DNA of 64,000 nt from Candidatus Bathyarchaeia archaeon (GCA_049512935.1 JBEKWR010000003.1:96001-160000); one strand, 5' to 3'; counted from the stretch's first letter, positions 1 through 64,000 are shown. The notes: generated from the letters alone by a model not told the origin. Numbers and translations are program-made.

Positions 1-186
1 CGACCCATCCCAAAAGGAAAATGTTGCCCATAAAAAAGGAATTCTGTTTTTCAAGGTTCTACCATAAATTACATGGCTCTTTTTTCCGCTTCTTAACTTA
101 TCACTTTTCTGAACTGGTAAAGCGCGGTTTTTATTGCGAATCCTTTTTGTTTACCTCCTCAGCATAATTACCTTTAAGGGAAAATT

Positions 187-1053
187 GTGCCGTTAATCAC
201 GAAGTTTGACCCGTGGCAAAGCGGCTTGTGCACTTGTCCGCCGAAGCTAACGTTTAACCCTTACACGGGATGCGACCACCAATGCATCTACTGCTACGCC
301 TCCAGCTACATCCCCAACTTCCGCGATTGCAGACCAAAAAAGGACCTGCTAGCCACGTTGAAGCGGGAGGCGGCGAAGCTTAAGGGCGAAACCATTTCGC
401 TGTGCAACTCTTCGGACCCTTACCCGCGTGCGGAAGCGTCTGAAGGTTTGACTAGGCGATGCCTCGAAATCCTCGCTGAAAGCAACTGCAAAATTCAAAT
501 CATCACCAAAAGCAACTTGGTGGCTAGGGATGATGATCTGCTCAGCAAGGTTCCGTCAACCGTCGCGTTGACCGTCACGACCGAAGACGACCATTTAGCG
601 AGGCTTATCGAGCCCTTTGCTCCTCTGCCTTCAGAGCGTCTTAGGGCGGCTCAGGACTTGATAAAAGCAGGCATACCCGTCTCAGTGCGGTTAGACCCCA
701 TCATACCCCTCGTGAATGACCAGCCAGAGGGACTTATCGCGGATTTGGCATGCATAGGCGTCAAGCATCTGACGTGTTCCACTTACAAGGCTAGACCAGA
801 CAATTGGATGCGGCTCACCCGAGCCATGCCCCAAGTGGCAGAGAAGCTGAAGCCGCTCTATTTCCAGCAGGGCGAAAAAATCGGCGGCAGCACGCTTTTG
901 CCAAAGGCGCTCAGGTTCAAGCTTCTTAAGAACATGCGAGACTTGGCTTTGGCTCAGGGGATGAAGTTTGGGGTTTGCAGGGAAGGCTTAACCGAGTTGA
1001 ACACTGCGGCCTGTGACGGGTCATGGCTCATGCCTAAGGCGAAGGGGGCTTAG
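187..1053 (+). CDS. Radical SAM protein, spore photoproduct lyase (SPL)-like
   Basis: NPYTGCDHQCIYCYA CxxxCxxC motif; SDPYP, ITKS and EPFAPLPSERL segments typical of SPL-like proteins; 5 bp from dinB. Confidence 0.85.
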   Translation: MPLITKFDPWQSGLCTCPPKLTFNPYTGCDHQCIYCYASSYIPNFRDCRPKKDLLATLKREAAKLKGETISLCNSSDPYPRAEASEGLTRRCLEILAESNCKIQIITKSNLVARDDDLLSKVPSTVALTVTTEDDHLARLIEPFAPLPSERLRAAQDLIKAGIPVSVRLDPIIPLVNDQPEGLIADLACIGVKHLTCSTYKARPDNWMRLTRAMPQVAEKLKPLYFQQGEKIGGSTLLPKALRFKLLKNMRDLALAQGMKFGVCREGLTELNTAACDGSWLMPKAKGA

Positions 1054-1058
1054 CGTAC

Positions 1059-2162
1059 ATGCAGAACCGCGTGGTCATGCTTGTTGACTTTGACTATTTC
1101 TTTGCGCAATGCGAAGAGCTCCGCAACCCAGCTATCAAAGACAAACCCGTTGTGGTCGGCGTCTACTCGGGACGCACCGAGGAAAGCGGCGCCGTCAGCA
1201 CCAGCAACTACATAGCCCGAAAATACGCTGTCAAATCAGGTATGCCGCTGTTTATGGCTAAACGTAAGCTTGAGGGCACCGACGCGGTTTTCCTGCCTGT
1301 TGACCACGAGTACTACGAGCAAATTAGCAACCGCATAATGCAGATTCTCCGTGGCTATGCTACCAGCCTTGAGCAGGTCAGCGTTGACGAGGCTTACCTG
1401 GACGTTACGGAGCAGGTGCAAGGCAGCTTTGAGAAGGCAAGGGATTACGCTCAAAAAATAAAGGCTGAAGTCAAAAGCCAAGTTGGCATTTCTTTCTCCG
1501 TCGGCGTGGGCGCGAACAAGCTTGTAGCCAAGATTGCCTGTGACAGCCAGAAACCTGACGGCTTAACGATCGTGTTGCCTGAAGAAGCAAAGGGTTTTCT
1601 TGCGCCGTTAGCTGTTGATCGGCTCTTAGGCGTCGGGAAAAAGACTTCGGCGGTTATGGAATCTTTGGGCATCAAAACCATCGGTGACTTGGCAGGTTAC
1701 GATGTGCAAAGACTTATAGCCATTTGGGGCAAAATTCTCGGCATTTACTTCCACAACGCAGCCAACGCTATTGACAACGACCCCGTTCAGGAGCAGGGCG
1801 AGGCTGAATCCATAAGCCGAATCGGCACGCTAAAGCAGGATTCCCGTGATTTAGCGTTTGTTTTGCAGAAAACCGACGAGTTAACCGAAGACGTGGCGAA
1901 AGATGTTGCGGAGAAGAATTTGAGTTTCAAGCAGGTGTCGATTTACGTGGTTCTGACTGATTTAAGCAGCAAAAGCAGGTCAGTAACGCTTGAGCAGCCC
2001 GCCAAAGATAAAGAAACAATAAAGAGGAATGTTAAGGAGCTTCTCGGCAAATTCTTAAGCGAATCCCCGCTTGAAGTGCGAAGGGTCGGCGTCAGAGTGT
2101 CAGGCTTCAGCAGGGAAGAGCCAAGGCAAAAACAACTGACAAGTTTCTTTCAAGCAGGTTAA
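1059..2162 (+). CDS. dinB: Y-family DNA polymerase IV (DinB/Dpo4)
   Basis: VDFDYFFAQ, SVDEAYLD, KLVAKIA, KPDG, GVGKKT motifs; C-terminal PIP box QKQLTSFF. Confidence 0.95.
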   Translation: MQNRVVMLVDFDYFFAQCEELRNPAIKDKPVVVGVYSGRTEESGAVSTSNYIARKYAVKSGMPLFMAKRKLEGTDAVFLPVDHEYYEQISNRIMQILRGYATSLEQVSVDEAYLDVTEQVQGSFEKARDYAQKIKAEVKSQVGISFSVGVGANKLVAKIACDSQKPDGLTIVLPEEAKGFLAPLAVDRLLGVGKKTSAVMESLGIKTIGDLAGYDVQRLIAIWGKILGIYFHNAANAIDNDPVQEQGEAESISRIGTLKQDSRDLAFVLQKTDELTEDVAKDVAEKNLSFKQVSIYVVLTDLSSKSRSVTLEQPAKDKETIKRNVKELLGKFLSESPLEVRRVGVRVSGFSREEPRQKQLTSFFQAG

Positions 2163-2216
2163 ATCAGAAAAAAGCTTTTAGTCCGTGAATGAGCATTTAG
2201 ATTTGGGGTCAAATTC

Positions 2217-2813
2217 TTGTCCTGTGAGAAACCAAGTAAGAAAAAGCTGCCGCCTAATCAAGAAGTTACCGCTCGGCTTCTGCGTTGGGGCATCGACCAT
2301 CCGGGGATAACCTCCAGTAACCCCCAGCTTAAGCTTGAAACCTACACGTTGACGATCGACGGCGAAGTGGAAAACCCAGTCGTGCTCAGTTGGAACGACT
2401 TCATGAAGTTGCCGAAAACCGTTTCGACCAGCGATTTCCACTGTGTTGAGGGCTGGAGCGTTTTGGACTGCAAATGGGAGGGCGTAACAATCCGCGCGAT
2501 TGTACAACTTGTTAAACCGAAAGCGGAGGCTAAAGCCGTGACTTTTGAATCGGCTGACTCGTACACAACTTCGCTTTTCCGCGAGGAACTCAGCGGCGAC
2601 GACGTGCTCTTAGCTTACAAGCTTAACGACCGAGTGCTTGAAGAAGGCTACGGCTTCCCAGTGCGCCTCGTGGTTCCCAGCAAATACGCCTATAAGAGCG
2701 CTTTGTGGGTGGTGCATCTTCAGTTTACCCGCGGCAAAGCGTTGGGTTTCTGGGAGCGTCGGGGCTACAGTGACAGCGCGGACGTGTGGAAAAACGACCG
2801 TTTTAGGCGATAA
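2217..2813 (+). CDS. Molybdopterin-dependent oxidoreductase, sulfite oxidase/MsrP family
   Basis: DFHCVEGWS, GFPVRLVVP, YAYKSALW, GFWERRGY motifs. Confidence 0.9.
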   Translation: MSCEKPSKKKLPPNQEVTARLLRWGIDHPGITSSNPQLKLETYTLTIDGEVENPVVLSWNDFMKLPKTVSTSDFHCVEGWSVLDCKWEGVTIRAIVQLVKPKAEAKAVTFESADSYTTSLFREELSGDDVLLAYKLNDRVLEEGYGFPVRLVVPSKYAYKSALWVVHLQFTRGKALGFWERRGYSDSADVWKNDRFRR

Positions 2814-2960
2814 ACAATTAATTGTTACGTATGCAACACTTTACATATCAATTAGTTTTGTTCGATAAACTTCGAACATGTAAGAATAATTCCTCTGAAG
2901 CAGGACAACGTTTATAAGGTTGCTTTGATAACGCTTTGGACTCATCAAGAGGTAAAAAAT

Positions 2961-3122
2961 ATGTCTCAGGAAAATAAGCTCGCAAGGCACAGCCAAAACT
3001 GCAAAGTAGCTGCTAGCATGCCAGAATGCATAGTTGTAGCAGCCGACGTCAGCAGTGCAAAGGTTCCTTCACAGAAAAGAAAGGAACAAGCTGAGCCAAC
3101 CCTGTACCTAAAAAGAATTTGA
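2961..3122 (+). CDS. Small hypothetical protein (53 aa)
   Basis: TTTATAA box at 2911 and GAGGT RBS before ATG 2961; no recognisable domain. Confidence 0.45.
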   Translation: MSQENKLARHSQNCKVAASMPECIVVAADVSSAKVPSQKRKEQAEPTLYLKRI

Positions 3123-3573
3123 AACTTCTTTTCTCAACATTGCGCATTCGCAAGCAGCTTAGCGCTTAAAAGAAATTAACGCAGCGTTGAGCTTGCTGTT
3201 GATTTTGCTGTTGGAAAATAATGTTTCTTACAGCCGAAAAAACGTTGGCTACAGTTAAGGCTAAGTTGTTCGGCTCAAGTTGAGTTTTTTTGGAATATAA
3301 GGAAAATGTTTCATCAACAACAACATCAACAACAACGGCAGCTGGTCTGAGGGGCTAGTTCTTTCGGTTTGCGGCAAAACCAATTGTGTCATCATCATCT
3401 TCATCATTAACAACAATGCAACTTTTACGCTCTTTCTGGGTTGCCCGCAAATCAAAAGGTCTATGTGCGCAAAAAGTCACTTGCTAATCTTCTTTAACAG
3501 GAAACATTCTGTTGCGCTTTAAATCTTTTATACTTGATTACTCATCGGCTTAAAGCGGCAAGAAGGCAAAAAA

Positions 3574-4020
3574 ATGGATTACACCGAGGCTAAACTTGGA
3601 AGGGTCTTCATTCTTAGGCTTCGCCATGGCGAACGCATTCATGAAGTCATTGAAAAATTCGCCTCTGAAAAGAAGGTTTCCAGCGCATTATGCTTCTTTG
3701 TAGGCGGCGCGGAAGACAAGAGCAAGGTTGTCGTGGGACCGAAAGACGGCGAGGCGCTTCCTCCCATACCCATGGTAACACTGCTTAAGGGAGTTCATGA
3801 AAGCTGCGGCGTCGGGACAATCTTCGTTGACGAGGAAGGCAAACCGAAACTTCACATGCACGCCAGTTTCGGAAGAAACGACGCTGCGGTTACGGGATGC
3901 GTGCGGTTGGGCGTTGATGTTTGGCAGATTGGCGAAGTCGTCATTTTGGAGCTTGGTGACGCTTCGGCTAAACGGGTTAAGGATAAGAAAACGGGTTTTG
4001 AACTTTTAGACGTAGGCTAA
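3574..4020 (+). CDS. PPC domain (DUF296) protein
   Basis: GRVFILRL start, LHMHASFG motif, size. Confidence 0.85.
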   Translation: MDYTEAKLGRVFILRLRHGERIHEVIEKFASEKKVSSALCFFVGGAEDKSKVVVGPKDGEALPPIPMVTLLKGVHESCGVGTIFVDEEGKPKLHMHASFGRNDAAVTGCVRLGVDVWQIGEVVILELGDASAKRVKDKKTGFELLDVG

Positions 4021-4022
4021 GA

Positions 4023-5570
4023 TTACGTTTGAGTTTGGTTGAAGCGTACCAGAAAGAGCCGTTCGGGCATTTGACCGAAGAAAGGCTGGTCTGTTGGTAC
4101 GCCGAACCTTCCCGTGCTGTAAATCATGGCTAGGATGTCGGCGTAGGTTAAGGTGGTGTTGTAGAACGGCATTGTTGACCCGTAATCGTACAGGATTATG
4201 TATTTGACGTTGCGTTGTTCGCATAGGCTTACGAACTGGGTTATGTTGAAGTCAGGTGTGAAAGTGTCAACGGCAAGTTCTGGGTACTGCCAAATCTGGT
4301 TTTCAGACATGTTTGCAGGCATGTAAAACCAAAACATGTCCTGGTAGAAACTGTTGGAGGCGCAGATGATGACTGCCGACTGGTTTTGATCCAAGTGACC
4401 CGCCAAATAGTTCGTTGTGGCTTGAATGGGAATGCTAACCTCATCTCTAGCAGTCATCTCATAGGCGTTGTAACTGCTGTAAGCGATCGCGGATGCGGCG
4501 AGGAAAATGAAGGAGGCTGCTGCAAGTTTCTTGGTTCGAACCCCGCTGAGACCTGTCAAGTTGGGTTTCCAAGAGCGTACTTTCCCGTACAGAAAAACAA
4601 TGAAGCTGGCGGCTGACATGGCTAAGATTGGGAAAAGTACGTCTACGTAACGCCATTGTCTGTCTGGGATCAGAGTGAAGAAGGTGTAGATTGCTATGAA
4701 CCACGTAAAGAGAAAGACATCTTGCTTTTTTCTCCTGTAAGCGAACAATCCTAAACCGCAAAGGCCAAGCGCCATTATGGGCAGCGAGACTGGGTTAACG
4801 GGGATGCCGTTAAAAGGCGCAGTCATTTCAATCAGGTAGTAAACTGGGATGAAAAACCTGTTGCTGTAGGAAGGCCTGTTTTGTCCGCCAACTTGCACGA
4901 CGTAAAGGATGGTTTGAAACTTTGACGACCCGCTGAATTGGTAAATCATCAAAAACCAAGGTGCCACCACCAAAAGCGCTATTAGAACTATGACTATCAG
5001 CTTTGTTACGCTTATTTTCAGTCTTTTTCTGCAAAGAAACAGAATGCTCACGAGCATTGCGAGGGCTGCAACCAAAATCTGGTACTTCGCAAGGATGCCG
5101 ATGCCTAAGGCTAACCCGCATAAGACAAGCGCTTTGTTGCTGTTGTTTGTGATCCACGTGTAAAAAAGAAACATCACTAACGAGAAAAAGAATATGAGCA
5201 CCGTTTCCAGCAGCGTTACTCTTGAAACCCAGACGAACCCGGGCATCGTGGCAAGCAGAACGCTTGCGATCAAGCCGTTTCGGGGTCCGTACGCTTTCTT
5301 GGCAAACTCGAACACAACCCACACGGCGAGCAAAGCAAAAGTTACGGAAACCAGCCTTCCAGCTGTTGTGCTTACGCCGAAAACCTCTAGGTAGCCCGCA
5401 GTTATTAAGTCAAAAAAAGGCGGGTAGTAGCCGTTTATCGACAGGTAATTGTATGTGTTTCCCCGAGTTAGAAGCAAGCCGCCGTAAAGGTGAGGCATCT
5501 CGTCCCATTGCGGCGACATGTAGCCTAAGCTTAGGGTCAGAAGGTAAGCGTAGACCACGACGAAAGCCAA
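4023..5570 (-). CDS. GT-C fold glycosyltransferase (GT39/ArnT/PMT-like); frame stays open to a possible CTG start at 5684
   Basis: WDE motif, YYPP, LAKY, RY motif, many TM helices; GAGAGG precedes the in-frame CTG at 5684. Confidence 0.85.
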   Translation of the reverse strand: MAFVVVYAYLLTLSLGYMSPQWDEMPHLYGGLLLTRGNTYNYLSINGYYPPFFDLITAGYLEVFGVSTTAGRLVSVTFALLAVWVVFEFAKKAYGPRNGLIASVLLATMPGFVWVSRVTLLETVLIFFFSLVMFLFYTWITNNSNKALVLCGLALGIGILAKYQILVAALAMLVSILFLCRKRLKISVTKLIVIVLIALLVVAPWFLMIYQFSGSSKFQTILYVVQVGGQNRPSYSNRFFIPVYYLIEMTAPFNGIPVNPVSLPIMALGLCGLGLFAYRRKKQDVFLFTWFIAIYTFFTLIPDRQWRYVDVLFPILAMSAASFIVFLYGKVRSWKPNLTGLSGVRTKKLAAASFIFLAASAIAYSSYNAYEMTARDEVSIPIQATTNYLAGHLDQNQSAVIICASNSFYQDMFWFYMPANMSENQIWQYPELAVDTFTPDFNITQFVSLCEQRNVKYIILYDYGSTMPFYNTTLTYADILAMIYSTGRFGVPTDQPFFGQMPERLFLVRFNQTQT

Positions 5571-5866
5571 GAAAGCCAGCCGCCACTTATTGGCTTTAAC
5601 TGCACGTTTCAGCCGAGATGCTGCAGAATTGCTGCCTGACTGTGGCGTCGCATCTTGCGCTGTGTCTGGTTGTTTAATGGTCAGCCTCTCTCCCTATGGA
5701 AAAGCATTATTTCAAACCACGTAAAAAAGCGTTTGTTAAATCCCGCTTTTATCCTCTAAAGCTGTTAGAGTGATGCTTCGGTTTTTTGCCAAAAGAGTCT
5801 TATGGTAGGTGCAGAAGATGTAATGGAAACCAAACATGCCTTAAAGAGTTGGCAAGTGCCGAAACT

Positions 5867-6565
5867 ATGAAATTGTCAATCGTAATACCAGCGTACAACG
5901 AGGAAAAAAGGATTAGGCACACTTTGGAGTGTTTGGTTGAACGATTCAACGGTTCCTGCGAAATCATAGTCGTGTCAGAAAGTACCGATAAAACGAATGA
6001 CATCGTAAACGAATTTTCCAAGACTTCAGGGGTCGTCAAGCTTTTAGCGTCACCCAAAAGGCTCGGGAAGGGCGGAGCCTTCAAAAAAGGCGTTAGAAAC
6101 TCACGCGGCGAAATTGTCATGCTGCTTGATTCAGATCTTCCTGTTCCAGTTTCAGACGTTGAGAAGCTGGCTTCCTGCGTGGAAGACGTTGATGTTGCTG
6201 TCGCTTCAAGAGAGGTTTATGGGGCAAAAATTTTGGTTGAACGTCCCCCCGCGAGAGTGTTTGCGAGTAAGGCTTTCTCCCTGTTTTTCAATGCCTTGTT
6301 CAACCTTAACGTGAAGGATACTCAATGCGGTTGTAAAGCCTTCAAAAGGGAAGCGCTACAAAACGTTCTTTTCACCGTTGAAAGCGACGGTTTTGAGTTT
6401 GATGCCGAGTTGCTGTGGAAATGCAAGAAAAAAGGCTACTCTATAAAAGAGGTGCCTGTGACTTGGAGTTACACGACTGCCTCAAAACTTAACCTCGGAG
6501 AGGACACTTTGAAAATGGCGCTGGATGTTCTAAAGCTTTGGGTAAAAACGCGCACCGTCGCGTAA
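5867..6565 (+). CDS. GT2 dolichol-phosphate glycosyltransferase
   Basis: SIVIPAYNEE, GKGGA, DSD, DTQCGCK, FEFDAELL; divergent from the GT-C gene. Confidence 0.9.
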   Translation: MKLSIVIPAYNEEKRIRHTLECLVERFNGSCEIIVVSESTDKTNDIVNEFSKTSGVVKLLASPKRLGKGGAFKKGVRNSRGEIVMLLDSDLPVPVSDVEKLASCVEDVDVAVASREVYGAKILVERPPARVFASKAFSLFFNALFNLNVKDTQCGCKAFKREALQNVLFTVESDGFEFDAELLWKCKKKGYSIKEVPVTWSYTTASKLNLGEDTLKMALDVLKLWVKTRTVA

Positions 6566-6635
6566 AAGACTTAGAGCGGATTAAAGAACGTGCCGATTGA
6601 AATTAAAAGAAAAAAGAAGTTTTGTGTTGCTGGGT

Positions 6636-7946
6636 CTATATGAAGTGGACTTTTAGGGCGTGTGTTGAGCAGGAGATGCATGGGTCGTAGGCTCTGACGA
6701 GCATTTCCAAGGTGAGCTCGATTTCTTTTTCTGATTTGTCAAGAATCTTGGGTAGCAGCGCTTTTAGGTCTAATTCGATGTTGCCGTGGTTTTGATTTGT
6801 CGGGATTATGCAGTTGGCTTTAGTGCAGTATCCTTTGTCATTGTAAGTATAGTCATGGAACAAGATGCCTCTTGGGACTTCGACAGCGCCGATGCCGCGT
6901 CCAGCTTTAACTTTGATTTCTGGCTTATTGTATTCTGGTTGACTCTTCAAGCCTGCAGATTCCAGTTCATCGATGAGTTTGATTGAATCTTCCAAGCTGT
7001 GAACAACTTCTACAAGCTGCGCAATGCTGTTCATGAATGGGTTATGGCATACTGGTTTGAGGTCGAACATTTCCGCTGTCTGCTTAGCCATCGGTGAAAG
7101 CTTTTCGTAGTTCAGGTTCAATCTAGCAAGCGCCCCGACCATGTAAGATTCACGGGCGTGTTTTGCGCGTTTGGCGGTGGAGTATGGAACGATGTACTCG
7201 TTTGTGTATGATAGGTACTCGTTTACAGGCGCTATTCCTGTGTCGGTGGAGCTAAGCTTTCCGTCGTACAATGCATACTCGTTAGGGCTGGTTAAACCGA
7301 TGAATTCTGTTTCCCTTGTAAAATCAGGCAGTTTACCCGCTAAAGCCTTGATTAAACCTGCGACAGCTTGAACGTCTGGGGCAGATTCTTTCAGTTTCTG
7401 TCTAATAGCTGTTAACTCGTTTATTGATGGGATTTTTGAGAAGCCGCCAGGTAGAAGCCTTTGAGGGTGCGTGGTTCTGCCGCAAAGCAAATTAGACATT
7501 TCATTTGCTAGCCGATGCAAGCGCAGAACAGTTTTTACTTCTTTGGGGTTTGAAGCTGCAATTGGAATAACTGAACCCACACCCATCAGGTCGGGCAGGA
7601 CCAAGAAGCCTAAATGCAGAATGTGGCTTTGCAGGTTTTCACCGTGAAGCGCCAGTTTCCTTAGTTTCAGGTCTTGCTCGCTTATTTGGATGCCCATGGC
7701 TGTCTCAGTTGCTTTGAGCGATGCGAGCGTGTGGCCTATTGAGCAGATTCCGCAGATCCTAGACGTTATATGGTGCAGTTCGCTGTACTGGCGACCTACA
7801 ACCATCGCTTCAAAGAATCTTGGCGCTTCAGGTATTGCCCACTCGCATTTTTCTACCGTTCCTTCACGGACATTTACGTATATGTCACCGTGTCCTTCAA
7901 CTCGGGTAATATAGTGCACTTTCAGGTTTAAGTTCTGGTTTTTCAT
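6636..7946 (-). CDS. hydA: Group 3b [NiFe]-hydrogenase (sulfhydrogenase) large subunit
   Basis: TRVEGHG, RFFE, RICGIC (L1), VPRG, RAYDPCISCSTH (L2) with short cleavable tail. Confidence 0.93.
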   Translation of the reverse strand: MKNQNLNLKVHYITRVEGHGDIYVNVREGTVEKCEWAIPEAPRFFEAMVVGRQYSELHHITSRICGICSIGHTLASLKATETAMGIQISEQDLKLRKLALHGENLQSHILHLGFLVLPDLMGVGSVIPIAASNPKEVKTVLRLHRLANEMSNLLCGRTTHPQRLLPGGFSKIPSINELTAIRQKLKESAPDVQAVAGLIKALAGKLPDFTRETEFIGLTSPNEYALYDGKLSSTDTGIAPVNEYLSYTNEYIVPYSTAKRAKHARESYMVGALARLNLNYEKLSPMAKQTAEMFDLKPVCHNPFMNSIAQLVEVVHSLEDSIKLIDELESAGLKSQPEYNKPEIKVKAGRGIGAVEVPRGILFHDYTYNDKGYCTKANCIIPTNQNHGNIELDLKALLPKILDKSEKEIELTLEMLVRAYDPCISCSTHALKVHFI

Positions 7947-8680
7947 TTTCGTCTCTCCTGCCAACCAAAGTATAAACTAAACTTGCTAACTGCATCATCA
8001 ACTGTTAAGCCATATTTGATTAAGACTTCTTTTTCAGAATTCTCGTTAGGGTTATCTACCAAGCCTCGGCATCCCCAACATATCGTTCCTTCGTTGACGC
8101 AGCAGGAATCGCATCCTGCTCTTGTGACTGGCCCGACGCAGAATTGTCCCCTTTCGAAGGCACAGATATTTTCGTTCTTTTTGCATTCAACGCATACGGG
8201 GTAAGTGGGTATATCGGGTTTCTTTCCAAGCAACAACGATTTAACAACGCTGAGAAACTCTTCCTTGGTCATCGGGCACCCATACACGTAGGCATCTACA
8301 GGTATCACGGAGTCTATTGGCCTAGCGGCATAAGTATCAAATAGTCTTGCGCTGTCACCGTAAACGGTTTTTTTAACTTCGTCCAGTTCCTTGTAGTTTT
8401 TCAGCGAGTTTATTCCGCCGATAGCGGCGCATGAGCCGATGGCGACAACTACCTTAGCGTTTTTTCTTATTTGCTTTAGTCTATCTTCGTCTTGAAGTCG
8501 AGTGCATGACCCTTCTACGAAGGCTATGTCATAATTGTCGCTGTGTTCTTTCATGACTTCTCTAAAGCTCACAACTTCCACTTGATCAAGAAGGGCCAGT
8601 ATTTCTTCTTCCAAATTGGCGATTTGCAGCTCGTCACCCTCGCAGCCAGCAAAATCAAAGAAAGCTACTTTCGGCTTCAC
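7943..8680 (-). CDS. hydD: Group 3b hydrogenase small (delta) subunit
   Basis: GCEGDELQ, GSCA, GCP, VCVEC, CVGPVTRAGC, CWGCRG. Confidence 0.92.
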   Translation of the reverse strand: MKPKVAFFDFAGCEGDELQIANLEEEILALLDQVEVVSFREVMKEHSDNYDIAFVEGSCTRLQDEDRLKQIRKNAKVVVAIGSCAAIGGINSLKNYKELDEVKKTVYGDSARLFDTYAARPIDSVIPVDAYVYGCPMTKEEFLSVVKSLLLGKKPDIPTYPVCVECKKNENICAFERGQFCVGPVTRAGCDSCCVNEGTICWGCRGLVDNPNENSEKEVLIKYGLTVDDAVSKFSLYFGWQERRK

Positions 8681-8682
8681 CT

Positions 8683-10599
8683 TTAAAGCGCCTCCGGGAT
8701 TCCCCTGATTTTTGAATAATTAAACACGGGTCCATCCTTGCAAACATAGACTTGGTTGATCTGGCAGTGACCACATCTTCCAACTCCACACTTCATTCTT
8801 CTCTCCAAAGACATGATTATGTGATCGTCGGGAACGTTTCGTTTTTTTAAGTCAGCAATGACGAACTTGTACATGATTGGTGGACCGCAAATTACAGCGT
8901 ACGTTTTTTCGGGATCAAACTTTATTTGAGGAATAAGCGTTGTTATCACACCTATATTTGCCGACCAAGTTTCGGTTTCAGGGCAACTGTCGACTGTAGG
9001 CTTGAATTCTACGTCGTCTCTCTCGGCTAGTGCAAGAAGTTCATCAGCAAAAAGCAGATCCTTTGGCTCCTTACAGCCATAAAGCAAAATTACCTGGCCA
9101 TAGTCTTTTCGGTTATCAAGAACGTAATTGAATAATGACCGCAGCGGTGCAAGTCCCAGGCCGCCTGCCACAAAAAGCAGGTCTTTGCCTTTCAAGAATT
9201 CTGCATCAAATCCGTTTCCAAACGGTCCTCTTATTCCCACTTTGTCTCCGGCGTTAAGCGTGTGCAACTTCGTTGTTACGTTGCCTAGTTTACGAACGCA
9301 TATTTCAAACGTTTCTTTCTTTGTTGGCGGCGACGAAATGGAAATTGGCGCTTCGCCTATTCCAAAAACCGAAACTTCAACGAATTGTCCTGGTTTGTGA
9401 CCCAGAACCGAGCCATCGTCCAATTTGATTTCAAACAACGTTTCATTAGCCGTCATAGGCTGTTTCCTTACGATTGTTGCAAGCATAGGAACAAAGTCTA
9501 TGTTGCCTTCAGTTTGAATTTTAACTTCAGGCGTTGATACAGCAGTCACTTGCACGCCACTGTTCTGGTTTTCATGGTACATGTCATTGAAAAGATTGAC
9601 TGGGTTGGCAATGTTAGGAAGACAGTTCGAGGAGCACCGCCCGCAACCTACACACGAAACGAATCCGAATCGATCAAACAGATACTTGCCTTTCTTAAAG
9701 TATCTATGTCTATATCTGGTCGGTCTTGTTGGGCGGAAATTTTCACCTGAACTGATTTTCGCAAAATCTTCGATTAAGCATCCATCCCAAGTTCTCACTC
9801 GTTCGCCCTGTTCAAGGGACAAGTCAGGATTATCTTTAATATCAAAGCAGTAGCATGTGGGGCAAACAAGGACGCAGGAGCCGCAAGCTAAACATTTCTC
9901 AGAATGTTTCTCCCAGAAAGAACTGTCTCCGTAAAATTTACTCAGCATTTCAGGAATTAATTCTGGTGGAAGATCCAGCTTTTGTTGTGTCATCGCCATT
10001 ATTTCCCGCTTTTTCTGGCCGACCAGCTGGGTGTCTCTTGCAAGCGCATTATCAACGTTTTTTGCATACTTATCCAGGAGTGCCTCGCCTTTTTCCGAAC
10101 CAATACTGATGGCATACCTGTTTCCAAGATCCGTGAGCATAAGGTCATAGCCATACTCTACTGTGGCGCTGCCCATGTAATCTGCAAAGCACCATTTTGA
10201 CATTTTCACAATATTAACGCCGATAATTATCGATGCTTCCCGTTTTTCAAAATAGTACGGGTCTGATTTTGTTTCGCTAAAGACTTCATCCATGTGAAGA
10301 AGGGCTACTATATCATATGGGTGAACGCCGACTAGCACCATGGGCTTGATTTCAGATGGGCTTTTAGCAGAAAAACTCTTTCCCACATTATAAGTCACTA
10401 AAGTTTCTCTTTGGGGAAAGAAATACTTCTTAGGCGGAAGAAGAGTAACGTCATAATCCATTCGCAGTTCACTGGCAGACTCTAAAGGCCCGAAAGCGAA
10501 TTTATTGCCTTTCGCTTTGACACCTATAACGTTCAAAGATTCATCTTTTATCATGGAGTTGACAAAAAGAGCAAAGTTTTCTTTTGATATTATACGCAT
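8683..10599 (-). CDS. hydB/hydG: Fused sulfhydrogenase beta-gamma subunit (2x[4Fe-4S] + FAD/NAD(P)-binding + [2Fe-2S])
   Basis: N-half CLACGSCVLVCPTCYC and CVGCGRCSSNC; C-half PGQF, GEAPISISS, GPFGNGF, AGGLGLAP, ERRMKCGVGRCGHC; one 638-aa frame. Confidence 0.9.
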   Translation of the reverse strand: MRIISKENFALFVNSMIKDESLNVIGVKAKGNKFAFGPLESASELRMDYDVTLLPPKKYFFPQRETLVTYNVGKSFSAKSPSEIKPMVLVGVHPYDIVALLHMDEVFSETKSDPYYFEKREASIIIGVNIVKMSKWCFADYMGSATVEYGYDLMLTDLGNRYAISIGSEKGEALLDKYAKNVDNALARDTQLVGQKKREIMAMTQQKLDLPPELIPEMLSKFYGDSSFWEKHSEKCLACGSCVLVCPTCYCFDIKDNPDLSLEQGERVRTWDGCLIEDFAKISSGENFRPTRPTRYRHRYFKKGKYLFDRFGFVSCVGCGRCSSNCLPNIANPVNLFNDMYHENQNSGVQVTAVSTPEVKIQTEGNIDFVPMLATIVRKQPMTANETLFEIKLDDGSVLGHKPGQFVEVSVFGIGEAPISISSPPTKKETFEICVRKLGNVTTKLHTLNAGDKVGIRGPFGNGFDAEFLKGKDLLFVAGGLGLAPLRSLFNYVLDNRKDYGQVILLYGCKEPKDLLFADELLALAERDDVEFKPTVDSCPETETWSANIGVITTLIPQIKFDPEKTYAVICGPPIMYKFVIADLKKRNVPDDHIIMSLERRMKCGVGRCGHCQINQVYVCKDGPVFNYSKIRGIPEAL

Positions 10600-10872
10600 T
10601 TCATCGCTTCCAGATTGCTGAGAATAAGCAATTTTTTTTTGTAATAGTACATGAAAAGGTAAAGATGCACATATAATTCTTTTCCTAAAAAAGGACTATC
10701 TACCGAAAAACGTGTTTGAGCAGTCCAAAACCAAACGAATTATTTACGGTCAAGATCAAGTTTTGTGGCTAATTGCCTTAGAAACATCGTCTATCTGCCC
10801 TTTAGACTTTTATACTAGGATTTCTGTAGTGGTGCGGTGTGGTTCCATTGAATTTAAAGGAGGATCAAACCA

Positions 10873-11361
10873 TTGTCTGAAATGGACCAGAGACGTTCAA
10901 CGTTGGAAAAAGTTTTGAAAGAACACAATTACCAAGAAAGCGCTCTTTTAGAAATACTGCATCGCGCCCAAGAAATTTACGGCTATTTAGATAAGGATTT
11001 GCTTATGGACATTTCTGGGTCGCTTAACATTCCGCCGAGCCATGTTTACGGCGTAGCAACTTTCTACAGCTTCTTCAAATTTAAACAGCCCGGGCAACAC
11101 ATCGTCACTGGTTGCTTAGGAACCGCTTGCTACGTGAAAGAAGTTGAACAGATTTTTGAGGCTGTTGAAAAAGAATTTAACGTCAAACGCGGCGGAGAAA
11201 CTTCAGATGGAAAGCTTTCCCTTCTTGTCACGCGGTGCATCGGCGCGTGCGCTATGGCACCGAACGTCGTGATTGATGATGACGTGGTGGGTAGAGCCAC
11301 AAAAGAAATAGTTATTGCAAGAATAAAGGCTGTTCTTGGAGGGATTAAACCTGAAAGTTGA
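10873..11361 (+). CDS. hoxE: HoxE/NuoE-like diaphorase subunit
   Basis: VYGVATFY, CLGTAC, RCIGACAMAP. Confidence 0.9.
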   Translation: MSEMDQRRSTLEKVLKEHNYQESALLEILHRAQEIYGYLDKDLLMDISGSLNIPPSHVYGVATFYSFFKFKQPGQHIVTGCLGTACYVKEVEQIFEAVEKEFNVKRGGETSDGKLSLLVTRCIGACAMAPNVVIDDDVVGRATKEIVIARIKAVLGGIKPES

Positions 11362-12997
11362 TGATATTCAAAAAATAGCTGAGCATGAAATTGATTTTCA
11401 AAGGGCATACAAGTACCGGATTAATGTTTGCTGCTCAAGCGGATGCGTTCCTTTCGGAGCGCTCAAAGTCCTGAAAGCTTTCGAAGATGCGGTTAAGGAG
11501 TTAGGCGTGGACAAGGAATGCAAAGTTGCACGCACAGGCTGCATCGGCACATGCTCTGTCGGTCCCGCAGTTTTGATTGAGCCCGGTGACTACCTTTACC
11601 AGAGCGTTACCCCTGAAGCTGTGAGGGAGATTGTCCGTGACCACATAGTTCTCGATTTACCAGTAAAAGAAATGCTTTACAAGAATGAGGCGTACTTCAA
11701 AAAGCAGCATCGGCTTGTTTTAAGGAACGCTGGAAAAATTGACCCCCTGAGAATTCAAGATTACATTTCTGCAGGCGGCTACTCCGCAATTGCTAAGTGC
11801 TTAACATCCATGACTCCGCAAGCCGTAATCGCTGAGGTGGTGGCTAGCGGTCTTCGAGGCAGAGGCGGCGCAGGCTTCCCAACAGGGCAAAAATGGACTT
11901 TAGTATCAAGGGCGCAGAACACTCCCAAGTACATAGTTGCCAACCTCGACGAAGGAGACCCAGGCGTATTCGCAAACCGAACCTTGGCAGAAGCTGACCC
12001 GCACGCCATCATCGAAGGCATGCTTATTGCCGCATTCGCGATCGGCGCGGAAAAAGGCTACATTTACATTAGGTCCGAGTACCCGTTAGCCATCCAAACC
12101 TTGGTGAAGGCTATCGCTCAGGCAAAGGCAATGTCACTTCTCGGCGACAACATCTTAGAAACCAACTTTAAATTCGACCTTGAACTCCGATTTGGCGCAG
12201 GCGCGTTTGTCGCAGGAGAAGAAACAGCAATTCTCGCCTCAGTGGAGGGACAAAGAGCTATGCCTCGTCCGCGTCCACCGTACCCGGCGAACTCTGGTTT
12301 ATGGAAGAAACCCACGCTTATCCAGAACGTTGAAACATTCGCAAACATACCTCAAATCATACAAAACGGGGGCGCATGGTTCGCGAAAACAGGCACTCCG
12401 AAATGCGCGGGAACCAAATGCTTCTCGCTTACGGGTAAAGTTAACAATCCAGGCTTAATTGAAGTGCCGATGGGAATCACGCTGAGAGAAGTCGTGTTCG
12501 AAATCGGCGGCGGCGTGGCTGAAGGAAGGAAATTCAAGGCTGTCCTAGTGGGCGGACCCTCAGGCGGCTGCCTACCTGACACGTTGCTGGACCTCCCAAT
12601 TGACTATGAGTCACTGACGAAGGCTGGAGCAATCATGGGCTCAGGCGGCATCGTAGTGCTTGACGACGAATCATGCATGGTTGACACGGCTAGGTTCTTC
12701 ACTGACTTCTGCGTTGAAGAATCATGCGGCAAATGCACGCCCTGCCGAGCTGGCTTAGCCCGAGTCAAAGAAATATATGACCAAATTTCAACGGGCAACG
12801 GCAAAATGGACGACATCGCCACTCTGGAGAAGGCAGGGGTCTACATTCGAGATGCGAGCCTTTGCGGTCTGGGGCAAACAGCGCCTAACCCGGTTCTGAC
12901 TACGCTTCGGTACTTCAAAGATGAGTACGTTAAACACATCGTTGAAAAGAAATGTGAAGCAGGTAAATGCTTCAAGAAGCATGGGGAGGAGGAATAA
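11336..12997 (+). CDS. hoxF: HoxF diaphorase flavoprotein with N-terminal [2Fe-2S] domain
   Basis: GLRGRGGAGFPTG, DEGDPG, GEETA, ESCGKCTPCR, LCGLG; N-terminal CCSSGC...GCIGTC. Confidence 0.92.
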   Translation: MEGLNLKVDDIQKIAEHEIDFQRAYKYRINVCCSSGCVPFGALKVLKAFEDAVKELGVDKECKVARTGCIGTCSVGPAVLIEPGDYLYQSVTPEAVREIVRDHIVLDLPVKEMLYKNEAYFKKQHRLVLRNAGKIDPLRIQDYISAGGYSAIAKCLTSMTPQAVIAEVVASGLRGRGGAGFPTGQKWTLVSRAQNTPKYIVANLDEGDPGVFANRTLAEADPHAIIEGMLIAAFAIGAEKGYIYIRSEYPLAIQTLVKAIAQAKAMSLLGDNILETNFKFDLELRFGAGAFVAGEETAILASVEGQRAMPRPRPPYPANSGLWKKPTLIQNVETFANIPQIIQNGGAWFAKTGTPKCAGTKCFSLTGKVNNPGLIEVPMGITLREVVFEIGGGVAEGRKFKAVLVGGPSGGCLPDTLLDLPIDYESLTKAGAIMGSGGIVVLDDESCMVDTARFFTDFCVEESCGKCTPCRAGLARVKEIYDQISTGNGKMDDIATLEKAGVYIRDASLCGLGQTAPNPVLTTLRYFKDEYVKHIVEKKCEAGKCFKKHGEEE

Positions 12998-12999
12998 AC

Positions 13000-13710
13000 G
13001 TGAGCGCACCCAACACTTTGAAACTTAAGATTGACGGTGTCGAAGTTTCAGTTCCTGAAGGCACCACTATCCTGGAAGCGGCTAAATCCAATGGCATCAT
13101 AATTCCAACGTTATGCTCGCTTGAAGGTTTAATCCCTTACGGCGGCTGCCGACTATGCCTCGTTGAAATCAGCGGCTCACCAAAGCTTTTCCCTGCGTGC
13201 ACCACGCCCGTTGGACCTAACATGGAAATCACAACCAAGTCGGAGAGGCTTAAAGATTGCCGCAAGATGGCTGTTCAACTGCTGATGTCCGAGCGGGTTC
13301 ACATATGCTCGGTCTGTGTTGCTAACGATCACTGCGAACTGCAAGCCATGGCTAAGGAGCTTGGAGTTGACCATGTGATGTTTGAGAGGAACTGGACTCG
13401 TGACCCCGTCGATTCCACTCATGACTTCTTGGTCATTGATAGGAACAGGTGCATTCTATGTACCCGTTGCATTCGTGTCTGCGACCAGATTGAAGGCGTC
13501 CACACGCTTGACCTTAAGCTGCGGGGGAAGGACACTGAGGTAATTATGGATCTTGATGAGCACTGGGCGAATTCTTGCTCATGCACATCCTGCCGCAAAT
13601 GCGCGAAGGTCTGCCCTGTGGGAGCCATATACATCGAGGGAGAACCCATTGACCATACTAAGCGTAAAGATATCGCCGAGTTCATCTTGGCGAGGAGGCA
13701 ACGCAAATGA
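13000..13710 (+). CDS. hoxU: HoxU Fe-S subunit
   Basis: IPTLC, CRLCLVE, HICSVCVANDHCELQ, CILCTRCIRVC, CTSCRKCAKVCP; GTG start after GGAGG. Confidence 0.92.
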   Translation: MSAPNTLKLKIDGVEVSVPEGTTILEAAKSNGIIIPTLCSLEGLIPYGGCRLCLVEISGSPKLFPACTTPVGPNMEITTKSERLKDCRKMAVQLLMSERVHICSVCVANDHCELQAMAKELGVDHVMFERNWTRDPVDSTHDFLVIDRNRCILCTRCIRVCDQIEGVHTLDLKLRGKDTEVIMDLDEHWANSCSCTSCRKCAKVCPVGAIYIEGEPIDHTKRKDIAEFILARRQRK

Positions 13711-14249
13711 CCGCGAACGCGAAGGTTAGAGTCGCCACGGTTTGGCTTAGCGGCTGCGCAGGCTGTCACATGTCGTTCCTAGATCAAGACGAGCGGCTTG
13801 TGGATCTAGCTCAGAAAATCCAGCTGGTTTACAGCCCCATCGCCGATGTGAAGGAGTTTCCAGAAAACGTTGATGTCACGCTCATCGAAGGCGCGATTGC
13901 GAACGAAGAGCAGCTTCACATGCTTCAGAAGGTGAGAGCCCGAACCAAAGTCTTGATATCGCTCGGCGACTGCGCGGTGACGGGAAACGTGGCTGCACTG
14001 AGAAACTCGTGGCGCCACAGCGATCGAGCCGTGCTGGAGCGGGCGTACAAGCAGAAGTCTGATTTGAACGCTGCGATCCCAACTGATGTGCCGAAGCTTC
14101 TGATTAAGGCTCGTCCACTGCATGAAGCCGTCAAAGTTGACTTCTACATACCGGGATGCCCGCCGCACGCGGACCTGATCAACTACGTGATAACCGAATT
14201 GCTGGCAGGTAAGACGCCAAGAATGGAGGGTAAAACAAAATATGGTTAA
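13707..14249 (+). CDS. hoxY: Group 3d hydrogenase small subunit
   Basis: WLSGCAGCHMSFLD, GDCAVTGNV, PGCPP; short single-cluster form. Confidence 0.92.
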   Translation: MTANAKVRVATVWLSGCAGCHMSFLDQDERLVDLAQKIQLVYSPIADVKEFPENVDVTLIEGAIANEEQLHMLQKVRARTKVLISLGDCAVTGNVAALRNSWRHSDRAVLERAYKQKSDLNAAIPTDVPKLLIKARPLHEAVKVDFYIPGCPPHADLINYVITELLAGKTPRMEGKTKYG

Positions 14250-15687
14250 AGAAGAAAAAGACAGCAAGCAAATCGTAATCAGCCCCATCACCAGAATAGA
14301 GGGGCACGCTCAAGTATCCATCTGCCTAAACAACGATGATTCCGTCAAAGAAGCAAGGTTCCAGGTTGTTGACTTCAGAGGCTTCGAAAAATTCACTGAA
14401 GGGCGACCTTTCTACGAGATGCCCAGCATAACGTCCCGAGCCTGCGGAATCTGCCCAGTGAGCCACCTGCTTGCTTCTGCCAAAGCTTGCGACGCCATCG
14501 TCGGAGTTAGCCCGCCACCCGCCGCCATAAAACTGCGCCGCTTAATGCACATGGGACAGATGATTCAGTCGCACGCATTGAACTTCTATTATCTCTCTGC
14601 GCCTGACCTGATGCTTGGCTTCGACTCTGACCCAGCGGCAAGAAACGTTTTCGGGCTTATAGAGAAGGATCCGAAGCTGGCGTTGCAGGGTGTTAAGCTT
14701 CGAAAGTTCGGTCAAGAAATAATCGAGAAGATCGCTGGCAAGCGGGTACATTCAAGCGAGTGGATTCTTCCAGGCGGAGCCAAATGGCCTCTGAGCAGGG
14801 AAAAAGCGGATTATTTGAAGTGTAATTTGCCTGAGGCGCTTGACGGTGCGGAAAAGACGCTTGCACTCTACAAGGAGTGGCTGAAGAACTTTGATGAGGA
14901 AGTGGAGAACTTCGGGAATTTCCCAAGCTACTACATGGGTCTGGTAACTCCGACGGGTGGGCTTGAACACTACGACGGCACGTTGACCATTATGGACAAG
15001 GACGGCAAAGTCGTTGCGCAGTGCGTTGACCCGACAACTTACAGCGACTTCATAGGTGAAGCTGTTGAACCCTACTCGTTCATGAAGTTCCCGTACTTCA
15101 AAGCGGTCGGGTACCCAGACGGTTTCTATCGTGTCGGACCCTTAGCGCGAATGAACGTTGCGTCACACTGCGGCACGCCTCTTGCAGACTTGGAGCTTAA
15201 GGAGTTCAAGAAGTTGGGCAGGAACGGCGTTGTCCAAAGCACCTTCCATTACCACTACGCGCGGCTGATTGAGTTGCTGTTCTGCGTTGAAAAGGCGAAG
15301 GAGCTGCTGGAAGACCCAGAGATTCTCTCCGAGCACGTTACGTCGAAGGCTTTGGTGAACCATTACGAGGGCGTCGGCGTGGCTGAGGCGCCAAGAGGCA
15401 CCCTTATTCATCATTACAAGGTCGACAAGGAAGGCATGATAACTTGGAACAACATGATCATCGCGACGGAGCACAACAACATCGCCTACAACAGGGCGGT
15501 AACTCAGGTTGCAAAGAAGTACGTGAAGGCGAAGACGCTTGAGGAAGGCATGCTTAACCGCGTTGAAGCCGTAATCCGCGCTTTCGACCCGTGCCTGAGC
15601 TGCGCGACCCACGCGGTCGGTCAGATGCCGCTGGACATAAAACTGTTCGACGCCGACGGCAAGCTGGTTGACCGCAAGGTCAGGTAA
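14242..15687 (+). CDS. hoxH: Group 3d [NiFe]-hydrogenase large subunit
   Basis: [45 protein letters not shown]. Confidence 0.92.
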
Positions 15688-15719
15688 GCCGCTCTCCTTT
15701 TCCTCTTTCTTTTCAACCA

Positions 15720-15825
15720 TTTTTACAATGGGTTTTTGTTGTAAATAGTAGACCCCCTCCCCTCTGTCAGCTTGATTTGACGGGGCTTGCTTCTTGTTGG
15801 TTTTTTGGTTCTGACTAAAATCCAT
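15720..15825 (+). repeat. Degenerate dispersed intergenic element, copy 1
   Basis: Aligns by eye with the reverse complement of 53001-53104. Confidence 0.5.
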
Positions 15826-16020
15826 GCAGAATCAACTGCCGCGAAACGCATGAAAGGGAGGTTTTTTCGGCTTGAGTTTTGGAATATTCCAAAACATTTT
15901 TTTGGAAATACAGCAATCCCGATTTTCGGATAGCAATCTCTGCTGCACAACACCTCAAGCGGCTCATGCGTCTCGCATCAAAGCTTTTAAGCCCACAACT
16001 CACAGTAGCATGCGGTACCT

Positions 16021-16608
16021 ATGGGATTCCTAAAGAAGCTGGAAGAGCATTTAGTCGCTCCAAAAGCAGACGTCAACCTGCAACTCACCGACCAATACGC
16101 CGTCTTGGGCGACAATTTGGAAGGAATGTTCACGGTTACGCCGCACGAAGACATAGAGGCAGATGAAATCCGCTGCGAAATCAAATGCACGGAAACCGCG
16201 CAGGTCACGCGAACCGAGTATGACCCTGCGCTCAAGATGGTGGTTAAGCGGCAAGTAACCGAAAATCGGGTTCTCTACCAAGCAAAACCCCCATGCAACC
16301 CAGCCACCCATCTAGCTAACGGCGTCAGCAACGCCTTTAGGTTCAGCGTAGGCATCCCCGCTGGTGCACGCCCAACCTTCATGTCCGCAGGCGACACGGT
16401 TCAGTGGGAAATCAAAGGAGTCGTCGCCGTCCACGGAAGACCCGACGTAACCACCAAAGAGATTCAGTTCCAAGTCATACCGCAAAACGAAAAACCAGCA
16501 AACGAACCGCCAGAAGCACGGCTTGTCGCATGCCAATACTGCCAAACGGAAATGCCTGAAACCACGCTTACCTGCCCAAACTGCGGAGCAAGAAGAACCG
16601 CCCAATAA
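16021..16608 (+). CDS. SpoOM/arrestin-fold-like protein with C-terminal zinc ribbon
   Basis: MGFLKK start, LGDNLEG, FRFSVGIP, VQWEIKG, GRPD; CQYC...CPNC. Confidence 0.6.
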   Translation: MGFLKKLEEHLVAPKADVNLQLTDQYAVLGDNLEGMFTVTPHEDIEADEIRCEIKCTETAQVTRTEYDPALKMVVKRQVTENRVLYQAKPPCNPATHLANGVSNAFRFSVGIPAGARPTFMSAGDTVQWEIKGVVAVHGRPDVTTKEIQFQVIPQNEKPANEPPEARLVACQYCQTEMPETTLTCPNCGARRTAQ

Positions 16609-17113
16609 ACCATAATTTCCCATATTTCCCGATGCCAAGAGGAGCCATCATAAAGAATTCTGAATGCACAATCCACATCATGTTCAAAGGCAGATGGACA
16701 CAGAAGTTCCGAAGGGAAGCGGATGGCTGAAAAGAATACAGCCAGAACGGCACAGTTCGCCCATGCACCGCGGAACAGTTCATCTCCCCATATCCTTCCT
16801 CCCTTGGCTGGAATTTAAGGACCAGACGTCACGGTCAAAGCCGCGCACGATTCAAAAACCAAGTCGTAGATATGTGGTGCGACCTATATAACGAGAAAAA
16901 ATTACTTCAAAACGTCCCCTTTTCTTTCTGAGCGATTGTGTTTACGTTGCAGAAGATTGTTTCAAACCCGCTCTTTTTGTTGTAATGTCTCCATTCTCCA
17001 CGCTTCTATTTTTGCCCTGTTGACCTTTCTTAGGAATTTTTTAATCAGTACGTATTTTGCGTTAAACCCCAAATTATTTATAGGTGTTACAAAGCGTTAT
17101 AACATGGAGAACC

Positions 17114-17551
17114 ATGTCTGTAAACATGACGTGTAAAGATTTCATTTTGGCAACTGTTCTCAATTCTGGAGGCACTTTTGAATCAGCCACAAAATTGCAG
17201 AAATTAGCTTTTCTTTCAATCTATGAAAATGGAATGGAATGTTTCGCTGAATTCCATTGGCATTATTACGGGCCATTCTCCAGAGAGTTGGAAGATGCAA
17301 TAGAAGACTTGAAGCGAGAAGAATTGTTGGTTGAGCAATCATTAAACCGAACCAGTTACTCTGGAAACGAGTACACAGTAAAAAAGCTCAGTCTTACACC
17401 TAGGGGAAAGGCCGTTGCCAGTATTATAATAACTGAAATGAGCGCAAAAAACAAGGCAGCTCTAGATGATACGATGGATGAATATGGCAGTAAGCCCTTA
17501 AGCAAGATACTTGAGTATGTATACAATGCATATAATCCAGAAGATCTGTAG
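17114..17551 (+). CDS. Panacea/SocA (DUF4065)/YwgA-like protein
   Basis: TKLQKLAFL and FHWHYYGPFS motifs, LTPRG wing, ILEYVY; AT-rich. Confidence 0.75.
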   Translation: MSVNMTCKDFILATVLNSGGTFESATKLQKLAFLSIYENGMECFAEFHWHYYGPFSRELEDAIEDLKREELLVEQSLNRTSYSGNEYTVKKLSLTPRGKAVASIIITEMSAKNKAALDDTMDEYGSKPLSKILEYVYNAYNPEDL

Positions 17552-17563
17552 GCGGGGATTTTT

Positions 17564-18130
17564 GTGCAACTAATTGAACTGCAGGGTTTGCTTCAAGACT
17601 ACTCCTTGCATTACTTTGTCAGCACGTCCAGGGTCCTTGAGGTAGACGAGAAGCGACTAATTTGCGACACTGAAAAATCATTGACCTCTGAAGTAAGAAA
17701 TTATTTGTCGAATTTGACTGACTTAATAACCCATACACATGAATTTGTCAGCGAGAATGCTCTAAGTGTGCGTTCTTACCTATCAAGACTAATAGGAACT
17801 GCTGAATCGCTAAAAACATTGGTGCAACAATGCGAAGATACGTCAAATGTTTTTGAAAGTGAGCTAAAATGGGTTAAAGCCTTGGCTGTTCGAGGAATGA
17901 TTACGATATTGAATAATATCGTTCAAGAACTATCAATTGTAAGAAACCAATTAAAGAATTCGCGACTTGTGAGGAAAGCCAGAGATAAGGTTTGCATGAT
18001 TATCTGGGAAAAAATCCCACAAATATTTAACATTTTATCCATAATGATTGGAATCGAGATGGGCCAGTCTTCGCCATCTGAGATCGTTGATGCGATAGGC
18101 AATGGTCTTGTTATTTCCGAGATAACTTAG
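17564..18130 (+). CDS. Hypothetical helical protein
   Basis: 188-aa ORF tightly packed between neighbours; amphipathic helical pattern. Confidence 0.7.
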   Translation: MQLIELQGLLQDYSLHYFVSTSRVLEVDEKRLICDTEKSLTSEVRNYLSNLTDLITHTHEFVSENALSVRSYLSRLIGTAESLKTLVQQCEDTSNVFESELKWVKALAVRGMITILNNIVQELSIVRNQLKNSRLVRKARDKVCMIIWEKIPQIFNILSIMIGIEMGQSSPSEIVDAIGNGLVISEIT

Positions 18131-18140
18131 AGGCAAATAG

Positions 18141-18929
18141 ATGACCAATGAGCTGAAATTCGTTCCTGACTCCCAAATTATCTATCCTAGCATTTTCTTG
18201 GCTTCAAGTACGAAAATCAGCTTCCGTGCTTGTCAATATAGGGATTGCTTTAATATTTTAAAAGAGCATTACAACTATGTAATTTTACCCGCAAGCAAAA
18301 GTGATTTCAGCACCCTTATCCTAAAGAAATTTCGCAGATTTCTTGAAATTGTCGAAAATGAAATCTCAAAAGCTAGACAAAATAAGTCTACGGAAATAGA
18401 GTTTTACAAAAAGACCTACGGCCTGTTGAAAAGTTTAGATGCTTTCGGTAAAAGTTTAGGCGATTTGCTTCTATTCTGGGATGCTAACAAAGAAATCTTT
18501 TGGTCATTCGTTTCTTTAGATTACGTTCTAACGCAAACCAGAATGACAAACATGACGCTTGAAAAAATGGCCGAGTTTTCCAAAATATGTAGAGGTCATG
18601 AGGAACAGTTCAGCGAAGAAGAGGCAAGCTTGAGTCAAGGTCTTTACCTTGTAATAAAAGAAGCCAGAGATAAAAAGTTAGTAACTAGCTTTGCCAATGA
18701 CGCCGACTTGTTGATTCTTGCGGACTGTTTTGTTTACAAAAATATGCGATTCTTTGAAGGCTTCATGTATTTGGTTACAGGGGATGATGGCTTACACAGA
18801 ATTGCTGAAGAAATTGTGAAAAAGCCAAAAACCATTTTCCCCGATGATTTTACGGATACAGACAGATACGTGGGCTTTGAGCCATTAAAACCTGATTTAT
18901 TCCTTACTCGATTCAAAAAGCCGAAATAG
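18141..18929 (+). CDS. Putative PIN-like domain protein with large insertion
   Basis: FVPDSQII, DADLLILAD and LVTGDDGL match PIN acidic-residue spacing. Confidence 0.6.
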   Translation: MTNELKFVPDSQIIYPSIFLASSTKISFRACQYRDCFNILKEHYNYVILPASKSDFSTLILKKFRRFLEIVENEISKARQNKSTEIEFYKKTYGLLKSLDAFGKSLGDLLLFWDANKEIFWSFVSLDYVLTQTRMTNMTLEKMAEFSKICRGHEEQFSEEEASLSQGLYLVIKEARDKKLVTSFANDADLLILADCFVYKNMRFFEGFMYLVTGDDGLHRIAEEIVKKPKTIFPDDFTDTDRYVGFEPLKPDLFLTRFKKPK

Positions 18930-18993
18930 CTGTTTATGTCTGTTGGTTAGACACAAACTGAGTTTTTTGTTCAACATCCCCCTACTTATGGGA

Positions 18994-20289
18994 TTACGAC
19001 GTTTCTTGACGCAGTGTTTCTCTACGGCTCTGTGTCACAGCAATGGCAATAGAAAGCACAGCGAGGAACGGGGGCAGGATTACTAGCACTGGAAACTCTG
19101 GAACAAGAGTTGAAGTTGCCTGATTTGTCTCATTCGTTGTGGCGTACATTAAGACGGCGGTGTAGCGTGCGCCCGAGGCTGTGCGGTAGCTGATGTGTGG
19201 GTTGCCGCTGGCGTCTAATGCTAGCCAGCAGGGTCCATTGGCTGAAGTGTTTGAGCTTATGGTTTGAATGTTCCACGCGCTGCCTGAATAGGAGGCATAC
19301 ATGGGAACTCCGTCTGAATTGATGTAGCAGAAGTGGGGGTTACCATGCGAGTCTAAAACCAACTGGCCGACTGGATTGTCATCTCCTAAGCTGACCTTTG
19401 AAGCCACGGTCTGCGAAATCCAAACAGTACCGTTGAAACTGGCATAAAGTATTGTGCTAAGAGTGGTTGAGTTTTGGTAAGGCTGCGTGTAAATGAAGTG
19501 CGGATAGCCCTTAGAATCGACAACCACGTTTCCGAGATTAGCTGATGAGGGAGGCAACGGAATAGTTTGGGTATTCCAACTTGAGTTTTGGTATTTTGCA
19601 AGCTTGATAGCGCTGGAATTGGACGTTAAGCTATACATTATGTACGGCGTATTGTTTGAGCCCAACGCGAAAGAAAACGTTGAAAAACTGTCGTTCATGT
19701 TACTGTATATGGTTTGGGTAGTCCAGCTTGTCCCTGTCCAGCTTGCATAATCCAACGCGCTGCCTAACCAAGTTACACCATATTGCAATTCAACGCCAGT
19801 AGTGTAAGCGATGTGTGGATTGCCAGATGAATCCAATGCGAGCGCTGCAGAACCTGCGTAAGATATGCCCGTGTTTTGGATGTCCCAGCCATTTCCGTTC
19901 CAACTAGCAATCTTTAAAGGGTCAATTGGAGCCCCAAGAGGGCTTGTATTATACAATATATGTGGGTAACCGTTTGCATCGAAAACAAGACTGAAAACAA
20001 CGAAAACATAACCCGAGCCATCAACAGTTTGGTTGATCCAACCTGAACCGTTACTGCTTGTGTAAATCAAAGAATTTGTGCCAGAGGGAAAATCCATGTA
20101 GGCTATGTGGGTGACATTGTTTGAATCTACTGCAATGGGGCAACCGCCGCCAGCCCACGCATCTTCATCCAAAGTTTGAACGTTCCAAGCCTGTTCAGAC
20201 TTGGCTGAAACCGCCGATGGCAAAACGGCTAACGAAATCAGGAACGAGGCGATAAGAATTGAAGCGTAAGTTTTGCTTCTGTTGCTCAT
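18994..20289 (-). CDS. Secreted beta-propeller repeat surface protein with PEF-type C-terminal sorting motif
   Basis: Signal peptide; repeated ALDSxGNPHIxY...YASxxGxxW units; VPEFP + TM + RR. Confidence 0.85.
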   Translation of the reverse strand: MSNRSKTYASILIASFLISLAVLPSAVSAKSEQAWNVQTLDEDAWAGGGCPIAVDSNNVTHIAYMDFPSGTNSLIYTSSNGSGWINQTVDGSGYVFVVFSLVFDANGYPHILYNTSPLGAPIDPLKIASWNGNGWDIQNTGISYAGSAALALDSSGNPHIAYTTGVELQYGVTWLGSALDYASWTGTSWTTQTIYSNMNDSFSTFSFALGSNNTPYIMYSLTSNSSAIKLAKYQNSSWNTQTIPLPPSSANLGNVVVDSKGYPHFIYTQPYQNSTTLSTILYASFNGTVWISQTVASKVSLGDDNPVGQLVLDSHGNPHFCYINSDGVPMYASYSGSAWNIQTISSNTSANGPCWLALDASGNPHISYRTASGARYTAVLMYATTNETNQATSTLVPEFPVLVILPPFLAVLSIAIAVTQSRRETLRQETS

Positions 20290-20327
20290 GGCTTCTATTA
20301 GAAAGGTCTGTTGTTAAAAGGTTATTC

Positions 20328-20367
20328 GTTAAGGGTTCTTGACTGGTTTTAGTCAAGTTTTTTTGAC
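20328..20367 (-). promoter_or_regulatory. Tandem GTCAA-N6-TTGAC operator abutting BRE/TATA (site 1)
   Basis: GTTAAGGGTTCTTGAC-N8-GTCAAGTTTTTTTGAC; minus strand continues CGAATAACC-TTTTAA. Confidence 0.8.
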
Positions 20368-20394
20368 TTAACTCAAAGTCGCTCTACGAGAAAT

Positions 20395-21378
20395 TTACGT
20401 TCGGGTGCTTCTTTGCCGCATCATTGCAATGACTCCAGCCAACGCGCCGATAACAAATGCCATTATAGCGATGACGGCAATCACGGCGACGAGCCATCCT
20501 TGAACGTCGAGTCCGCTGCCCTTGGGTTGGGTGAGCGCTTGCGGCGCATTGGCTGTTGTTGTTGGAGTTGCGGTTGGGTTCTGTGTGGGGGTGGCTGTTG
20601 TGGTTTCGTTTTCGGGTGTGACTTGTGTTACTTGGCAGTTCGAGCAGTTGGTGTCGTTGTATGCTGGGGTCATCGTGATTTGCCAAGGGCAGCTTGTGCA
20701 GGAACTATCTGAGGAGAAGGCATCCGTGGGCAGTATAATGCTGACTTTCTGTGTTGCGCCATCTGCGGTTTGCTCGTGGAAGCTGAGCAGGATCGGGTAG
20801 GGCGGGTAATCCTCGTTGACCATAAGGAAGTACTGGCTGGGGTAGGGTGAACCCGAGTTCGGCGGCGGATCTTGGACGATGCCGTAGTGAATTGTGCAGT
20901 TGGGCAGTTGATACGTGAAGGTCCCGATGAAGTACGAGGCGACTTGGGGAGACGCGGTCGGACTGGGCGCCGGGGTGGAAGAGGGGAATCCGCCGTTTAG
21001 CCAGTGCATCGTGATCTGCGTGGGGAAGCCGGTGCATCCTATCGAGGTGGAGAATCCGTCGGTCGGCAAAGTCATGGTCATGTTCTGCACTGCGCCTGAT
21101 CTGTCTGCTTCGAGGAAACAGATCTGGATCGGCTGGGGCGGGTAGTCTTCGTAAACCACGATGTTGTAGGCGTATGGGTTAATGGCGTCGGCGTCGGGCG
21201 GAGGCATCTGTATAATCGTATAGTTTAACGCGTAGCCAGGCAGCGTGTAGGTGTAGACTGGGCCGACTTGGTTTGGCTCTATCGGAGGTGAATACGCCGA
21301 GGCAAAACTTGTCGCGAGAAGTGCGGTGGCAAAGAGCAGAAGGGCTGTGGCGGTTGCGGTTTTGATGTTTTTAGTCAT
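20395..21378 (-). CDS. Secreted membrane-anchored protein with two ~85-aa internal repeats
   Basis: Signal peptide; duplicated EDYPP...LPTD(G/A)FS...QITM domain; P/T linker; C-terminal TM. Confidence 0.8.
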   Translation of the reverse strand: MTKNIKTATATALLLFATALLATSFASAYSPPIEPNQVGPVYTYTLPGYALNYTIIQMPPPDADAINPYAYNIVVYEDYPPQPIQICFLEADRSGAVQNMTMTLPTDGFSTSIGCTGFPTQITMHWLNGGFPSSTPAPSPTASPQVASYFIGTFTYQLPNCTIHYGIVQDPPPNSGSPYPSQYFLMVNEDYPPYPILLSFHEQTADGATQKVSIILPTDAFSSDSSCTSCPWQITMTPAYNDTNCSNCQVTQVTPENETTTATPTQNPTATPTTTANAPQALTQPKGSGLDVQGWLVAVIAVIAIMAFVIGALAGVIAMMRQRSTRT

Positions 21379-21426
21379 GGCTACCAACAATGCTGCATGG
21401 CGCTGGAACGCTATAAAAACGTGTTC

Positions 21427-21466
21427 GTTAAGGTTTCTTGACCACTGTTAGTCAACATTTCTTGAC
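21427..21466 (-). promoter_or_regulatory. Tandem GTCAA-N6-TTGAC operator (site 2)
   Basis: GTTAAGGTTTCTTGAC-N8-GTCAACATTTCTTGAC; minus strand continues CGAACACG-TTTTTATA. Confidence 0.8.
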
Positions 21467-21619
21467 TGACTCTTTGAATGCAAAGAGTGGCATACACTTG
21501 CTAAGGAAAAGGACTGTTGCCTTCCATTGACTTAACTTATCGGTTTTTCGATGCCTAAGTATCGCGGCAGCAGAGATTACGCGCTAGCTGAGCTCCCAAG
21601 GGCGTCCAAGCTAATCACT

Positions 21620-23308
21620 CTACAACTCGGGGAGGCGGCTCTTTGCTCTTGTCGTCTTTGTTATTAATTTAAGCACAACTAAAAGTGTTGCCGCGGTGGC
21701 TACGCCACCAGCTACTCCATAGATTACTTCCAAAAGTGAACTTGACTGCGCAGATGTTCGGCTAGGTGAAATTGTTGGATTTGGCGATGAAGAGGTTTTA
21801 GTGAAGACAATGTCTATTTGATGCGTGCTGAAATGCGTTGAAAACCACACGTAGTAGTTGTCGCCATCTTGTGTGTACCCTTGGATTGAGGCTGGCTGAC
21901 CATCGATGTAGACTATTGGTGTGGTTCCGTTGAGAACTGCACTTATTGGGATAGTTATGTTACCGAAACCCATGGTCCCGCTTTCCCCAGTTACAGTAAA
22001 AGACACAGTTGTTGAGTTGTTAGGTTGGTTTGTTGTGATTGTTACATTGGATATTTGGGCGCTTGTTATGTTTCCGCTGATTGCAAGGTCGATTGTTGAG
22101 CCATTGTCTGTTGTGGCGGGCAAAGTTGTTGATGATATTGGCGGTGTTGATGAGGGTGTAGGTGAAGAAGCAGCCGCGCCCAGAGCATAAATGTTGTCAG
22201 AATCAGACCCTAAGTAAACTACCCCGTCAACAACAGCAGGAGACGAAATAACACCAAAATAAGTGGCATTCCAGAGTTGGTCACCGTTAGAGGCATCCAA
22301 AGCGTAAATTGAACCGCATTGACCGCCAACGTAGACTGCTCCGCCGGCGATAACAGGAGAAGCAGAAATATTGGCGGCAACAGTGCAATTCCAGATTTGC
22401 GAACCGCTGGAAGCATCCAAGGCATAAACGTGTCCTGACATTGACGCGATGTAAGCTATGCCGTTAAAAACAGCAGGAGAACCCTCAACGTCAGTGCCAA
22501 AAGAGTAACTCCAGATTTCAGCGCCGCTAGCAGCGTTCAAAGCATAAGCTATGCCTTGCTCAACTGAGCCTCCGTACACTCCGTAGACTACGCCGTTAAC
22601 CACAATAGGAGACGACCAAACATAGGCGCCGCCAGTAGAATAACTCCAAAGTTTTGCGCCATCGGCAGCATTCAAAGCATAAATGGCGCCGTCATCAAAT
22701 GAGCCTATATAGACAACATTAGCGACAACGGCAGGCGACGAAACAACGCCGCTGAGGGGGTAGCTCCAGAGCCTTGCACCGTTATTAGCATTCAAAGCAT
22801 AAAGGTTGCCGTCCTCGGAGCCCACGTAGACTACACCGTTAACAACAGCAGGAGACGAATAAACGGAGGCGCCGGTGGAGTAATTCCAAAGTTTAGCACC
22901 GTTAGCCGCATTTAAAGCATAAACGTTGTCATCAAATGAGCCAATGTAAACTACGCCATCAACAACAGCGGGCGATGACCGCACCACGCCGCCAGTGGTA
23001 TAGCTCCAAAGCACCACGCCGTTGGTCGCGTTTAAAGCGTAGACGTTGCCGTCATCCGCGCCTGTGTAAACCACGCCATTAACAACTGCAGGAGACGAAT
23101 CAAACTGATCGCTCTGATGGATGTCATTTTCACCGCCGTTGTAATCCCAAAGTATAGCGGGAGAAAGCGGCGGATTCCCTGTTCCAACGTTGCTGTGAGA
23201 AGGACCCGCGCCGTACATTGCCCAGTCTGCCTTTGCAAACGGGATCAAAATCAAGCTGAAAAGAAAAATAAAGCAGACAATTCCTGTCAAAACGCTTAAC
23301 CTGTTCAT
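21620..23308 (-). CDS. PQQ-like beta-propeller surface protein with C-terminal domain and TM anchor
   Basis: Repeats SSPAVVxGVVYxGSxDxxVYALNAxxGxxLW; signal peptide; THFSTH domain; TM. Confidence 0.9.
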   Translation of the reverse strand: MNRLSVLTGIVCFIFLFSLILIPFAKADWAMYGAGPSHSNVGTGNPPLSPAILWDYNGGENDIHQSDQFDSSPAVVNGVVYTGADDGNVYALNATNGVVLWSYTTGGVVRSSPAVVDGVVYIGSFDDNVYALNAANGAKLWNYSTGASVYSSPAVVNGVVYVGSEDGNLYALNANNGARLWSYPLSGVVSSPAVVANVVYIGSFDDGAIYALNAADGAKLWSYSTGGAYVWSSPIVVNGVVYGVYGGSVEQGIAYALNAASGAEIWSYSFGTDVEGSPAVFNGIAYIASMSGHVYALDASSGSQIWNCTVAANISASPVIAGGAVYVGGQCGSIYALDASNGDQLWNATYFGVISSPAVVDGVVYLGSDSDNIYALGAAASSPTPSSTPPISSTTLPATTDNGSTIDLAISGNITSAQISNVTITTNQPNNSTTVSFTVTGESGTMGFGNITIPISAVLNGTTPIVYIDGQPASIQGYTQDGDNYYVWFSTHFSTHQIDIVFTKTSSSPNPTISPSRTSAQSSSLLEVIYGVAGGVATAATLLVVLKLITKTTRAKSRLPEL

Positions 23309-23389
23309 TTTAAATCCCTTCTTGCCTTCTTTTGCTCCGCTCTGAATCGCATGTATGCTGTTAAGATTGGTTTGGTTAAAAGGCTATCC

Positions 23390-23429
23390 GTAAAGGTTTC
23401 TTGACTGATTTTAGTCAACATTTCTTGAC
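23390..23429 (-). promoter_or_regulatory. Tandem GTCAA-N6-TTGAC operator (site 3)
   Basis: GTAAAGGTTTCTTGAC-N8-GTCAACATTTCTTGAC; minus strand continues CGGATAGCC-TTTTAA. Confidence 0.8.
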
Positions 23430-23603
23430 TGAGCCGCATCAAACAGGTTTATGGATGCACTTCAGAAAAATATCGATAATTTTTTTTCGTGTTAAGGCTC
23501 GCTATGGGCAATCGTTTTGGCGCTATATTGTTTCTGATATAGCAGTGCATGTGAACTAAACTTATAAGCAAAAAAGGAGCGTTAAGATAACTTGCCGTTC
23601 GAA

Positions 23604-23780
23604 ATGTCCGAACGTGAGAGAGGGGGAGCGTCACGAACCAAGGCGATGATGGTAGGGAAGAAAGAAAGTACCGAATCGATATCGGAGCTTTTGGAAGCAT
23701 CAGCGTTGAAGCGCCCACTAAAAAGGAGTGTTTGGAGCTTTTCAAGGAAGTTACGCGGACAAGGCGTGATTCAAGGATAG
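23604..23780 (+). CDS. Possible small hypothetical protein
   Basis: CTTATAAG box at 23561 upstream; no domain recognised. Confidence 0.3.
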   Translation: MSERERGGASRTKAMMVGKKESTESISELLEASALKRPLKRSVWSFSRKLRGQGVIQG

Positions 23781-24059
23781 AAGAAGCGATAAGATAACCG
23801 GTTTTACCAGTGCACGAGCAAAGCATTGTGTCGACAACCCATTTTTGTACGGTTTCTACGGTGAAAACCCGAGAATTCTAATCAGCTAAGCATCCAGCTG
23901 GCGAAAAAACGGCAGTTAACGTGCCAGAACCCTTTAAAATAACAAGACTTGAAATATGGGCGAATATCCTTTGGGTTTACTTAACCTTTAAATGGTTGAC
24001 TTGGACATTTTGGGTAAATAAGCACGTATGGTGCTTCCTACCAGTCAGGTGGATTATGC

Positions 24060-24620
24060 ATGACTGAGACAGCTGTGGTAAGTCCTTCAGGCAAAGAACC
24101 GATCAAAGCGTCTGAGCTAGACCCCAAGTTCAAGTACGAACTGCTCAAGATGCATGGAAGCGAAAAAATCCTCAAATGCTTCCAGTGTGGAACATGCACC
24201 TCTGACTGTCCCGTAGCAAGGTACAGCGACAGTTACCGCCCGAGAACCCTCATCCACATGGCTCAACTCGGCTTGAAAGACCGAGTGCTTAAAAGCGACA
24301 CTTTATGGCTTTGTGCGGCGTGCTTCACCTGCACTGACCGTTGCCCCCAAGATGTCGAAGTGGCAAGCGTAATTCGCGTTTTCAGAAACTTAGCCGTCGA
24401 AAACGGCTGCATACCCCAAGTCTTCAAAGATCAAACCGCAAGCCTGCTTGAATCAGGCTACGCCTACAAGATTCCCGATTTAAGAATAAAAAAACGCGAA
24501 TCCCAAGGGCTTCCGCCCCTGCCGAAAGGCAACTGCGAAAACGTCAAGAAGGCGCTTAAAGGCGTGAAATTTATAGAATCCGTCCAGAAACCCGCAGGAG
24601 GACAGCCCAATGGGCAATAA
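24060..24620 (+). CDS. hdrC: Heterodisulfide reductase subunit C
   Basis: CFQCGTCTSDCP, LWLCAACFTCTDRCP. Confidence 0.93.
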   Translation: MTETAVVSPSGKEPIKASELDPKFKYELLKMHGSEKILKCFQCGTCTSDCPVARYSDSYRPRTLIHMAQLGLKDRVLKSDTLWLCAACFTCTDRCPQDVEVASVIRVFRNLAVENGCIPQVFKDQTASLLESGYAYKIPDLRIKKRESQGLPPLPKGNCENVKKALKGVKFIESVQKPAGGQPNGQ

Positions 24621-25503
24621 GTTCCTGCTTTTCCTCGGCTGCGCCATCCCTTACCGCGTTTCAGCCTACGAGATTTCCGCTCGGAAAGTTCTGGCTAAGC
24701 TCGGCGTTGAGCTGGTTGAGATGCCTGAGTTCAACTGCTGCGGTTTACCTTTCGACCCAGTCAGTCATGAAACCATGCTTGTTTTGGCGGCGAAAAACTT
24801 GGCGCTGGCGGAACGGGAAGGACTCAACATTCTCACGCTTTGCCCAGGCTGCGCTGGCTCACTCAAGAAAACTAACAAGATCCTCAAAGAAGACAAAGCT
24901 CTGAAAGAGGAAATTAACAGTCACCTGAGAGAGGTCGGGTTGGAGTTCAAAGGAACCGTTGAGGCAAAGCATCTTTTGCAGTTTCTGAAGGAAGATGTCG
25001 GCGTGGAAAAAATCAAGGCGTCCGTCACCAGACCGCTCAGCATGCTTAAGGTTGCTGAACACAACGGCTGCCACATTCTGAGGCCTAAAGAGTACATCGG
25101 CTTTGACGACCCAGAGGACCCGCAGACACTAAAAATGCTTATCGAAGCAACTGGAGCAACCTGCCTCGACTACATCGACGAAACCGAATGCTGCGGAGCC
25201 CCAAGCGTAGGAGTCAGCGACAAAATCGCCCTGCAGCTCGCAAGAGACAAGCTTAACCACGTTAAAATGGTTGAAGCGCAAGCGCTAATCACAATCTGCC
25301 CATTCTGCCACATAATGTACGACACAAACGAGCTAAGAATAGAGAAAACGTTTAATGAAACCTATGGCATTCCCATACTCCACTACCCACAATTACTCGG
25401 CTTAGCAATGGGGTTAACCCCTGAAGAGTTAGCCTTCGGCGAACTCCGAGTAAACGCATCAAAAATAATAAAGCAAGTAACCGAGTGTGTGAACAAACCA
25501 TGA
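24610..25503 (+). CDS. hdrB: Heterodisulfide reductase subunit B
   Basis: Two CCG domains (FNCCG...CPGC; HNGCH...ECCG...CPFC), HYPQLLGLAMG. Confidence 0.93.
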   Translation: MGNKFLLFLGCAIPYRVSAYEISARKVLAKLGVELVEMPEFNCCGLPFDPVSHETMLVLAAKNLALAEREGLNILTLCPGCAGSLKKTNKILKEDKALKEEINSHLREVGLEFKGTVEAKHLLQFLKEDVGVEKIKASVTRPLSMLKVAEHNGCHILRPKEYIGFDDPEDPQTLKMLIEATGATCLDYIDETECCGAPSVGVSDKIALQLARDKLNHVKMVEAQALITICPFCHIMYDTNELRIEKTFNETYGIPILHYPQLLGLAMGLTPEELAFGELRVNASKIIKQVTECVNKP

Positions 25504-26489
25504 GCAAAAGCAAGTTAAAAATAGCCTTTTACTGGGCTGCAAGCTGCGGCGGCTGCGAGATAGCCGTCTTAGACATAAACGAGAAAATCCTTGACGTAGT
25601 GCAAATAGCCGACGTGGTTTTCTGGCCAGTAGCCTTAGACATCAAGTACAAAGATGTTGAGGAGATGGCTGACAAGTACATTGACATAACATTCTTTAAC
25701 GGTTCAATACGCAACAGCGAACAGGAACATATGGCTAAGCTGCTGAGGCAAAAATCCAAAACCTTGGTCGCCTTCGGCTCATGCGCCCACCAAGGAAGCG
25801 TACCTGGACTGGCAAACCTCAACGACAAACAAGAGATCTTCGACCAAGTCTACATAAAAGATTTGTCAAACGTGAACCCGCAGGCGGTTGAGCCTCAGAC
25901 TGTAACCCACGTTAAAGAAGGCACACTTAAAATCCCAGAGTTCTACGACACAGTAAAAACTTTGGCGCAGACAGTCGACGTAGACTATTACCTGCCAGGC
26001 TGCCCACCGCCGGTTAAACTGATCGCGGGCGCAATAGACGCCATAGCAAGCGGCACACTGCCGCCCAAAGGCTCAGTGCTCGCGCCCCTCAAAGCCGTGT
26101 GTGACGAGTGCCCAAGAAAACGAGAAAACAAGAAAATCGGCAAAATCTACCGCGTCTACGAGAAAACCCCAGAGCCAGAAAAGTGCCTGCTTGAACAAGG
26201 CATCCTCTGCATGGGACTTGCAACCAGAAGCGGCTGCGGCGCCCAATGCTTAAACGTTGACATGCCCTGCACAGGCTGCGGCGGACCAGCCCCGAACGTG
26301 CCCGACCAGGGAGCGGCGATGATTTCCGCTTTGGCTTCGATTCTCGGTTACGACGGTGAACCGGGCAAAACCACGTACACCGAAAAAGAGGTTGAGGAAC
26401 TGCTGAGCCAGGTGAAGGACACTGTTGGCACCTTCTACATGTACAGTTTACCAGCATCTATCCTGAAACGAAAGGTGATTAAAAAATGA
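25500..26489 (+). CDS. mvhG: Group 3c hydrogenase small subunit
   Basis: SCGGCE, GSCA, PGCPP, CDECP, CLLEQGILCMG, CTGCGG. Confidence 0.92.
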   Translation: MSKSKLKIAFYWAASCGGCEIAVLDINEKILDVVQIADVVFWPVALDIKYKDVEEMADKYIDITFFNGSIRNSEQEHMAKLLRQKSKTLVAFGSCAHQGSVPGLANLNDKQEIFDQVYIKDLSNVNPQAVEPQTVTHVKEGTLKIPEFYDTVKTLAQTVDVDYYLPGCPPPVKLIAGAIDAIASGTLPPKGSVLAPLKAVCDECPRKRENKKIGKIYRVYEKTPEPEKCLLEQGILCMGLATRSGCGAQCLNVDMPCTGCGGPAPNVPDQGAAMISALASILGYDGEPGKTTYTEKEVEELLSQVKDTVGTFYMYSLPASILKRKVIKK

Positions 26490-27940
26490 AAGAAATAGTA
26501 ATAGACCCGATCACGCGTCTTGAAGGACACGGAAACGTATCCATATTCCTAAACGACCAGGGCGAAGTAGAAAACGCCTACCTCAAAGTTCCTGAGCTGC
26601 GAGGATTCGAGAAGTTCTGCATCGGCAGAAAAGCCGAGCTTATGCCGCAGTTAACCACGAGAATCTGCGGTGTCTGCCCAGTGGCGCACCACTTCGCGGC
26701 AACAAAAGCCTTAGACGCGGCATTCAACGTTGAACCGCCCTCAGCTGCAAAGAAGCTTCGGGAGCTAATGTACAGCGCCTACTACATCTACGACCACACA
26801 CTGCACTTCTACTACCTCGGCGGACCAGACTTCATAGTTGGACCAGACGCGCCGCCGGAAAAACGCAACATCCTAGGCGTCATCGAAAAAGTCGGGATGC
26901 CAGTTGCGAAAGAAGTCATAAAGCATCGGGCTTACGGGCAAAAAATGACCGAAATCATCGGCGGAAAAGCAACCCACCCCGTCTGCGGATTGCCAGGCGG
27001 AATCAGCAAGCCTCTTAGTGAAGAGAACAGGCAAGAAATTGAGAAAATGGCGACCTCATGCGTTAGCTTCGCCCAGTTTACCCTTGATATTTTCCACAAA
27101 ATCGTTTTAGGCAACACCAAGTACGTTGACCTGATCTTGAGCCAAGCCTACACCATGCCAACCTACTACATGGGCACAGTTGACGAGAACAACAAGGTCA
27201 ACTTCTACGACGGCAAAATCCGCGTGGTCGACCCATCAGGCAAAGAATTCGTCAAGTTCGAAGCAAAAGACTACCTAAACCACATCGGCGAACACGTCGA
27301 GGAATGGACGTACAGCAAGTTCCCGTACCTCAAAGCCGTCGGCTGGAAAGGACAAGTTCCAGGCAAAGACAGCGGCATCTACCGTGTCGGTCCACTGGCG
27401 CGACTGAACGCTTCAGACGGAATGGCAACACCGTTGGCGCAGGCAGAATACGAGGTCATGTACAAGACACTTGGCGGCAAACCGGTCCACAGCACCTTGG
27501 CTTTCCATTGGGCACGCTTAATCGAGCTGCTCTACGCTACGGAAAGAACGATGGAGCTTGTTAAGGACCCAGAAATCACCAGCACAAACGTCCGCAACAA
27601 GCCAGGAGAACCAGGCGAAGGCGTGGGCATAACCGAGGCGGCACGCGGCACACTCATTCACCACTACGTCCTCGACAAGGACGCTCTCGTCAAAGACGTA
27701 AACCTCATCGTCGCCACAACCAACAACTACCCAGCAATCTGCATGAGCATACGCGACGCAGCTAAAGGCTTAATCCACGGCGGCAAAGTCGACCAAGGCA
27801 TACTTAACATGGTTGAGATGGCTTTCAGAGCCTACGACCCGTGCTTCGGATGCGCAACACACAACGCAATCGGGCAAATGCCACTGACCGTTGAAGTCTA
27901 CAACGCCGACAAAAAGCTAATCAGCTCAGTAAGCCGATAA
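26486..27940 (+). CDS. mvhA: Group 3c [NiFe]-hydrogenase large subunit
   Basis: TRLEGHG, ELRGFEKF, RICGVCPVAH, RAYDPCFGCATH. Confidence 0.93.
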   Translation: MKEIVIDPITRLEGHGNVSIFLNDQGEVENAYLKVPELRGFEKFCIGRKAELMPQLTTRICGVCPVAHHFAATKALDAAFNVEPPSAAKKLRELMYSAYYIYDHTLHFYYLGGPDFIVGPDAPPEKRNILGVIEKVGMPVAKEVIKHRAYGQKMTEIIGGKATHPVCGLPGGISKPLSEENRQEIEKMATSCVSFAQFTLDIFHKIVLGNTKYVDLILSQAYTMPTYYMGTVDENNKVNFYDGKIRVVDPSGKEFVKFEAKDYLNHIGEHVEEWTYSKFPYLKAVGWKGQVPGKDSGIYRVGPLARLNASDGMATPLAQAEYEVMYKTLGGKPVHSTLAFHWARLIELLYATERTMELVKDPEITSTNVRNKPGEPGEGVGITEAARGTLIHHYVLDKDALVKDVNLIVATTNNYPAICMSIRDAAKGLIHGGKVDQGILNMVEMAFRAYDPCFGCATHNAIGQMPLTVEVYNADKKLISSVSR

Positions 27941-28066
27941 ACCAGCCCTGCTTAAGGGCAACCCATTCATCCATTTTTTTGGATTCTCAACTATTTCTGA
28001 AGAATGCTAAGGCACTCAATATCAACGAAAAAACGCAGGCTTTTTTTGATGCTGCTGGTTTTCGAG

Positions 28067-28321
28067 TTAAGTCGCTTTTTTGTTTTGTGCTTCAGCGTAC
28101 CTGCCGATTTCGTACCCGCCGTACACACCTAGCAGCACGATTGCGGTTATACCCAAGAACAGTGGCGCTACTTGACTGGATTCTAAAATGGTTAACCCGT
28201 GACTCGTAACGCCTAAAGTGTAACTGTAAAGGCTCAAGACCAAAACAAGAGCAAAAATCACGCATAGAAGTCCAACAAAGAAGTATTTGAACCTCGGCCT
28301 TCCAACTGATGTTACCACCAT
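28067..28321 (-). CDS. Small two-TM membrane protein
   Basis: Two hydrophobic helices, basic C-terminus. Confidence 0.6.
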   Translation of the reverse strand: MVVTSVGRPRFKYFFVGLLCVIFALVLVLSLYSYTLGVTSHGLTILESSQVAPLFLGITAIVLLGVYGGYEIGRYAEAQNKKAT

Positions 28322-28428
28322 TCTCTTTACCCCTTTGTTACATTGTTGCGGTCACAATTTAAGCTCTTCCACTTAACAAGCCTTATATGCGCTTGCAATC
28401 GAATACAGCTTTACAGGCTGATTCAAAA

Positions 28429-28905
28429 ATGAAGAGTCTCGTTGTTTTCTACTCCCGAACAGGCAACGCCCGCTTCGTCGCCCAAACCATAGCGGCGCAA
28501 ATCGGAGCGGACATTGAAGAAGTCATCGACCAAAAAAAGCGGGGCGGCGTCATCGGCTTCCTAGGCGGCGGCTCCGACGCTAGACGCGGAAAAGAAACCG
28601 AAATAGGTCCCACCCAAAAATCACCCGCTGACTACGACCTGATAATCGTTGGAACTCCCATTTGGGCTGGAAGACCATCTCCTGCCATCACCACTTACCT
28701 GCGGAAAAACGACCTTTCGGGAAAGAAGGTTGCCGTTTTCTTCGTGCAAGGCGGCAAAAACAAATCTCAGGGAGTAAAGCAAACCATGGCGTTAGTTCCC
28801 AACTCGAATTACTTGGGAGCGCTTTCGCTGGTTAATGCTTTGAAAGATAAAGAGGACTCGGAAAAACAAATCGAGCAATGGTGCAAAATCCTGACTGCAA
28901 CTTAA
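28429..28905 (+). CDS. Flavodoxin-like protein
   Basis: VVFYSRTGNA, YDLIIVGTPIWAG, GKKVAVF. Confidence 0.88.
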   Translation: MKSLVVFYSRTGNARFVAQTIAAQIGADIEEVIDQKKRGGVIGFLGGGSDARRGKETEIGPTQKSPADYDLIIVGTPIWAGRPSPAITTYLRKNDLSGKKVAVFFVQGGKNKSQGVKQTMALVPNSNYLGALSLVNALKDKEDSEKQIEQWCKILTAT

Positions 28906-28991
28906 GCGGCTGCGAATCCCCGTTGCCAGCGTGAAACCCGAATGTTTTAGGGTAAACCCTTATGTGCCGTCACAGCCCTATGTTTTGAACG

Positions 28992-29357
28992 TTGATTCCG
29001 ATGCAGCCGCAACCGCCTAACCCTGAACACAAGAGAATGAAGCGTGAGAAGAAAACCATAGGCTACATGGTTGACATCTACTGCAGAAACCACCATGGCA
29101 CCCACGGCGACCTCTGCGCTGAATGCAAAGAGTTCAAGGAGTACGCGTTTTTGCGGCTGGACAAGTGCCCCTTTCAAGACAAGAAAAGCACCTGCGGCAA
29201 ATGCCTCATCCACTGCTACCGCCCAGACATGAAACAGAAAGTCAAAACCGTCATGCGCTACTCAGGACCAAGAATGCTTCTGTACCACCCAACCTTGGCG
29301 CTACACCACGCATGGGACAGCCACCGAAAACCGCCCAAAATCGCAAAAAAAGTGTAA
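28992..29357 (+). CDS. YgbA (nitrous oxide-stimulated promoter) family protein
   Basis: REKKTI..MVDIYC, LCAEC, RLDKCP, CGKCLIHCY, VMRYSGPRMLLYHP. Confidence 0.88.
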   Translation: MIPMQPQPPNPEHKRMKREKKTIGYMVDIYCRNHHGTHGDLCAECKEFKEYAFLRLDKCPFQDKKSTCGKCLIHCYRPDMKQKVKTVMRYSGPRMLLYHPTLALHHAWDSHRKPPKIAKKV

Positions 29358-29388
29358 ACGGACTTGGCGTCAGCAACTATCACTTTAT

Positions 29389-29607
29389 TCATCGAAGTTC
29401 TTCTTCCAGCTCCTCTTCAGTAATGTTAGTGAATGACGCATTGTGTTTTCCAAGTTCATAATTAAAGTCGATCAGAGTCAACCCTGCCAGTTTAGCCGCC
29501 TGACCAATCGAAATCTTTCGTTCTTTGTAGAGCATTATAGCTAAGTAAAGTTTGAGTTCCTTCTCGCCGACATCACCTATTAAGGCTTTAGGAAGCTTGA
29601 GCTCCAA
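29389..29607 (-). CDS. UPF0175 family protein (putative antitoxin, no partner adjacent)
   Basis: LAIMLY...ISIGQAAKLAG...F...L pattern with acidic tail. Confidence 0.8.
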   Translation of the reverse strand: MELKLPKALIGDVGEKELKLYLAIMLYKERKISIGQAAKLAGLTLIDFNYELGKHNASFTNITEEELEEELR

Positions 29608-29720
29608 AGAAATCCACCTACTTTTTCAACGCTTCAACTTGTTAAAATACCTTGTTAAAATTTGCGGAAACAGATTTCTGGTGGTAAGCTTTTCAAGTCT
29701 CAAAGCATATTTTCTTTTCC

Positions 29721-30215
29721 ATGGTTCGAATGACTGAATCGATTAAGACTGAGCTGAAGAATTGGTTTGCTGACGCAAAAAGAACAGTTGTGGCGGGGAT
29801 CGGCAACCCTATCCGAACGGATGATTACGTCGGCTTAAGAATCGTTGAAGACCTCAAAGAAAAGCTGCCCGCGCGTGTTCTTCTGCTTGAGGCTGAGACG
29901 GTTCCCGAAAGCTACCTCTCCGACATAGAGGATTTCCAGCCGTCGCACGTGCTGTTGATCGACGCCGCCTTTTTGGGGTTAAACCCGGGCGACGCCTGCC
30001 TTTTGGACGCGGAGAAAATCGATGTTTCCTCGGCGGTTACGACGCACCTTTTGCCTCTTCGGGTCTTCTGCGAGTACGTTAAGCAGGCGACTGGCGCGAA
30101 AATCGGTTTGCTGCTGATCGAGCCGAAGAGCATGGAGTTCGGCGAGGGCTTAACCGCGCAAGTTAAAGCCTCGGCAGACCGCCTTGTGAAATTGCTGCTT
30201 GACTTGCTTTCTTAG
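29721..30215 (+). CDS. hycI: Hydrogenase maturation protease, HycI type
   Basis: GIGNPIRTDDYVG, ETVPE, IDAA, TTHLLPL. Confidence 0.9.
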   Translation: MVRMTESIKTELKNWFADAKRTVVAGIGNPIRTDDYVGLRIVEDLKEKLPARVLLLEAETVPESYLSDIEDFQPSHVLLIDAAFLGLNPGDACLLDAEKIDVSSAVTTHLLPLRVFCEYVKQATGAKIGLLLIEPKSMEFGEGLTAQVKASADRLVKLLLDLLS

Positions 30216-30371
30216 GCTTCTTTTCTTTTGAAAACGTAGTCGATGGTGAACCTGACCGAGCCGAGCGAGCAGTTTGCAAGGTGGTAATAAAGAGATGTGG
30301 TTGCTTCTGTGCTACAACTTCCGAGTTACGTTAATTAGCCAGTTTCAAGTTAGCATCTTTTGGGAAGCGTT

Positions 30372-30851
30372 ATGGCTGGAAAAGCGGTTATTGTTATGGG
30401 TTCAGAGCGGGATCTGGATTTTTCCCGTGGAATCGCCAAGTACCTTAAGATTTTGGGCGTGGATTACGAGTTTCGGGTTGCCTCTGCGCATAAGACGCCT
30501 GAGAAGGTGCTTGAGTTGATCAGGGAGTTCGAGGCTGAGAAGGTGGTTTACGTCACGGTTGCGGGTCGCTCGAACGCTCTTAGCGCCTTTATCGATGGGA
30601 ACTCGTCGAAACCCGTGATCGCTTGTCCCCCGTACTCTGAAACTTTCGGCGGAGCTGACATTTTCTCTTCGCTCAGAGTGCCAAGCGGCATAGGCTCCTT
30701 GGTGACAATCGAACCTGAAGGCGCAGCGATTGCCGCAGCCAAAATGCTTGCCTTAGAAGACGCCGCCGTAGCTGACAGCGTCAGGAACTATCAGGCTTCA
30801 AAGAAGGCTGAGCTTGAAAAAGCCAACGAGTCAGTTAAGAAACTAAAGTAA
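30372..30851 (+). CDS. purE: AIR carboxylase / N5-CAIR mutase
   Basis: MGSERD, SAHKTP, AGRSNAL, PVIACP, SSLRVPSG. Confidence 0.92.
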   Translation: MAGKAVIVMGSERDLDFSRGIAKYLKILGVDYEFRVASAHKTPEKVLELIREFEAEKVVYVTVAGRSNALSAFIDGNSSKPVIACPPYSETFGGADIFSSLRVPSGIGSLVTIEPEGAAIAAAKMLALEDAAVADSVRNYQASKKAELEKANESVKKLK

Positions 30852-30941
30852 CAGCTGTTTGAGCCTGCAATTCTTATATAAAGCGGTATAAGCTAAAATA
30901 GAATATTCTGCTAAGAGCAAGGTAACTTGGGGATAAAGGCT

Positions 30942-31994
30942 ATGGGTAGCGTGAAAGACCTCGAAGTAATCAAGACACCAACAGCTGAAGCCATGGGCAT
31001 CGGCAGGTTCCACTTTTCAGACCGTTACAGCGTTTTCGACTGGGGAGAAATGCCTGACCACATCGGAGCCAAAGGAGCCGCTCTCTGCCTCATGGGGGCA
31101 TACTGCTTTGAGCAGCTTGAGCGGAAAGGCGTTAAGACGCACTATCGGGGTTTGGTCGACACAAACGGAAGGGCGGTTAAGATCAAAGAAGTGAATCAAC
31201 CCACCAGCATCATGGAAGTCTGCTTGATTAACGTTTACAAACCGAAGATAACTGTGGAAGACGGCAAACTCGTGCATGACTACGCCGCGTATACGCCGCA
31301 ACTGAAGAACTGCCTGATTCCGCTGGAAATCATCTACCGAAACGGCTTGCCCGAAGGCTCATCAGTTTTCAAGCGGCTTCAAGAGGGGAAAATAAGTCTT
31401 AAAGATTTAGGATTAGACCATTACCCCGTGCCAGGCGAGCAGTTGGCGAAGCCGATTTTCGACGTCAGCACAAAACTGGAGGAAACTGACCGCTACGTTA
31501 CTTGGCAAGAAGCGCAGAAAATCGCTGGTTTAACCGATCAGGAACTTGGCAAGATCAAGGATTTGCTGCTCAAGGCAGATGAAACAATCAACGAGATGGC
31601 TTCGAAGGCTGGGCTGCGAAATGAAGATGGAAAAATCGAGTTGGCTTTCGATGATAAGAGGGAGCTCATGGTTGTTGACGTTGTCGGAACGCTTGACGAG
31701 TGCAGGTTCACCTATGGAGGCATGCACGTAAGCAAGGAAATTGCGAGGCAATTCTACAAGAAGACAAGCTGGTACGCCGATTTGGAGCAGGCCAAGAAAG
31801 AGGGCGAAGCCAGAGGCATAGAGGACTGGAAGTCTCTCTGTAAGTCGCAGCCGCCGAAACTGGACCCTAAGCTTAAAACTATTATAAGCGAAATGTACAT
31901 GGCTGCGGCGAACGAGATGACGGGGTACAAGTTGTTTAATGCGCCTTTGCTCTCGCAGGTTATAGCCGATTATAAATGTTACATGAAGGAATAA
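30942..31994 (+). CDS. purC: SAICAR synthetase, long archaeal form
   Basis: MGSVKD, FSDRYSVFDWG, IPLEIIYRN, DGKIE, GTLDECRF. Confidence 0.92.
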   Translation: MGSVKDLEVIKTPTAEAMGIGRFHFSDRYSVFDWGEMPDHIGAKGAALCLMGAYCFEQLERKGVKTHYRGLVDTNGRAVKIKEVNQPTSIMEVCLINVYKPKITVEDGKLVHDYAAYTPQLKNCLIPLEIIYRNGLPEGSSVFKRLQEGKISLKDLGLDHYPVPGEQLAKPIFDVSTKLEETDRYVTWQEAQKIAGLTDQELGKIKDLLLKADETINEMASKAGLRNEDGKIELAFDDKRELMVVDVVGTLDECRFTYGGMHVSKEIARQFYKKTSWYADLEQAKKEGEARGIEDWKSLCKSQPPKLDPKLKTIISEMYMAAANEMTGYKLFNAPLLSQVIADYKCYMKE

Positions 31995-31998
31995 AGAG

Positions 31999-33093
31999 AT
32001 GGAGAACAGCATCAAGCAAGTGATAGAAAAGTATGATCCCAAGCAGGTTCGCATCGGCGTTTTGGGATCCCACTCGGCGCTTGAAATTGCTTCAGGCGCG
32101 AAGCAAGAAGGCTTCGAAACCGTGGTCGTTTGCCAGAGGGGAAGAGACAAGACCTACACGAAGTACTACCGAAACATCTTCGACCACGTCATCATGCTTG
32201 ACAAGTTCTCAGAAATAACCAGCGCGGCATCCGTGAAAGCTCTCACCGACTTGAACACGGTTTTTGTTCCCAACCGCTCATTCTCAGTGTACGCGGGCTA
32301 CGAGGCTATAGAAAACCAGTTCGCCGTACCCCTAATGGGTAACCGCTCGATGCTGCGAACTGAAGAGCGCAACACCCCCCGAAACCAGCTCTACCTGCTA
32401 CAGAAGGCAGGGATAGCGACGCCGAAAACCTTCAAGGGGCCAAGCGAAATCGACCGCCTCACAATTGTAAAAGTGCCTGAAAAGCAGCGGGCAATCGAAA
32501 GAGCCTTCTTCTACGCCTCTTCCCCAGAAGAGTACGAGAAAACAGCGCAGAAACGCATAAAACAGGGTATCATCACCGTGGAAGCGCTGAAAAACTCGGT
32601 AATAGAAGAATACGTTATCGGCGCCAAATTCAACGCTAACCTTTTCTGGTCGCCCTTAACCGACGAAATCGACCTACTAGGCTTTGACAGGCGAATTCAA
32701 ACGGACCTTGACGGCGTCTTGGACTTGCCAGCACAGGAGCAACTGGAACTGAACGTTCCCACCCAGAACATCGAGATCGGGCACATGGGCGCAACCATGC
32801 GGGAAAGCCAGATCGAGAAGGTTTTCGAGGCGGCGGAAAAATTCGTTGGCACCTGCAAGAAAGAGTACCCGCCGGGCATGGTCGGCTTGTTCGCGTTGCA
32901 GGGTGCGGTAACGAAGGATTTGGAGTTCTATGTTTTCGACGTTAGCCCGCGGGTTCCAGGCTGCCCATGCGTCGAGCCTACTTCGCCTTACATGAAGTAC
33001 AAGTACGGCATGGAAGTTGGCCCGGGCAGGCGCGTGGCGACGGAAGTTAAGCGCGCGGTTAAGGAAGGCAGACTTGCGGAAGTGGTAACGTGA
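31999..33093 (+). CDS. purP: PurP-like ATP-grasp protein (paralogue 1)
   Basis: GSHSALEI, VPNRSF, ERAFF, TMRES, DVSPRVPG. Confidence 0.85.
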   Translation: MENSIKQVIEKYDPKQVRIGVLGSHSALEIASGAKQEGFETVVVCQRGRDKTYTKYYRNIFDHVIMLDKFSEITSAASVKALTDLNTVFVPNRSFSVYAGYEAIENQFAVPLMGNRSMLRTEERNTPRNQLYLLQKAGIATPKTFKGPSEIDRLTIVKVPEKQRAIERAFFYASSPEEYEKTAQKRIKQGIITVEALKNSVIEEYVIGAKFNANLFWSPLTDEIDLLGFDRRIQTDLDGVLDLPAQEQLELNVPTQNIEIGHMGATMRESQIEKVFEAAEKFVGTCKKEYPPGMVGLFALQGAVTKDLEFYVFDVSPRVPGCPCVEPTSPYMKYKYGMEVGPGRRVATEVKRAVKEGRLAEVVT

Positions 33094-34175
33094 TAACCAG
33101 CGCCGACATCGCCAAAATCCTCGACAAGTACGATCAGAAAAAGCTGGCCATAGGCACGTTGGGTTCTCATAGTTCACTTAACATTTTCAAGGGCGCCAAA
33201 GAGGAAGGGTTCCGCACGGTTTGCGTATGCAAAGAAAAAGACGCGATAATGTACAAGAAGTACCCGCTCGTTGACGACTTAATCATCGTGAAAGACTTCA
33301 CGGAACTCTTAAGCGAGCAAATACAGGAGAAACTCCGCGGGCTGAACGTCATTTTGATTCCCCACGGCTCCTTCACCGCCTACCTCAGCACCGAAGAATT
33401 AACCAGCAGCCTCATGGTGCCCATGTTCGGCAACCGCCAGCTCCTCCACTGGGAAGCCAACCGCAAATCCCAGGAAGAGTGGCTGCGGCAGGCAGGGCTG
33501 CGTTTGCCAGCCACGTTCAAAACGCCCGAGGACATCGACCGCTTAGTCATCGCCAAGCTGCCAGGCGCCAAAGGCGGAAGAGGATACTTTTTGGCGAATT
33601 CGCCTAAAGCCTTCCACAAGAAATTCAGCGAACTCGTGAAGCGCGGCTTGCTCAGAGAAGATGATTTAGCCGCTATTCACTTGCAGGAGTACGCGTTGGG
33701 CGTTAACGTTTACCCCAGCTACTTCAGCTCCATCCTAAACGACGAGGTTGAACTGCTAGCCATGGACAGGCGTTACGAGTCAGCGGTGGACTCCATCGGC
33801 AAAATCCCCGCGAGCGAACAGCTGGAGATTGACATTAACCCAACCTACACCATCGTGGGCAACTTCCCAATCGTGCTCCGCGAATCGCTGCTGCCCGAAA
33901 TCATGCGCATGGGCGACAACGTGCACAAAAAAGCCAAAGAGCTGGCGCCGCCAGGAATCATCGGACCCTTCTGCCTAGAAACTGTGATAACCGACGACCT
34001 CAAAATCTTCACGTTCGAAATCTCCGCGCGCATCGTTGCGGGAACCAACGTCGGCATCGGCACTTCACCCTACGCTTACCTGAAGTACGGCGAGAACATG
34101 TACATGGGAAGACGCATCGCCAAGGAAATAAAGGAAGCAAGAGAAACTAAAAGACTACTGGAGATTCTAGCATAA
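33090..34175 (+). CDS. purP: FAICAR synthetase PurP (paralogue 2)
   Basis: GSHSSL, IPHGSF, GAKGGRGYF, DRRYES, EISARIVAGTN, MGRRIAKEI. Confidence 0.9.
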   Translation: MITSADIAKILDKYDQKKLAIGTLGSHSSLNIFKGAKEEGFRTVCVCKEKDAIMYKKYPLVDDLIIVKDFTELLSEQIQEKLRGLNVILIPHGSFTAYLSTEELTSSLMVPMFGNRQLLHWEANRKSQEEWLRQAGLRLPATFKTPEDIDRLVIAKLPGAKGGRGYFLANSPKAFHKKFSELVKRGLLREDDLAAIHLQEYALGVNVYPSYFSSILNDEVELLAMDRRYESAVDSIGKIPASEQLEIDINPTYTIVGNFPIVLRESLLPEIMRMGDNVHKKAKELAPPGIIGPFCLETVITDDLKIFTFEISARIVAGTNVGIGTSPYAYLKYGENMYMGRRIAKEIKEARETKRLLEILA

Positions 34176-34176
34176 G

Positions 34177-34959
34177 CTAAGCAAGGCAAACCTTAAGCAA
34201 CCCTTCAAAGTTGCCTCTGGTTTTGTTAATCTTGTAAGCCCGCAACGTGCCAATCAATTCCAACATATTCTTTTCGCCTAAAATTTGAGCCAGAATTTGT
34301 GCTGCAGTGCTTTTGCCGCCAAAAAGATACTGGCAAACCGCGGTGACATTTGCTACCCTTCGTTCGACGCTGGCGGTTTCAAAATCAACGATAAACGGCT
34401 TCTCAGCCTTGTCCAGCAGCACATGCTTGGGTGCTTTGCTGAGTTCGCCATGGTCCAAGCCTGCTTGGTCCAGTCTGAAACATTGCTCTAAGATTTCCCT
34501 TAGAACCGCCTTGACGACGGTGGGGTCTTTGTGTGTTTCCAACCAGTTGGGAAGCAACTCTCCGTCAATCAGCTGCATCACAAGGAAGTTTTTGCTTGCC
34601 GAAATCAGCTTGGGCGCCACGTTAACAGAGTTTGCCACCGACAACATTCGAGCTTCATGAAGCAGGTCGGCTCGGTCCGCGTCTACCCTTCGGATTTTGA
34701 CCGCCACTCTCTCCCCGTTGAGATGCACTATTACCACGATTCCGACGAAGCCCTTGCCCAAAACTGGAACCTTGACGCCGAAGAGGCTGGCTGACCCCGA
34801 GAACTCAAGAGCCGTGACGCCGTGGCTGCGCAGTTCTTGGATGCGGCTTTGCACTTCGGCTTCGCTGGGTTTTGGGAAGCACAGAACCGAAGCGTAAGGC
34901 TCTTGGATTAGTTGGTCAACTGGTACGATTATGGGTTCTTTCACAGTTGGTTCCTTCAC
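34177..34959 (-). CDS. Archaeal RIO/Bud32-like Ser/Thr kinase
   Basis: LGKGFVGIV, VAVKIRR, HGEL, IVDFE. Confidence 0.85.
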   Translation of the reverse strand: MKEPTVKEPIIVPVDQLIQEPYASVLCFPKPSEAEVQSRIQELRSHGVTALEFSGSASLFGVKVPVLGKGFVGIVVIVHLNGERVAVKIRRVDADRADLLHEARMLSVANSVNVAPKLISASKNFLVMQLIDGELLPNWLETHKDPTVVKAVLREILEQCFRLDQAGLDHGELSKAPKHVLLDKAEKPFIVDFETASVERRVANVTAVCQYLFGGKSTAAQILAQILGEKNMLELIGTLRAYKINKTRGNFEGLLKVCLA

Positions 34960-35103
34960 GAACGGGAATTAGTAGGGTAGGGGTGATTATAAATTTAGTA
35001 TCGCAAGAGGAAGAAGAATCCATTGAAAACGCTGGTATTTCCACCATTTTTTCTTGATTATGTCATGCGAACGCACTTAAGCGGCGAAGCCTGTTTGACA
35101 GGA

Positions 35104-35301
35104 ATGGAACCTAATCAACAGAGGAGCCAAATCAAGTCGGGCATCCGCGTAAAAATCGTTTTGAAGCAGGACCAGCGGAGCGGCAAATTAACCGAAGGCG
35201 TTGTCAAAGATATCCTCACCAACAGCCCGACTCACCCTCACGGAATCAAGGTGCGGCTTACAGACGGCAAAGTCGGCAGAGTACAAACAATAATAAAATA
35301 G
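35104..35301 (+). CDS. YwbE (DUF2196) family protein
   Basis: IVLKQDQRSGKLTEGVVKDILTNSPTHPHGIKVRL. Confidence 0.9.
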   Translation: MEPNQQRSQIKSGIRVKIVLKQDQRSGKLTEGVVKDILTNSPTHPHGIKVRLTDGKVGRVQTIIK

Positions 35302-35362
35302 TGACCAGCCTGAAGAATTATAAATTTAATAGGGCGACAACATAATTGAGATTCTGTTTGGT

Positions 35363-37477
35363 ATGGCTATGCCGCGGTTCAAGCAGACAGCGCAGATTCA
35401 ACAGCTCATGGGCAGAAAAGAGCTTATTCGAAACATTGGCATAATCGCCCACATAGACCACGGGAAAACCACGCTTGCCGACAGCCTGCTGGCAGGTGCA
35501 GGTTTGCTTTCTCCCACGATGGCTGGCTCCGCTAGGGTGCTTGATTACCTTGAAGAAGAGCAGAAACGCAAAATCACAATTAAAACCGCAAACATAACCC
35601 TCCTCTACAAGGCAGCCGACAACCCCTACGTAATCAACCTTGTAGACACTCCTGGGCATGTTGACTTCACGGGCAAAGTGACCAGAGCCTTGCGGGTCAT
35701 CGACGGCGCCGTGGTGGTTGTAGACGCCGTTGAGGAGATTATGGCTCAAACCGAAATCCTGACTCGGCAGGCGCTTGAGGAACGGGTTTGCCCCGTCCTG
35801 TTCATCAACAAAGTCGACAGGCTCATCACCGAACTGCACCTGAGCGAGGAGCAAATCCAAAAGAAACTCGACCACATCATCAGCGGCTTCAACGACCTCA
35901 TACAACTCTACGCTCACGAGCCGTTTAAGAGCCGATGGAAAGTCGACGCTGAACTGGGCAACGTGGCTTTCGGCGCGGCGCTGCACGGCTGGGGCTTCAC
36001 ATTAAACATGGCTAAACACGGGGGCGTAAAGTTCACCGACGTGATAAAAGCCTACGAGAAAGGAGAATGGGGGAAACTGCAGAAGAACCTGCCCGTGTAC
36101 GAAGCCATCTTTGAAATGGTAACCAACAAGGTCCCCGACCCGCGCCAGGCTCAAGCCTACAGAATCGAGGAGATTTGGGATGGGCAGGTTGACTCAGCCA
36201 TCGGCAAGGCGCTGGTCGGATGCGGCGATGAGGGACCCGCGGTTTTCTGCGTAACCAACGTCAACTCAGACGGAGACGGCGGCACGGTTGCCACTGGCAG
36301 ACTGTTCTCTGGGCGGCTAAAGAAGGGTGACAGGCTGCATCTTGTGGATGCCTTGGCTGAAACCGTCGTGAACCAGGTTTCTGTTGACATGGGCGCGCTC
36401 AGGGAAGAGGTCGGTTGGGTTTCAGCGGGCAACCTGGCGTCGTTAAGCTTAACTGGCGAAGTCAGGGCGGGCGAAACCCTCGTTGACGCCGCGCACAAGA
36501 CTGGAATGGTGCCTTTCGAAGGCATAAGCTACGTGTCGGAGCCAGTTGTAACCTTGGCTGTTGAGCCGAAGAACCCACAGGACATTCCCGTCCTGCTTGA
36601 GGCGCTTGAGAAACTTGCCAGCGAAGACCCAAACCTCAAAGTGACAACGGACAACGAGACGGGGGAGTACCTGCTCAGCGGCATGGGCGAACTGCATTTA
36701 GAAGTCGCGATGAACCAGTTGAAAAGCAGCTGCGGTCTCGCCGTGTCGGTTTCTTCGCCAAGGGTCGTTTACATGGAGAGCGTCGAGGCGAAGGGCGCCG
36801 TTGCTTTGGCGAAGAGTCCAGATAAGCAGAGCAGTTTCTGGGTGCAGGTTGCGCCTGACGGCGGCGAGATCGAAGGGAAAGCAAGTGTCCTGTCAGTCGA
36901 CGAGCGCCGCAATGTGCTGTTGGATTGCAGCGGAAAAACCGAGCCTCTGCCCGAAAAGGTTTTAGAGGCGATCATCGGCGGATTCGAGTTCGCATGCAAG
37001 GCTGGTCCATTATGCGGCGAACCCGTGCGTCACTTGAAGGTGAACCTGGTCGATTTCCAGCTGAGCAGCGATTTTGTCTCCGACGAGGTCATGCGCGGGG
37101 TGGGAAAGGCGGTTTTCGGGTCTTTCCTGACGGCACAGCCAGTCTTGCTTGAACCCGTCAACAAAATAATTCTCACCGTTTCATCAGAGTTGACAAGCGA
37201 AACGTCAAGAATACTTGAGACGAGACGAGGAAAAGTAACACTGTTTGAACAGAAGGGGCTCCAAACGGTCATAAGCGGATTTATCCCAGTTTCTGACACA
37301 TTCGGCTTATCAAAGGAACTGCGGTCGGCAACTTCAGGCAAGGCTTTCTGGCAGTCGTTCTTTGACCACTGGGAAAAAATGCCTCCGAAACTCGCTGGGC
37401 AGGTTGTCGGCGAATTGCGGCGGCGCAAAGGCTTATCGCCCCAGTTGCCCAAGCCTGAAAAGTTCATGGAGCAGTAA
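35363..37477 (+). CDS. Elongation factor 2 paralogue lacking the diphthamide loop (aEF-2p type)
   Basis: AHIDHGKTT, DTPGHVDF, NKVD, GMGELHL, GPLCGEP; domain IV reads LSSDFVSDEVMRG with no H-R-G. Confidence 0.85.
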   Translation: MAMPRFKQTAQIQQLMGRKELIRNIGIIAHIDHGKTTLADSLLAGAGLLSPTMAGSARVLDYLEEEQKRKITIKTANITLLYKAADNPYVINLVDTPGHVDFTGKVTRALRVIDGAVVVVDAVEEIMAQTEILTRQALEERVCPVLFINKVDRLITELHLSEEQIQKKLDHIISGFNDLIQLYAHEPFKSRWKVDAELGNVAFGAALHGWGFTLNMAKHGGVKFTDVIKAYEKGEWGKLQKNLPVYEAIFEMVTNKVPDPRQAQAYRIEEIWDGQVDSAIGKALVGCGDEGPAVFCVTNVNSDGDGGTVATGRLFSGRLKKGDRLHLVDALAETVVNQVSVDMGALREEVGWVSAGNLASLSLTGEVRAGETLVDAAHKTGMVPFEGISYVSEPVVTLAVEPKNPQDIPVLLEALEKLASEDPNLKVTTDNETGEYLLSGMGELHLEVAMNQLKSSCGLAVSVSSPRVVYMESVEAKGAVALAKSPDKQSSFWVQVAPDGGEIEGKASVLSVDERRNVLLDCSGKTEPLPEKVLEAIIGGFEFACKAGPLCGEPVRHLKVNLVDFQLSSDFVSDEVMRGVGKAVFGSFLTAQPVLLEPVNKIILTVSSELTSETSRILETRRGKVTLFEQKGLQTVISGFIPVSDTFGLSKELRSATSGKAFWQSFFDHWEKMPPKLAGQVVGELRRRKGLSPQLPKPEKFMEQ

Positions 37478-37482
37478 CAGTC

Positions 37483-38343
37483 ATGCGCCTAACCGTCCCG
37501 TTCGACCTAAATTTCACCCTCTGCTGCGGGCAAGTTTTCAGATGGCGGAAAATCGGCGACTGGTGGTACGGTGTCGCAGGGGAAAACGTGTTCAAGATTC
37601 GCCAGTGCGGCGCGGAACTTGAGTTCGTCGGGGTTGACGGTGAGTTTGTCACCCGCTACTTCGGTTTAAACGACGATTTGGAACAAATAAGCCGCTGCAT
37701 CGGGAAAGACGCTTACATTCGCAGGGCACTGCGCCGCTTTGAAGGGCTACGGATGGTTCGGCAGGAACCCTGGGAATGCCTCATCAGCTTCATCTGCGCA
37801 ACCTACAAGAGCATAGCAGCCATCCAGCACATGCTCCGCCAAGTCTGCGAAAAATACGGGGAAAAGAAAGCGTTCGACGGGCAGGACTTCTACGTTTTTC
37901 CCACGCCTGCCAAGCTGGCTTGCGCAAGCGAGGACGGTCTGCGGCAATGCGGGTTAGGCTACAGGGCGAAGTACGTGCAAGCAACCGCCAGAAAAATCCA
38001 CGACGGCGAAGTACAGCTTGAACCTTTGAAAGCCATGCCTTACCTTGAAGCACGAAAAGCTCTCGTCGAGTTTCCAGGGGTCGGGTTGAAGGTGGCTGAC
38101 TGCGTGCTGCTGTTTTCGCTTGAGAAAACAGAGGCTTTTCCCGTTGACGTCTGGATTAAACGGGTAATCCTGAACCATTACTCAAGCCTTCTGCCAAAGC
38201 CGCTTGTCGAGAAGATGTCGGCGCACAATTCCCTGACCAACGGCGAGTACGAGACGGTTAACGCTTTCGGCAGAAGCTACTTCGGCAAGTACGCTGGCTA
38301 CGCTCAGGAATACCTTTTCCATTACGAGCGAACCCAGCGGTAG
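37483..38343 (+). CDS. ogg1: 8-oxoguanine DNA glycosylase/AP lyase, OGG1 type
   Basis: CGQVFRW, QEPWECLISFIC, GLGYRAKY, GVGLKVADC, FPVDVW, GYAQEYLF. Confidence 0.9.
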   Translation: MRLTVPFDLNFTLCCGQVFRWRKIGDWWYGVAGENVFKIRQCGAELEFVGVDGEFVTRYFGLNDDLEQISRCIGKDAYIRRALRRFEGLRMVRQEPWECLISFICATYKSIAAIQHMLRQVCEKYGEKKAFDGQDFYVFPTPAKLACASEDGLRQCGLGYRAKYVQATARKIHDGEVQLEPLKAMPYLEARKALVEFPGVGLKVADCVLLFSLEKTEAFPVDVWIKRVILNHYSSLLPKPLVEKMSAHNSLTNGEYETVNAFGRSYFGKYAGYAQEYLFHYERTQR

Positions 38344-38419
38344 ACTGCTTTGCGTTTAAGAAAGATTCAAACAATAAATGATATTAATCAAGCATCTCTA
38401 GCTAAATTTGGGGTGTTAG

Positions 38420-38683
38420 GTGTGGCATCTGAAGAGGGTAAAGCTTAACCAGTTGATTAGGCAAAAGAGGGTTTTTCTTAGGGATACTTTGAAGGATTAT
38501 TCTTCGGGCGGTAACGACATGCTTGATGACGTTGAAAGGTGCCTTGAAGAGGCAAAGGCGGAACTTACCCACCGTTTGGACGTCGTGAGCTGCCTGCGGG
38601 AAGATGAGGGCGAAGCGGCTTGGCGCAAAGAATGCCTCGCGCTCTATGCCGCGTGGTTCGAAAAATGGTTCGGCGCGCCTTAA
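38420..38683 (+). CDS. Hypothetical protein
   Basis: 87-aa ORF filling the gap; ends WFEKWFG. Confidence 0.55.
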   Translation: MWHLKRVKLNQLIRQKRVFLRDTLKDYSSGGNDMLDDVERCLEEAKAELTHRLDVVSCLREDEGEAAWRKECLALYAAWFEKWFGAP

Positions 38684-40336
38684 CTACCGAGTTTTCTTTC
38701 CTATGCGTACAAAGCTGCCGATTGCTACAGTTGCCAAAACCAGTAATCCTGCTATGATTGCTATCTGAAGCGGACCTATAGTTGTGGTTGATGCGTTGCC
38801 TTTGTCTGCGAAGACAATTGACACTTGGTGTGTGCTGAAGTGTGTTGTGAACCATACGTAGTAGTTTTCGGCGTCTTGGCTGTAGCCTTGGTTTTCAGCT
38901 TTCTGGTGGTCAATGTAGATTGTGGGCGCTGCACCATATGACACCGAGTTTTTGGGAATGGTTAAGTTGCAAAAGCCCCAGTCGCCCGCTTGCCCTGCAA
39001 CGGTGAAGTTGATGGTGGTTTCAGCGCTTGACTGGTCAGTTACAAGGGAGGCGTTGGATATCTGCGAGGTGGTTATGTTGCCGCTGAAGCTTAGGCTAAG
39101 GATGGTTCCGTTAGTTTTAGTGACTTCGACAGTTGAAGGCGAAGGGCTATGTGCGGGTTGAGGTGCCGGAGGCAGTGGTTTCGCGTTGCCAAAGGCGTAG
39201 AGACAGCCGTAGAATGAAGCTATGTAGACTTCTCCGTTGTCGGCGGCTGGGCTGGATGAAATTACTGAGCCGTTGTCGCCGAAAATGGGTGTTGCAAACT
39301 TCCATAATTCAGCGCCGTTCGTCCCGTTTATGGCATAGACCATCCCGTCCCATGTTCCAAAGTAGACTACACCGCCTGCCACGGCTGGAGAATCGCTAAT
39401 ACCCCATCCTGATTCAGTCGTGAAGTTCCAGAGTTTGGAACCGTCGGAGGCGTTTAAGGCATAGAGGTTTCCGTTGGTTGACCCCGCATAGACGACGCCG
39501 TTTGCAACTGCCGGGTTCCCACTCCAAGCTGCTTGGGCGATGTTGAACTCCCAGACTTTGGCGCCGTTTTTCGCATTTAAGGCGACGAAGTTTTCCCAGC
39601 CTTCGCTTAGATAGACTATGCCGTTGTAGACCGACGGAGACCCGCCTTCACTGGTGGGGTAGCTCCATATTTTGGCTCCTGTAGCGCCGTTTAGAGCGTA
39701 CACCGCGCCGTCTTCTCCATTCACACTGAAGATTACCATGTTGCCGAAGACTGCTGGCGCACCATTTGTTATGTCAGATAAGACGCAGTTCCAAAGTTGC
39801 TTGCCGCTGGCTTCGTCCAACGCGTAGAAACGGTTGTCAACACCGTAATATGCGCCTGAGCTGCCTGCGTAGACGACGCCGTTGGCGACTGTTGGGTCTG
39901 TAAAACTTCGATTTGCACTGAATATCCAAAGAGTCATACCTGTGGATGCGTTCAAGGAGTACATAGAGTAGTTTGCTCCAATGAACACTCTTCCGTCAGC
40001 AACCGCGGGGCTAGAAGAAATGTCATTGACTTCATATCGCCATATGAATGCGCCGGTTGCGGCGTTGAAAGCGTCAACGTAACTTTTCCAGTTGCCCAAT
40101 GCGCCGTCATCTAAGCCGATGTAAACCACCCCGTTCACTACGACAGGCGAAGCCACAATCGGGTCGTTAGGCGTTGTGTAATTCCAAAGTTGTTTTGGTT
40201 CAAGAACAGGGTTGCCGTCTCCAGCTCCGCTGTGGACTGGGTCGTGACCCATCATCGACCAATTTGCATTGGCGGAGGGAAAAACAATAATTAAGCTGAA
40301 AAGTACGAATATGCAAATGACAGCTTTAGCGTTCAT
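38684..40336 (-). CDS. PQQ-like beta-propeller surface protein, paralogue of 21620-23308
   Basis: Same repeats and the same C-terminal SGNITxxQISN...YYVWFxTHFSTHQ domain; TM. Confidence 0.9.
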   Translation of the reverse strand: MNAKAVICIFVLFSLIIVFPSANANWSMMGHDPVHSGAGDGNPVLEPKQLWNYTTPNDPIVASPVVVNGVVYIGLDDGALGNWKSYVDAFNAATGAFIWRYEVNDISSSPAVADGRVFIGANYSMYSLNASTGMTLWIFSANRSFTDPTVANGVVYAGSSGAYYGVDNRFYALDEASGKQLWNCVLSDITNGAPAVFGNMVIFSVNGEDGAVYALNGATGAKIWSYPTSEGGSPSVYNGIVYLSEGWENFVALNAKNGAKVWEFNIAQAAWSGNPAVANGVVYAGSTNGNLYALNASDGSKLWNFTTESGWGISDSPAVAGGVVYFGTWDGMVYAINGTNGAELWKFATPIFGDNGSVISSSPAADNGEVYIASFYGCLYAFGNAKPLPPAPQPAHSPSPSTVEVTKTNGTILSLSFSGNITTSQISNASLVTDQSSAETTINFTVAGQAGDWGFCNLTIPKNSVSYGAAPTIYIDHQKAENQGYSQDAENYYVWFTTHFSTHQVSIVFADKGNASTTTIGPLQIAIIAGLLVLATVAIGSFVRIGKKTR

Positions 40337-40383
40337 GTTACTTCATGATTTCATTTCCTTGTCTTCTAAATAAAAGACTTTTC

Positions 40384-40422
40384 GTCAAGGTTTCTTGACT
40401 CGGTCAGTCAATTTTTCTTGAC
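40384..40422 (-). promoter_or_regulatory. Tandem GTCAA-N6-TTGAC operator (site 4)
   Basis: GTCAAGGTTTCTTGAC-N7-GTCAATTTTTCTTGAC; minus strand continues CGAAAAGTC-TTTTATTTA. Confidence 0.8.
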
Positions 40423-40538
40423 CTGATTTTTAGGTTCTCTTTCATGTGTTTGTTGCTTAGTCAATTGTTGCCTGCGGAAAATGTCAACAAATAAGCTGAG
40501 AAAACCGCTTGAATTGAAAAGAAAAGGAACGTGGTTTG

Positions 40539-41102
40539 CTAAACGTATTTTTTGTCGTTGTAGCAGTACCATCGGCTGTACTGTGGAATCCAAGTGAGGG
40601 GCTTGTTGCATGTGGGACACAGAGGCGGAGAAGACTGTTTCTTGGGCTCTGCCTTCTCAGGCTTTTTCTCGTCGAACACTTCCTGCCAGTCTTCCTGTTT
40701 TCCAAGCTGGCTCATGTCAGGGTACTTCTTTTCGTTGTAGCAGTACCATCTGCTGTACTGAGGAATCCACGTAAGCGGCTGATTGCATGTTGGACACATC
40801 GGCTGAGTGGATTTTGAGGCGGAAGCGGCAGGCTGCGTGGTTTTAACTTGCTCCTGCTGAGGCTCAACGTTGGCGGTGCTTTGCCCCGCGGGCTTCAAAA
40901 TAATGAAGTCGCTGGCGGCTTGAATATCCTTCCACTCGATGGTTTGGATTTCCCCGCTTTCGTCTTCAACTGCTAACGAGATGCCTGATTTTCCAACTTC
41001 AAAGACCACGTCCTTGACCTTCCCCACAAGTCGACCTTTCGAGTCGATGACCTGCATCGAGGCCAATGCGTCTTTAGTTAACGGCTTATCTTTTTTCGGC
41101 AT
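40539..41102 (-). CDS. PRC-barrel protein with two C-terminal zinc-ribbon-like repeats
   Basis: VIDSKGRLVGKVKDV...IEWKDIQAASDFIIL; 2x CPTCNxPLTWIPQYSRWYCYN(E/D)KKY. Confidence 0.82.
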   Translation of the reverse strand: MPKKDKPLTKDALASMQVIDSKGRLVGKVKDVVFEVGKSGISLAVEDESGEIQTIEWKDIQAASDFIILKPAGQSTANVEPQQEQVKTTQPAASASKSTQPMCPTCNQPLTWIPQYSRWYCYNEKKYPDMSQLGKQEDWQEVFDEKKPEKAEPKKQSSPPLCPTCNKPLTWIPQYSRWYCYNDKKYV

Positions 41103-41181
41103 GTTACCACTCCCTCTTTGATTAGCGTTCTTGTTTAAAGAATTTTCGTTTTTTCAGCCGAAAACGCGCCGGCTGCCTCGT

Positions 41182-41246
41182 TGCGCCGGGATTTCCGAGT
41201 AGCTGATGACGTCGCCTTTCACCCATTTGCCGCCTAAACTTCTGAC
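41182..41246 (-). repeat. Duplicated 3' end of gene 42697-43239 (direct repeat of 42707-42771)
   Basis: 65 bp with 4 mismatches by manual alignment. Confidence 0.9.
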
Positions 41247-41478
41247 GAAATTCATAAGAAAAACAAATTGCCGATTTCTTGCATTCTCTCAAATTTTACG
41301 CTCAATAGACGTTTCTTCTGCTTTGAAGTAACATCTACTTGCAATCTAAGCCTTTTATCAGAAAAATTTGCTTGCAAAAATGGCGCTTTTTCGGTTGTAT
41401 GGTTCTCTAAAGAGAACCATACCGTTCTGCAGGGAGAGTTATTAACGACACAACCAAAATAGAATTTTGGGAAAAGTG

Positions 41479-42186
41479 ATGAAAACAAGCACCAGATTGG
41501 TAGCAATTGGCATTGGCGCTTTGCTGATTGGAGTACTCTTGGCATATCCCCTTCTCACCACAAACCTAAACTATGCTCCGCCGAAGAACTCTATTGGCAG
41601 AGTGAGAATAGGCGTAGATGTGGTTTATGCCTATTTTGCTTTAGACCCTAACCAGACTGATACTGGTTTTTGGCAATCTTACGGCTTAAACGCTGAAGCA
41701 GGTATAGTAAATTACCTCATAATTCTAAACGTTACAAATTATTCGAACGAAACCGTCTACATGGATCATTTCGACGTAGATGCTGCAGAGTCCTATTACT
41801 CTGTTAATAACCAAACGACGGTTATAAGCGACATAAGAAGCCCATTCCTAGAGTGCAGCAGGGAAACTACTGGTGAGTACGATAGACTCCACCAAGTAGC
41901 ACCTGCAGCCACGAGGTGGGAATCAGGGGAATCACGCTTAGTCGCTTTTTCAGGAACAGATGAAATAACTAATACCACACTGTTACGAACTGGATCGTTT
42001 TACATTGGCGGGGAAGCGGAAGGTGCCCCAATAAACGGAGTCGCCTCGCAAGCATACGGCGTGGGGTCAAAACTAATCGAAACAACTATTTCTGGAAATG
42101 AGTTTATTTACAATAATCTCTTATTTGGAAATGAAATATTGCATTTTGAGTACGATGGACAGATTGCATATGTGGGCGAAGGGTAA
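41479..42186 (+). CDS. N-terminally anchored exported protein
   Basis: Basic N-terminus + TM; beta-rich; several NxS/T sequons. Confidence 0.75.
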   Translation: MKTSTRLVAIGIGALLIGVLLAYPLLTTNLNYAPPKNSIGRVRIGVDVVYAYFALDPNQTDTGFWQSYGLNAEAGIVNYLIILNVTNYSNETVYMDHFDVDAAESYYSVNNQTTVISDIRSPFLECSRETTGEYDRLHQVAPAATRWESGESRLVAFSGTDEITNTTLLRTGSFYIGGEAEGAPINGVASQAYGVGSKLIETTISGNEFIYNNLLFGNEILHFEYDGQIAYVGEG

Positions 42187-42191
42187 CTGCG

Positions 42192-42677
42192 ATGGCATTT
42201 AACAGTGATGAGCTTGAAGGCACCACTTTTGACGTCTACCTTTTTGTTGCTAAAGAAAATCGACCGGTGGGAACTCGTGATGTCATACGCGGCCTGAATC
42301 TAAGCAGTCCGAGTGTTGCTTTCAGGCATTTGCAAAAACTTGAAGCATTGGGTTTACTTCAAAAGAGCGAATTCGGGGAATATACTCTCAAAGAGAAAGC
42401 AGGCATTCAAGGCCACATATGGATAGGCCGAAATCTTATTCCTCGTTTGATTATCTACTCACTGTTTTTTCTAGGCTTATTCATTGCAGAGGTAGCAATA
42501 TTAATCACTCTTTTTTTTATCCGACACCAATCCCCAGGAATCGATTTTGTTTACCTCACTCTTGTGACCGCGCTAGCGATTATTCTCTTATCTACTGAAG
42601 GCGCACTCCTTTTATTAAAAACCAAGAATGGATTTAGGGGCAGTCAAAAGAAAATCAAGGGAACCACCGCGCCTTAG
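42192..42677 (+). CDS. Membrane-bound winged-HTH transcription regulator (2 TM)
   Basis: GTTFDVY...PVGTRDVIRGLNLSSPSVAFRHLQKLEALGLL...GEY followed by two TM helices. Confidence 0.82.
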   Translation: MAFNSDELEGTTFDVYLFVAKENRPVGTRDVIRGLNLSSPSVAFRHLQKLEALGLLQKSEFGEYTLKEKAGIQGHIWIGRNLIPRLIIYSLFFLGLFIAEVAILITLFFIRHQSPGIDFVYLTLVTALAIILLSTEGALLLLKTKNGFRGSQKKIKGTTAP

Positions 42678-42696
42678 CTGTGCTCAAACCAGACTG

Positions 42697-43239
42697 TCAA
42701 CTCTGCTGTGCCGGGATTTCCCAGTAGCTGATGATGTCGCCTTTCACCCATTTTCCGCCTAAACTTCTGACAACCTCGTTTATGTCATCCCACTCTTCTT
42801 TCAGAAACTGAATAGGCTTAACCACCACGCAGTCGCCCTTGACCTGGAAGCTGAGGACTTTGCGCTGGTCTGGGCTGAACTCGTTTTCCCACTTGCCAGT
42901 GGATTTGACTGGCTGAGCCTGCATGGTCTTCGCGGCTACTGGCTTAGGCTCACCTTTAGGTTCTGCCTTGGCTGTTGCAACAGGCTTAGACGCTGCCTTA
43001 AGCTCCGCGCCCTTAGTTAAGGTCAACTCGGGAATCGGCATGCACTCTGCGATGTCTTCAAACGTGTCGCTTCTAACCACGGCAAGCACCTGCCTGGAAA
43101 ACAGGTCAAGCTTAAGGTCTAACAGTTCGGCGTCTGCGGGCAGGTTTGACGCAAAAGCTGAGGCTTCTCCCTGCAGCAACTTCATGAGCATTTCTGGGGT
43201 TAGTTTGATAACTCTGATTTTCATGTTTTTAGCTCTCAA
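42697..43239 (-). CDS. Two-domain hypothetical protein
   Basis: Ala/Pro/Lys linker; C-terminal WDDINEVVRSLGGKWV...YWEIP domain. Confidence 0.75.
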   Translation of the reverse strand: MRAKNMKIRVIKLTPEMLMKLLQGEASAFASNLPADAELLDLKLDLFSRQVLAVVRSDTFEDIAECMPIPELTLTKGAELKAASKPVATAKAEPKGEPKPVAAKTMQAQPVKSTGKWENEFSPDQRKVLSFQVKGDCVVVKPIQFLKEEWDDINEVVRSLGGKWVKGDIISYWEIPAQQS

Positions 43240-43323
43240 GGTGCCTTTAGGTCATCGATAACTTAAAAGCATTATCCACAGGTATGCGGCAAAGCCTTTC
43301 CCGCGTTTAATTAAGCTATTTTT

Positions 43324-43950
43324 TCAGGCTTGGTTTGCTTGGGCTTTGGCTCTCAAGGCTCTCCAATCGGCGAAGTTGCCAGAATAAACCCCCCAGTTTT
43401 TCAGCTTGGGTGTAACCGCTTTGAGTAAAGCCGGGCAGACAGCAAGTTGGATAACCAAGTTTAGGCTGTAGGTGGAAACAAGGACAAGTGTGAAGGAGAA
43501 CTTGCCTATGAAATTGAAGGGGAGAAGTCCTATGTTGAAGAGGTACAGGTACTGCCACAGGATGTAGGTGGTGCCTACGAAAAGGGTAACCGCGTACACA
43601 ATCATGAGAAGAACCAAGTTTCTTTTGTTTCTGCCTTCCACAGCGTTCCGAGGTATGAGAACCCAGTTTAAGCCGAAGATGATTAGTGCAGTAACCGATT
43701 CTACCCATGCAGCGTAAGGAGGTACTCCCTCAACGTACAATCCTCCGATGAAAGCGCCAATCATGCTGCCGACGAGTCCTGGCCAGCCAAACCAAACTGG
43801 GAGGACACCTAGTAGAATGACTGGAAGGTAAAGAAGCGTGAAACCCGGTAACATACCTATTGCTGACCCATAGAATAATACGGCGTAAAGTGCGGCTACC
43901 ATCGCCATTATTGAAACTTGTTTTGCTTTGCTTTGTTTTTGAGGCAGCAT
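43324..43950 (-). CDS. ECF transporter S-component-like protein (QueT-like)
   Basis: AMVAALYAVL, PVWFG...GSMIGAFIG, multiple TM. Confidence 0.6.
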   Translation of the reverse strand: MLPQKQSKAKQVSIMAMVAALYAVLFYGSAIGMLPGFTLLYLPVILLGVLPVWFGWPGLVGSMIGAFIGGLYVEGVPPYAAWVESVTALIIFGLNWVLIPRNAVEGRNKRNLVLLMIVYAVTLFVGTTYILWQYLYLFNIGLLPFNFIGKFSFTLVLVSTYSLNLVIQLAVCPALLKAVTPKLKNWGVYSGNFADWRALRAKAQANQA

Positions 43951-44156
43951 GTTATTCGTCCTTCAGGCTGGGCTTGAGGGGTTGGAATCGGATAAAAGTG
44001 TTTTCCCGTGTAAGACGATTGTAACACGCGGCGGGCGAAGACCTGTGTTCAAACCTTTTTGCCGCCTATGTGGTGGAGAGTTGAACCTCAATTTCGGCTA
44101 AAGTATAAAAGTTTCAGCAATAGTAATAAGTAAAAATCGCCGATCGCGGGTAAACA

Positions 44157-45086
44157 ATGACTTCCAAACTACCATCAGCCAAAACCATTTTCGTAATAGC
44201 AGTCGCAGTAGTCATCGCACTGAACCTGTACACTCTCGTGTTGGCTTACCCGCAGACATACACGCCTTCACACGGAATCACCCCTTCGGCGCCAATACTT
44301 GCAAAAGACTTCTCAGCCTACTACATGGGCGCATGGCGCCTCTGGCACAACCCATCACACATATACACTTCAGGCTCCCTAAACGATGGAGAACCAGTCA
44401 TCTTGCCGCACCCTGAAACCTACAAGTACCTGCCTTCGTTTCTGCTCCTCGTCTCGCCCTTTCTTTCGCTAAGCTATCAGCAAGCGCTCACAGCCTTCGA
44501 CATCGTCCAGTTCCTCATGCTTCCCCTCATGGCATACTTCATCTACAAAATCCTGAGTGACAAACCTCTTGCAGTGACCTTCATAGTCATTCTAATCGCA
44601 CTTTTTCTGCCCCTCCCGTTCCCGCAGTGGGGCTTCTCGCCGAGCTACTATTGGCAGTGGGGCGAAGGACAAGCCAAAGTCTTCATCACCTTCCTGCTAC
44701 TGCTCTCCTTCTACCTCGGCTGGCGCGGCAAACCAGTCCTGTCTGGAGTTGCCTTTGCGTTTGGGTTCTTTGACCCAAGGTTCGGATTGCTCGCGATACC
44801 CCTCTTCGTGTCGTACAACCGAAAAAACCTCAAACTCGCCAGTGCAAGCGCGGTCGTCTCGGTGCTGCTATCAAATGGAATGTTGCTGGTTTCAGGCATC
44901 GGCTCAGGCTTCCTATCCATGGTTTTCTCCAATGCCGTAGCAACACCGCTCTTCTACTACTCGTACATCCCGCTAGTCACGCTGTCTGCTTTAATCGCGG
45001 TTAACTTCAAAGAGGAAGGTCGCGCCTTCGGCTTAATTAAAACTAAAAGTCGTCCTAAAAACACGGAAAAACCGCAAAAAGACTAG
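44157..45086 (+). CDS. GT87 (DUF2029)-like membrane glycosyltransferase
   Basis: DFSAYY, YKYLPSF, GQ motif, multiple TM. Confidence 0.7.
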   Translation: MTSKLPSAKTIFVIAVAVVIALNLYTLVLAYPQTYTPSHGITPSAPILAKDFSAYYMGAWRLWHNPSHIYTSGSLNDGEPVILPHPETYKYLPSFLLLVSPFLSLSYQQALTAFDIVQFLMLPLMAYFIYKILSDKPLAVTFIVILIALFLPLPFPQWGFSPSYYWQWGEGQAKVFITFLLLLSFYLGWRGKPVLSGVAFAFGFFDPRFGLLAIPLFVSYNRKNLKLASASAVVSVLLSNGMLLVSGIGSGFLSMVFSNAVATPLFYYSYIPLVTLSALIAVNFKEEGRAFGLIKTKSRPKNTEKPQKD

Positions 45087-45224
45087 TCAAAGCAAGCCCT
45101 TGTTGCTGCCGCGTTTCGTCTGCCTGCAAAATAGACTAAATACCCAAATGTTATAGGCAACATACGTGTTTAGCTTCTCATGCGCTCGACTGACGCATCC
45201 AATCCTGATCATCGGTGAGAGAGA

Positions 45225-46721
45225 ATGGGTGCACGTTCACGAAACAAACAAAGAAGGCAGGAAACGCTCTCTAGCGAGACGAAAATAATCGTTATCGGCT
45301 TAGTGGTCGCCATAATCGGGTCAGTGATAGCGAGCTCCTACCAGAAGGCGACGCTTACAAACTACGCTGGCTTCGGCATGCTGCTCGCCGGAATATCCGT
45401 TCTCATCTTCGGCACGTGCGCCACGGCTTGCGCAACGGTTAACGACCGCTTCGCCCAGTTTCCCGCGAAAAAAGCGGGCAAACCAAGAATGCTGGCTCTG
45501 AGCATATGGACTATCGGAATCGGCTTAATCCTCAGCATCATCGGCTCCATACTGAGCAGCAACTACGCCAAAAACTCATTCATGAATGTCGACGGATTCA
45601 GGATGCTTTTGGTTGGCATATGTTTTTTCGTTCTCGGAATATTCGGGACGCTTTTAGGCACTTTGCAGGCTAACTTGAACAGGAACAGGCGCCAAGCAGG
45701 TTTGCGGGGTGCCTGCCCAAGGTCTCTGTCCTCCAGCATACTGTCCATCGGCGTCGGGCTGGCCCTGATTATCGTGGGCTCAATTGTGGCTGGTTCCGCC
45801 GCGAAGGAAACAATCACGAACTACACGGGTTTTGGAATGCTGTTGGTAGGCATAGCCACCTTGACTCTGGGAATGTCAGGAACCGCCGTGACAATCGTCA
45901 AAAGCATCTTGGACTTGAACAAAGAGGATAGCGATGAAGGCAGGCCTGTGCTGGGCAGCATCTGGGCAATCGGCATAGGCGTAATGCTCCTTATCATCGG
46001 CTCCTTGATTGCTGGCTCCTACGCCAAAACAACCACGATGAACTACTCGGGCTTCGGCCTGATGCTGTCAGGTACAGGTATCTTCGTGTACGGACTTTTC
46101 GAAACCGCGCGTTTCTCAGCCATGGGCTACCTGAGCGGCAGATGGGCTGGAAACCGCGAAAAAAGCGACAGCGAACCCAGAGCCAGAAACTTCTGGGGAA
46201 ACATTGTGAAATCAACCGCCGTGCTCAACCTTGCAGGGGTGATGGTTGCTATGGGACTGCTTTTCTTCAGCCTCTGGCAACTTGACCTTATCGTGAGTGG
46301 ACCAGTATGGTGGCAGTCGCCGACGAATCCTTACGGCGCAGGATGGAGTTGGCCTGGGCCTGGTGCCTACGCGAAAGACCGCTTCCAATGCTTCCTGTGG
46401 GTAACCACCGTCGGACAGGCATACGATACCCTGTTCATGCTGATCTTCATCTCATTCATAATCCTGTTTGCAAGCGCATTCTTCTGGCCGCGCTCAAGAG
46501 GAAACCTCGATTTGGCTCCTAAACCCAAGTCCCGCAGCACAACAAGAAATCCCAAGACCACGGCGCGAAGAAGCAACGCACAGAAAAGTCAGCCCACAGC
46601 CACTGAATCCACGGACGCTCCTCCAGAAAAACCTGCCGAATCGCCTGTTGTTTCCCAAGAGGAAACGCCGCAATCTCCTGTCTATGCTCAAGAAGACGAT
46701 GGCGCCTTGGGTGGGACTTGA
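45225..46721 (+). CDS. Polytopic membrane protein with four helical-hairpin repeats
   Basis: 4x IG...IIGS...K...NYxGFGMLLxG; Trp-rich final loop; disordered tail. Confidence 0.8.
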   Translation: MGARSRNKQRRQETLSSETKIIVIGLVVAIIGSVIASSYQKATLTNYAGFGMLLAGISVLIFGTCATACATVNDRFAQFPAKKAGKPRMLALSIWTIGIGLILSIIGSILSSNYAKNSFMNVDGFRMLLVGICFFVLGIFGTLLGTLQANLNRNRRQAGLRGACPRSLSSSILSIGVGLALIIVGSIVAGSAAKETITNYTGFGMLLVGIATLTLGMSGTAVTIVKSILDLNKEDSDEGRPVLGSIWAIGIGVMLLIIGSLIAGSYAKTTTMNYSGFGLMLSGTGIFVYGLFETARFSAMGYLSGRWAGNREKSDSEPRARNFWGNIVKSTAVLNLAGVMVAMGLLFFSLWQLDLIVSGPVWWQSPTNPYGAGWSWPGPGAYAKDRFQCFLWVTTVGQAYDTLFMLIFISFIILFASAFFWPRSRGNLDLAPKPKSRSTTRNPKTTARRSNAQKSQPTATESTDAPPEKPAESPVVSQEETPQSPVYAQEDDGALGGT

Positions 46722-46725
46722 ACCT
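46700..46725 (-). repeat. Degenerate tRNA 3'-end fragment (array boundary 1)
   Basis: Minus strand GGTTCAAGTCCCACCCAAGGCGCCA; 15-bp core identical to tRNA-Leu 49450-49464. Confidence 0.7.
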
Positions 46726-46811
46726 ATAAAAGCCATCGGCTCGCAGACAGGTTTTTTACTACGAAATTGTAGTAATTCCTTATTAGTGGGAAATGCTAAT
46801 AAATACTGAGA

Positions 46812-47072
46812 ATGAGACAGATGGCTTCAGTAACGGTCACAAGGCATTCACAAGTCACAATACCCAAAGAAATACGTGAAGAAGTGGGCATAACGGAAGG
46901 AGATAAGCTGAAAATGAGCGTAGTGGAAGGCAACAAGATAGTGATTGAAAAAGCTAACCCAGACGCGTGGAAAGATTGCACAGACTTTTTGCCTGAGGAC
47001 TTCGAAAAAGTGCTAGCATCTCTACGCTCCGACTCAACCAACAGATTCAAGCGCCTAGGGCTGGTTCCCTGA
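46812..47072 (+). CDS. vapB: AbrB/MazE-type antitoxin
   Basis: QVTIPKEIREEVGITEGD. Confidence 0.88.
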   Translation: MRQMASVTVTRHSQVTIPKEIREEVGITEGDKLKMSVVEGNKIVIEKANPDAWKDCTDFLPEDFEKVLASLRSDSTNRFKRLGLVP

Positions 47073-47073
47073 A

Positions 47074-47538
47074 TTGCCAGAAAAAAAGAAAGCGGCTGCA
47101 AAAGAACTGAAAACTGTATTCGTTGACACCTCGATAATTGTGGATGTCGACAGGGGAAAAGAGGACGTAATAGAGCTTTGTAAAACATTAACGAGCACCA
47201 ATAGCGCTTTTATAAGCACCGTAAGCGTTTCCGAAATATTGACTGGGGCATATCTGAGAAAAGACTACAAGGCCGCCGTAAAGAAAGCGGAAAAGGTGCT
47301 TGGTCAATTTCGCTGGGTCACATTAAACGGTGAGGCAGCAAAGCTTGTTGCTGAACTGAATGCGTATCTGCTCTCAAAAGGGCAACCGATAGAGTACCAA
47401 GATGTGGCAATTGCCGCTTCCTTTCTTCTGGAGTGCTGCGATGTGATGCTGACCGAAAATAAAGACCATTTTGAGAGGCTTCCTAACCTGAAAGGCAAAG
47501 TAATGACTCCCAAAGAGTTTCGCCAAGAATTCTATTAA
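47074..47538 (+). CDS. vapC: PIN-domain toxin
   Basis: FVDTSII, SVSE, DVAIAA, TENKDHF. Confidence 0.9.
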   Translation: MPEKKKAAAKELKTVFVDTSIIVDVDRGKEDVIELCKTLTSTNSAFISTVSVSEILTGAYLRKDYKAAVKKAEKVLGQFRWVTLNGEAAKLVAELNAYLLSKGQPIEYQDVAIAASFLLECCDVMLTENKDHFERLPNLKGKVMTPKEFRQEFY

Positions 47539-47605
47539 TGGTAACCTCCTTTTTTGTTGCTTTAACTCAAAAATTAGTAACTTTGATTTTACTAAGGTTA
47601 CTCAG

Positions 47606-47630
47606 TAGCGCCCAGGTGGGACTTGAACCT
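47606..47630 (-). repeat. Degenerate tRNA 3'-end fragment (array boundary 2)
   Basis: Minus strand GGTTCAAGTCCCACCTGGGCGCTA; same 15-bp core. Confidence 0.7.
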
Positions 47631-48022
47631 AAAATCGGCAGAAATATCAGCCACATTTCCCTTTTTTAATCTAAAGTGAATGTTAGAACAGTTTCCTAAA
47701 CAAAGTCAAGTCTTTTCTCTTCAAACCGACAAATGAATATAAATCCCTGAAAACGGAATAGCTAAGATATTAGCCACCCAGATTTTTATTAACAACCCGT
47801 TGAATGCTTTTTACCGTTGCTTCCATTCCTTTTTTCCTTTGTTTTTTGTCTGTCCTTTTACGTCGCTTTTCGGTTTGTTTTTAGTTTTGTTTTTTATTTT
47901 GAACCCTCCTTACTCATCATTCAACTATTCAATTGTCCTCCACGCTTATTCGGTTTGCCTCTCTCGAACTATAAATAGTGCACATTGTAAATTTTAAAAC
48001 CGCCAAAGGACCCTAATTCTAT

Positions 48023-48127
48023 CTAGCCTATTTTAATTGCAATCGGCTTCTCGTTTTCTTCAACTTGTTTTTCCATCGCTTTTCTTGAAATGGTCATATC
48101 TGCTTGATCAAAGACTACAACAATCAT
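48023..48127 (-). pseudogene. Possible truncated PIN toxin remnant (34 aa, MIVVVFD...)
   Basis: Starts 14 bp after the AbrB stop with a PIN-like first strand ending in Asp, then diverges. Confidence 0.35.
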
Positions 48128-48141
48128 TGCAATTTCAAGCC

Positions 48142-48441
48142 CTATTTCTTTTTAGCCCTTGCCGCTTTCTCTTTTCTGTATTTTTGTATTTCCTCTTCTA
48201 TGTCATCTTGGGTTAACTCGCCGTATTTTGCGATTCTTTCATCAACTCGCCTGTATATGGCTTCAAGCTCTTTTGACAAGTCTGGTTCTTCAAATTTTTT
48301 CAGTATTACGGAATTGTTGTACTCGTAAACGAGAAATTTTGTTTTCGGTTTCAAGCCCATTCTTGACCTTATTTTTGCAGGTATGACAACTTGGCCTTTT
48401 TCGCTGAGAATCGTGAGTTCGGCTTTTTCATTCTGACCCAT
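48142..48441 (-). CDS. AbrB/MazE-type antitoxin without an intact toxin
   Basis: SEKGQVVIPAKIRSRMGL; tail DIEEEIQKYRKEK. Confidence 0.88.
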   Translation of the reverse strand: MGQNEKAELTILSEKGQVVIPAKIRSRMGLKPKTKFLVYEYNNSVILKKFEEPDLSKELEAIYRRVDERIAKYGELTQDDIEEEIQKYRKEKAARAKKK

Positions 48442-48587
48442 TTGCAGCCACCGAATGTTATCTTACTTTCTTACCTAAAGAACATATCTCCTCTGCAAAT
48501 CATCAACACTCTGACCATCAATAATGTGCACTAAATTCCGATTTATGGAAAGTATTGGCCGTTTGAAAAAAATAACCTCGTATTTAG

Positions 48588-48660
48588 TGGTGCCGGGGGT
48601 GGGACTTGAACCCACGAAGGCCTGCGCCAGAGGATCTTAAGTCCTCCTCCATATCTTAGG
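48588..48660 (-). repeat. tRNA-Leu(UAA) 3' exon plus 10 nt of intron (array boundary 3)
   Basis: 73-bp direct repeat of 49440-49512 with 2 mismatches (48593, 48651); no 5' exon. Confidence 0.92.
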
Positions 48661-48663
48661 CAC

Positions 48664-49086
48664 TCACTGAGTCTGATTTTTTTGGCGATTTTGAGCAATC
48701 TCGTCAAGCGTTAGGGTTTTGATATTTGGGGCAATCTTCTTTGTCAGACGCAGATCCTCAGTTACCAAAATCGACGCTTTCGACTTGGCAAAATAAGTAT
48801 AGGACGCATCGTAGAAAGTAATTCCAAATTGCCCTGAAGTTTCCAAGATTTCTTCTTCCTTGGGAACTATCTGATGGATTTCCATTGCGTTTAGAGCGTG
48901 TTTGATTGCGTTCATTAGCGATCGGGCTTCCTCTTTGGAGATTTTTGCTTGCAACAAGTAGTCTTTCCAGACTATGTTTCCGAGTTCATATCTTGCGATT
49001 TCTAACGTGCCGTTTCCTGTTAGAAGGTCAATATTGTTTTCCTTAATGGCCCTGATAATCGCTGAGGAATCAAAGAGATACCTCAT
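48664..49086 (-). CDS. vapC: PIN-domain toxin
   Basis: YLFDSSA, ELGN, ITFYDASY, LVTED. Confidence 0.9.
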   Translation of the reverse strand: MRYLFDSSAIIRAIKENNIDLLTGNGTLEIARYELGNIVWKDYLLQAKISKEEARSLMNAIKHALNAMEIHQIVPKEEEILETSGQFGITFYDASYTYFAKSKASILVTEDLRLTKKIAPNIKTLTLDEIAQNRQKNQTQ

Positions 49087-49316
49087 CGGCTTTCCCGATC
49101 TTCCCTTATGCTTCTTACTATTTCTTCCATGCTGACTTTGTCGAGTATCGGCTTTAGCTTGGTTATTTCTTCTTTTAGCTCTTCGATTTCCTTTCTCTTA
49201 ACCTCATCCTCTATTGCTTTTCGTAGAAGCTTGGACGGCTTGATTTTGAGCTTTATCATCTTCTCTTTGAGTGGCTTGGGAATTTTCGTTGATACCGTTA
49301 CGCATTCACTGGTCAA
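49083..49316 (-). CDS. vapB: RHH-type VapB antitoxin
   Basis: TVSTKIP...LLRKAIEDEV...IREDRESR; ATGA overlap with vapC. Confidence 0.85.
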   Translation of the reverse strand: MTSECVTVSTKIPKPLKEKMIKLKIKPSKLLRKAIEDEVKRKEIEELKEEITKLKPILDKVSMEEIVRSIREDRESR

Positions 49317-49439
49317 TTTCTCACCGAGAAGTAGTAATAAAAAGTAGTAGAAAAGGTTTGCTTAAACTGTTTTACCAAAATGGCGACCCACAACGCAAGC
49401 GACAAACTGCACAGAAGGTCGTTTTTATGTTGGCGTTTT

Positions 49440-49560
49440 TGGTGGCGGGGGTGGGACTTGAACCCACGAAGGCCTGCGCCAGAGGATCTTAAGTCCTCCT
49501 CCCTATCTTAGGTGAAGTTTTTTCTGGCCACCTATTTAGACCTGGCTCGGATACCCCGCC
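49440..49560 (-). tRNA. tRNA-Leu(UAA) with 33-nt BHB intron at position 22/23 (intron 49503-49535) and encoded CCA
   Basis: Acceptor GGCGGGG/CCCCGCC, anticodon arm GAGGA-CTTAAGA-TCCTC, long variable arm, T arm GTGGG-TTCAAGT-CCCAC; BHB GTCT/AGAT with AAA and AGG bulges and TAGGTG/CACCTA helix. Confidence 0.93.
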
Positions 49561-49943
49561 ACCAGCACCGATACTTCACGGCGCGGTATTGTTTAAGTTT
49601 TATGCATAAGGCACCTTGGACCCAGAGCTGGCTGTTTCTTTGCACTGGCAGTGAACAAGTTGCACGGTTTTTTGCGTCGTGCATAAAGATAAGGCGGATT
49701 CTTCGATGGATTTGGACCCACAACTTGCTGGTAACATCGCCAATTCTTCCTGCGCAGCCGCTTTCTCTTTTTTTTAAATAATTTACGGCATTCCGCATCA
49801 GCCCATTACCCTTAAACCCTCGTCATACATCAAAACCTCGACCCGTTGCTGAATTGAAGAATATGGTCAATAACATAATCATACCAAACTTTTCTTGAGT
49901 CTGCAAATGGCATTGAAAAAAATAAAAAAAGGCGAGGTGGTGT

Positions 49944-51863
49944 CTAATAGTAGTATTGGAGCAATACGGTTGTGTCTCCTACTGCCCACAGATTTCCGTT
50001 GCCGTCCACGAATCCAAGAGACGCAGACATTCCCATTAGCATTGCTTCACCATATAAGGGGTCGTAAGCATACTGATCTGCGCTTAGAGGATATACACCA
50101 AGAGGCAAAGAGATTGTTAAATAGCCAGTATTTGGATCTGTGACTCCCACCCAATTATTGTTTATGTAAACATCGGTAGAAACTGGATAATAGCTTGGGT
50201 CATACGCCCAAAAAGTAATGGAGTATGTCGGTATATATTTGTAGTATGCGGTTATGCTTTCACTCCCTACGATTGGTATGTCTACAGAGTTTCCGTAGTA
50301 ATTGCTGCCGTCGAAAAAGCAACTGAAAGCTCCTCCTACATCTGAATCAGGCGCGTAGAATAATGGATCAGGATCTAGCAAATTAACAGTGTTGCCGCTT
50401 GTAACCCAGTTGCCATCCACTGCGATTGGGATGCCACTAACATAACTCCCGGTGGACTCATCATAAGCGAGTATAGTCACACTCGGATCACCGCTTGCCC
50501 AAACTGCGCCTATATACAATGATACTCCGCGGTCGGGATTATACCCTGCAACAGCGAGGTATTTGAAATCAGCGTAGTAACCAATCGGGATCCACTGCGC
50601 GTTAGAAGGGGAAACTTCAATAGGGCTATTGATTTGGTACCAAGTATTGTCATCCATTGAAACGAACACGTAAAGATCGCTGGGGTATGTCGAATCTGAA
50701 CAGCCATATACATAGATGTTTCCGCCTGCAACTCCACTCATCTGTCCTACTATATTACCGCCGTCTCCGGCACTTTCTCCATATATGTGTGCGAAACTGC
50801 CATCGGGTTTTTTTGTGGCTAAGTCATCCGGGTTACTAACGTAACCATTACCGTATGGTGCAGAACTAACTTCACTGGAAACATAGAAATATTGTTGACT
50901 AAGCATTGACCAATAGTAATTACCGTTGCCTGAACCAACTTTTGTTTCGATGCCACTAGGTGCACTTCTTTGATTAGAGGGACCACGATAACAACCCGTT
51001 GCGTTTGTATTAAGCGTTGTCTCGACATATGGGCAATTATCCACCGTAATTCCCGTGTCCAAATTCCCTGTCTCAACACAGCTTGCAGGAGAATACTCAA
51101 CGTCATTAAAAAGCAAACTTATGCCCGGCGGTGTGATTTCATTAAAGGAATGAGTGGACCAACAATCTTGCGGATTATTCAAGTCTTGGATCCAAAAAGT
51201 CACTTGAGGTGTTCCATCAACCATTGCCGCTGAGAAATTACATTCATAATAGTCGCCAATATGGGGCATTATATCATCGTCAATAGGCGTGTTATAGGTG
51301 CCAACGCCATAGAAATCTATAGCGCTAATACAAAATGACACTTCGCCGCCTGGCATAATCTATGTAAAATTGATACCACACGTAGCCCACGCCTGGTGTA
51401 CCGAAATCTATGTTCACAGGCTCATAGTAAACATAACCATCTCCAAGGTTACCGAACGTGTTTGGCTCTACCTGAAATGTTGGATACATATCTGCCATAT
51501 TGTTTTGAGAATTAGCAAAATAAGTTACGTCCCACGTGACGTTAGCTCCACTATCCTGGTCTTCTTGGGATACCAATTGATTAGTCCACTTATTAGAGGA
51601 ACTCGACGTTATGTTGGCAGGTGAAACGGGTGCCGTAGGTATATGATTGGTGAATTAACTTTGATTATTTGGGACGAGCCGCCAATGCTCGGCGGAGAGA
51701 GCGGAATGTTTGCAGTTGGGTTAGCCGACGTTTGTGGTGTTGTATCCGCGTTGATGTTTTGTGGCAGAGCTTTTACATTTTTTGTTGATATTGCAAAGGC
51801 GCTAGAACAAAGAATCATTAGCAGAATTGTTGCAACCAATAGCTTTGGTCCTTTTTTTGTCAT
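49944..51863 (-). pseudogene. Large secreted protein gene broken by two frameshifts (ORFs 51609-51863, 51325-51576, 49944-51356)
   Basis: Signal peptide only in the first piece; coding-like reading continues across shifts near 51640 and 51357. Confidence 0.7.
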
Positions 51864-52156
51864 TTTCTTTTACCTCCCGGGTTTTAAGGAAAGTTGCTTC
51901 TTTCCCGTATTGGCTATTTAGCGGTTGTTGCTTAAATGATTTTAGTTTTTCTTCAATCAATAGAATACACAAAAAAAAAGAATAACTTTGGAAAATAGGG
52001 TTAAATTGCGACAAGATTTTGCGCAAAAATCAACAAAATGTTAATTTTGGTCAAAAAATAATCAAATCGCTAAGCTAAAAATTATAAATAAACACATGAA
52101 ATTAGAGAAAATAAGGTTATTTTAATCTCCTAAGCTCTTAGGCAATCAGGCCGCCG

Positions 52157-52687
52157 TTAAGCTGCGGGGATACCTTCCAGATACCTGAAGATTAAGCTAT
52201 AGCGGTCAACGTCGCGGCTGCTTGTGGCCATGTAGATGGCCAGAGATGTGGTTTGACCGTCGTTCAACTCGACCATCCAATAACCAAAAGGCTCACCGGC
52301 CGGATAGTATAAGTTTGAATTAATCCGAGCGCCGTTTTTATCGTAAAGATCAGCGTACAAAATGAAGAATACCCTCGAGCCGTTAAACTGAGGCTGAATA
52401 ATGTTCGGAGGCGGCTGCTGGAGTGTGTAGTCGCTTCTGACAGTTACGTTTATCATGAAGACAGCTGTTCCCCGATAGGTGCCGTAGTATGGTTTTGCCG
52501 ATATTAGGTAGATGCTGCTGTTTCCTATGTAGCCGGGTGCTGCAGGTTCAAGAACCGCCGTTGAGGGGCTAACGCTGTTCGCTGGCTTCATGGCTAACTG
52601 TTGGAAAACGACGACGCCGATTGTAACGGCTATGATTACGATAAGTAACGCTCCAAGAGTTCGACTAAATTTCAAGACATACCACAT
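52157..52687 (-). CDS. N-terminally anchored exported protein
   Basis: N-terminal TM; beta-rich; NxS/T sequons. Confidence 0.75.
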   Translation of the reverse strand: MWYVLKFSRTLGALLIVIIAVTIGVVVFQQLAMKPANSVSPSTAVLEPAAPGYIGNSSIYLISAKPYYGTYRGTAVFMINVTVRSDYTLQQPPPNIIQPQFNGSRVFFILYADLYDKNGARINSNLYYPAGEPFGYWMVELNDGQTTSLAIYMATSSRDVDRYSLIFRYLEGIPAA

Positions 52688-53000
52688 TTACTTGTTGTAT
52701 ATCAGTGCTAATATATTTATGTGAAAAATTCCCCTTTCTCATAGTTACGGTGTGGTGTTGTTCAAGTTTTTTGCATGAGCGGTTTCTTTGCGTAGGTTTT
52801 TTTTCTGACCCTGGGATGGGATGGGTTTTTCTTGCGGGTTCGGGTCTGCGGATTTCTTTTCGTTTCTTGCGCCTTGTAGCCCATGCCGCTGGAGGAGTTA
52901 CCGCTGACCGGGAACCGTCGAGTTTGGTATAAGCCGATTTATACCAGACTTTTCCACAATTTTCCTCGTTTTCGAGCAGAAAAGCAAAATTTGAAGAGGC

Positions 53001-53104
53001 TGATTTACGCTCTAAAACAAAAAAACAATCAGAGTCAGCCCCTAAGCAGACCCAGTCTACTGAAGGAGGGGGCTACTTTTTACATCAAAATCCCAACGTA
53101 AAAA
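53001..53104 (-). repeat. Degenerate dispersed intergenic element, copy 2
   Basis: Reverse complement aligns with 15720-15825. Confidence 0.5.
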
Positions 53105-53519
53105 GCATCAACTCTCACGCCGTTGTTTCTAGCATTGGGCTACAACATAACGTTATATTCCATGTTGAGTCACTATTTTTTGCCAGTTGGGGAACACGCT
53201 TCGCGTAAGCATCAATTTGCTCTGGCAAAAGTTAGATGTTATCTGAGATAACGTCAAAGAAACATTTTGGCAATGCGGAAACTTATGATGCAAAAAAACG
53301 TGGGGTTTTGACCCAACTGGCACTTCAAATTTTCTCGCAGCTGCGGATGCAGAGTGCAGATGCTTCATCCCCCTACCGGGTAACCTTCCCACATAACAAA
53401 CCAAAACAAAGCTCAAACCAGCCATTTTTCTCCGCAAAAAACAACCTCAAGCACGGAACTTTCTGCTACGCTTATATCTCCCGACTGCGGTATGTTGTTT
53501 CTGAGGAGATGACTCAAGG

Positions 53520-53798
53520 ATGCCCGCTATAGAAGTTGGCAGAATATGCGTAAAGCAAGCCGGTCGAGAGAACGGCAAAAAATGCGTCGTCATAGACGTG
53601 ATGGATAAAAGTTTCGTACTGGTAACAGGCCCAAAAAAGGTCACTGGGATCAAGCGGCGACGCGTAAACATCAACCACGTTATGCCTCTTCAAGAGAAAA
53701 TCGAGGTTAAACGAGGCGCCTCAGACGAAGAGGTAGCGCAGGTTTTAGAGGCAGCCGGCAAACTGCAGGAAATGACTCAGCCCGTTAAACTCGCATAG
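53520..53798 (+). CDS. rpl14e: 50S ribosomal protein L14e
   Basis: [20 protein letters not shown]...[18 protein letters not shown]. Confidence 0.95.
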
Positions 53799-53860
53799 TT
53801 TAAGCTTTAATATCTCATGTTTCTTTTTTCTTATCAACCCGATTAGGACCTGAACACTTT

Positions 53861-54883
53861 ATGCCCAGAACGACGCCGCCTTGGGAAATCAAACATGAAC
53901 TGTTTACGAAAGCCGAGGACACCACCGACCCGAAATACGGGCATCAGCCTTCCCAGCGGCCCGCCAAAGAGTACATCAAATACGGCACCATCAACCTGGA
54001 CAAGCCCGCTGGACCCACAAGCCACGAGGTTGCAGCATGGGTAAAAAAAATCATGAAGCTAAAAGGCATCGGGCACGGAGGCACCTTAGACCCTAAGGTA
54101 ACAGGCGTTTTACCCATCACGCTTGAGGCTGCCACAAAGATTGTTCAGGCGTTCCTCTACGGCGGCAAAGAGTACGTCTGCGTCATGAAGCTGCACGGTG
54201 ACGCGCAGGAACCCCAGATCAAGCAAGTTCTGAGCGAGTTTGAGGATGAGATTTACCAGCGCCCGCCCTTGCGGTCTTCGGTCAGGCGGCAACTTCGCAC
54301 ACGACGCATCTACTACATCGACTATTTGGAGTCTGATGGGCGCAACGTGCTCTTCATCGTCGGCTGCGAGGCAGGCACTTACATACGCAAACTCTGCTTT
54401 GACATCGGCGAAATCCTCGGAGTAGGCGCGCACATGCAAGAGCTGCGAAGAACCCGCTCTGGGCCATTCACCGAGAACAGCGCCTCCAAGGTGACTTTGC
54501 ATGATGTTGCCTACTGGTTCGGCGAGTGGGAACAGAAGAAGGACGAGGCGATTCTGCACAGGTTCATCGTGCCTATGGAGGAAGCGTTGAGCCTGCTGCC
54601 GAAAGTCGTCGTTCGAGACTCCGCCGTTGACGCACTGTGCCACGGCGCCAACTTGACTGCTCCCGGCGTGCTTCAGGTTGAGAGCGGAATCAAGAAGGGT
54701 TCGATCTTAGCCGTTTTCACGTTGAAAGGCGAGGCGGTGGCGCTGGGAAAGGCGCTTGCCTCCACTGAGGAGATGCTGGATCTGAAGCATGGCGCGGTCG
54801 TCGGGCTGGAGCGGGTTTTGATGGAGCGGGGCACTTACCCGAAGGTTTGGAAGTCAGGGTCGGAGCATGAACCCGAAAAATAA
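53861..54883 (+). CDS. cbf5: H/ACA pseudouridine synthase Cbf5 with PUA domain
   Basis: LDKPAGPTSHEV, GHGGTLDPKVTG, QRPP, GTYIRKLC, PUA domain. Confidence 0.95.
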   Translation: MPRTTPPWEIKHELFTKAEDTTDPKYGHQPSQRPAKEYIKYGTINLDKPAGPTSHEVAAWVKKIMKLKGIGHGGTLDPKVTGVLPITLEAATKIVQAFLYGGKEYVCVMKLHGDAQEPQIKQVLSEFEDEIYQRPPLRSSVRRQLRTRRIYYIDYLESDGRNVLFIVGCEAGTYIRKLCFDIGEILGVGAHMQELRRTRSGPFTENSASKVTLHDVAYWFGEWEQKKDEAILHRFIVPMEEALSLLPKVVVRDSAVDALCHGANLTAPGVLQVESGIKKGSILAVFTLKGEAVALGKALASTEEMLDLKHGAVVGLERVLMERGTYPKVWKSGSEHEPEK

Positions 54884-55490
54884 CGGCGTCGATCACTATT
54901 TCACAAGCGCGCCCAAGTCTAAAGAACGCTTCGGTCTTGTTCGAACCTGCCTCCGAGGAAGAAACTTCGAGTTTTTGACTGCTTCAAGCGTTTTTTCGAA
55001 GCGCCGCATAGACTTAGGCACGAGGCTGCTTATTGAATCGATGCTGCTGCCCGCGGAAGGCTGCGTTTTGGACATCGGCTGCGGCTACGGCCCGGTCGGT
55101 ATCGTCGCCGCATCGCTTAACTCGAAGCTGCGCGTGGTGATGACGGACGTGAACATGAGAGCTGTCCGCCTGGCAAGAAAAAATGTTGAATTAAACAACA
55201 TCGGCAACACTGAGGTGCGTTACGGACACTTCTACGAGCCAGTTGACGACTTAGTTTTCAGCTGTGTCCTGTCTAACCCTCCAGTCAGCGCTGGCATGGA
55301 AACCGTGAAAGCCATCGTGAAGGGAGCGCCGCAGGTTCTTGCGGATCAAGGGACTTTTCAGATGGTCATCCGATCCAAGATAGGCTCTAAGGCTTTGCCG
55401 GCTTTTTTCGAGGAAACGTTTGGGAACGTTAAGATTCTTTCACGAGGCAGCGGGTTCCGTGTGCTTCTGGGGCAACGCGTCACGGTGTAG
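54867..55490 (+). CDS. RsmC/MJ0882-like SAM methyltransferase
   Basis: HYFT, VFSKRRIDLGTRLL, LDIGCGYG, SNPP. Confidence 0.9.
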   Translation: MNPKNNGVDHYFTSAPKSKERFGLVRTCLRGRNFEFLTASSVFSKRRIDLGTRLLIESMLLPAEGCVLDIGCGYGPVGIVAASLNSKLRVVMTDVNMRAVRLARKNVELNNIGNTEVRYGHFYEPVDDLVFSCVLSNPPVSAGMETVKAIVKGAPQVLADQGTFQMVIRSKIGSKALPAFFEETFGNVKILSRGSGFRVLLGQRVTV

Positions 55491-55614
55491 TTTTAGGTTT
55501 TTGGGGTTGCGCCTGATTATTTGGCTGACAAATGGGGAATGTTTATCTGCCATGATTTTATATGGATAGGCTTCAGCATGTAAATTGGCGTAGCATCTAA
55601 ATGGTGACTGAAAG

Positions 55615-55830
55615 GTGTCAGAAGATAACAAGCGTGAACGCATAACTATTCGTCTAACGAAAAGGTACCTTGACCTGTTGAACATGCTGATTGAGAAAGG
55701 CGTCTACAACAGCCGCAACGAAGCCATCCGCGACGCGCTTCGGATCATGTATGAGTACCACGGGCTGAAGGTTTCGCCTGACAAGAAGCATGCATTTAAC
55801 ACAAAAAGCGAAGATTCCTCCGAAGACTAA
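55615..55830 (+). CDS. CopG/MetJ ribbon-helix-helix regulator
   Basis: ITIRL...L..L...G.Y.SRNEAIRDALR. Confidence 0.88.
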   Translation: MSEDNKRERITIRLTKRYLDLLNMLIEKGVYNSRNEAIRDALRIMYEYHGLKVSPDKKHAFNTKSEDSSED

Positions 55831-55853
55831 GCGTTTTCGTTGAACAAATCTTG

Positions 55854-55900
55854 GCGGGGTTCACGGGTCCTCCCCGCTGAGCACAAATTTTTTTCTTTCC
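55854..55900 (+). terminator. GC hairpin followed by T-tract (possible terminator)
   Basis: GCGGGG-N12-CCCCGC then a T-rich run, between convergent genes. Confidence 0.35.
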
Positions 55901-55974
55901 TTAAAGTTGCGGCAATTTAAAAGGCAATCGTGGATTTTGTCCTTCTTTTTTTCTCTAATTGCGACTGTTCATGA

Positions 55975-58002
55975 TTATGGGTCCTCTATGGCCGGGCATA
56001 GGACAAAAGCGGAGCGAGCGGGCAGATAGAGGCTGAGCACATGTTGACTTTTTGCTTCAGTAGTGTCCACCATAGTGAAGTGGATCTGCTGCGGTAACAG
56101 CCGACCGTATCCGCCGTACTTTGGTGCATCACAGTCTAGAATCATCATGTATTTTCCAGGGGGAGCTTCAAATCGATAATCAGTAAAGGATTGATAGGGA
56201 TTAAAATTGAAGGCAAAAATCAGATCAGCCCTTTTGAAGATGATTACTTTTTTCTCGGAATCTTCATGCAGCAGTTGCGGGATGGATGTTTCAAGAAGGT
56301 GATGTGTCTTGACAAGTGCAATCATGTCGCGGTCGAATCGGGCTAGTAAATGGTACTTTAGGTGAACGTCGTCTGCGAGGTGCCATTGTCGATGTGCATG
56401 CTTGAATGACCAGTTGTTTCCCTCGCGGGGAAAATCTATCCAGTCCGGGTGGCCAAATTCATTACCCATAAAGTTTAGATAACCGTGGCTGGCCGTGCAC
56501 AGGGTTATCAAGCGGATCATCTTATGCAACGCTATTCCACGGGCGACCTTTGAGTTGTTATCATCGATTCCCATGTGATGGTACATGTCTTCGCCGATCA
56601 GTCGGAAAATAAGTGTCTGATCTCCCACCAACGCTTGGTCGTGAGATTCAGCGTAACTAATGGTTTTTTCATCTGTCCTGCGGTTAGTAAGTTCAAACCA
56701 GAGATGGCCGATGGGCCAGTCCTCATCTTTGAAATCTTTTATTAGGCGGATCCAGTAATCAGGAACCCCCATTGCAAAGCGATAGTCAAAACCGAACCCG
56801 CCCTCTGACTGGGAAACGGCCAAACCTGGCATGCCGCTGACATCTTCGGCTATGGTGACGGCGCGGGGTCGGATATCATGAATCACTCGGTTGGCTAGAG
56901 CCAAATAGGTCAAGGCATTTTCATCCACGCTGCCATCGAAGTAATCGGTGTATGAAGTGAATACTCTTCTAAGACCGTGTTCCAGGTAAAGCATGCTGGT
57001 GACGCCGTCGAACCGAAACCCGTCAAAGTGGAATTCGTCTAGCCAGTATCGGCAATTGGAAAGTAAAAAATGCAAAACCTGAGGTTTGTCGTAATCGAAG
57101 CAACGTGAATCCCATGCTATGTGTTTTCCGCGCGGGCCCTCATGAAAATACTGAAATAGTGTCCCGTCGAAGCGGCTCAATCCCTCCACTTCGTTAGATA
57201 CGGAGTGGGAATGGATCAGATCCATGAAAACGGTGATCCCTTGGGCGTGAGCCGTGTCAATCAGGAGTTTCAAATCCTCTGGCGTCCCGTACCGTGATGA
57301 AGGGGCAAAAAAGCTTGATACCTGATATCCAAATGATCCGTAGTAAGGATGTTCTTGAATGGCCATCAACTGTAACGTGTTGTAACCAGCATTGGCGATT
57401 CTCGGAAGCACCCCGAAAGTAAATTCGCGGAAGGAACCGATTTTTTCTTCTTCCTGTGCCATACCGATATGCGCTTCATAGATTAATGGAGCTTCTTTAG
57501 GTGGGTTGAAATCGATTTTCCACTGATACGACTCCGGCGGTAACCATACTTGGGCGTTAAAAATCAAAGTTTTGGGATCTTGAACAACCCGTCGAGCATA
57601 GGCTGGAATACGATCACCTTCGCCCCCTGCCCAATGAATACGGAGCCGAAACAGATCGCCATGCGTCAATTTGTCGGCGGTCAGGTGAATTTCCCAGACA
57701 TCAGAGTCGTTGATCTTTTCCAGCGTAAATTCTTTTTGCTCTTGCCATTTGCTCATGTCTCCTATCAGGTAAATTGCCGTTGCATTTGGCGCCCATTCAC
57801 GGAAAACCCATTCGCCTCGTTGAAAATGTAGACCGAAATATTCGTGGCCAGACGCAAACTCTGCAAGGCTCATTTTTCCCTGTGTGAGACGTTGCTCTGT
57901 CTCTTCGATACGCTCCAACCGATGTCGAATCTGTTCAGAAAACGGCGCGAGGTACGAATCGCTTCTCAGCAGACAGCTCAATCGGCTTTCAAGACCACTC
58001 AT
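55975..58002 (-). CDS. glgB: 1,4-alpha-glucan branching enzyme (GH13_8-like)
   Basis: FREWAPNA, IYEAHIGM, HPYYGSFGYQV, FDGFRFDGVTSM, AEDVSGMP, YAESHDQALVGD, LNFMGNEFGHP. Confidence 0.93.
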   Translation of the reverse strand: MSGLESRLSCLLRSDSYLAPFSEQIRHRLERIEETEQRLTQGKMSLAEFASGHEYFGLHFQRGEWVFREWAPNATAIYLIGDMSKWQEQKEFTLEKINDSDVWEIHLTADKLTHGDLFRLRIHWAGGEGDRIPAYARRVVQDPKTLIFNAQVWLPPESYQWKIDFNPPKEAPLIYEAHIGMAQEEEKIGSFREFTFGVLPRIANAGYNTLQLMAIQEHPYYGSFGYQVSSFFAPSSRYGTPEDLKLLIDTAHAQGITVFMDLIHSHSVSNEVEGLSRFDGTLFQYFHEGPRGKHIAWDSRCFDYDKPQVLHFLLSNCRYWLDEFHFDGFRFDGVTSMLYLEHGLRRVFTSYTDYFDGSVDENALTYLALANRVIHDIRPRAVTIAEDVSGMPGLAVSQSEGGFGFDYRFAMGVPDYWIRLIKDFKDEDWPIGHLWFELTNRRTDEKTISYAESHDQALVGDQTLIFRLIGEDMYHHMGIDDNNSKVARGIALHKMIRLITLCTASHGYLNFMGNEFGHPDWIDFPREGNNWSFKHAHRQWHLADDVHLKYHLLARFDRDMIALVKTHHLLETSIPQLLHEDSEKKVIIFKRADLIFAFNFNPYQSFTDYRFEAPPGKYMMILDCDAPKYGGYGRLLPQQIHFTMVDTTEAKSQHVLSLYLPARSAFVLCPAIEDP

Positions 58003-58254
58003 CAAAATACCTTATTCTGCTTAACGTACAAGTAGTTTAATTCTTTTTCTAAAAGCCGAGAACAAATCGAAATATATTGATAGCGCATATTTCAGTTTGA
58101 AAAAGGATTCCATTTCGGTAACTTGTACAAGAAGGCTGTAAACCTAACGAACTTCCAGAAAAATTTAAGCATGCGGGAATAGCTAAATATTAGAAAATAG
58201 ATAAAGAAAAATTGGAAAGTGTTGTCCAGAGGACTATTAAACAAGGGTGAATTC

Positions 58255-58392
58255 ATGTCCAGAAGGTATTATGAGCGTGATGAAGATTGGCTAGTCACAT
58301 GTCCTGAATGCCATGGTAAAGGGACCATAGGTACTGGGGATTCTAGAGTTCGATGCTCAAAATGTGATGGAGCAGGAAAAATTAGACAATAG
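58255..58392 (+). CDS. 45-aa stand-alone DnaJ-type zinc finger (below ORF-track cutoff)
   Basis: MSRRYYERDEDWLVTCPECHGKGTIGTGDSRVRCSKCDGAGKIRQ; 2x CxxCxGxG; GGTGA RBS. Confidence 0.8.
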   Translation: MSRRYYERDEDWLVTCPECHGKGTIGTGDSRVRCSKCDGAGKIRQ

Positions 58393-58501
58393 CAAAGACC
58401 GTTTAGGTGCGCATGCCTGCGGTTGGTAACAAAATAATTTTACAGTCCGCTTCTATCTATAGCAACGAGAAATAGTGAGCATAAAAATGCTACTGTACCG
58501 A

Positions 58502-59083
58502 CTATTTCACTGTCACTTTGTGTTTTTTAGGCACGGGTGCAATCGTCTTCTTTGGGATGCTGACTGTAAGTAACCCGTCCCTAAATGTGGATTCAGCTTG
58601 CTCAGGGATTACTTCTTCGGGGAAAGATAGTTGTTTGTAAATGTGCGAGTAAATGCGTTCTCTGACAACAAAGTTCTTCTCCGTATCTTCCGTTTCAACA
58701 TCGGTTTCAGCCGAGATTTCGATACCATTTTTCGTCAGGGCTACGTCGATCTTGTCTTTAGCTACACCAGGCATCTCAGCATGAACCACAAACTTGTTTC
58801 CCTCATCAACCAGGTCTACAGTCGCCTCACGAACCGGAACAACAGGCTCAAGACTTACCCACTCAAATGGAAAAGCTATGCTTTCAATGAAATTTTTGCG
58901 AAAATCATCCATCAAGTCCTCAAAGGTCGTTAGAACATGAACTGCAGGAACTTGTTTGGCAGGAATACCTTTAGCAGGAACTTTAGTAGGAACGTGTTTA
59001 GCAAGAACATGTTTTACAGGTTTTGTCGTGATTTCAGATTTTGCGATCGCCTTTACCGGCGCCTTTTTTTGTTCTGTGCTCAT
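58502..59083 (-). CDS. Small heat shock protein Hsp20
   Basis: VDLVD...AEMPGV.KDKIDV...RER...FPEEV....AESTFRDGLLTVSIPK; N-terminal VPAK-like repeats. Confidence 0.92.
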   Translation of the reverse strand: MSTEQKKAPVKAIAKSEITTKPVKHVLAKHVPTKVPAKGIPAKQVPAVHVLTTFEDLMDDFRKNFIESIAFPFEWVSLEPVVPVREATVDLVDEGNKFVVHAEMPGVAKDKIDVALTKNGIEISAETDVETEDTEKNFVVRERIYSHIYKQLSFPEEVIPEQAESTFRDGLLTVSIPKKTIAPVPKKHKVTVK

Positions 59084-59206
59084 TTTTTTTCACCTCGATT
59101 AAATCCATTATTGGAATCTTGAAGGTAATCAATTGTGCCTGAGCTATTTTTGGCTCGAGGCAGTTCTCATTTGGGTTAAGGCGGCCGTTTTATTTGGGTG
59201 TGGGAT

Positions 59207-59350
59207 CTATTCTTTCTTGGTGACCCACGTTTTTACTGCTTCTTCGACAGCTCGGGATAAGTCGCCTTTTTTTCCGCCGAACCTCTCGATTGTTTTTAAT
59301 CTGAGCTGTTTTTCCAACTCATTCGGGAGATCCGCAGTTATTCGACCCAT
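59207..59350 (-). CDS. 47-aa ribbon-helix-helix-like protein (below ORF-track cutoff)
   Basis: MGRITADLPNELEKQLRLKTIERFGGKKGDLSRAVEEAVKTWVTKKE. Confidence 0.75.
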   Translation of the reverse strand: MGRITADLPNELEKQLRLKTIERFGGKKGDLSRAVEEAVKTWVTKKE

Positions 59351-59774
59351 ATTTAATCATCCGCTTTTATTTAGATTTTTTTTGCACGGTTGCACGTGTC
59401 AGATGTTCTTCCAGTAAGCGAGCTGCCAAACGCCCAGTTCTAATCTTGTTTTTGTTATCATTTTTCATTTACTCCAATTCGCTTATCTGCATAAGCTACT
59501 ATGTGCTTACTGACTTATAAACGTATTTGTTTATGTGTTTAATCTCTAAAGTGATTACCTATTACATAAAAGCAACTATTGAAGTGGTCTCTCATCTTCC
59601 TTTTGGCTTGAACTCTAATCCCAACAATTGCTTTATTACCATAGGAAGCGCAAATCTACTTTCAGTTGATGAAATAAATGGAAACGTTTTTTCTAAAGTC
59701 TTTTGGTTGCATTTAAAAATCTTGGCGCACCATTCTCAATTAGTTACCGTTCTATCCACCTTAAAGTGGAGAAA

Positions 59775-60116
59775 CTAAGTATCGTTTTGTGCGCTGATTT
59801 TTACTAGTAAAAGTTGGCTTAACAGTTTACTGATGTTGCTGGAAGCGATTACGTTGCTCTGTTCGCTTCTTTTTTTCTTTCTGTGTTCTGCAGTATGAGC
59901 TTTGATGGCGCGGTTCATGGCCTGTAAATCTGGCAGCAGCAGTATTTCGGCTCCGCATTCGCACTTAATTGTTGGCAAGCGTTCCTTCAAATGCTTATCC
60001 GCATCAGCGATGTTGTCTCCTATGTTCTCGGCAATTACCGCCGCCTCAGTCGGCAACAGTTTCTGAAGCTTCTCAACTCTATTCCGCTTCATCAGAACTT
60101 GAAAATCTCCGTTCAC
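59775..60116 (-). CDS. Hypothetical protein with CxC...HxxxH putative Zn site
   Basis: IKCECGAEILL...AIKAHTAEH. Confidence 0.6.
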   Translation of the reverse strand: MNGDFQVLMKRNRVEKLQKLLPTEAAVIAENIGDNIADADKHLKERLPTIKCECGAEILLLPDLQAMNRAIKAHTAEHRKKKRSEQSNVIASSNISKLLSQLLLVKISAQNDT

Positions 60117-60729
60117 TTTCCTAATGGAGTAAATATATTCTTGTAGAGCCTTTTATGGTCATGTCTGTGTAGCTCCCCACCTACAACGTTAAAATGTCTT
60201 CGGAGGCACCCGTAGCACTAAAACAGCAGGGGGATTTCAGATATTTCTCCATGGAAACTGGCACAATAGTGATGCACCTATCTATACCGGTGGTTTATGG
60301 GCTTTGGAATCCGCAAGTCACGTGAATATAATAGAAACGTTTCTGTGAAGAATAAGTTGTGGTGTGAGGATATAAATCCAAGAACGTGCTTTGGCGGACC
60401 CACACACGTTATCAGGAAGCGAACATAAGAGAAGTGACGAAAGTTACAAACTATTCGCATCCCTTTTAACGCTGATCCGCCAAAGCAGTGGGTAGATTCA
60501 CGCTATCAGGACTTCGCCTTGTGGATAAATAACTTTGTGACTGGAAGGTCACAGCAACAAGATTATCCCTTAAAAGGCCCAAAAGAAAACTTCCCTGAGG
60601 AAAAGTGGTAGGAATCAGTTCTTGCGGCTAATATTAAACCGTCATATTGACCAAGCCTATCATGACCTTTGAGAACCGACAAACAGAGAGGCTTCTAAAC
60701 GCAAAATTAGAATAAAAAAGAAAAGAAGT

Positions 60730-61782
60730 TTAGGTTAGTTCATGGCTTTTAGATGCTTTTTGTTTAACTACCTTAACCAAGATAAACGAGCACGTAGCAA
60801 TCGCCAAGGTCAGCAACAGAATGGACGAAGTTAATTCAGGGACTTTTGGAGTTGATGTTGGACTTGTTGAACTTGATTTTGATGTTGGAGCCGGTGTAGC
60901 TGTTGATTTTGAACTTGAAGTTGTTGTTGGACTTGGGGAACTTGATTTTGATGTTGATGTTGGAGTAGATGTTGAACTTGATGTTGGAGTTGGAGTTGAC
61001 GTAGTTGTCGAAATTGGTGATACGATGGTGTTAGACTGTAAAGTAACTGCACTTTGTGCCAATGCCAAACCATTCAACGTTGCACCAGTAGTTAGTGCAA
61101 TCGCTGTTTTGTCAAGAATAATTCCACTAAAGGCCGAGTGTGTTCCAAGTGTCGTTTGTCCAGCGACCACCCAGAAGATGTTACTTGCCTGTGCGCCACC
61201 ACTCAAAATAATTTGTACGTTAGAACTGACAGTGAGAGTTCCTGCTATCTGGAATACCCATTCAGCACTTGAACTTCCTGAGAGAGTGACAGCTGATGGT
61301 ATTATCACATTGGTACCCCACTTGTAAATGCCAGCAGTTATTGTTAATCCACCGATGTTTCCTGCACCTAATGCATTGACGGGAGCAGGAGTGGTTAGTC
61401 CAGCCACAGTAGTATATGCCGTTTGCATATCGCTTATAGCCGTAGTCATCATAGTTGGAGTAGGTGCTGCATAGTTAGATGCGTATACCTTTCCAGTCAC
61501 CAGAGAGGATGTCGAAAATGTATTCGAGGAATCCATTATCAACCCGAAGCCTGTTATGTATGAAGCAGCAGCTGGGCTTACTCCAATATTTCCAGTTATT
61601 GAAGTAGTTCCAGTGGTTGAGATTCCTGTTTTTGCTAAAATAGCAAAATTTCCTGCTGTACCAAGAACGTTAGCTGGTAACGTGTTTGCTGATACATTAG
61701 AGATCTGTATGATACCTAATAATGCTATGAAACAGAAGAAAGTGAAAAATACGCTTAATTGAGTCCTAGTCTTTTTCTTCAT
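60730..61782 (-). CDS. Ice-binding-like protein (DUF3494) with Ser/Thr stalk and PEF-like anchor
   Basis: LGTAGNFAILAKTGIS, ITGNIGVSP, GIYKW, WVFQIAG, GGAQASNIFWVVAG, GLALAQSAVTL; VPEL + TM + basic tail. Confidence 0.9.
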   Translation of the reverse strand: MKKKTRTQLSVFFTFFCFIALLGIIQISNVSANTLPANVLGTAGNFAILAKTGISTTGTTSITGNIGVSPAAASYITGFGLIMDSSNTFSTSSLVTGKVYASNYAAPTPTMMTTAISDMQTAYTTVAGLTTPAPVNALGAGNIGGLTITAGIYKWGTNVIIPSAVTLSGSSSAEWVFQIAGTLTVSSNVQIILSGGAQASNIFWVVAGQTTLGTHSAFSGIILDKTAIALTTGATLNGLALAQSAVTLQSNTIVSPISTTTSTPTPTSSSTSTPTSTSKSSSPSPTTTSSSKSTATPAPTSKSSSTSPTSTPKVPELTSSILLLTLAIATCSFILVKVVKQKASKSHELT

Positions 61783-62041
61783 TTTTAATCACCACCTTTA
61801 CACCTTGCTTTTTAATCACTTTATTATTTTCTAATTTGGATCAAAACTTACCAAAAAAGGGGTTTAGTTTATTTCCATAACTTTTTGCCGGTCAACAGCC
61901 AAACGACTACGAAGATTACGGCAATCACAAGCAGTATATTTATCAGTAGACCTATGCCTGGCAAAGCAAAGAACCCAACCGCCCAGAGTATCACAAGAAT
62001 AATAGCAATCGTCAACCACTTATTCATAGCAAACTCTCCAA

Positions 62042-62332
62042 CTAAGTCTTAACTACTGGTCTTAGGTACATGTGAAGCTGATCTTTCGAAACTTTTAAGT
62101 GCAATCCATTGTCTGTCCAGCGAGCAACCCCTTTCTCCAGGGATGAAACGGCCAGCATGTTTCGCACTCCACCTTTCTTTACGCCAAGAACTGATTCAGC
62201 TATTTCCTTTTTCAATTCGATTTCAAGATGAGTTATTTTCCACTCTTCTGGATCTACTTCTATACTTTTGACTGTGCCGATTTTCTCGTCTAACGCAAAA
62301 ACACTTCTGTTTATAAACTCTCTAGTCCTCAT
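62042..62332 (-). CDS. PRC-barrel domain protein
   Basis: KIGTVKSIEVDPEEWKITHLEI; GGAGG RBS before MRTREF. Confidence 0.75.
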   Translation of the reverse strand: MRTREFINRSVFALDEKIGTVKSIEVDPEEWKITHLEIELKKEIAESVLGVKKGGVRNMLAVSSLEKGVARWTDNGLHLKVSKDQLHMYLRPVVKT

Positions 62333-62540
62333 ACTTTCTCTATCCCTCCTTTCTACTCTCACAATTCGGAATACTTTATAAATGGTCATTGACTGGGTTA
62401 AGCGCTTGTGAATGTAAGCCCACACCGACATTCTGGCAGCTGCGCCTGCGCTAATCGGCAAAACTACTGAAAAGAATTTGAAACTTGAAGCGACAAGAAA
62501 AATGAAGTTTTAAATAAAAAAAGGAAAGGAAATGTTAAGT

Positions 62541-63548
62541 TTAAGTCACTGCAGTGGTTTGATCGATGATCTTGGCCTTTAGAGCATTCGTCTTCACTGA
62601 TGCTATGCCATTTTCGGCTGCCTGTTTGGATAGGTAGGATTGGCTTACAGCGATTATTTGCCCGTTAGCTGCTTTCAGATGGAAACGGAACCTTTCAGGA
62701 GCATTGAATTGAATTTCGAAAACTGGGTCTTGGACAATTCCAGGTTCATGTTTTGTCTTTGCCAAAGCCCCTGCTGCCGTTGTGAGATCAGCAATCTTTG
62801 CGATTGGCGCGTTCTTCTTTATTGAATCAATGCCTTCTATGGCCGACTCTTTTGCTCCGTAGGCTTGGCTTACAGCGATTATTTGCCCGTTAGCTGCTTT
62901 CAGATGGAAACGGAACCTACCAACAGTATCAATGAAAACCTCAAAAATTCCTGTAACTTTCGCTATTACAGGTGTCTGTTCCGTTATCACTTCAGTGGGT
63001 GGCAATGGTTTAGGCGCCGCCGGCATCGGTTCTGGAACTTTCTCAGCTACGTGACCCATCTTTGTATGAGCATCCAGGGCTTCCTTGGTCATAAAGCCCA
63101 TTCCGCACACAGGACACGTAAGCTCCATGTTTGGCATAAGCACTCTGTCCACAACTTGTATTATGCCGTTGTCTGTTACTATGTCTGTGCTTATAATGTG
63201 TGCGTCATTATTGATTATTGGGTTCATGTGAAGAGACCACCAATGATGGGCGTCAATCTTAACTTCTTGGCCTTGAAGAGTTTTAACGGTTTTCATTTGA
63301 CTTATTTCGTCAATTGTAAACTTTCCAGGAATAACATGGTACATCAGAATCGCCTTGAGCTTTGGAACATTTTTCATTAGTCCATCGACTGTGCCTGCGG
63401 GAAGCAATGCAAAAGCGCGATCATCTGGCGCAAGAATCGTGAACGGTCCTTTACCTTTCAATGTTTTAACTAATCCTGCCGCTTCTACTGCTGCGACAAG
63501 TTTTTCGAAACCCCCAGCCTCTACAGCAATATCAACTATATCTGCCAT
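62541..63548 (-). CDS. Fasciclin (FAS1) - C2H2 zinc finger - 2x YegP (DUF1508) fusion
   Basis: GPFTILAPDDRAF, ILMYHVIPG, NGIIQVVDRVL; CPVC...HTKMGH; 2x FRFHLKAANGQIIAVSQxY...GIxSxKxNA. Confidence 0.85.
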   Translation of the reverse strand: MADIVDIAVEAGGFEKLVAAVEAAGLVKTLKGKGPFTILAPDDRAFALLPAGTVDGLMKNVPKLKAILMYHVIPGKFTIDEISQMKTVKTLQGQEVKIDAHHWWSLHMNPIINNDAHIISTDIVTDNGIIQVVDRVLMPNMELTCPVCGMGFMTKEALDAHTKMGHVAEKVPEPMPAAPKPLPPTEVITEQTPVIAKVTGIFEVFIDTVGRFRFHLKAANGQIIAVSQAYGAKESAIEGIDSIKKNAPIAKIADLTTAAGALAKTKHEPGIVQDPVFEIQFNAPERFRFHLKAANGQIIAVSQSYLSKQAAENGIASVKTNALKAKIIDQTTAVT

Positions 63549-63814
63549 TCATTTTCACCTCCTTCCAACAATTTTCAAGTTCCATGAGTTTGTATAGTGC
63601 TCTTACAATAAAGAGCTGTGTGACTGGGGAGCCCCAGCAACGAGCCTGCAAGCTAACTGTTAATAGCTGAGAGAAACGTGGTTTTCAGGTTAGTCTTCAG
63701 CTTTTTTTCCAGTCGAATTCACAACCTGTTCCCGAAGTCTTAGCCAAAATTGCTTTCTTTTCCGCCGGTTGAAGGTTATGCCGAAATGTCAAAATTGTGA
63801 CACTGATTGATAAC

Positions 63815-64000
63815 TCATCGAATTCGTAGATCCTTTTTTCTTTCAATCAAATCTGTAATTTCATCAAATTCGCTTGTGTAGTCCGTATGTTCTTTAACCA
63901 ACCTTTTGAGTCTGTTTTGGTTAAAGTATCCTTCATAAAATCCGAAGAACATAATCGCAAAGAACCCATACACAAGATAATCTTGGCCAAACCTGCTTTC
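63815..64000 (-). CDS. 3' end of a probable membrane protein (truncated by window edge)
   Basis: Open 62-codon frame ESRFGQDYLVYGFFAIMFFGFY...RIR*. Confidence 0.4.
   Translation of the reverse strand, partial: ESRFGQDYLVYGFFAIMFFGFYEGYFNQNRLKRLVKEHTDYTSEFDEITDLIERKKDLRIR

Follow-up and report, generated by a model that had tools for sequence, protein, structure and literature searches.

How does a row of small toxin–antitoxin (TA) units come to be punctuated by fragments of a tRNA gene, with no integrase beside it? The question is raised by a 64,000-nt stretch of DNA from a Candidatus Bathyarchaeia archaeon (GCA_049512935.1 JBEKWR010000003.1:96001-160000; the window), of which the region 45,225–49,560 is shown. 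The 15-mer GGTGGGACTTGAACC occurs at 46710, 47615, 48598 and 49450, always on the plus strand and at spacings of 905, 983 and 852 bp. This confirms the four places and single orientation reported in the initial annotation: with up to two mismatches allowed, four matches were found against 0.07 expected by chance, none of 100 shuffles reached four, and the 64-kb window holds no further copy elsewhere. GC content drops from 0.51 to 0.40 across 47–49 kb of the window.

The attachment site is a tRNA-Leu(UAA) gene with encoded CCA at 49440–49560 on the minus strand. ARAGORN called no tRNA in the window and Rfam at its gathering score gave no match there, because an intron of ~32 nt interrupts the D-loop. 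Despite these misses the gene is genuine: Rfam at an E-value threshold matches both of its ends, ARAGORN calls tRNA-Leu(taa) once one interval is removed in silico, and 39 of 40 relatives, among those listed, have this gene too, its intron helix co-varying. Its 5′ exon (~49560–49536), intron (~49535–49504) and 3′ exon (49503–49440) are delimited by splice points that were placed by the co-varying helix and the length expected of a D-loop, not called by a tool.

A direct repeat of the 3′ part of the tRNA at the far end of an insert is present in the window as one 73-nt copy and two core copies. The copy nearest the tRNA, copy C (48588–48660, plus strand), comprises the 3′ exon with 9 nt of intron and forms the distal end of cassette 3. 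It aligns with 49440–49512 over 73 nt at 97% identity with two mismatches, as the initial annotation had it, and Rfam at the E-value threshold matches it as a partial tRNA at 48599–48661. Its acceptor allele, CCCCGGC, is the commonest among relatives and differs from that of the window tRNA (GGCGGGG/CCCCGCC); simple in-place duplication of today's tRNA end therefore did not produce copy C. To explain it requires an att that came from a donor, a compensatory change made afterwards, or import through homologous recombination. Copy B (47605–47667, plus strand; core 47615–47629) is the distal end of unit 2, where a conserved arm of non-tRNA sequence, the type-2 motif, adjoins the core. An nhmmer search with the type-2 profile matches 47623–47667 (E 1.7e-5), copy B being among the 14 sequences from which the profile was built. 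Copy A (46700–46734, plus strand; core 46710–46724) is the most distal and most decayed; over 35 nt it agrees with copy C at 80% and with the tRNA at 77%. The resemblance between the flanks of the two distal copies that had been described was not recovered, since B and A agree at 63% over 35 nt, or 7 of 20 flank positions.

Beyond copy A lies mem498 (45225–46721, plus strand), a conserved host membrane-protein gene whose last codons run into the copy. By tblastn it is found at 61–64% amino acid identity in three loci of relatives (L070, L068 and L037), in the gene order GT87–mem498–tRNA, and mem498 is the ancestral downstream neighbor of the tRNA. One of these loci, L070, is an empty site with the arrangement mem498–tRNA–Cbf5. 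Copy A sits where the tRNA end sits in L070, and in a junction alignment it aligns with that tRNA end and with the distal copy of L068.

Two of the three intervals between mem498 and the tRNA have the VapBC layout, in which a small gene for a DNA-binding antitoxin comes before a PIN gene. In type II VapBC systems the toxin arrests growth and the antitoxin neutralizes it. Cassette 1 encodes, on the plus strand, an antitoxin of AbrB/MazE fold (46812–47072; PF04014 E 2.3e-13, TIGR01439 E 3.7e-14; 80–92% amino acid identity in L073, L023, L097, L096 and L060) and a PIN/VapC toxin (47074–47538; PF01850 E 5.4e-9, NCBIfam VapC models E 2e-12 but below the curated cut-off; 78–91% identity in five loci). 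Cassette 3, on the minus strand, pairs a VapB-like antitoxin gene (49083–49316; NCBIfam NF050799 E 4e-9, 36.9 bits against a cut-off of 60; 94% identity in L096) with a toxin gene that it overlaps by 4 nt (48664–49086; 85% identity in L096). This toxin had no direct Pfam or NCBIfam HMM match, and hhalign and a single-sequence fold gave no informative match; it is predicted to be a divergent PIN/VapC protein from its 728 homologues, some of which are named VapC by NCBI and six of which, among the 120 listed, carry PF01850.

The middle interval is different. Its segment 47656–47963, without a convincing gene, shares homology with the part of an AsnC-like cassette that lies toward the tRNA in other genomes (blastn, 73–82% identity to L024, L052, L075, L102 and L094). 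A 27-codon 3′ fragment of a 119-aa HTH gene follows on the minus strand (48026–48106; tblastn 85% identity to residues 91–117 of 119, E 3.9e-10; blastn 91–93% identity to L021, L068, L073 and L092); the gene is intact in relatives. Next to it is an orphan AbrB-type antitoxin (48142–48441, minus strand; PF04014 E 5.2e-7). Its partner in L035 and L081 is a PIN_3 toxin, which matched nothing in the window below E 0.09 by tblastn. Unit 2 is a mosaic of remnants rather than one clean cassette. The earlier description of one TA unit per interval holds insofar as the intervals contain AbrB–PIN, an orphan AbrB and VapB-like–PIN, and it fails for the middle unit as a cassette; the toxin stub suggested there was not found, its place being taken by the HTH fragment and the piece of another cassette type.

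The initial annotation had also stated that the array has no integrase, which is borne out for the window. Pfam searches of 27 + 34 ORFs gave no PF00589 match among the 61, and in tblastn searches with five integrases of relatives only the first 9–11 residues, which are encoded by the tRNA, matched the window. An integrase of its own, as a tRNA-integrating element carries, is found instead in relatives. Among 119 Bathyarchaeia loci compared as fixed 8-kb pieces, 79 of which show at least 1.5 kb downstream, 30 carry a tyrosine integrase of the PF00589 superfamily or a fragment of one downstream of tRNA-Leu(UAA): in 14 the alignment covers 250 aa or more, and 16 have fragments of 30–206 aa that adjoin the tRNA or an att copy. 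In SSV-type, self-splitting integrases the integrase reading frame contains the att site, and integration splits the gene. The ~305-aa integrases of L005, L057, L076 and L025 have their first codon, of GVG type, within the T-arm of the tRNA and align only with approximately residues 150–430 of integrases of 436–444 aa; no N-terminal half was found within their 8-kb pieces, whose ends precede the far ends of the elements.

These integrases bear on whether the units ever moved as cassettes. They could be the eroded ends of larger integrase elements, vertically inherited, never mobile as cassettes and immobile now. The initial annotation had named such an origin as evidence against its own reading, and it is partly realized because 30 of the 119 loci carry an integrase or fragment at this same tRNA. 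The 16 loci with fragments fit such erosion, as do the mosaic of unit 2 with its 27-codon gene fragment and orphan antitoxin and the degeneracy of copies A and B. In L087 and L012, which have long integrase genes, a second att copy was not found over 7.8 and 5.5 kb, respectively, and intact elements therefore exceed the cassettes in size; their far ends fall outside the 8-kb pieces.

Comparison of the units among genomes makes purely vertical erosion unlikely in our estimation. AbrB_a–PIN_a units of five species-level genomes (L003, L018, L046, L092 and L099) are 90.5–95.8% identical, against 78.2% for the neighboring housekeeping gene Cbf5 in the one pair available for comparison (L003/L046, with units at 92.1%). 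Where Cbf5 could also be measured, cassettes were likewise more alike than Cbf5 between the window and L023 (89.6% and 85.3% versus 78.9%) and between L037 and L045 (c14, 93.2% versus 89.6%). The integrases of L005 and L076 are less alike than their Cbf5 genes (70.6% versus 75.5%), so recent transfer is not visible in every shared element. AbrB_a–PIN_a homology begins at the acceptor end of the unit's own att copy in L018, L046 and L099; in L092 and L003 the 8-kb piece begins at this edge or only after it. The same unit adjoins the tRNA in L023, L003 and L099 and is distal in the window, L073, L018 and L046. In the comparison that the initial annotation had proposed, relatives vary in which cassettes they have, how many and in what order. 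This variation disagrees with the Cbf5 tree, where every one of the four genomes in the window's clade (support 100/100) differs in what lies behind the tRNA.

The tRNA-Leu(UAA) 3′ end is a class-wide insertion hotspot at which units and integrase elements accumulate, decay and are swapped. At least 24 of the 119 loci have extra downstream copies of the tRNA end. Same-strand partial copies number 29 downstream (456,767 bp searched) versus two upstream (434,615 bp); of the latter, the one in L057 is a partial duplication beside the match, and in L068 the reference match is itself a distal copy. TA genes lie downstream of the tRNA in 20 of the 119 loci, and other att-bounded units carry HicA, HEPN with a nucleotidyltransferase, a restriction-modification pair or a TIR protein. 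By the extent of tRNA identity, the att copies fall into classes of 26, ~31, ~45 and 73 nt.

We consider it probable that the array formed by serial site-specific accretion at the tRNA 3′ end and subsequent decay, which would leave integrase-less, att-bounded TA modules similar to the cis-mobilizable elements (CIMEs) of bacteria. The tRNA end would act as attB for several tyrosine-integrase element families in Bathyarchaeia, each integration restoring the tRNA and leaving a partial copy of it at the far end of the insert. Later integrations would reuse the tRNA or a still-good copy, so that older units would be displaced outward and their copies would decay. Integrase and other genes would be lost by deletion, and TA operons would persist because their loss is costly. 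Some att-bounded units would pass between species whole. The outcome in the window would be three integrase-less units, two of them compact VapBC-type cassettes and one a remnant mosaic with an orphan antitoxin. We infer that integrases made the window's own junctions, and it is plausible that an integrase encoded elsewhere in the genome may still move the units in trans. Against accretion count the lack of an integrase in the 64 kb and the acceptor allele of copy C; copies A and B are too decayed for present use, and the att copies exceed the cassette body in conservation by a slight margin only (variable columns, 2 of 73 versus 73 of 749; Fisher p 0.053).

Accretion in strict sequence at the tRNA, newest nearest, had been proposed in the initial annotation and stands in part. 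It agrees with the empty site in L070, the decay of copy A, and an insertion seen between two relatives: L018:4837–5798 matches L099:402–1358 at 90.9% over 966 nt, the match stops at the core, and the two loci differ by one extra 583-bp unit in L018, whose insertion point is precisely the tRNA-derived core and which lies between the shared cassette and the tRNA. L096 contains window cassettes 1 and 3 (cassette 3 with both att copies matching L096:3226–4098 at 84% identity) plus a tRNA-adjoining unit with an integrase fragment. The remnant mosaic in the middle of the window fits less well. Cassettes 1 and 3 are adjacent in L096 but separated by a unit in the window, so strict newest-nearest order requires that L096 lost a unit by deletion or that a distal copy received the insertion.

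Integrase-made units might also have been spread and reordered through imported DNA with no site-specific enzyme, the tRNA, the att copies of 26–73 nt and conserved flanks serving as arms for homologous recombination. The acceptor allele of copy C is incompatible with the 5′ exon of the resident tRNA, as expected if a donor segment was imported; near-identical repeats flank cassettes in every genome, and homology between genomes often stops inside the repeats. Against this stand the several att classes, which point to distinct site-specific systems, the abundance of integrases at the site, and the type-2 arm, which joins tRNA sequence at one fixed T-loop point in more than ten loci. On balance we regard such shuffling as improbable, somewhat more so than vertical erosion.

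The type-2 arm also bears on the likeness to an integron array that had been suggested, which we reject. Integrons have intI adjacent to the capture site attI, and their cassettes terminate in attC sites, whose imperfect inverted repeats fold up as single-stranded DNA; the cassettes are mostly promoterless, carry a single gene, share one orientation and are read from a platform promoter. Here no intI was found beside the array (61 window ORFs; tblastn with five integrases of relatives), directly repeated tRNA 3′ ends, not attC, bound the units, and cassette 1 lies on the plus strand with cassettes 2 and 3 on the minus strand, cassettes 1 and 3 being two-gene operons. With these defining features missing from the window, identity with an integron is ruled out. 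A looser form of capture, in which the tRNA end is the capture site and one specialized recombinase reads cassette-borne signals, would draw on one family of unit ends that have a common ~35-nt arm (AAAAAGGGnnnnTGCGGGTGAYATCTCCA) beside the tRNA-derived core despite differing cargo, and on one L046 unit, where the arm recurs without the tRNA part at steps of 565, 912 and ~660 bp, the last to the tRNA. However, this arm, the only conserved non-tRNA arm, has no consensus fold (alifold energy −0.16) and is absent from most att copies, including copy C. Its matches number 18 at E<0.01 in ~0.95 Mb, 13 of the 14 profile-building sequences included, and one lies in the window. An integrase at a fixed platform position is lacking, and the cassettes face either way as operons of two genes. 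Capture of this kind is thus very improbable.

Among known systems, the Vibrio superintegron, a chromosomal integron cassette array that includes TA cassettes, is similar in being a TA-rich row of small cassettes between recombination sites, which the TA genes would stabilize. It differs from the present array, which has tRNA fragments in place of attC hairpins, several att classes, cassettes that are their own two-gene operons in both orientations, and no intI alongside. The gene pairs themselves resemble type II VapBC, with an AbrB or VapB antitoxin gene directly upstream of a PIN-domain gene at a 1-nt gap or 4-nt overlap, although the predicted cassette 3 toxin diverges too far to give a direct Pfam match.

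Site-specific mobilization of islands is described as common for Dehalococcoides, with an island inserted at ssrA, the single-copy gene for tmRNA (PMC3146451), in a bacterial host unlike the one here. Archaeal SSV- and pNOB8-type elements (PMC6563490, PMC7253208) similarly duplicate the 3′ part of a tRNA as a direct repeat, and PF00589 integrases occur at the present tRNA in relatives, as in archaeal tRNA-targeting elements. Tyrosine-recombinase elements are reported to form arrays by re-use of a site (PMC6563490), and for SSV-type integrases tandem integrations are reported as not observed (PMC7253208). Among the cryptic elements that PMC6563490 names, the smallest, at 2.6 kb, bears an integrase, whereas the window units are 0.85–0.98 kb without one.

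The closest parallel to the accretion that we favor is offered by CIMEs and tandem accretion of streptococcal ICESt1/ICESt3-type elements, as reviewed in PMC5704250. In that description, elements integrate site-specifically at the 3′ end of a gene, a resident element decays to an attL/attR unit without an integrase, and further elements integrate alongside to form tandem arrays with common direct repeats. The present units differ in their archaeal host and intron-containing tRNA target, and in consisting of a TA operon alone, 0.6–1 kb long, with up to four or five in a row; conjugation genes are absent from the regions viewed. Cassettes 1 and 2 retain only degenerate att copies. Cassette 3 has the structure of a CIME, the intact tRNA and the 73-nt copy flanking only the VapB-like and PIN genes, and the excess of cassette identity over Cbf5, together with shifting positions in the array, lends indirect support to CIME-type mobility of these units.

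The window's 64 kb contain four copies, and no more, of the 15-mer GGTGGGACTTGAACC, which comes from the T arm of a tRNA; all are on the plus strand (46710, 47615, 48598 and 49450), in agreement with the initial annotation. At up to two mismatches 0.07 occurrences are expected by chance, and four matches were reached in 0 of 100 shuffles. The fourth core lies within a tRNA-Leu gene; we refer to the other three as tRNA-end copies A, B and C and to the segments between cores as intervals 1 to 3. A repeat search placed the four copies in register and recovered a 73-nt repeat (48588–48660 versus 49440–49512, 97% identity), and GC content drops from ~0.51 to 0.40 across 47–49 kb. The flanks of copy A are 77–80% identical to those of the tRNA and copy C over 35 nt and only 63% identical to those of copy B, contrary to the earlier impression that A and B resemble each other there. 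Chance and assembly artefact were ruled out because the pattern is found in many independent assemblies, some of them labelled chromosomes.

ARAGORN called no tRNA in the window and Rfam returned no match at its gathering score, owing to an intron in the D-loop. At a relaxed threshold, Rfam matched both ends of a tRNA-like gene at 49440–49560 on the minus strand and recognized copy C (48599–48661) as a partial tRNA (model positions 10–63). The gene reads GGCGGGG..., with anticodon loop CUUAAGA (UAA, Leu) and terminus ...CCCCGCC-A-CCA, and its D-loop holds an insert of ~32 nt. Deletion of intervals in silico leads ARAGORN to call tRNA-Leu(taa), a permissive test that does not fix the splice points and that we rank below the comparative evidence. 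Relatives were collected by scanning contigs with a T-arm plus anticodon-arm pattern, which gave at least 119 pieces of up to 8 kb (L001–L119). The window's own contig is absent from the 119 loci listed. Titles were shown for 80 of them: 76 mention Bathyarchaeota, Bathyarchaeia or Bathycorpusculum, and four give broader archaeal names. The insert sits at the identical place in the same gene in 39 of the 40 loci printed, the exception (L031) having the 3' exon alone at the tRNA position. The intron helix co-varies among relatives (AGGTG...CACCT, AGGCG...TGCCT, GGGC...GCCC), with a conserved CTTAAAC box ~30 nt upstream. We infer a 5' exon at ~49560–49536, an intron at ~49535–49504 and a 3' exon at 49503–49440, which makes the 73-nt repeat the 3' exon plus 9 nt of intron. 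As a practical warning, standard tRNA finders miss this gene owing to its D-loop intron, so such hotspots stay unannotated.

The acceptor stem takes three compensated forms in the clade, GCCGGGG/CCCCGGC (55 loci), GGCGGGG/CCCCGCC (26) and GCGGGGG/CCCCCGC (11), and no mixed pairs were seen among the 119 loci listed. The window tRNA has the second form, whereas copy C carries the first (CCCCGGC), which is unable to pair with the window's own 5' exon; the other mismatch of copy C is likewise the commonest state among relatives. Copy C is therefore no plain duplicate of today's tRNA end. It could derive from a donor, be a fossil predating the compensatory change, or have been imported by homologous recombination.

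Gene order around the tRNA is conserved as GT87, mem498 (a membrane-protein gene), tRNA-Leu, Cbf5 and a methyltransferase. Locus L070 represents the empty site, with the tRNA 3' end a few tens of bases past the mem498 stop codon and nothing between. Copy A of the window adjoins mem498 at the corresponding position and can be aligned both to the L070 tRNA end and to the well-kept distal copy of L068, making it the oldest junction. The window's mem498 also has a low-complexity C-terminal extension of ~85 aa (46465–46721) beyond the end of the gene in L070, L045 and L037; this extension is common to the window and L068 (61% amino acid identity) and runs into copy A.

A sensitive search of the listed loci with the 73-nt segment detected 29 same-strand partial copies downstream of the tRNA versus 2 upstream, over nearly equal lengths of sequence (456,767 and 434,615 bp). 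Both upstream cases have simple explanations: one is a 45-nt partial duplicate ~85 nt off the match in L057, and in L068 the reference match is itself the distal copy abutting mem498, with L063, from the same contig, holding the tRNA-Leu and then Cbf5. Ten opposite-strand matches on the upstream side, 20–22 nt long, are probably other tRNA genes with a similar T arm; ARAGORN called 16 tRNA-Arg(CCT) and 8 tRNA-Thr(UGU) over the loci. When 15-mer matches at up to three mismatches are included, one to four extra downstream copies occur in at least 24 of the 119 loci listed, even though just 79 of the 119 pieces show 1.5 kb or more downstream. Spacing between tRNA-end copies in relatives is ~0.58–3.1 kb. 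The hotspot is common to Bathyarchaeia. Arrays are not confined to tRNA-Leu, since a neighbouring opposite-strand tRNA is also trailed by partial copies of its own 3' end in L049 (~1985–3444) and L067 (~3615–7470); some of these are joined to the type-2 arm described below.

Within the window, interval 1 encodes an AbrB/MazE antitoxin (46812–47072, Pfam E 2.3e-13) and a PIN toxin (47074–47538, E 5.4e-9). Interval 2 is a mosaic of leftovers, as it combines an AbrB gene without a toxin (48142–48441, minus strand, E 5.2e-7), the final 27 codons of an HTH gene of 119 aa (48026–48106, tblastn E 3.9e-10) and 308 bp (47656–47963) with homology, in five loci, to a portion of a different cassette type. 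The HTH gene is intact in L021, L068, L073 and L092, and its remnant adjoins the window AbrB gene. In L035 and L081 a PIN_3 toxin follows the counterpart of this AbrB, and tblastn with those two toxins gave a best E of 0.09 in the window, so the toxin stub once suspected beside the orphan AbrB was rejected. Interval 3 pairs a 77-aa antitoxin (NCBIfam VapB model, E 4e-9, below the model cut-off) with a 140-aa toxin gene overlapping it by 4 nt. The toxin had no direct Pfam or NCBIfam match, hhalign against the PIN alignment gave a probability of 0.8%, and an AlphaFold model from the single sequence was poor (mean pLDDT 48). Among its 728 homologues several are named VapC by NCBI, and PF01850 appears in 6 of 120 listed; by these named homologues it is a putative member of the PIN/VapC family. 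Pfam on 61 ORFs identified no recombinase in the window, and tblastn with five integrases from relatives matched 9–11 tRNA-encoded residues and nothing else, bearing out the reported absence of an integrase.

Several other features of the window were recorded. About 3.5 kb of low-GC sequence (49610–53120) separates the tRNA promoter from the conserved spacer that precedes Cbf5; its ORFs (470, 83, 84 and 176 aa) have no Pfam match and no homologue in the 119 loci listed. The gap here is 525–948 bp in 23 of 24 relatives versus 4289 bp in the window. The stretch resembles a second insertion, this one 5' of the tRNA and lacking obvious repeats. A low-GC patch (0.37–0.38) at 17000–19000 among hydrogenase genes, with three ORFs lacking Pfam matches (17084–17551, 17564–18130 and 18141–18929), may be another foreign insert. 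Three [NiFe]-hydrogenase large/small subunit gene sets occur within 28 kb (6636–15687 and 24060–27940), with NuoE/F-like and heterodisulfide-reductase-like partners.

Cargo behind the tRNA in relatives was surveyed by clustering 387 ORFs and by Pfam scans of the listed loci. Toxin-antitoxin (TA) genes were found in 20 of the 119 loci listed and include AbrB-PIN in two forms, VapB-PIN, AbrB-PIN_3, VapB-like-PIN2, HicA, and HEPN with a nucleotidyltransferase. Other units bounded by tRNA-derived attachment (att) copies encode an Eco57I-type methylase with a XamI-type endonuclease (L109), a TIR-domain protein with a Usp protein (L066), a glyoxalase, a cupin, a methyltransferase, a radical-SAM protein, or an MFS transporter with an HTH_10 protein. 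Pfam scans of 127 more ORFs within 1.6 kb downstream in the remaining loci yielded host genes or nothing, adding no TA genes or integrases. The same tRNA is followed by a tyrosine integrase (PF00589) in 30 of the 119 loci listed: 14 align over at least 250 aa, and 16 are fragments of 30–206 aa lying close against the tRNA or an att copy. On this evidence, the tRNA is indeed an integrase target in the clade, and the integrases have often been deleted. The first type is 436–444 aa long with an N-terminal zinc ribbon and ends ~60–250 nt from the tRNA; the second is ~305 aa, on the tRNA's strand, with a reading frame beginning inside the T arm; a third occurs in L010 and L058. Integrases of the ~305-aa type (L005, L057, L076 and L025) have a GTG start within the T arm and lack ~140 N-terminal residues of the 436–444-aa proteins, and may be C-terminal halves of SSV-type genes split on integration.

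The tRNA-derived part of the copies measures 73, ~45, ~31 or 26 nt. In the 26-nt class the tRNA sequence begins in the T-loop region (GGGTTCAAGTCCCACC...) and follows a conserved non-tRNA sequence, the type-2 arm (consensus AAAAAGGGnnnnTGCGGGTGAYATCTCCA plus ~9 nt). Copy B of the window belongs to this class in diverged form (nhmmer E 1.7e-5, a match that is not independent because copy B was among the 14 sequences building the profile). The arm (TGCGGGTGAYATCTCCA...) also occurs without a tRNA part in L046 (3775–3817 and 4683–4729), L062 (583–629) and L005 (4181–4216). Arms in L046 stand at 565- and 912-bp steps, the last ~660 bp from the tRNA, all inside one apparent unit, and in L046 and L062 further common sequence follows (TTCAATGCA...). 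Our guess is that it is a binding arm for one integrase family. A role as small RNA or attC-like hairpin was dropped because consensus folding gave no structure; Rfam searches of eight loci likewise found no family for the arm, ordinary tRNAs alone being matched.

Some of these modules have clearly been passed between species as units. Cassette 1, the AbrB-PIN pair of the window (46755–47529), shares 73–87% DNA identity with units in L023, L073, L096, L097 and L060, and its match to L073 extends into the next att core and ends where the core ends. This cassette adjoins the tRNA in L023, is separated from it by other genes in L073, L096, L097 and L060, and lies farthest from the tRNA in the window. 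Together with its two att copies (48596–49470), cassette 3 is 84% identical to L096:3226–4098, where one more unit, with an integrase fragment, intervenes before the tRNA. The orphan AbrB unit lies between cassettes 1 and 3 in the window and those two are adjacent in L096, so either att copies recombined in L096 and the unit was lost there, or it was inserted at a distal copy. A further match, L018:4837–5798 to L099:402–1358 (90.9% over 966 nt), starts where the cassette's own 73-nt att copy has its acceptor end and stops where the following core stops. That core is the tRNA itself in L099; L018 instead has a 26-nt tRNA-end copy there, and a 583-bp unit separates this copy from the tRNA. The extra unit in L018 was thus inserted precisely, between an older cassette and the tRNA.

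Cassettes were more alike than Cbf5 in all three pairs where both could be compared: 92.1% versus 78.2% for an AbrB_a-PIN_a cassette (L003/L046), 89.6% (AbrB) and 85.3% (PIN1) versus 78.9% for the window and L023, and 93.2% versus 89.6% for cassette c14 (L037/L045). Integrase identity exceeds that of Cbf5 in L017/L093 (98.0% versus 83.4%) and falls below it in L005/L076 (70.6% versus 75.5%), so not every shared element is recent. In the Cbf5 tree the window groups with L038, L002 and L003 (support 100/100), and the four genomes of this clade have four different contents behind the tRNA, L038 holding a full integrase element, L002 a type-2 unit and L003 an AbrB_a-PIN_a cassette. Among four AbrB_a-PIN_a units, the att copies surpass the cassette body in conservation only marginally (2 of 73 versus 73 of 749 variable columns, p 0.053; the test also gave p 0.044).

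The best frame for these observations is accretion and decay of tRNA-targeting integrative elements, leaving TA modules that resemble cis-mobilizable elements (CIMEs), which keep attL and attR without an integrase. The core of the initial annotation, stepwise insertion of units at the tRNA end such that the most recent lies closest, largely stands. Present-day movement of the modules may be due to integrases acting in trans or to homologous recombination. We put forward, with considerable doubt, a natural cassette exchange in Bathyarchaeia: the tRNA 3' end would take the part of an integron's capture site, and recombinase-less sub-kilobase modules, mostly TA and defence genes with their own att signals, would be captured, stacked, excised and passed between species in trans by the integrases of co-resident elements. 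Movement in trans, if real, would show how little DNA uncultured archaea need to exchange genes for defence and addiction. An attB/integrase pair to try as a genetic tool for Bathyarchaeia would be a further gain from this locus.

Likeness to an integron, the other half of the original proposal, fell away, as every integron feature tested failed. Integrons have a platform integrase and attC sites, whereas the window array has neither and its cassette operons run in both orientations; the array is therefore not an integron. Integration in tandem at tRNA genes is already known, as are att-bounded remnants that lack an integrase. For integrative mobilizable elements, a review sets out the same three steps as we propose for this locus: integration, decay to a CIME keeping attL/attR, and accretion of more elements at the att site (PMC5704250). 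According to a Thaumarchaeota survey, tyrosine-recombinase elements make arrays by site re-use, and the smallest cryptic element named there is 2.6 kb, integrase included (PMC6563490). A study of SSV-type integrases observed no tandem integrations (PMC7253208), and tRNA gene fragments left behind by 9–23-kb integrations are known from Thermococcaceae (PMC9897764). Arrays of sub-kilobase, integrase-less TA cassettes at an archaeal tRNA were not found in the openly available main texts searched, PMC11697101 included. What sets the Bathyarchaeia loci apart from known remnants is that units of 0.6–1 kb hold a TA or defence operon alone, and that such arrays recur class-wide at one intron-bearing tRNA with units exchanged between species. 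If the proposed exchange is true, no smaller site-specific mobile units than these modules would be known in archaea.
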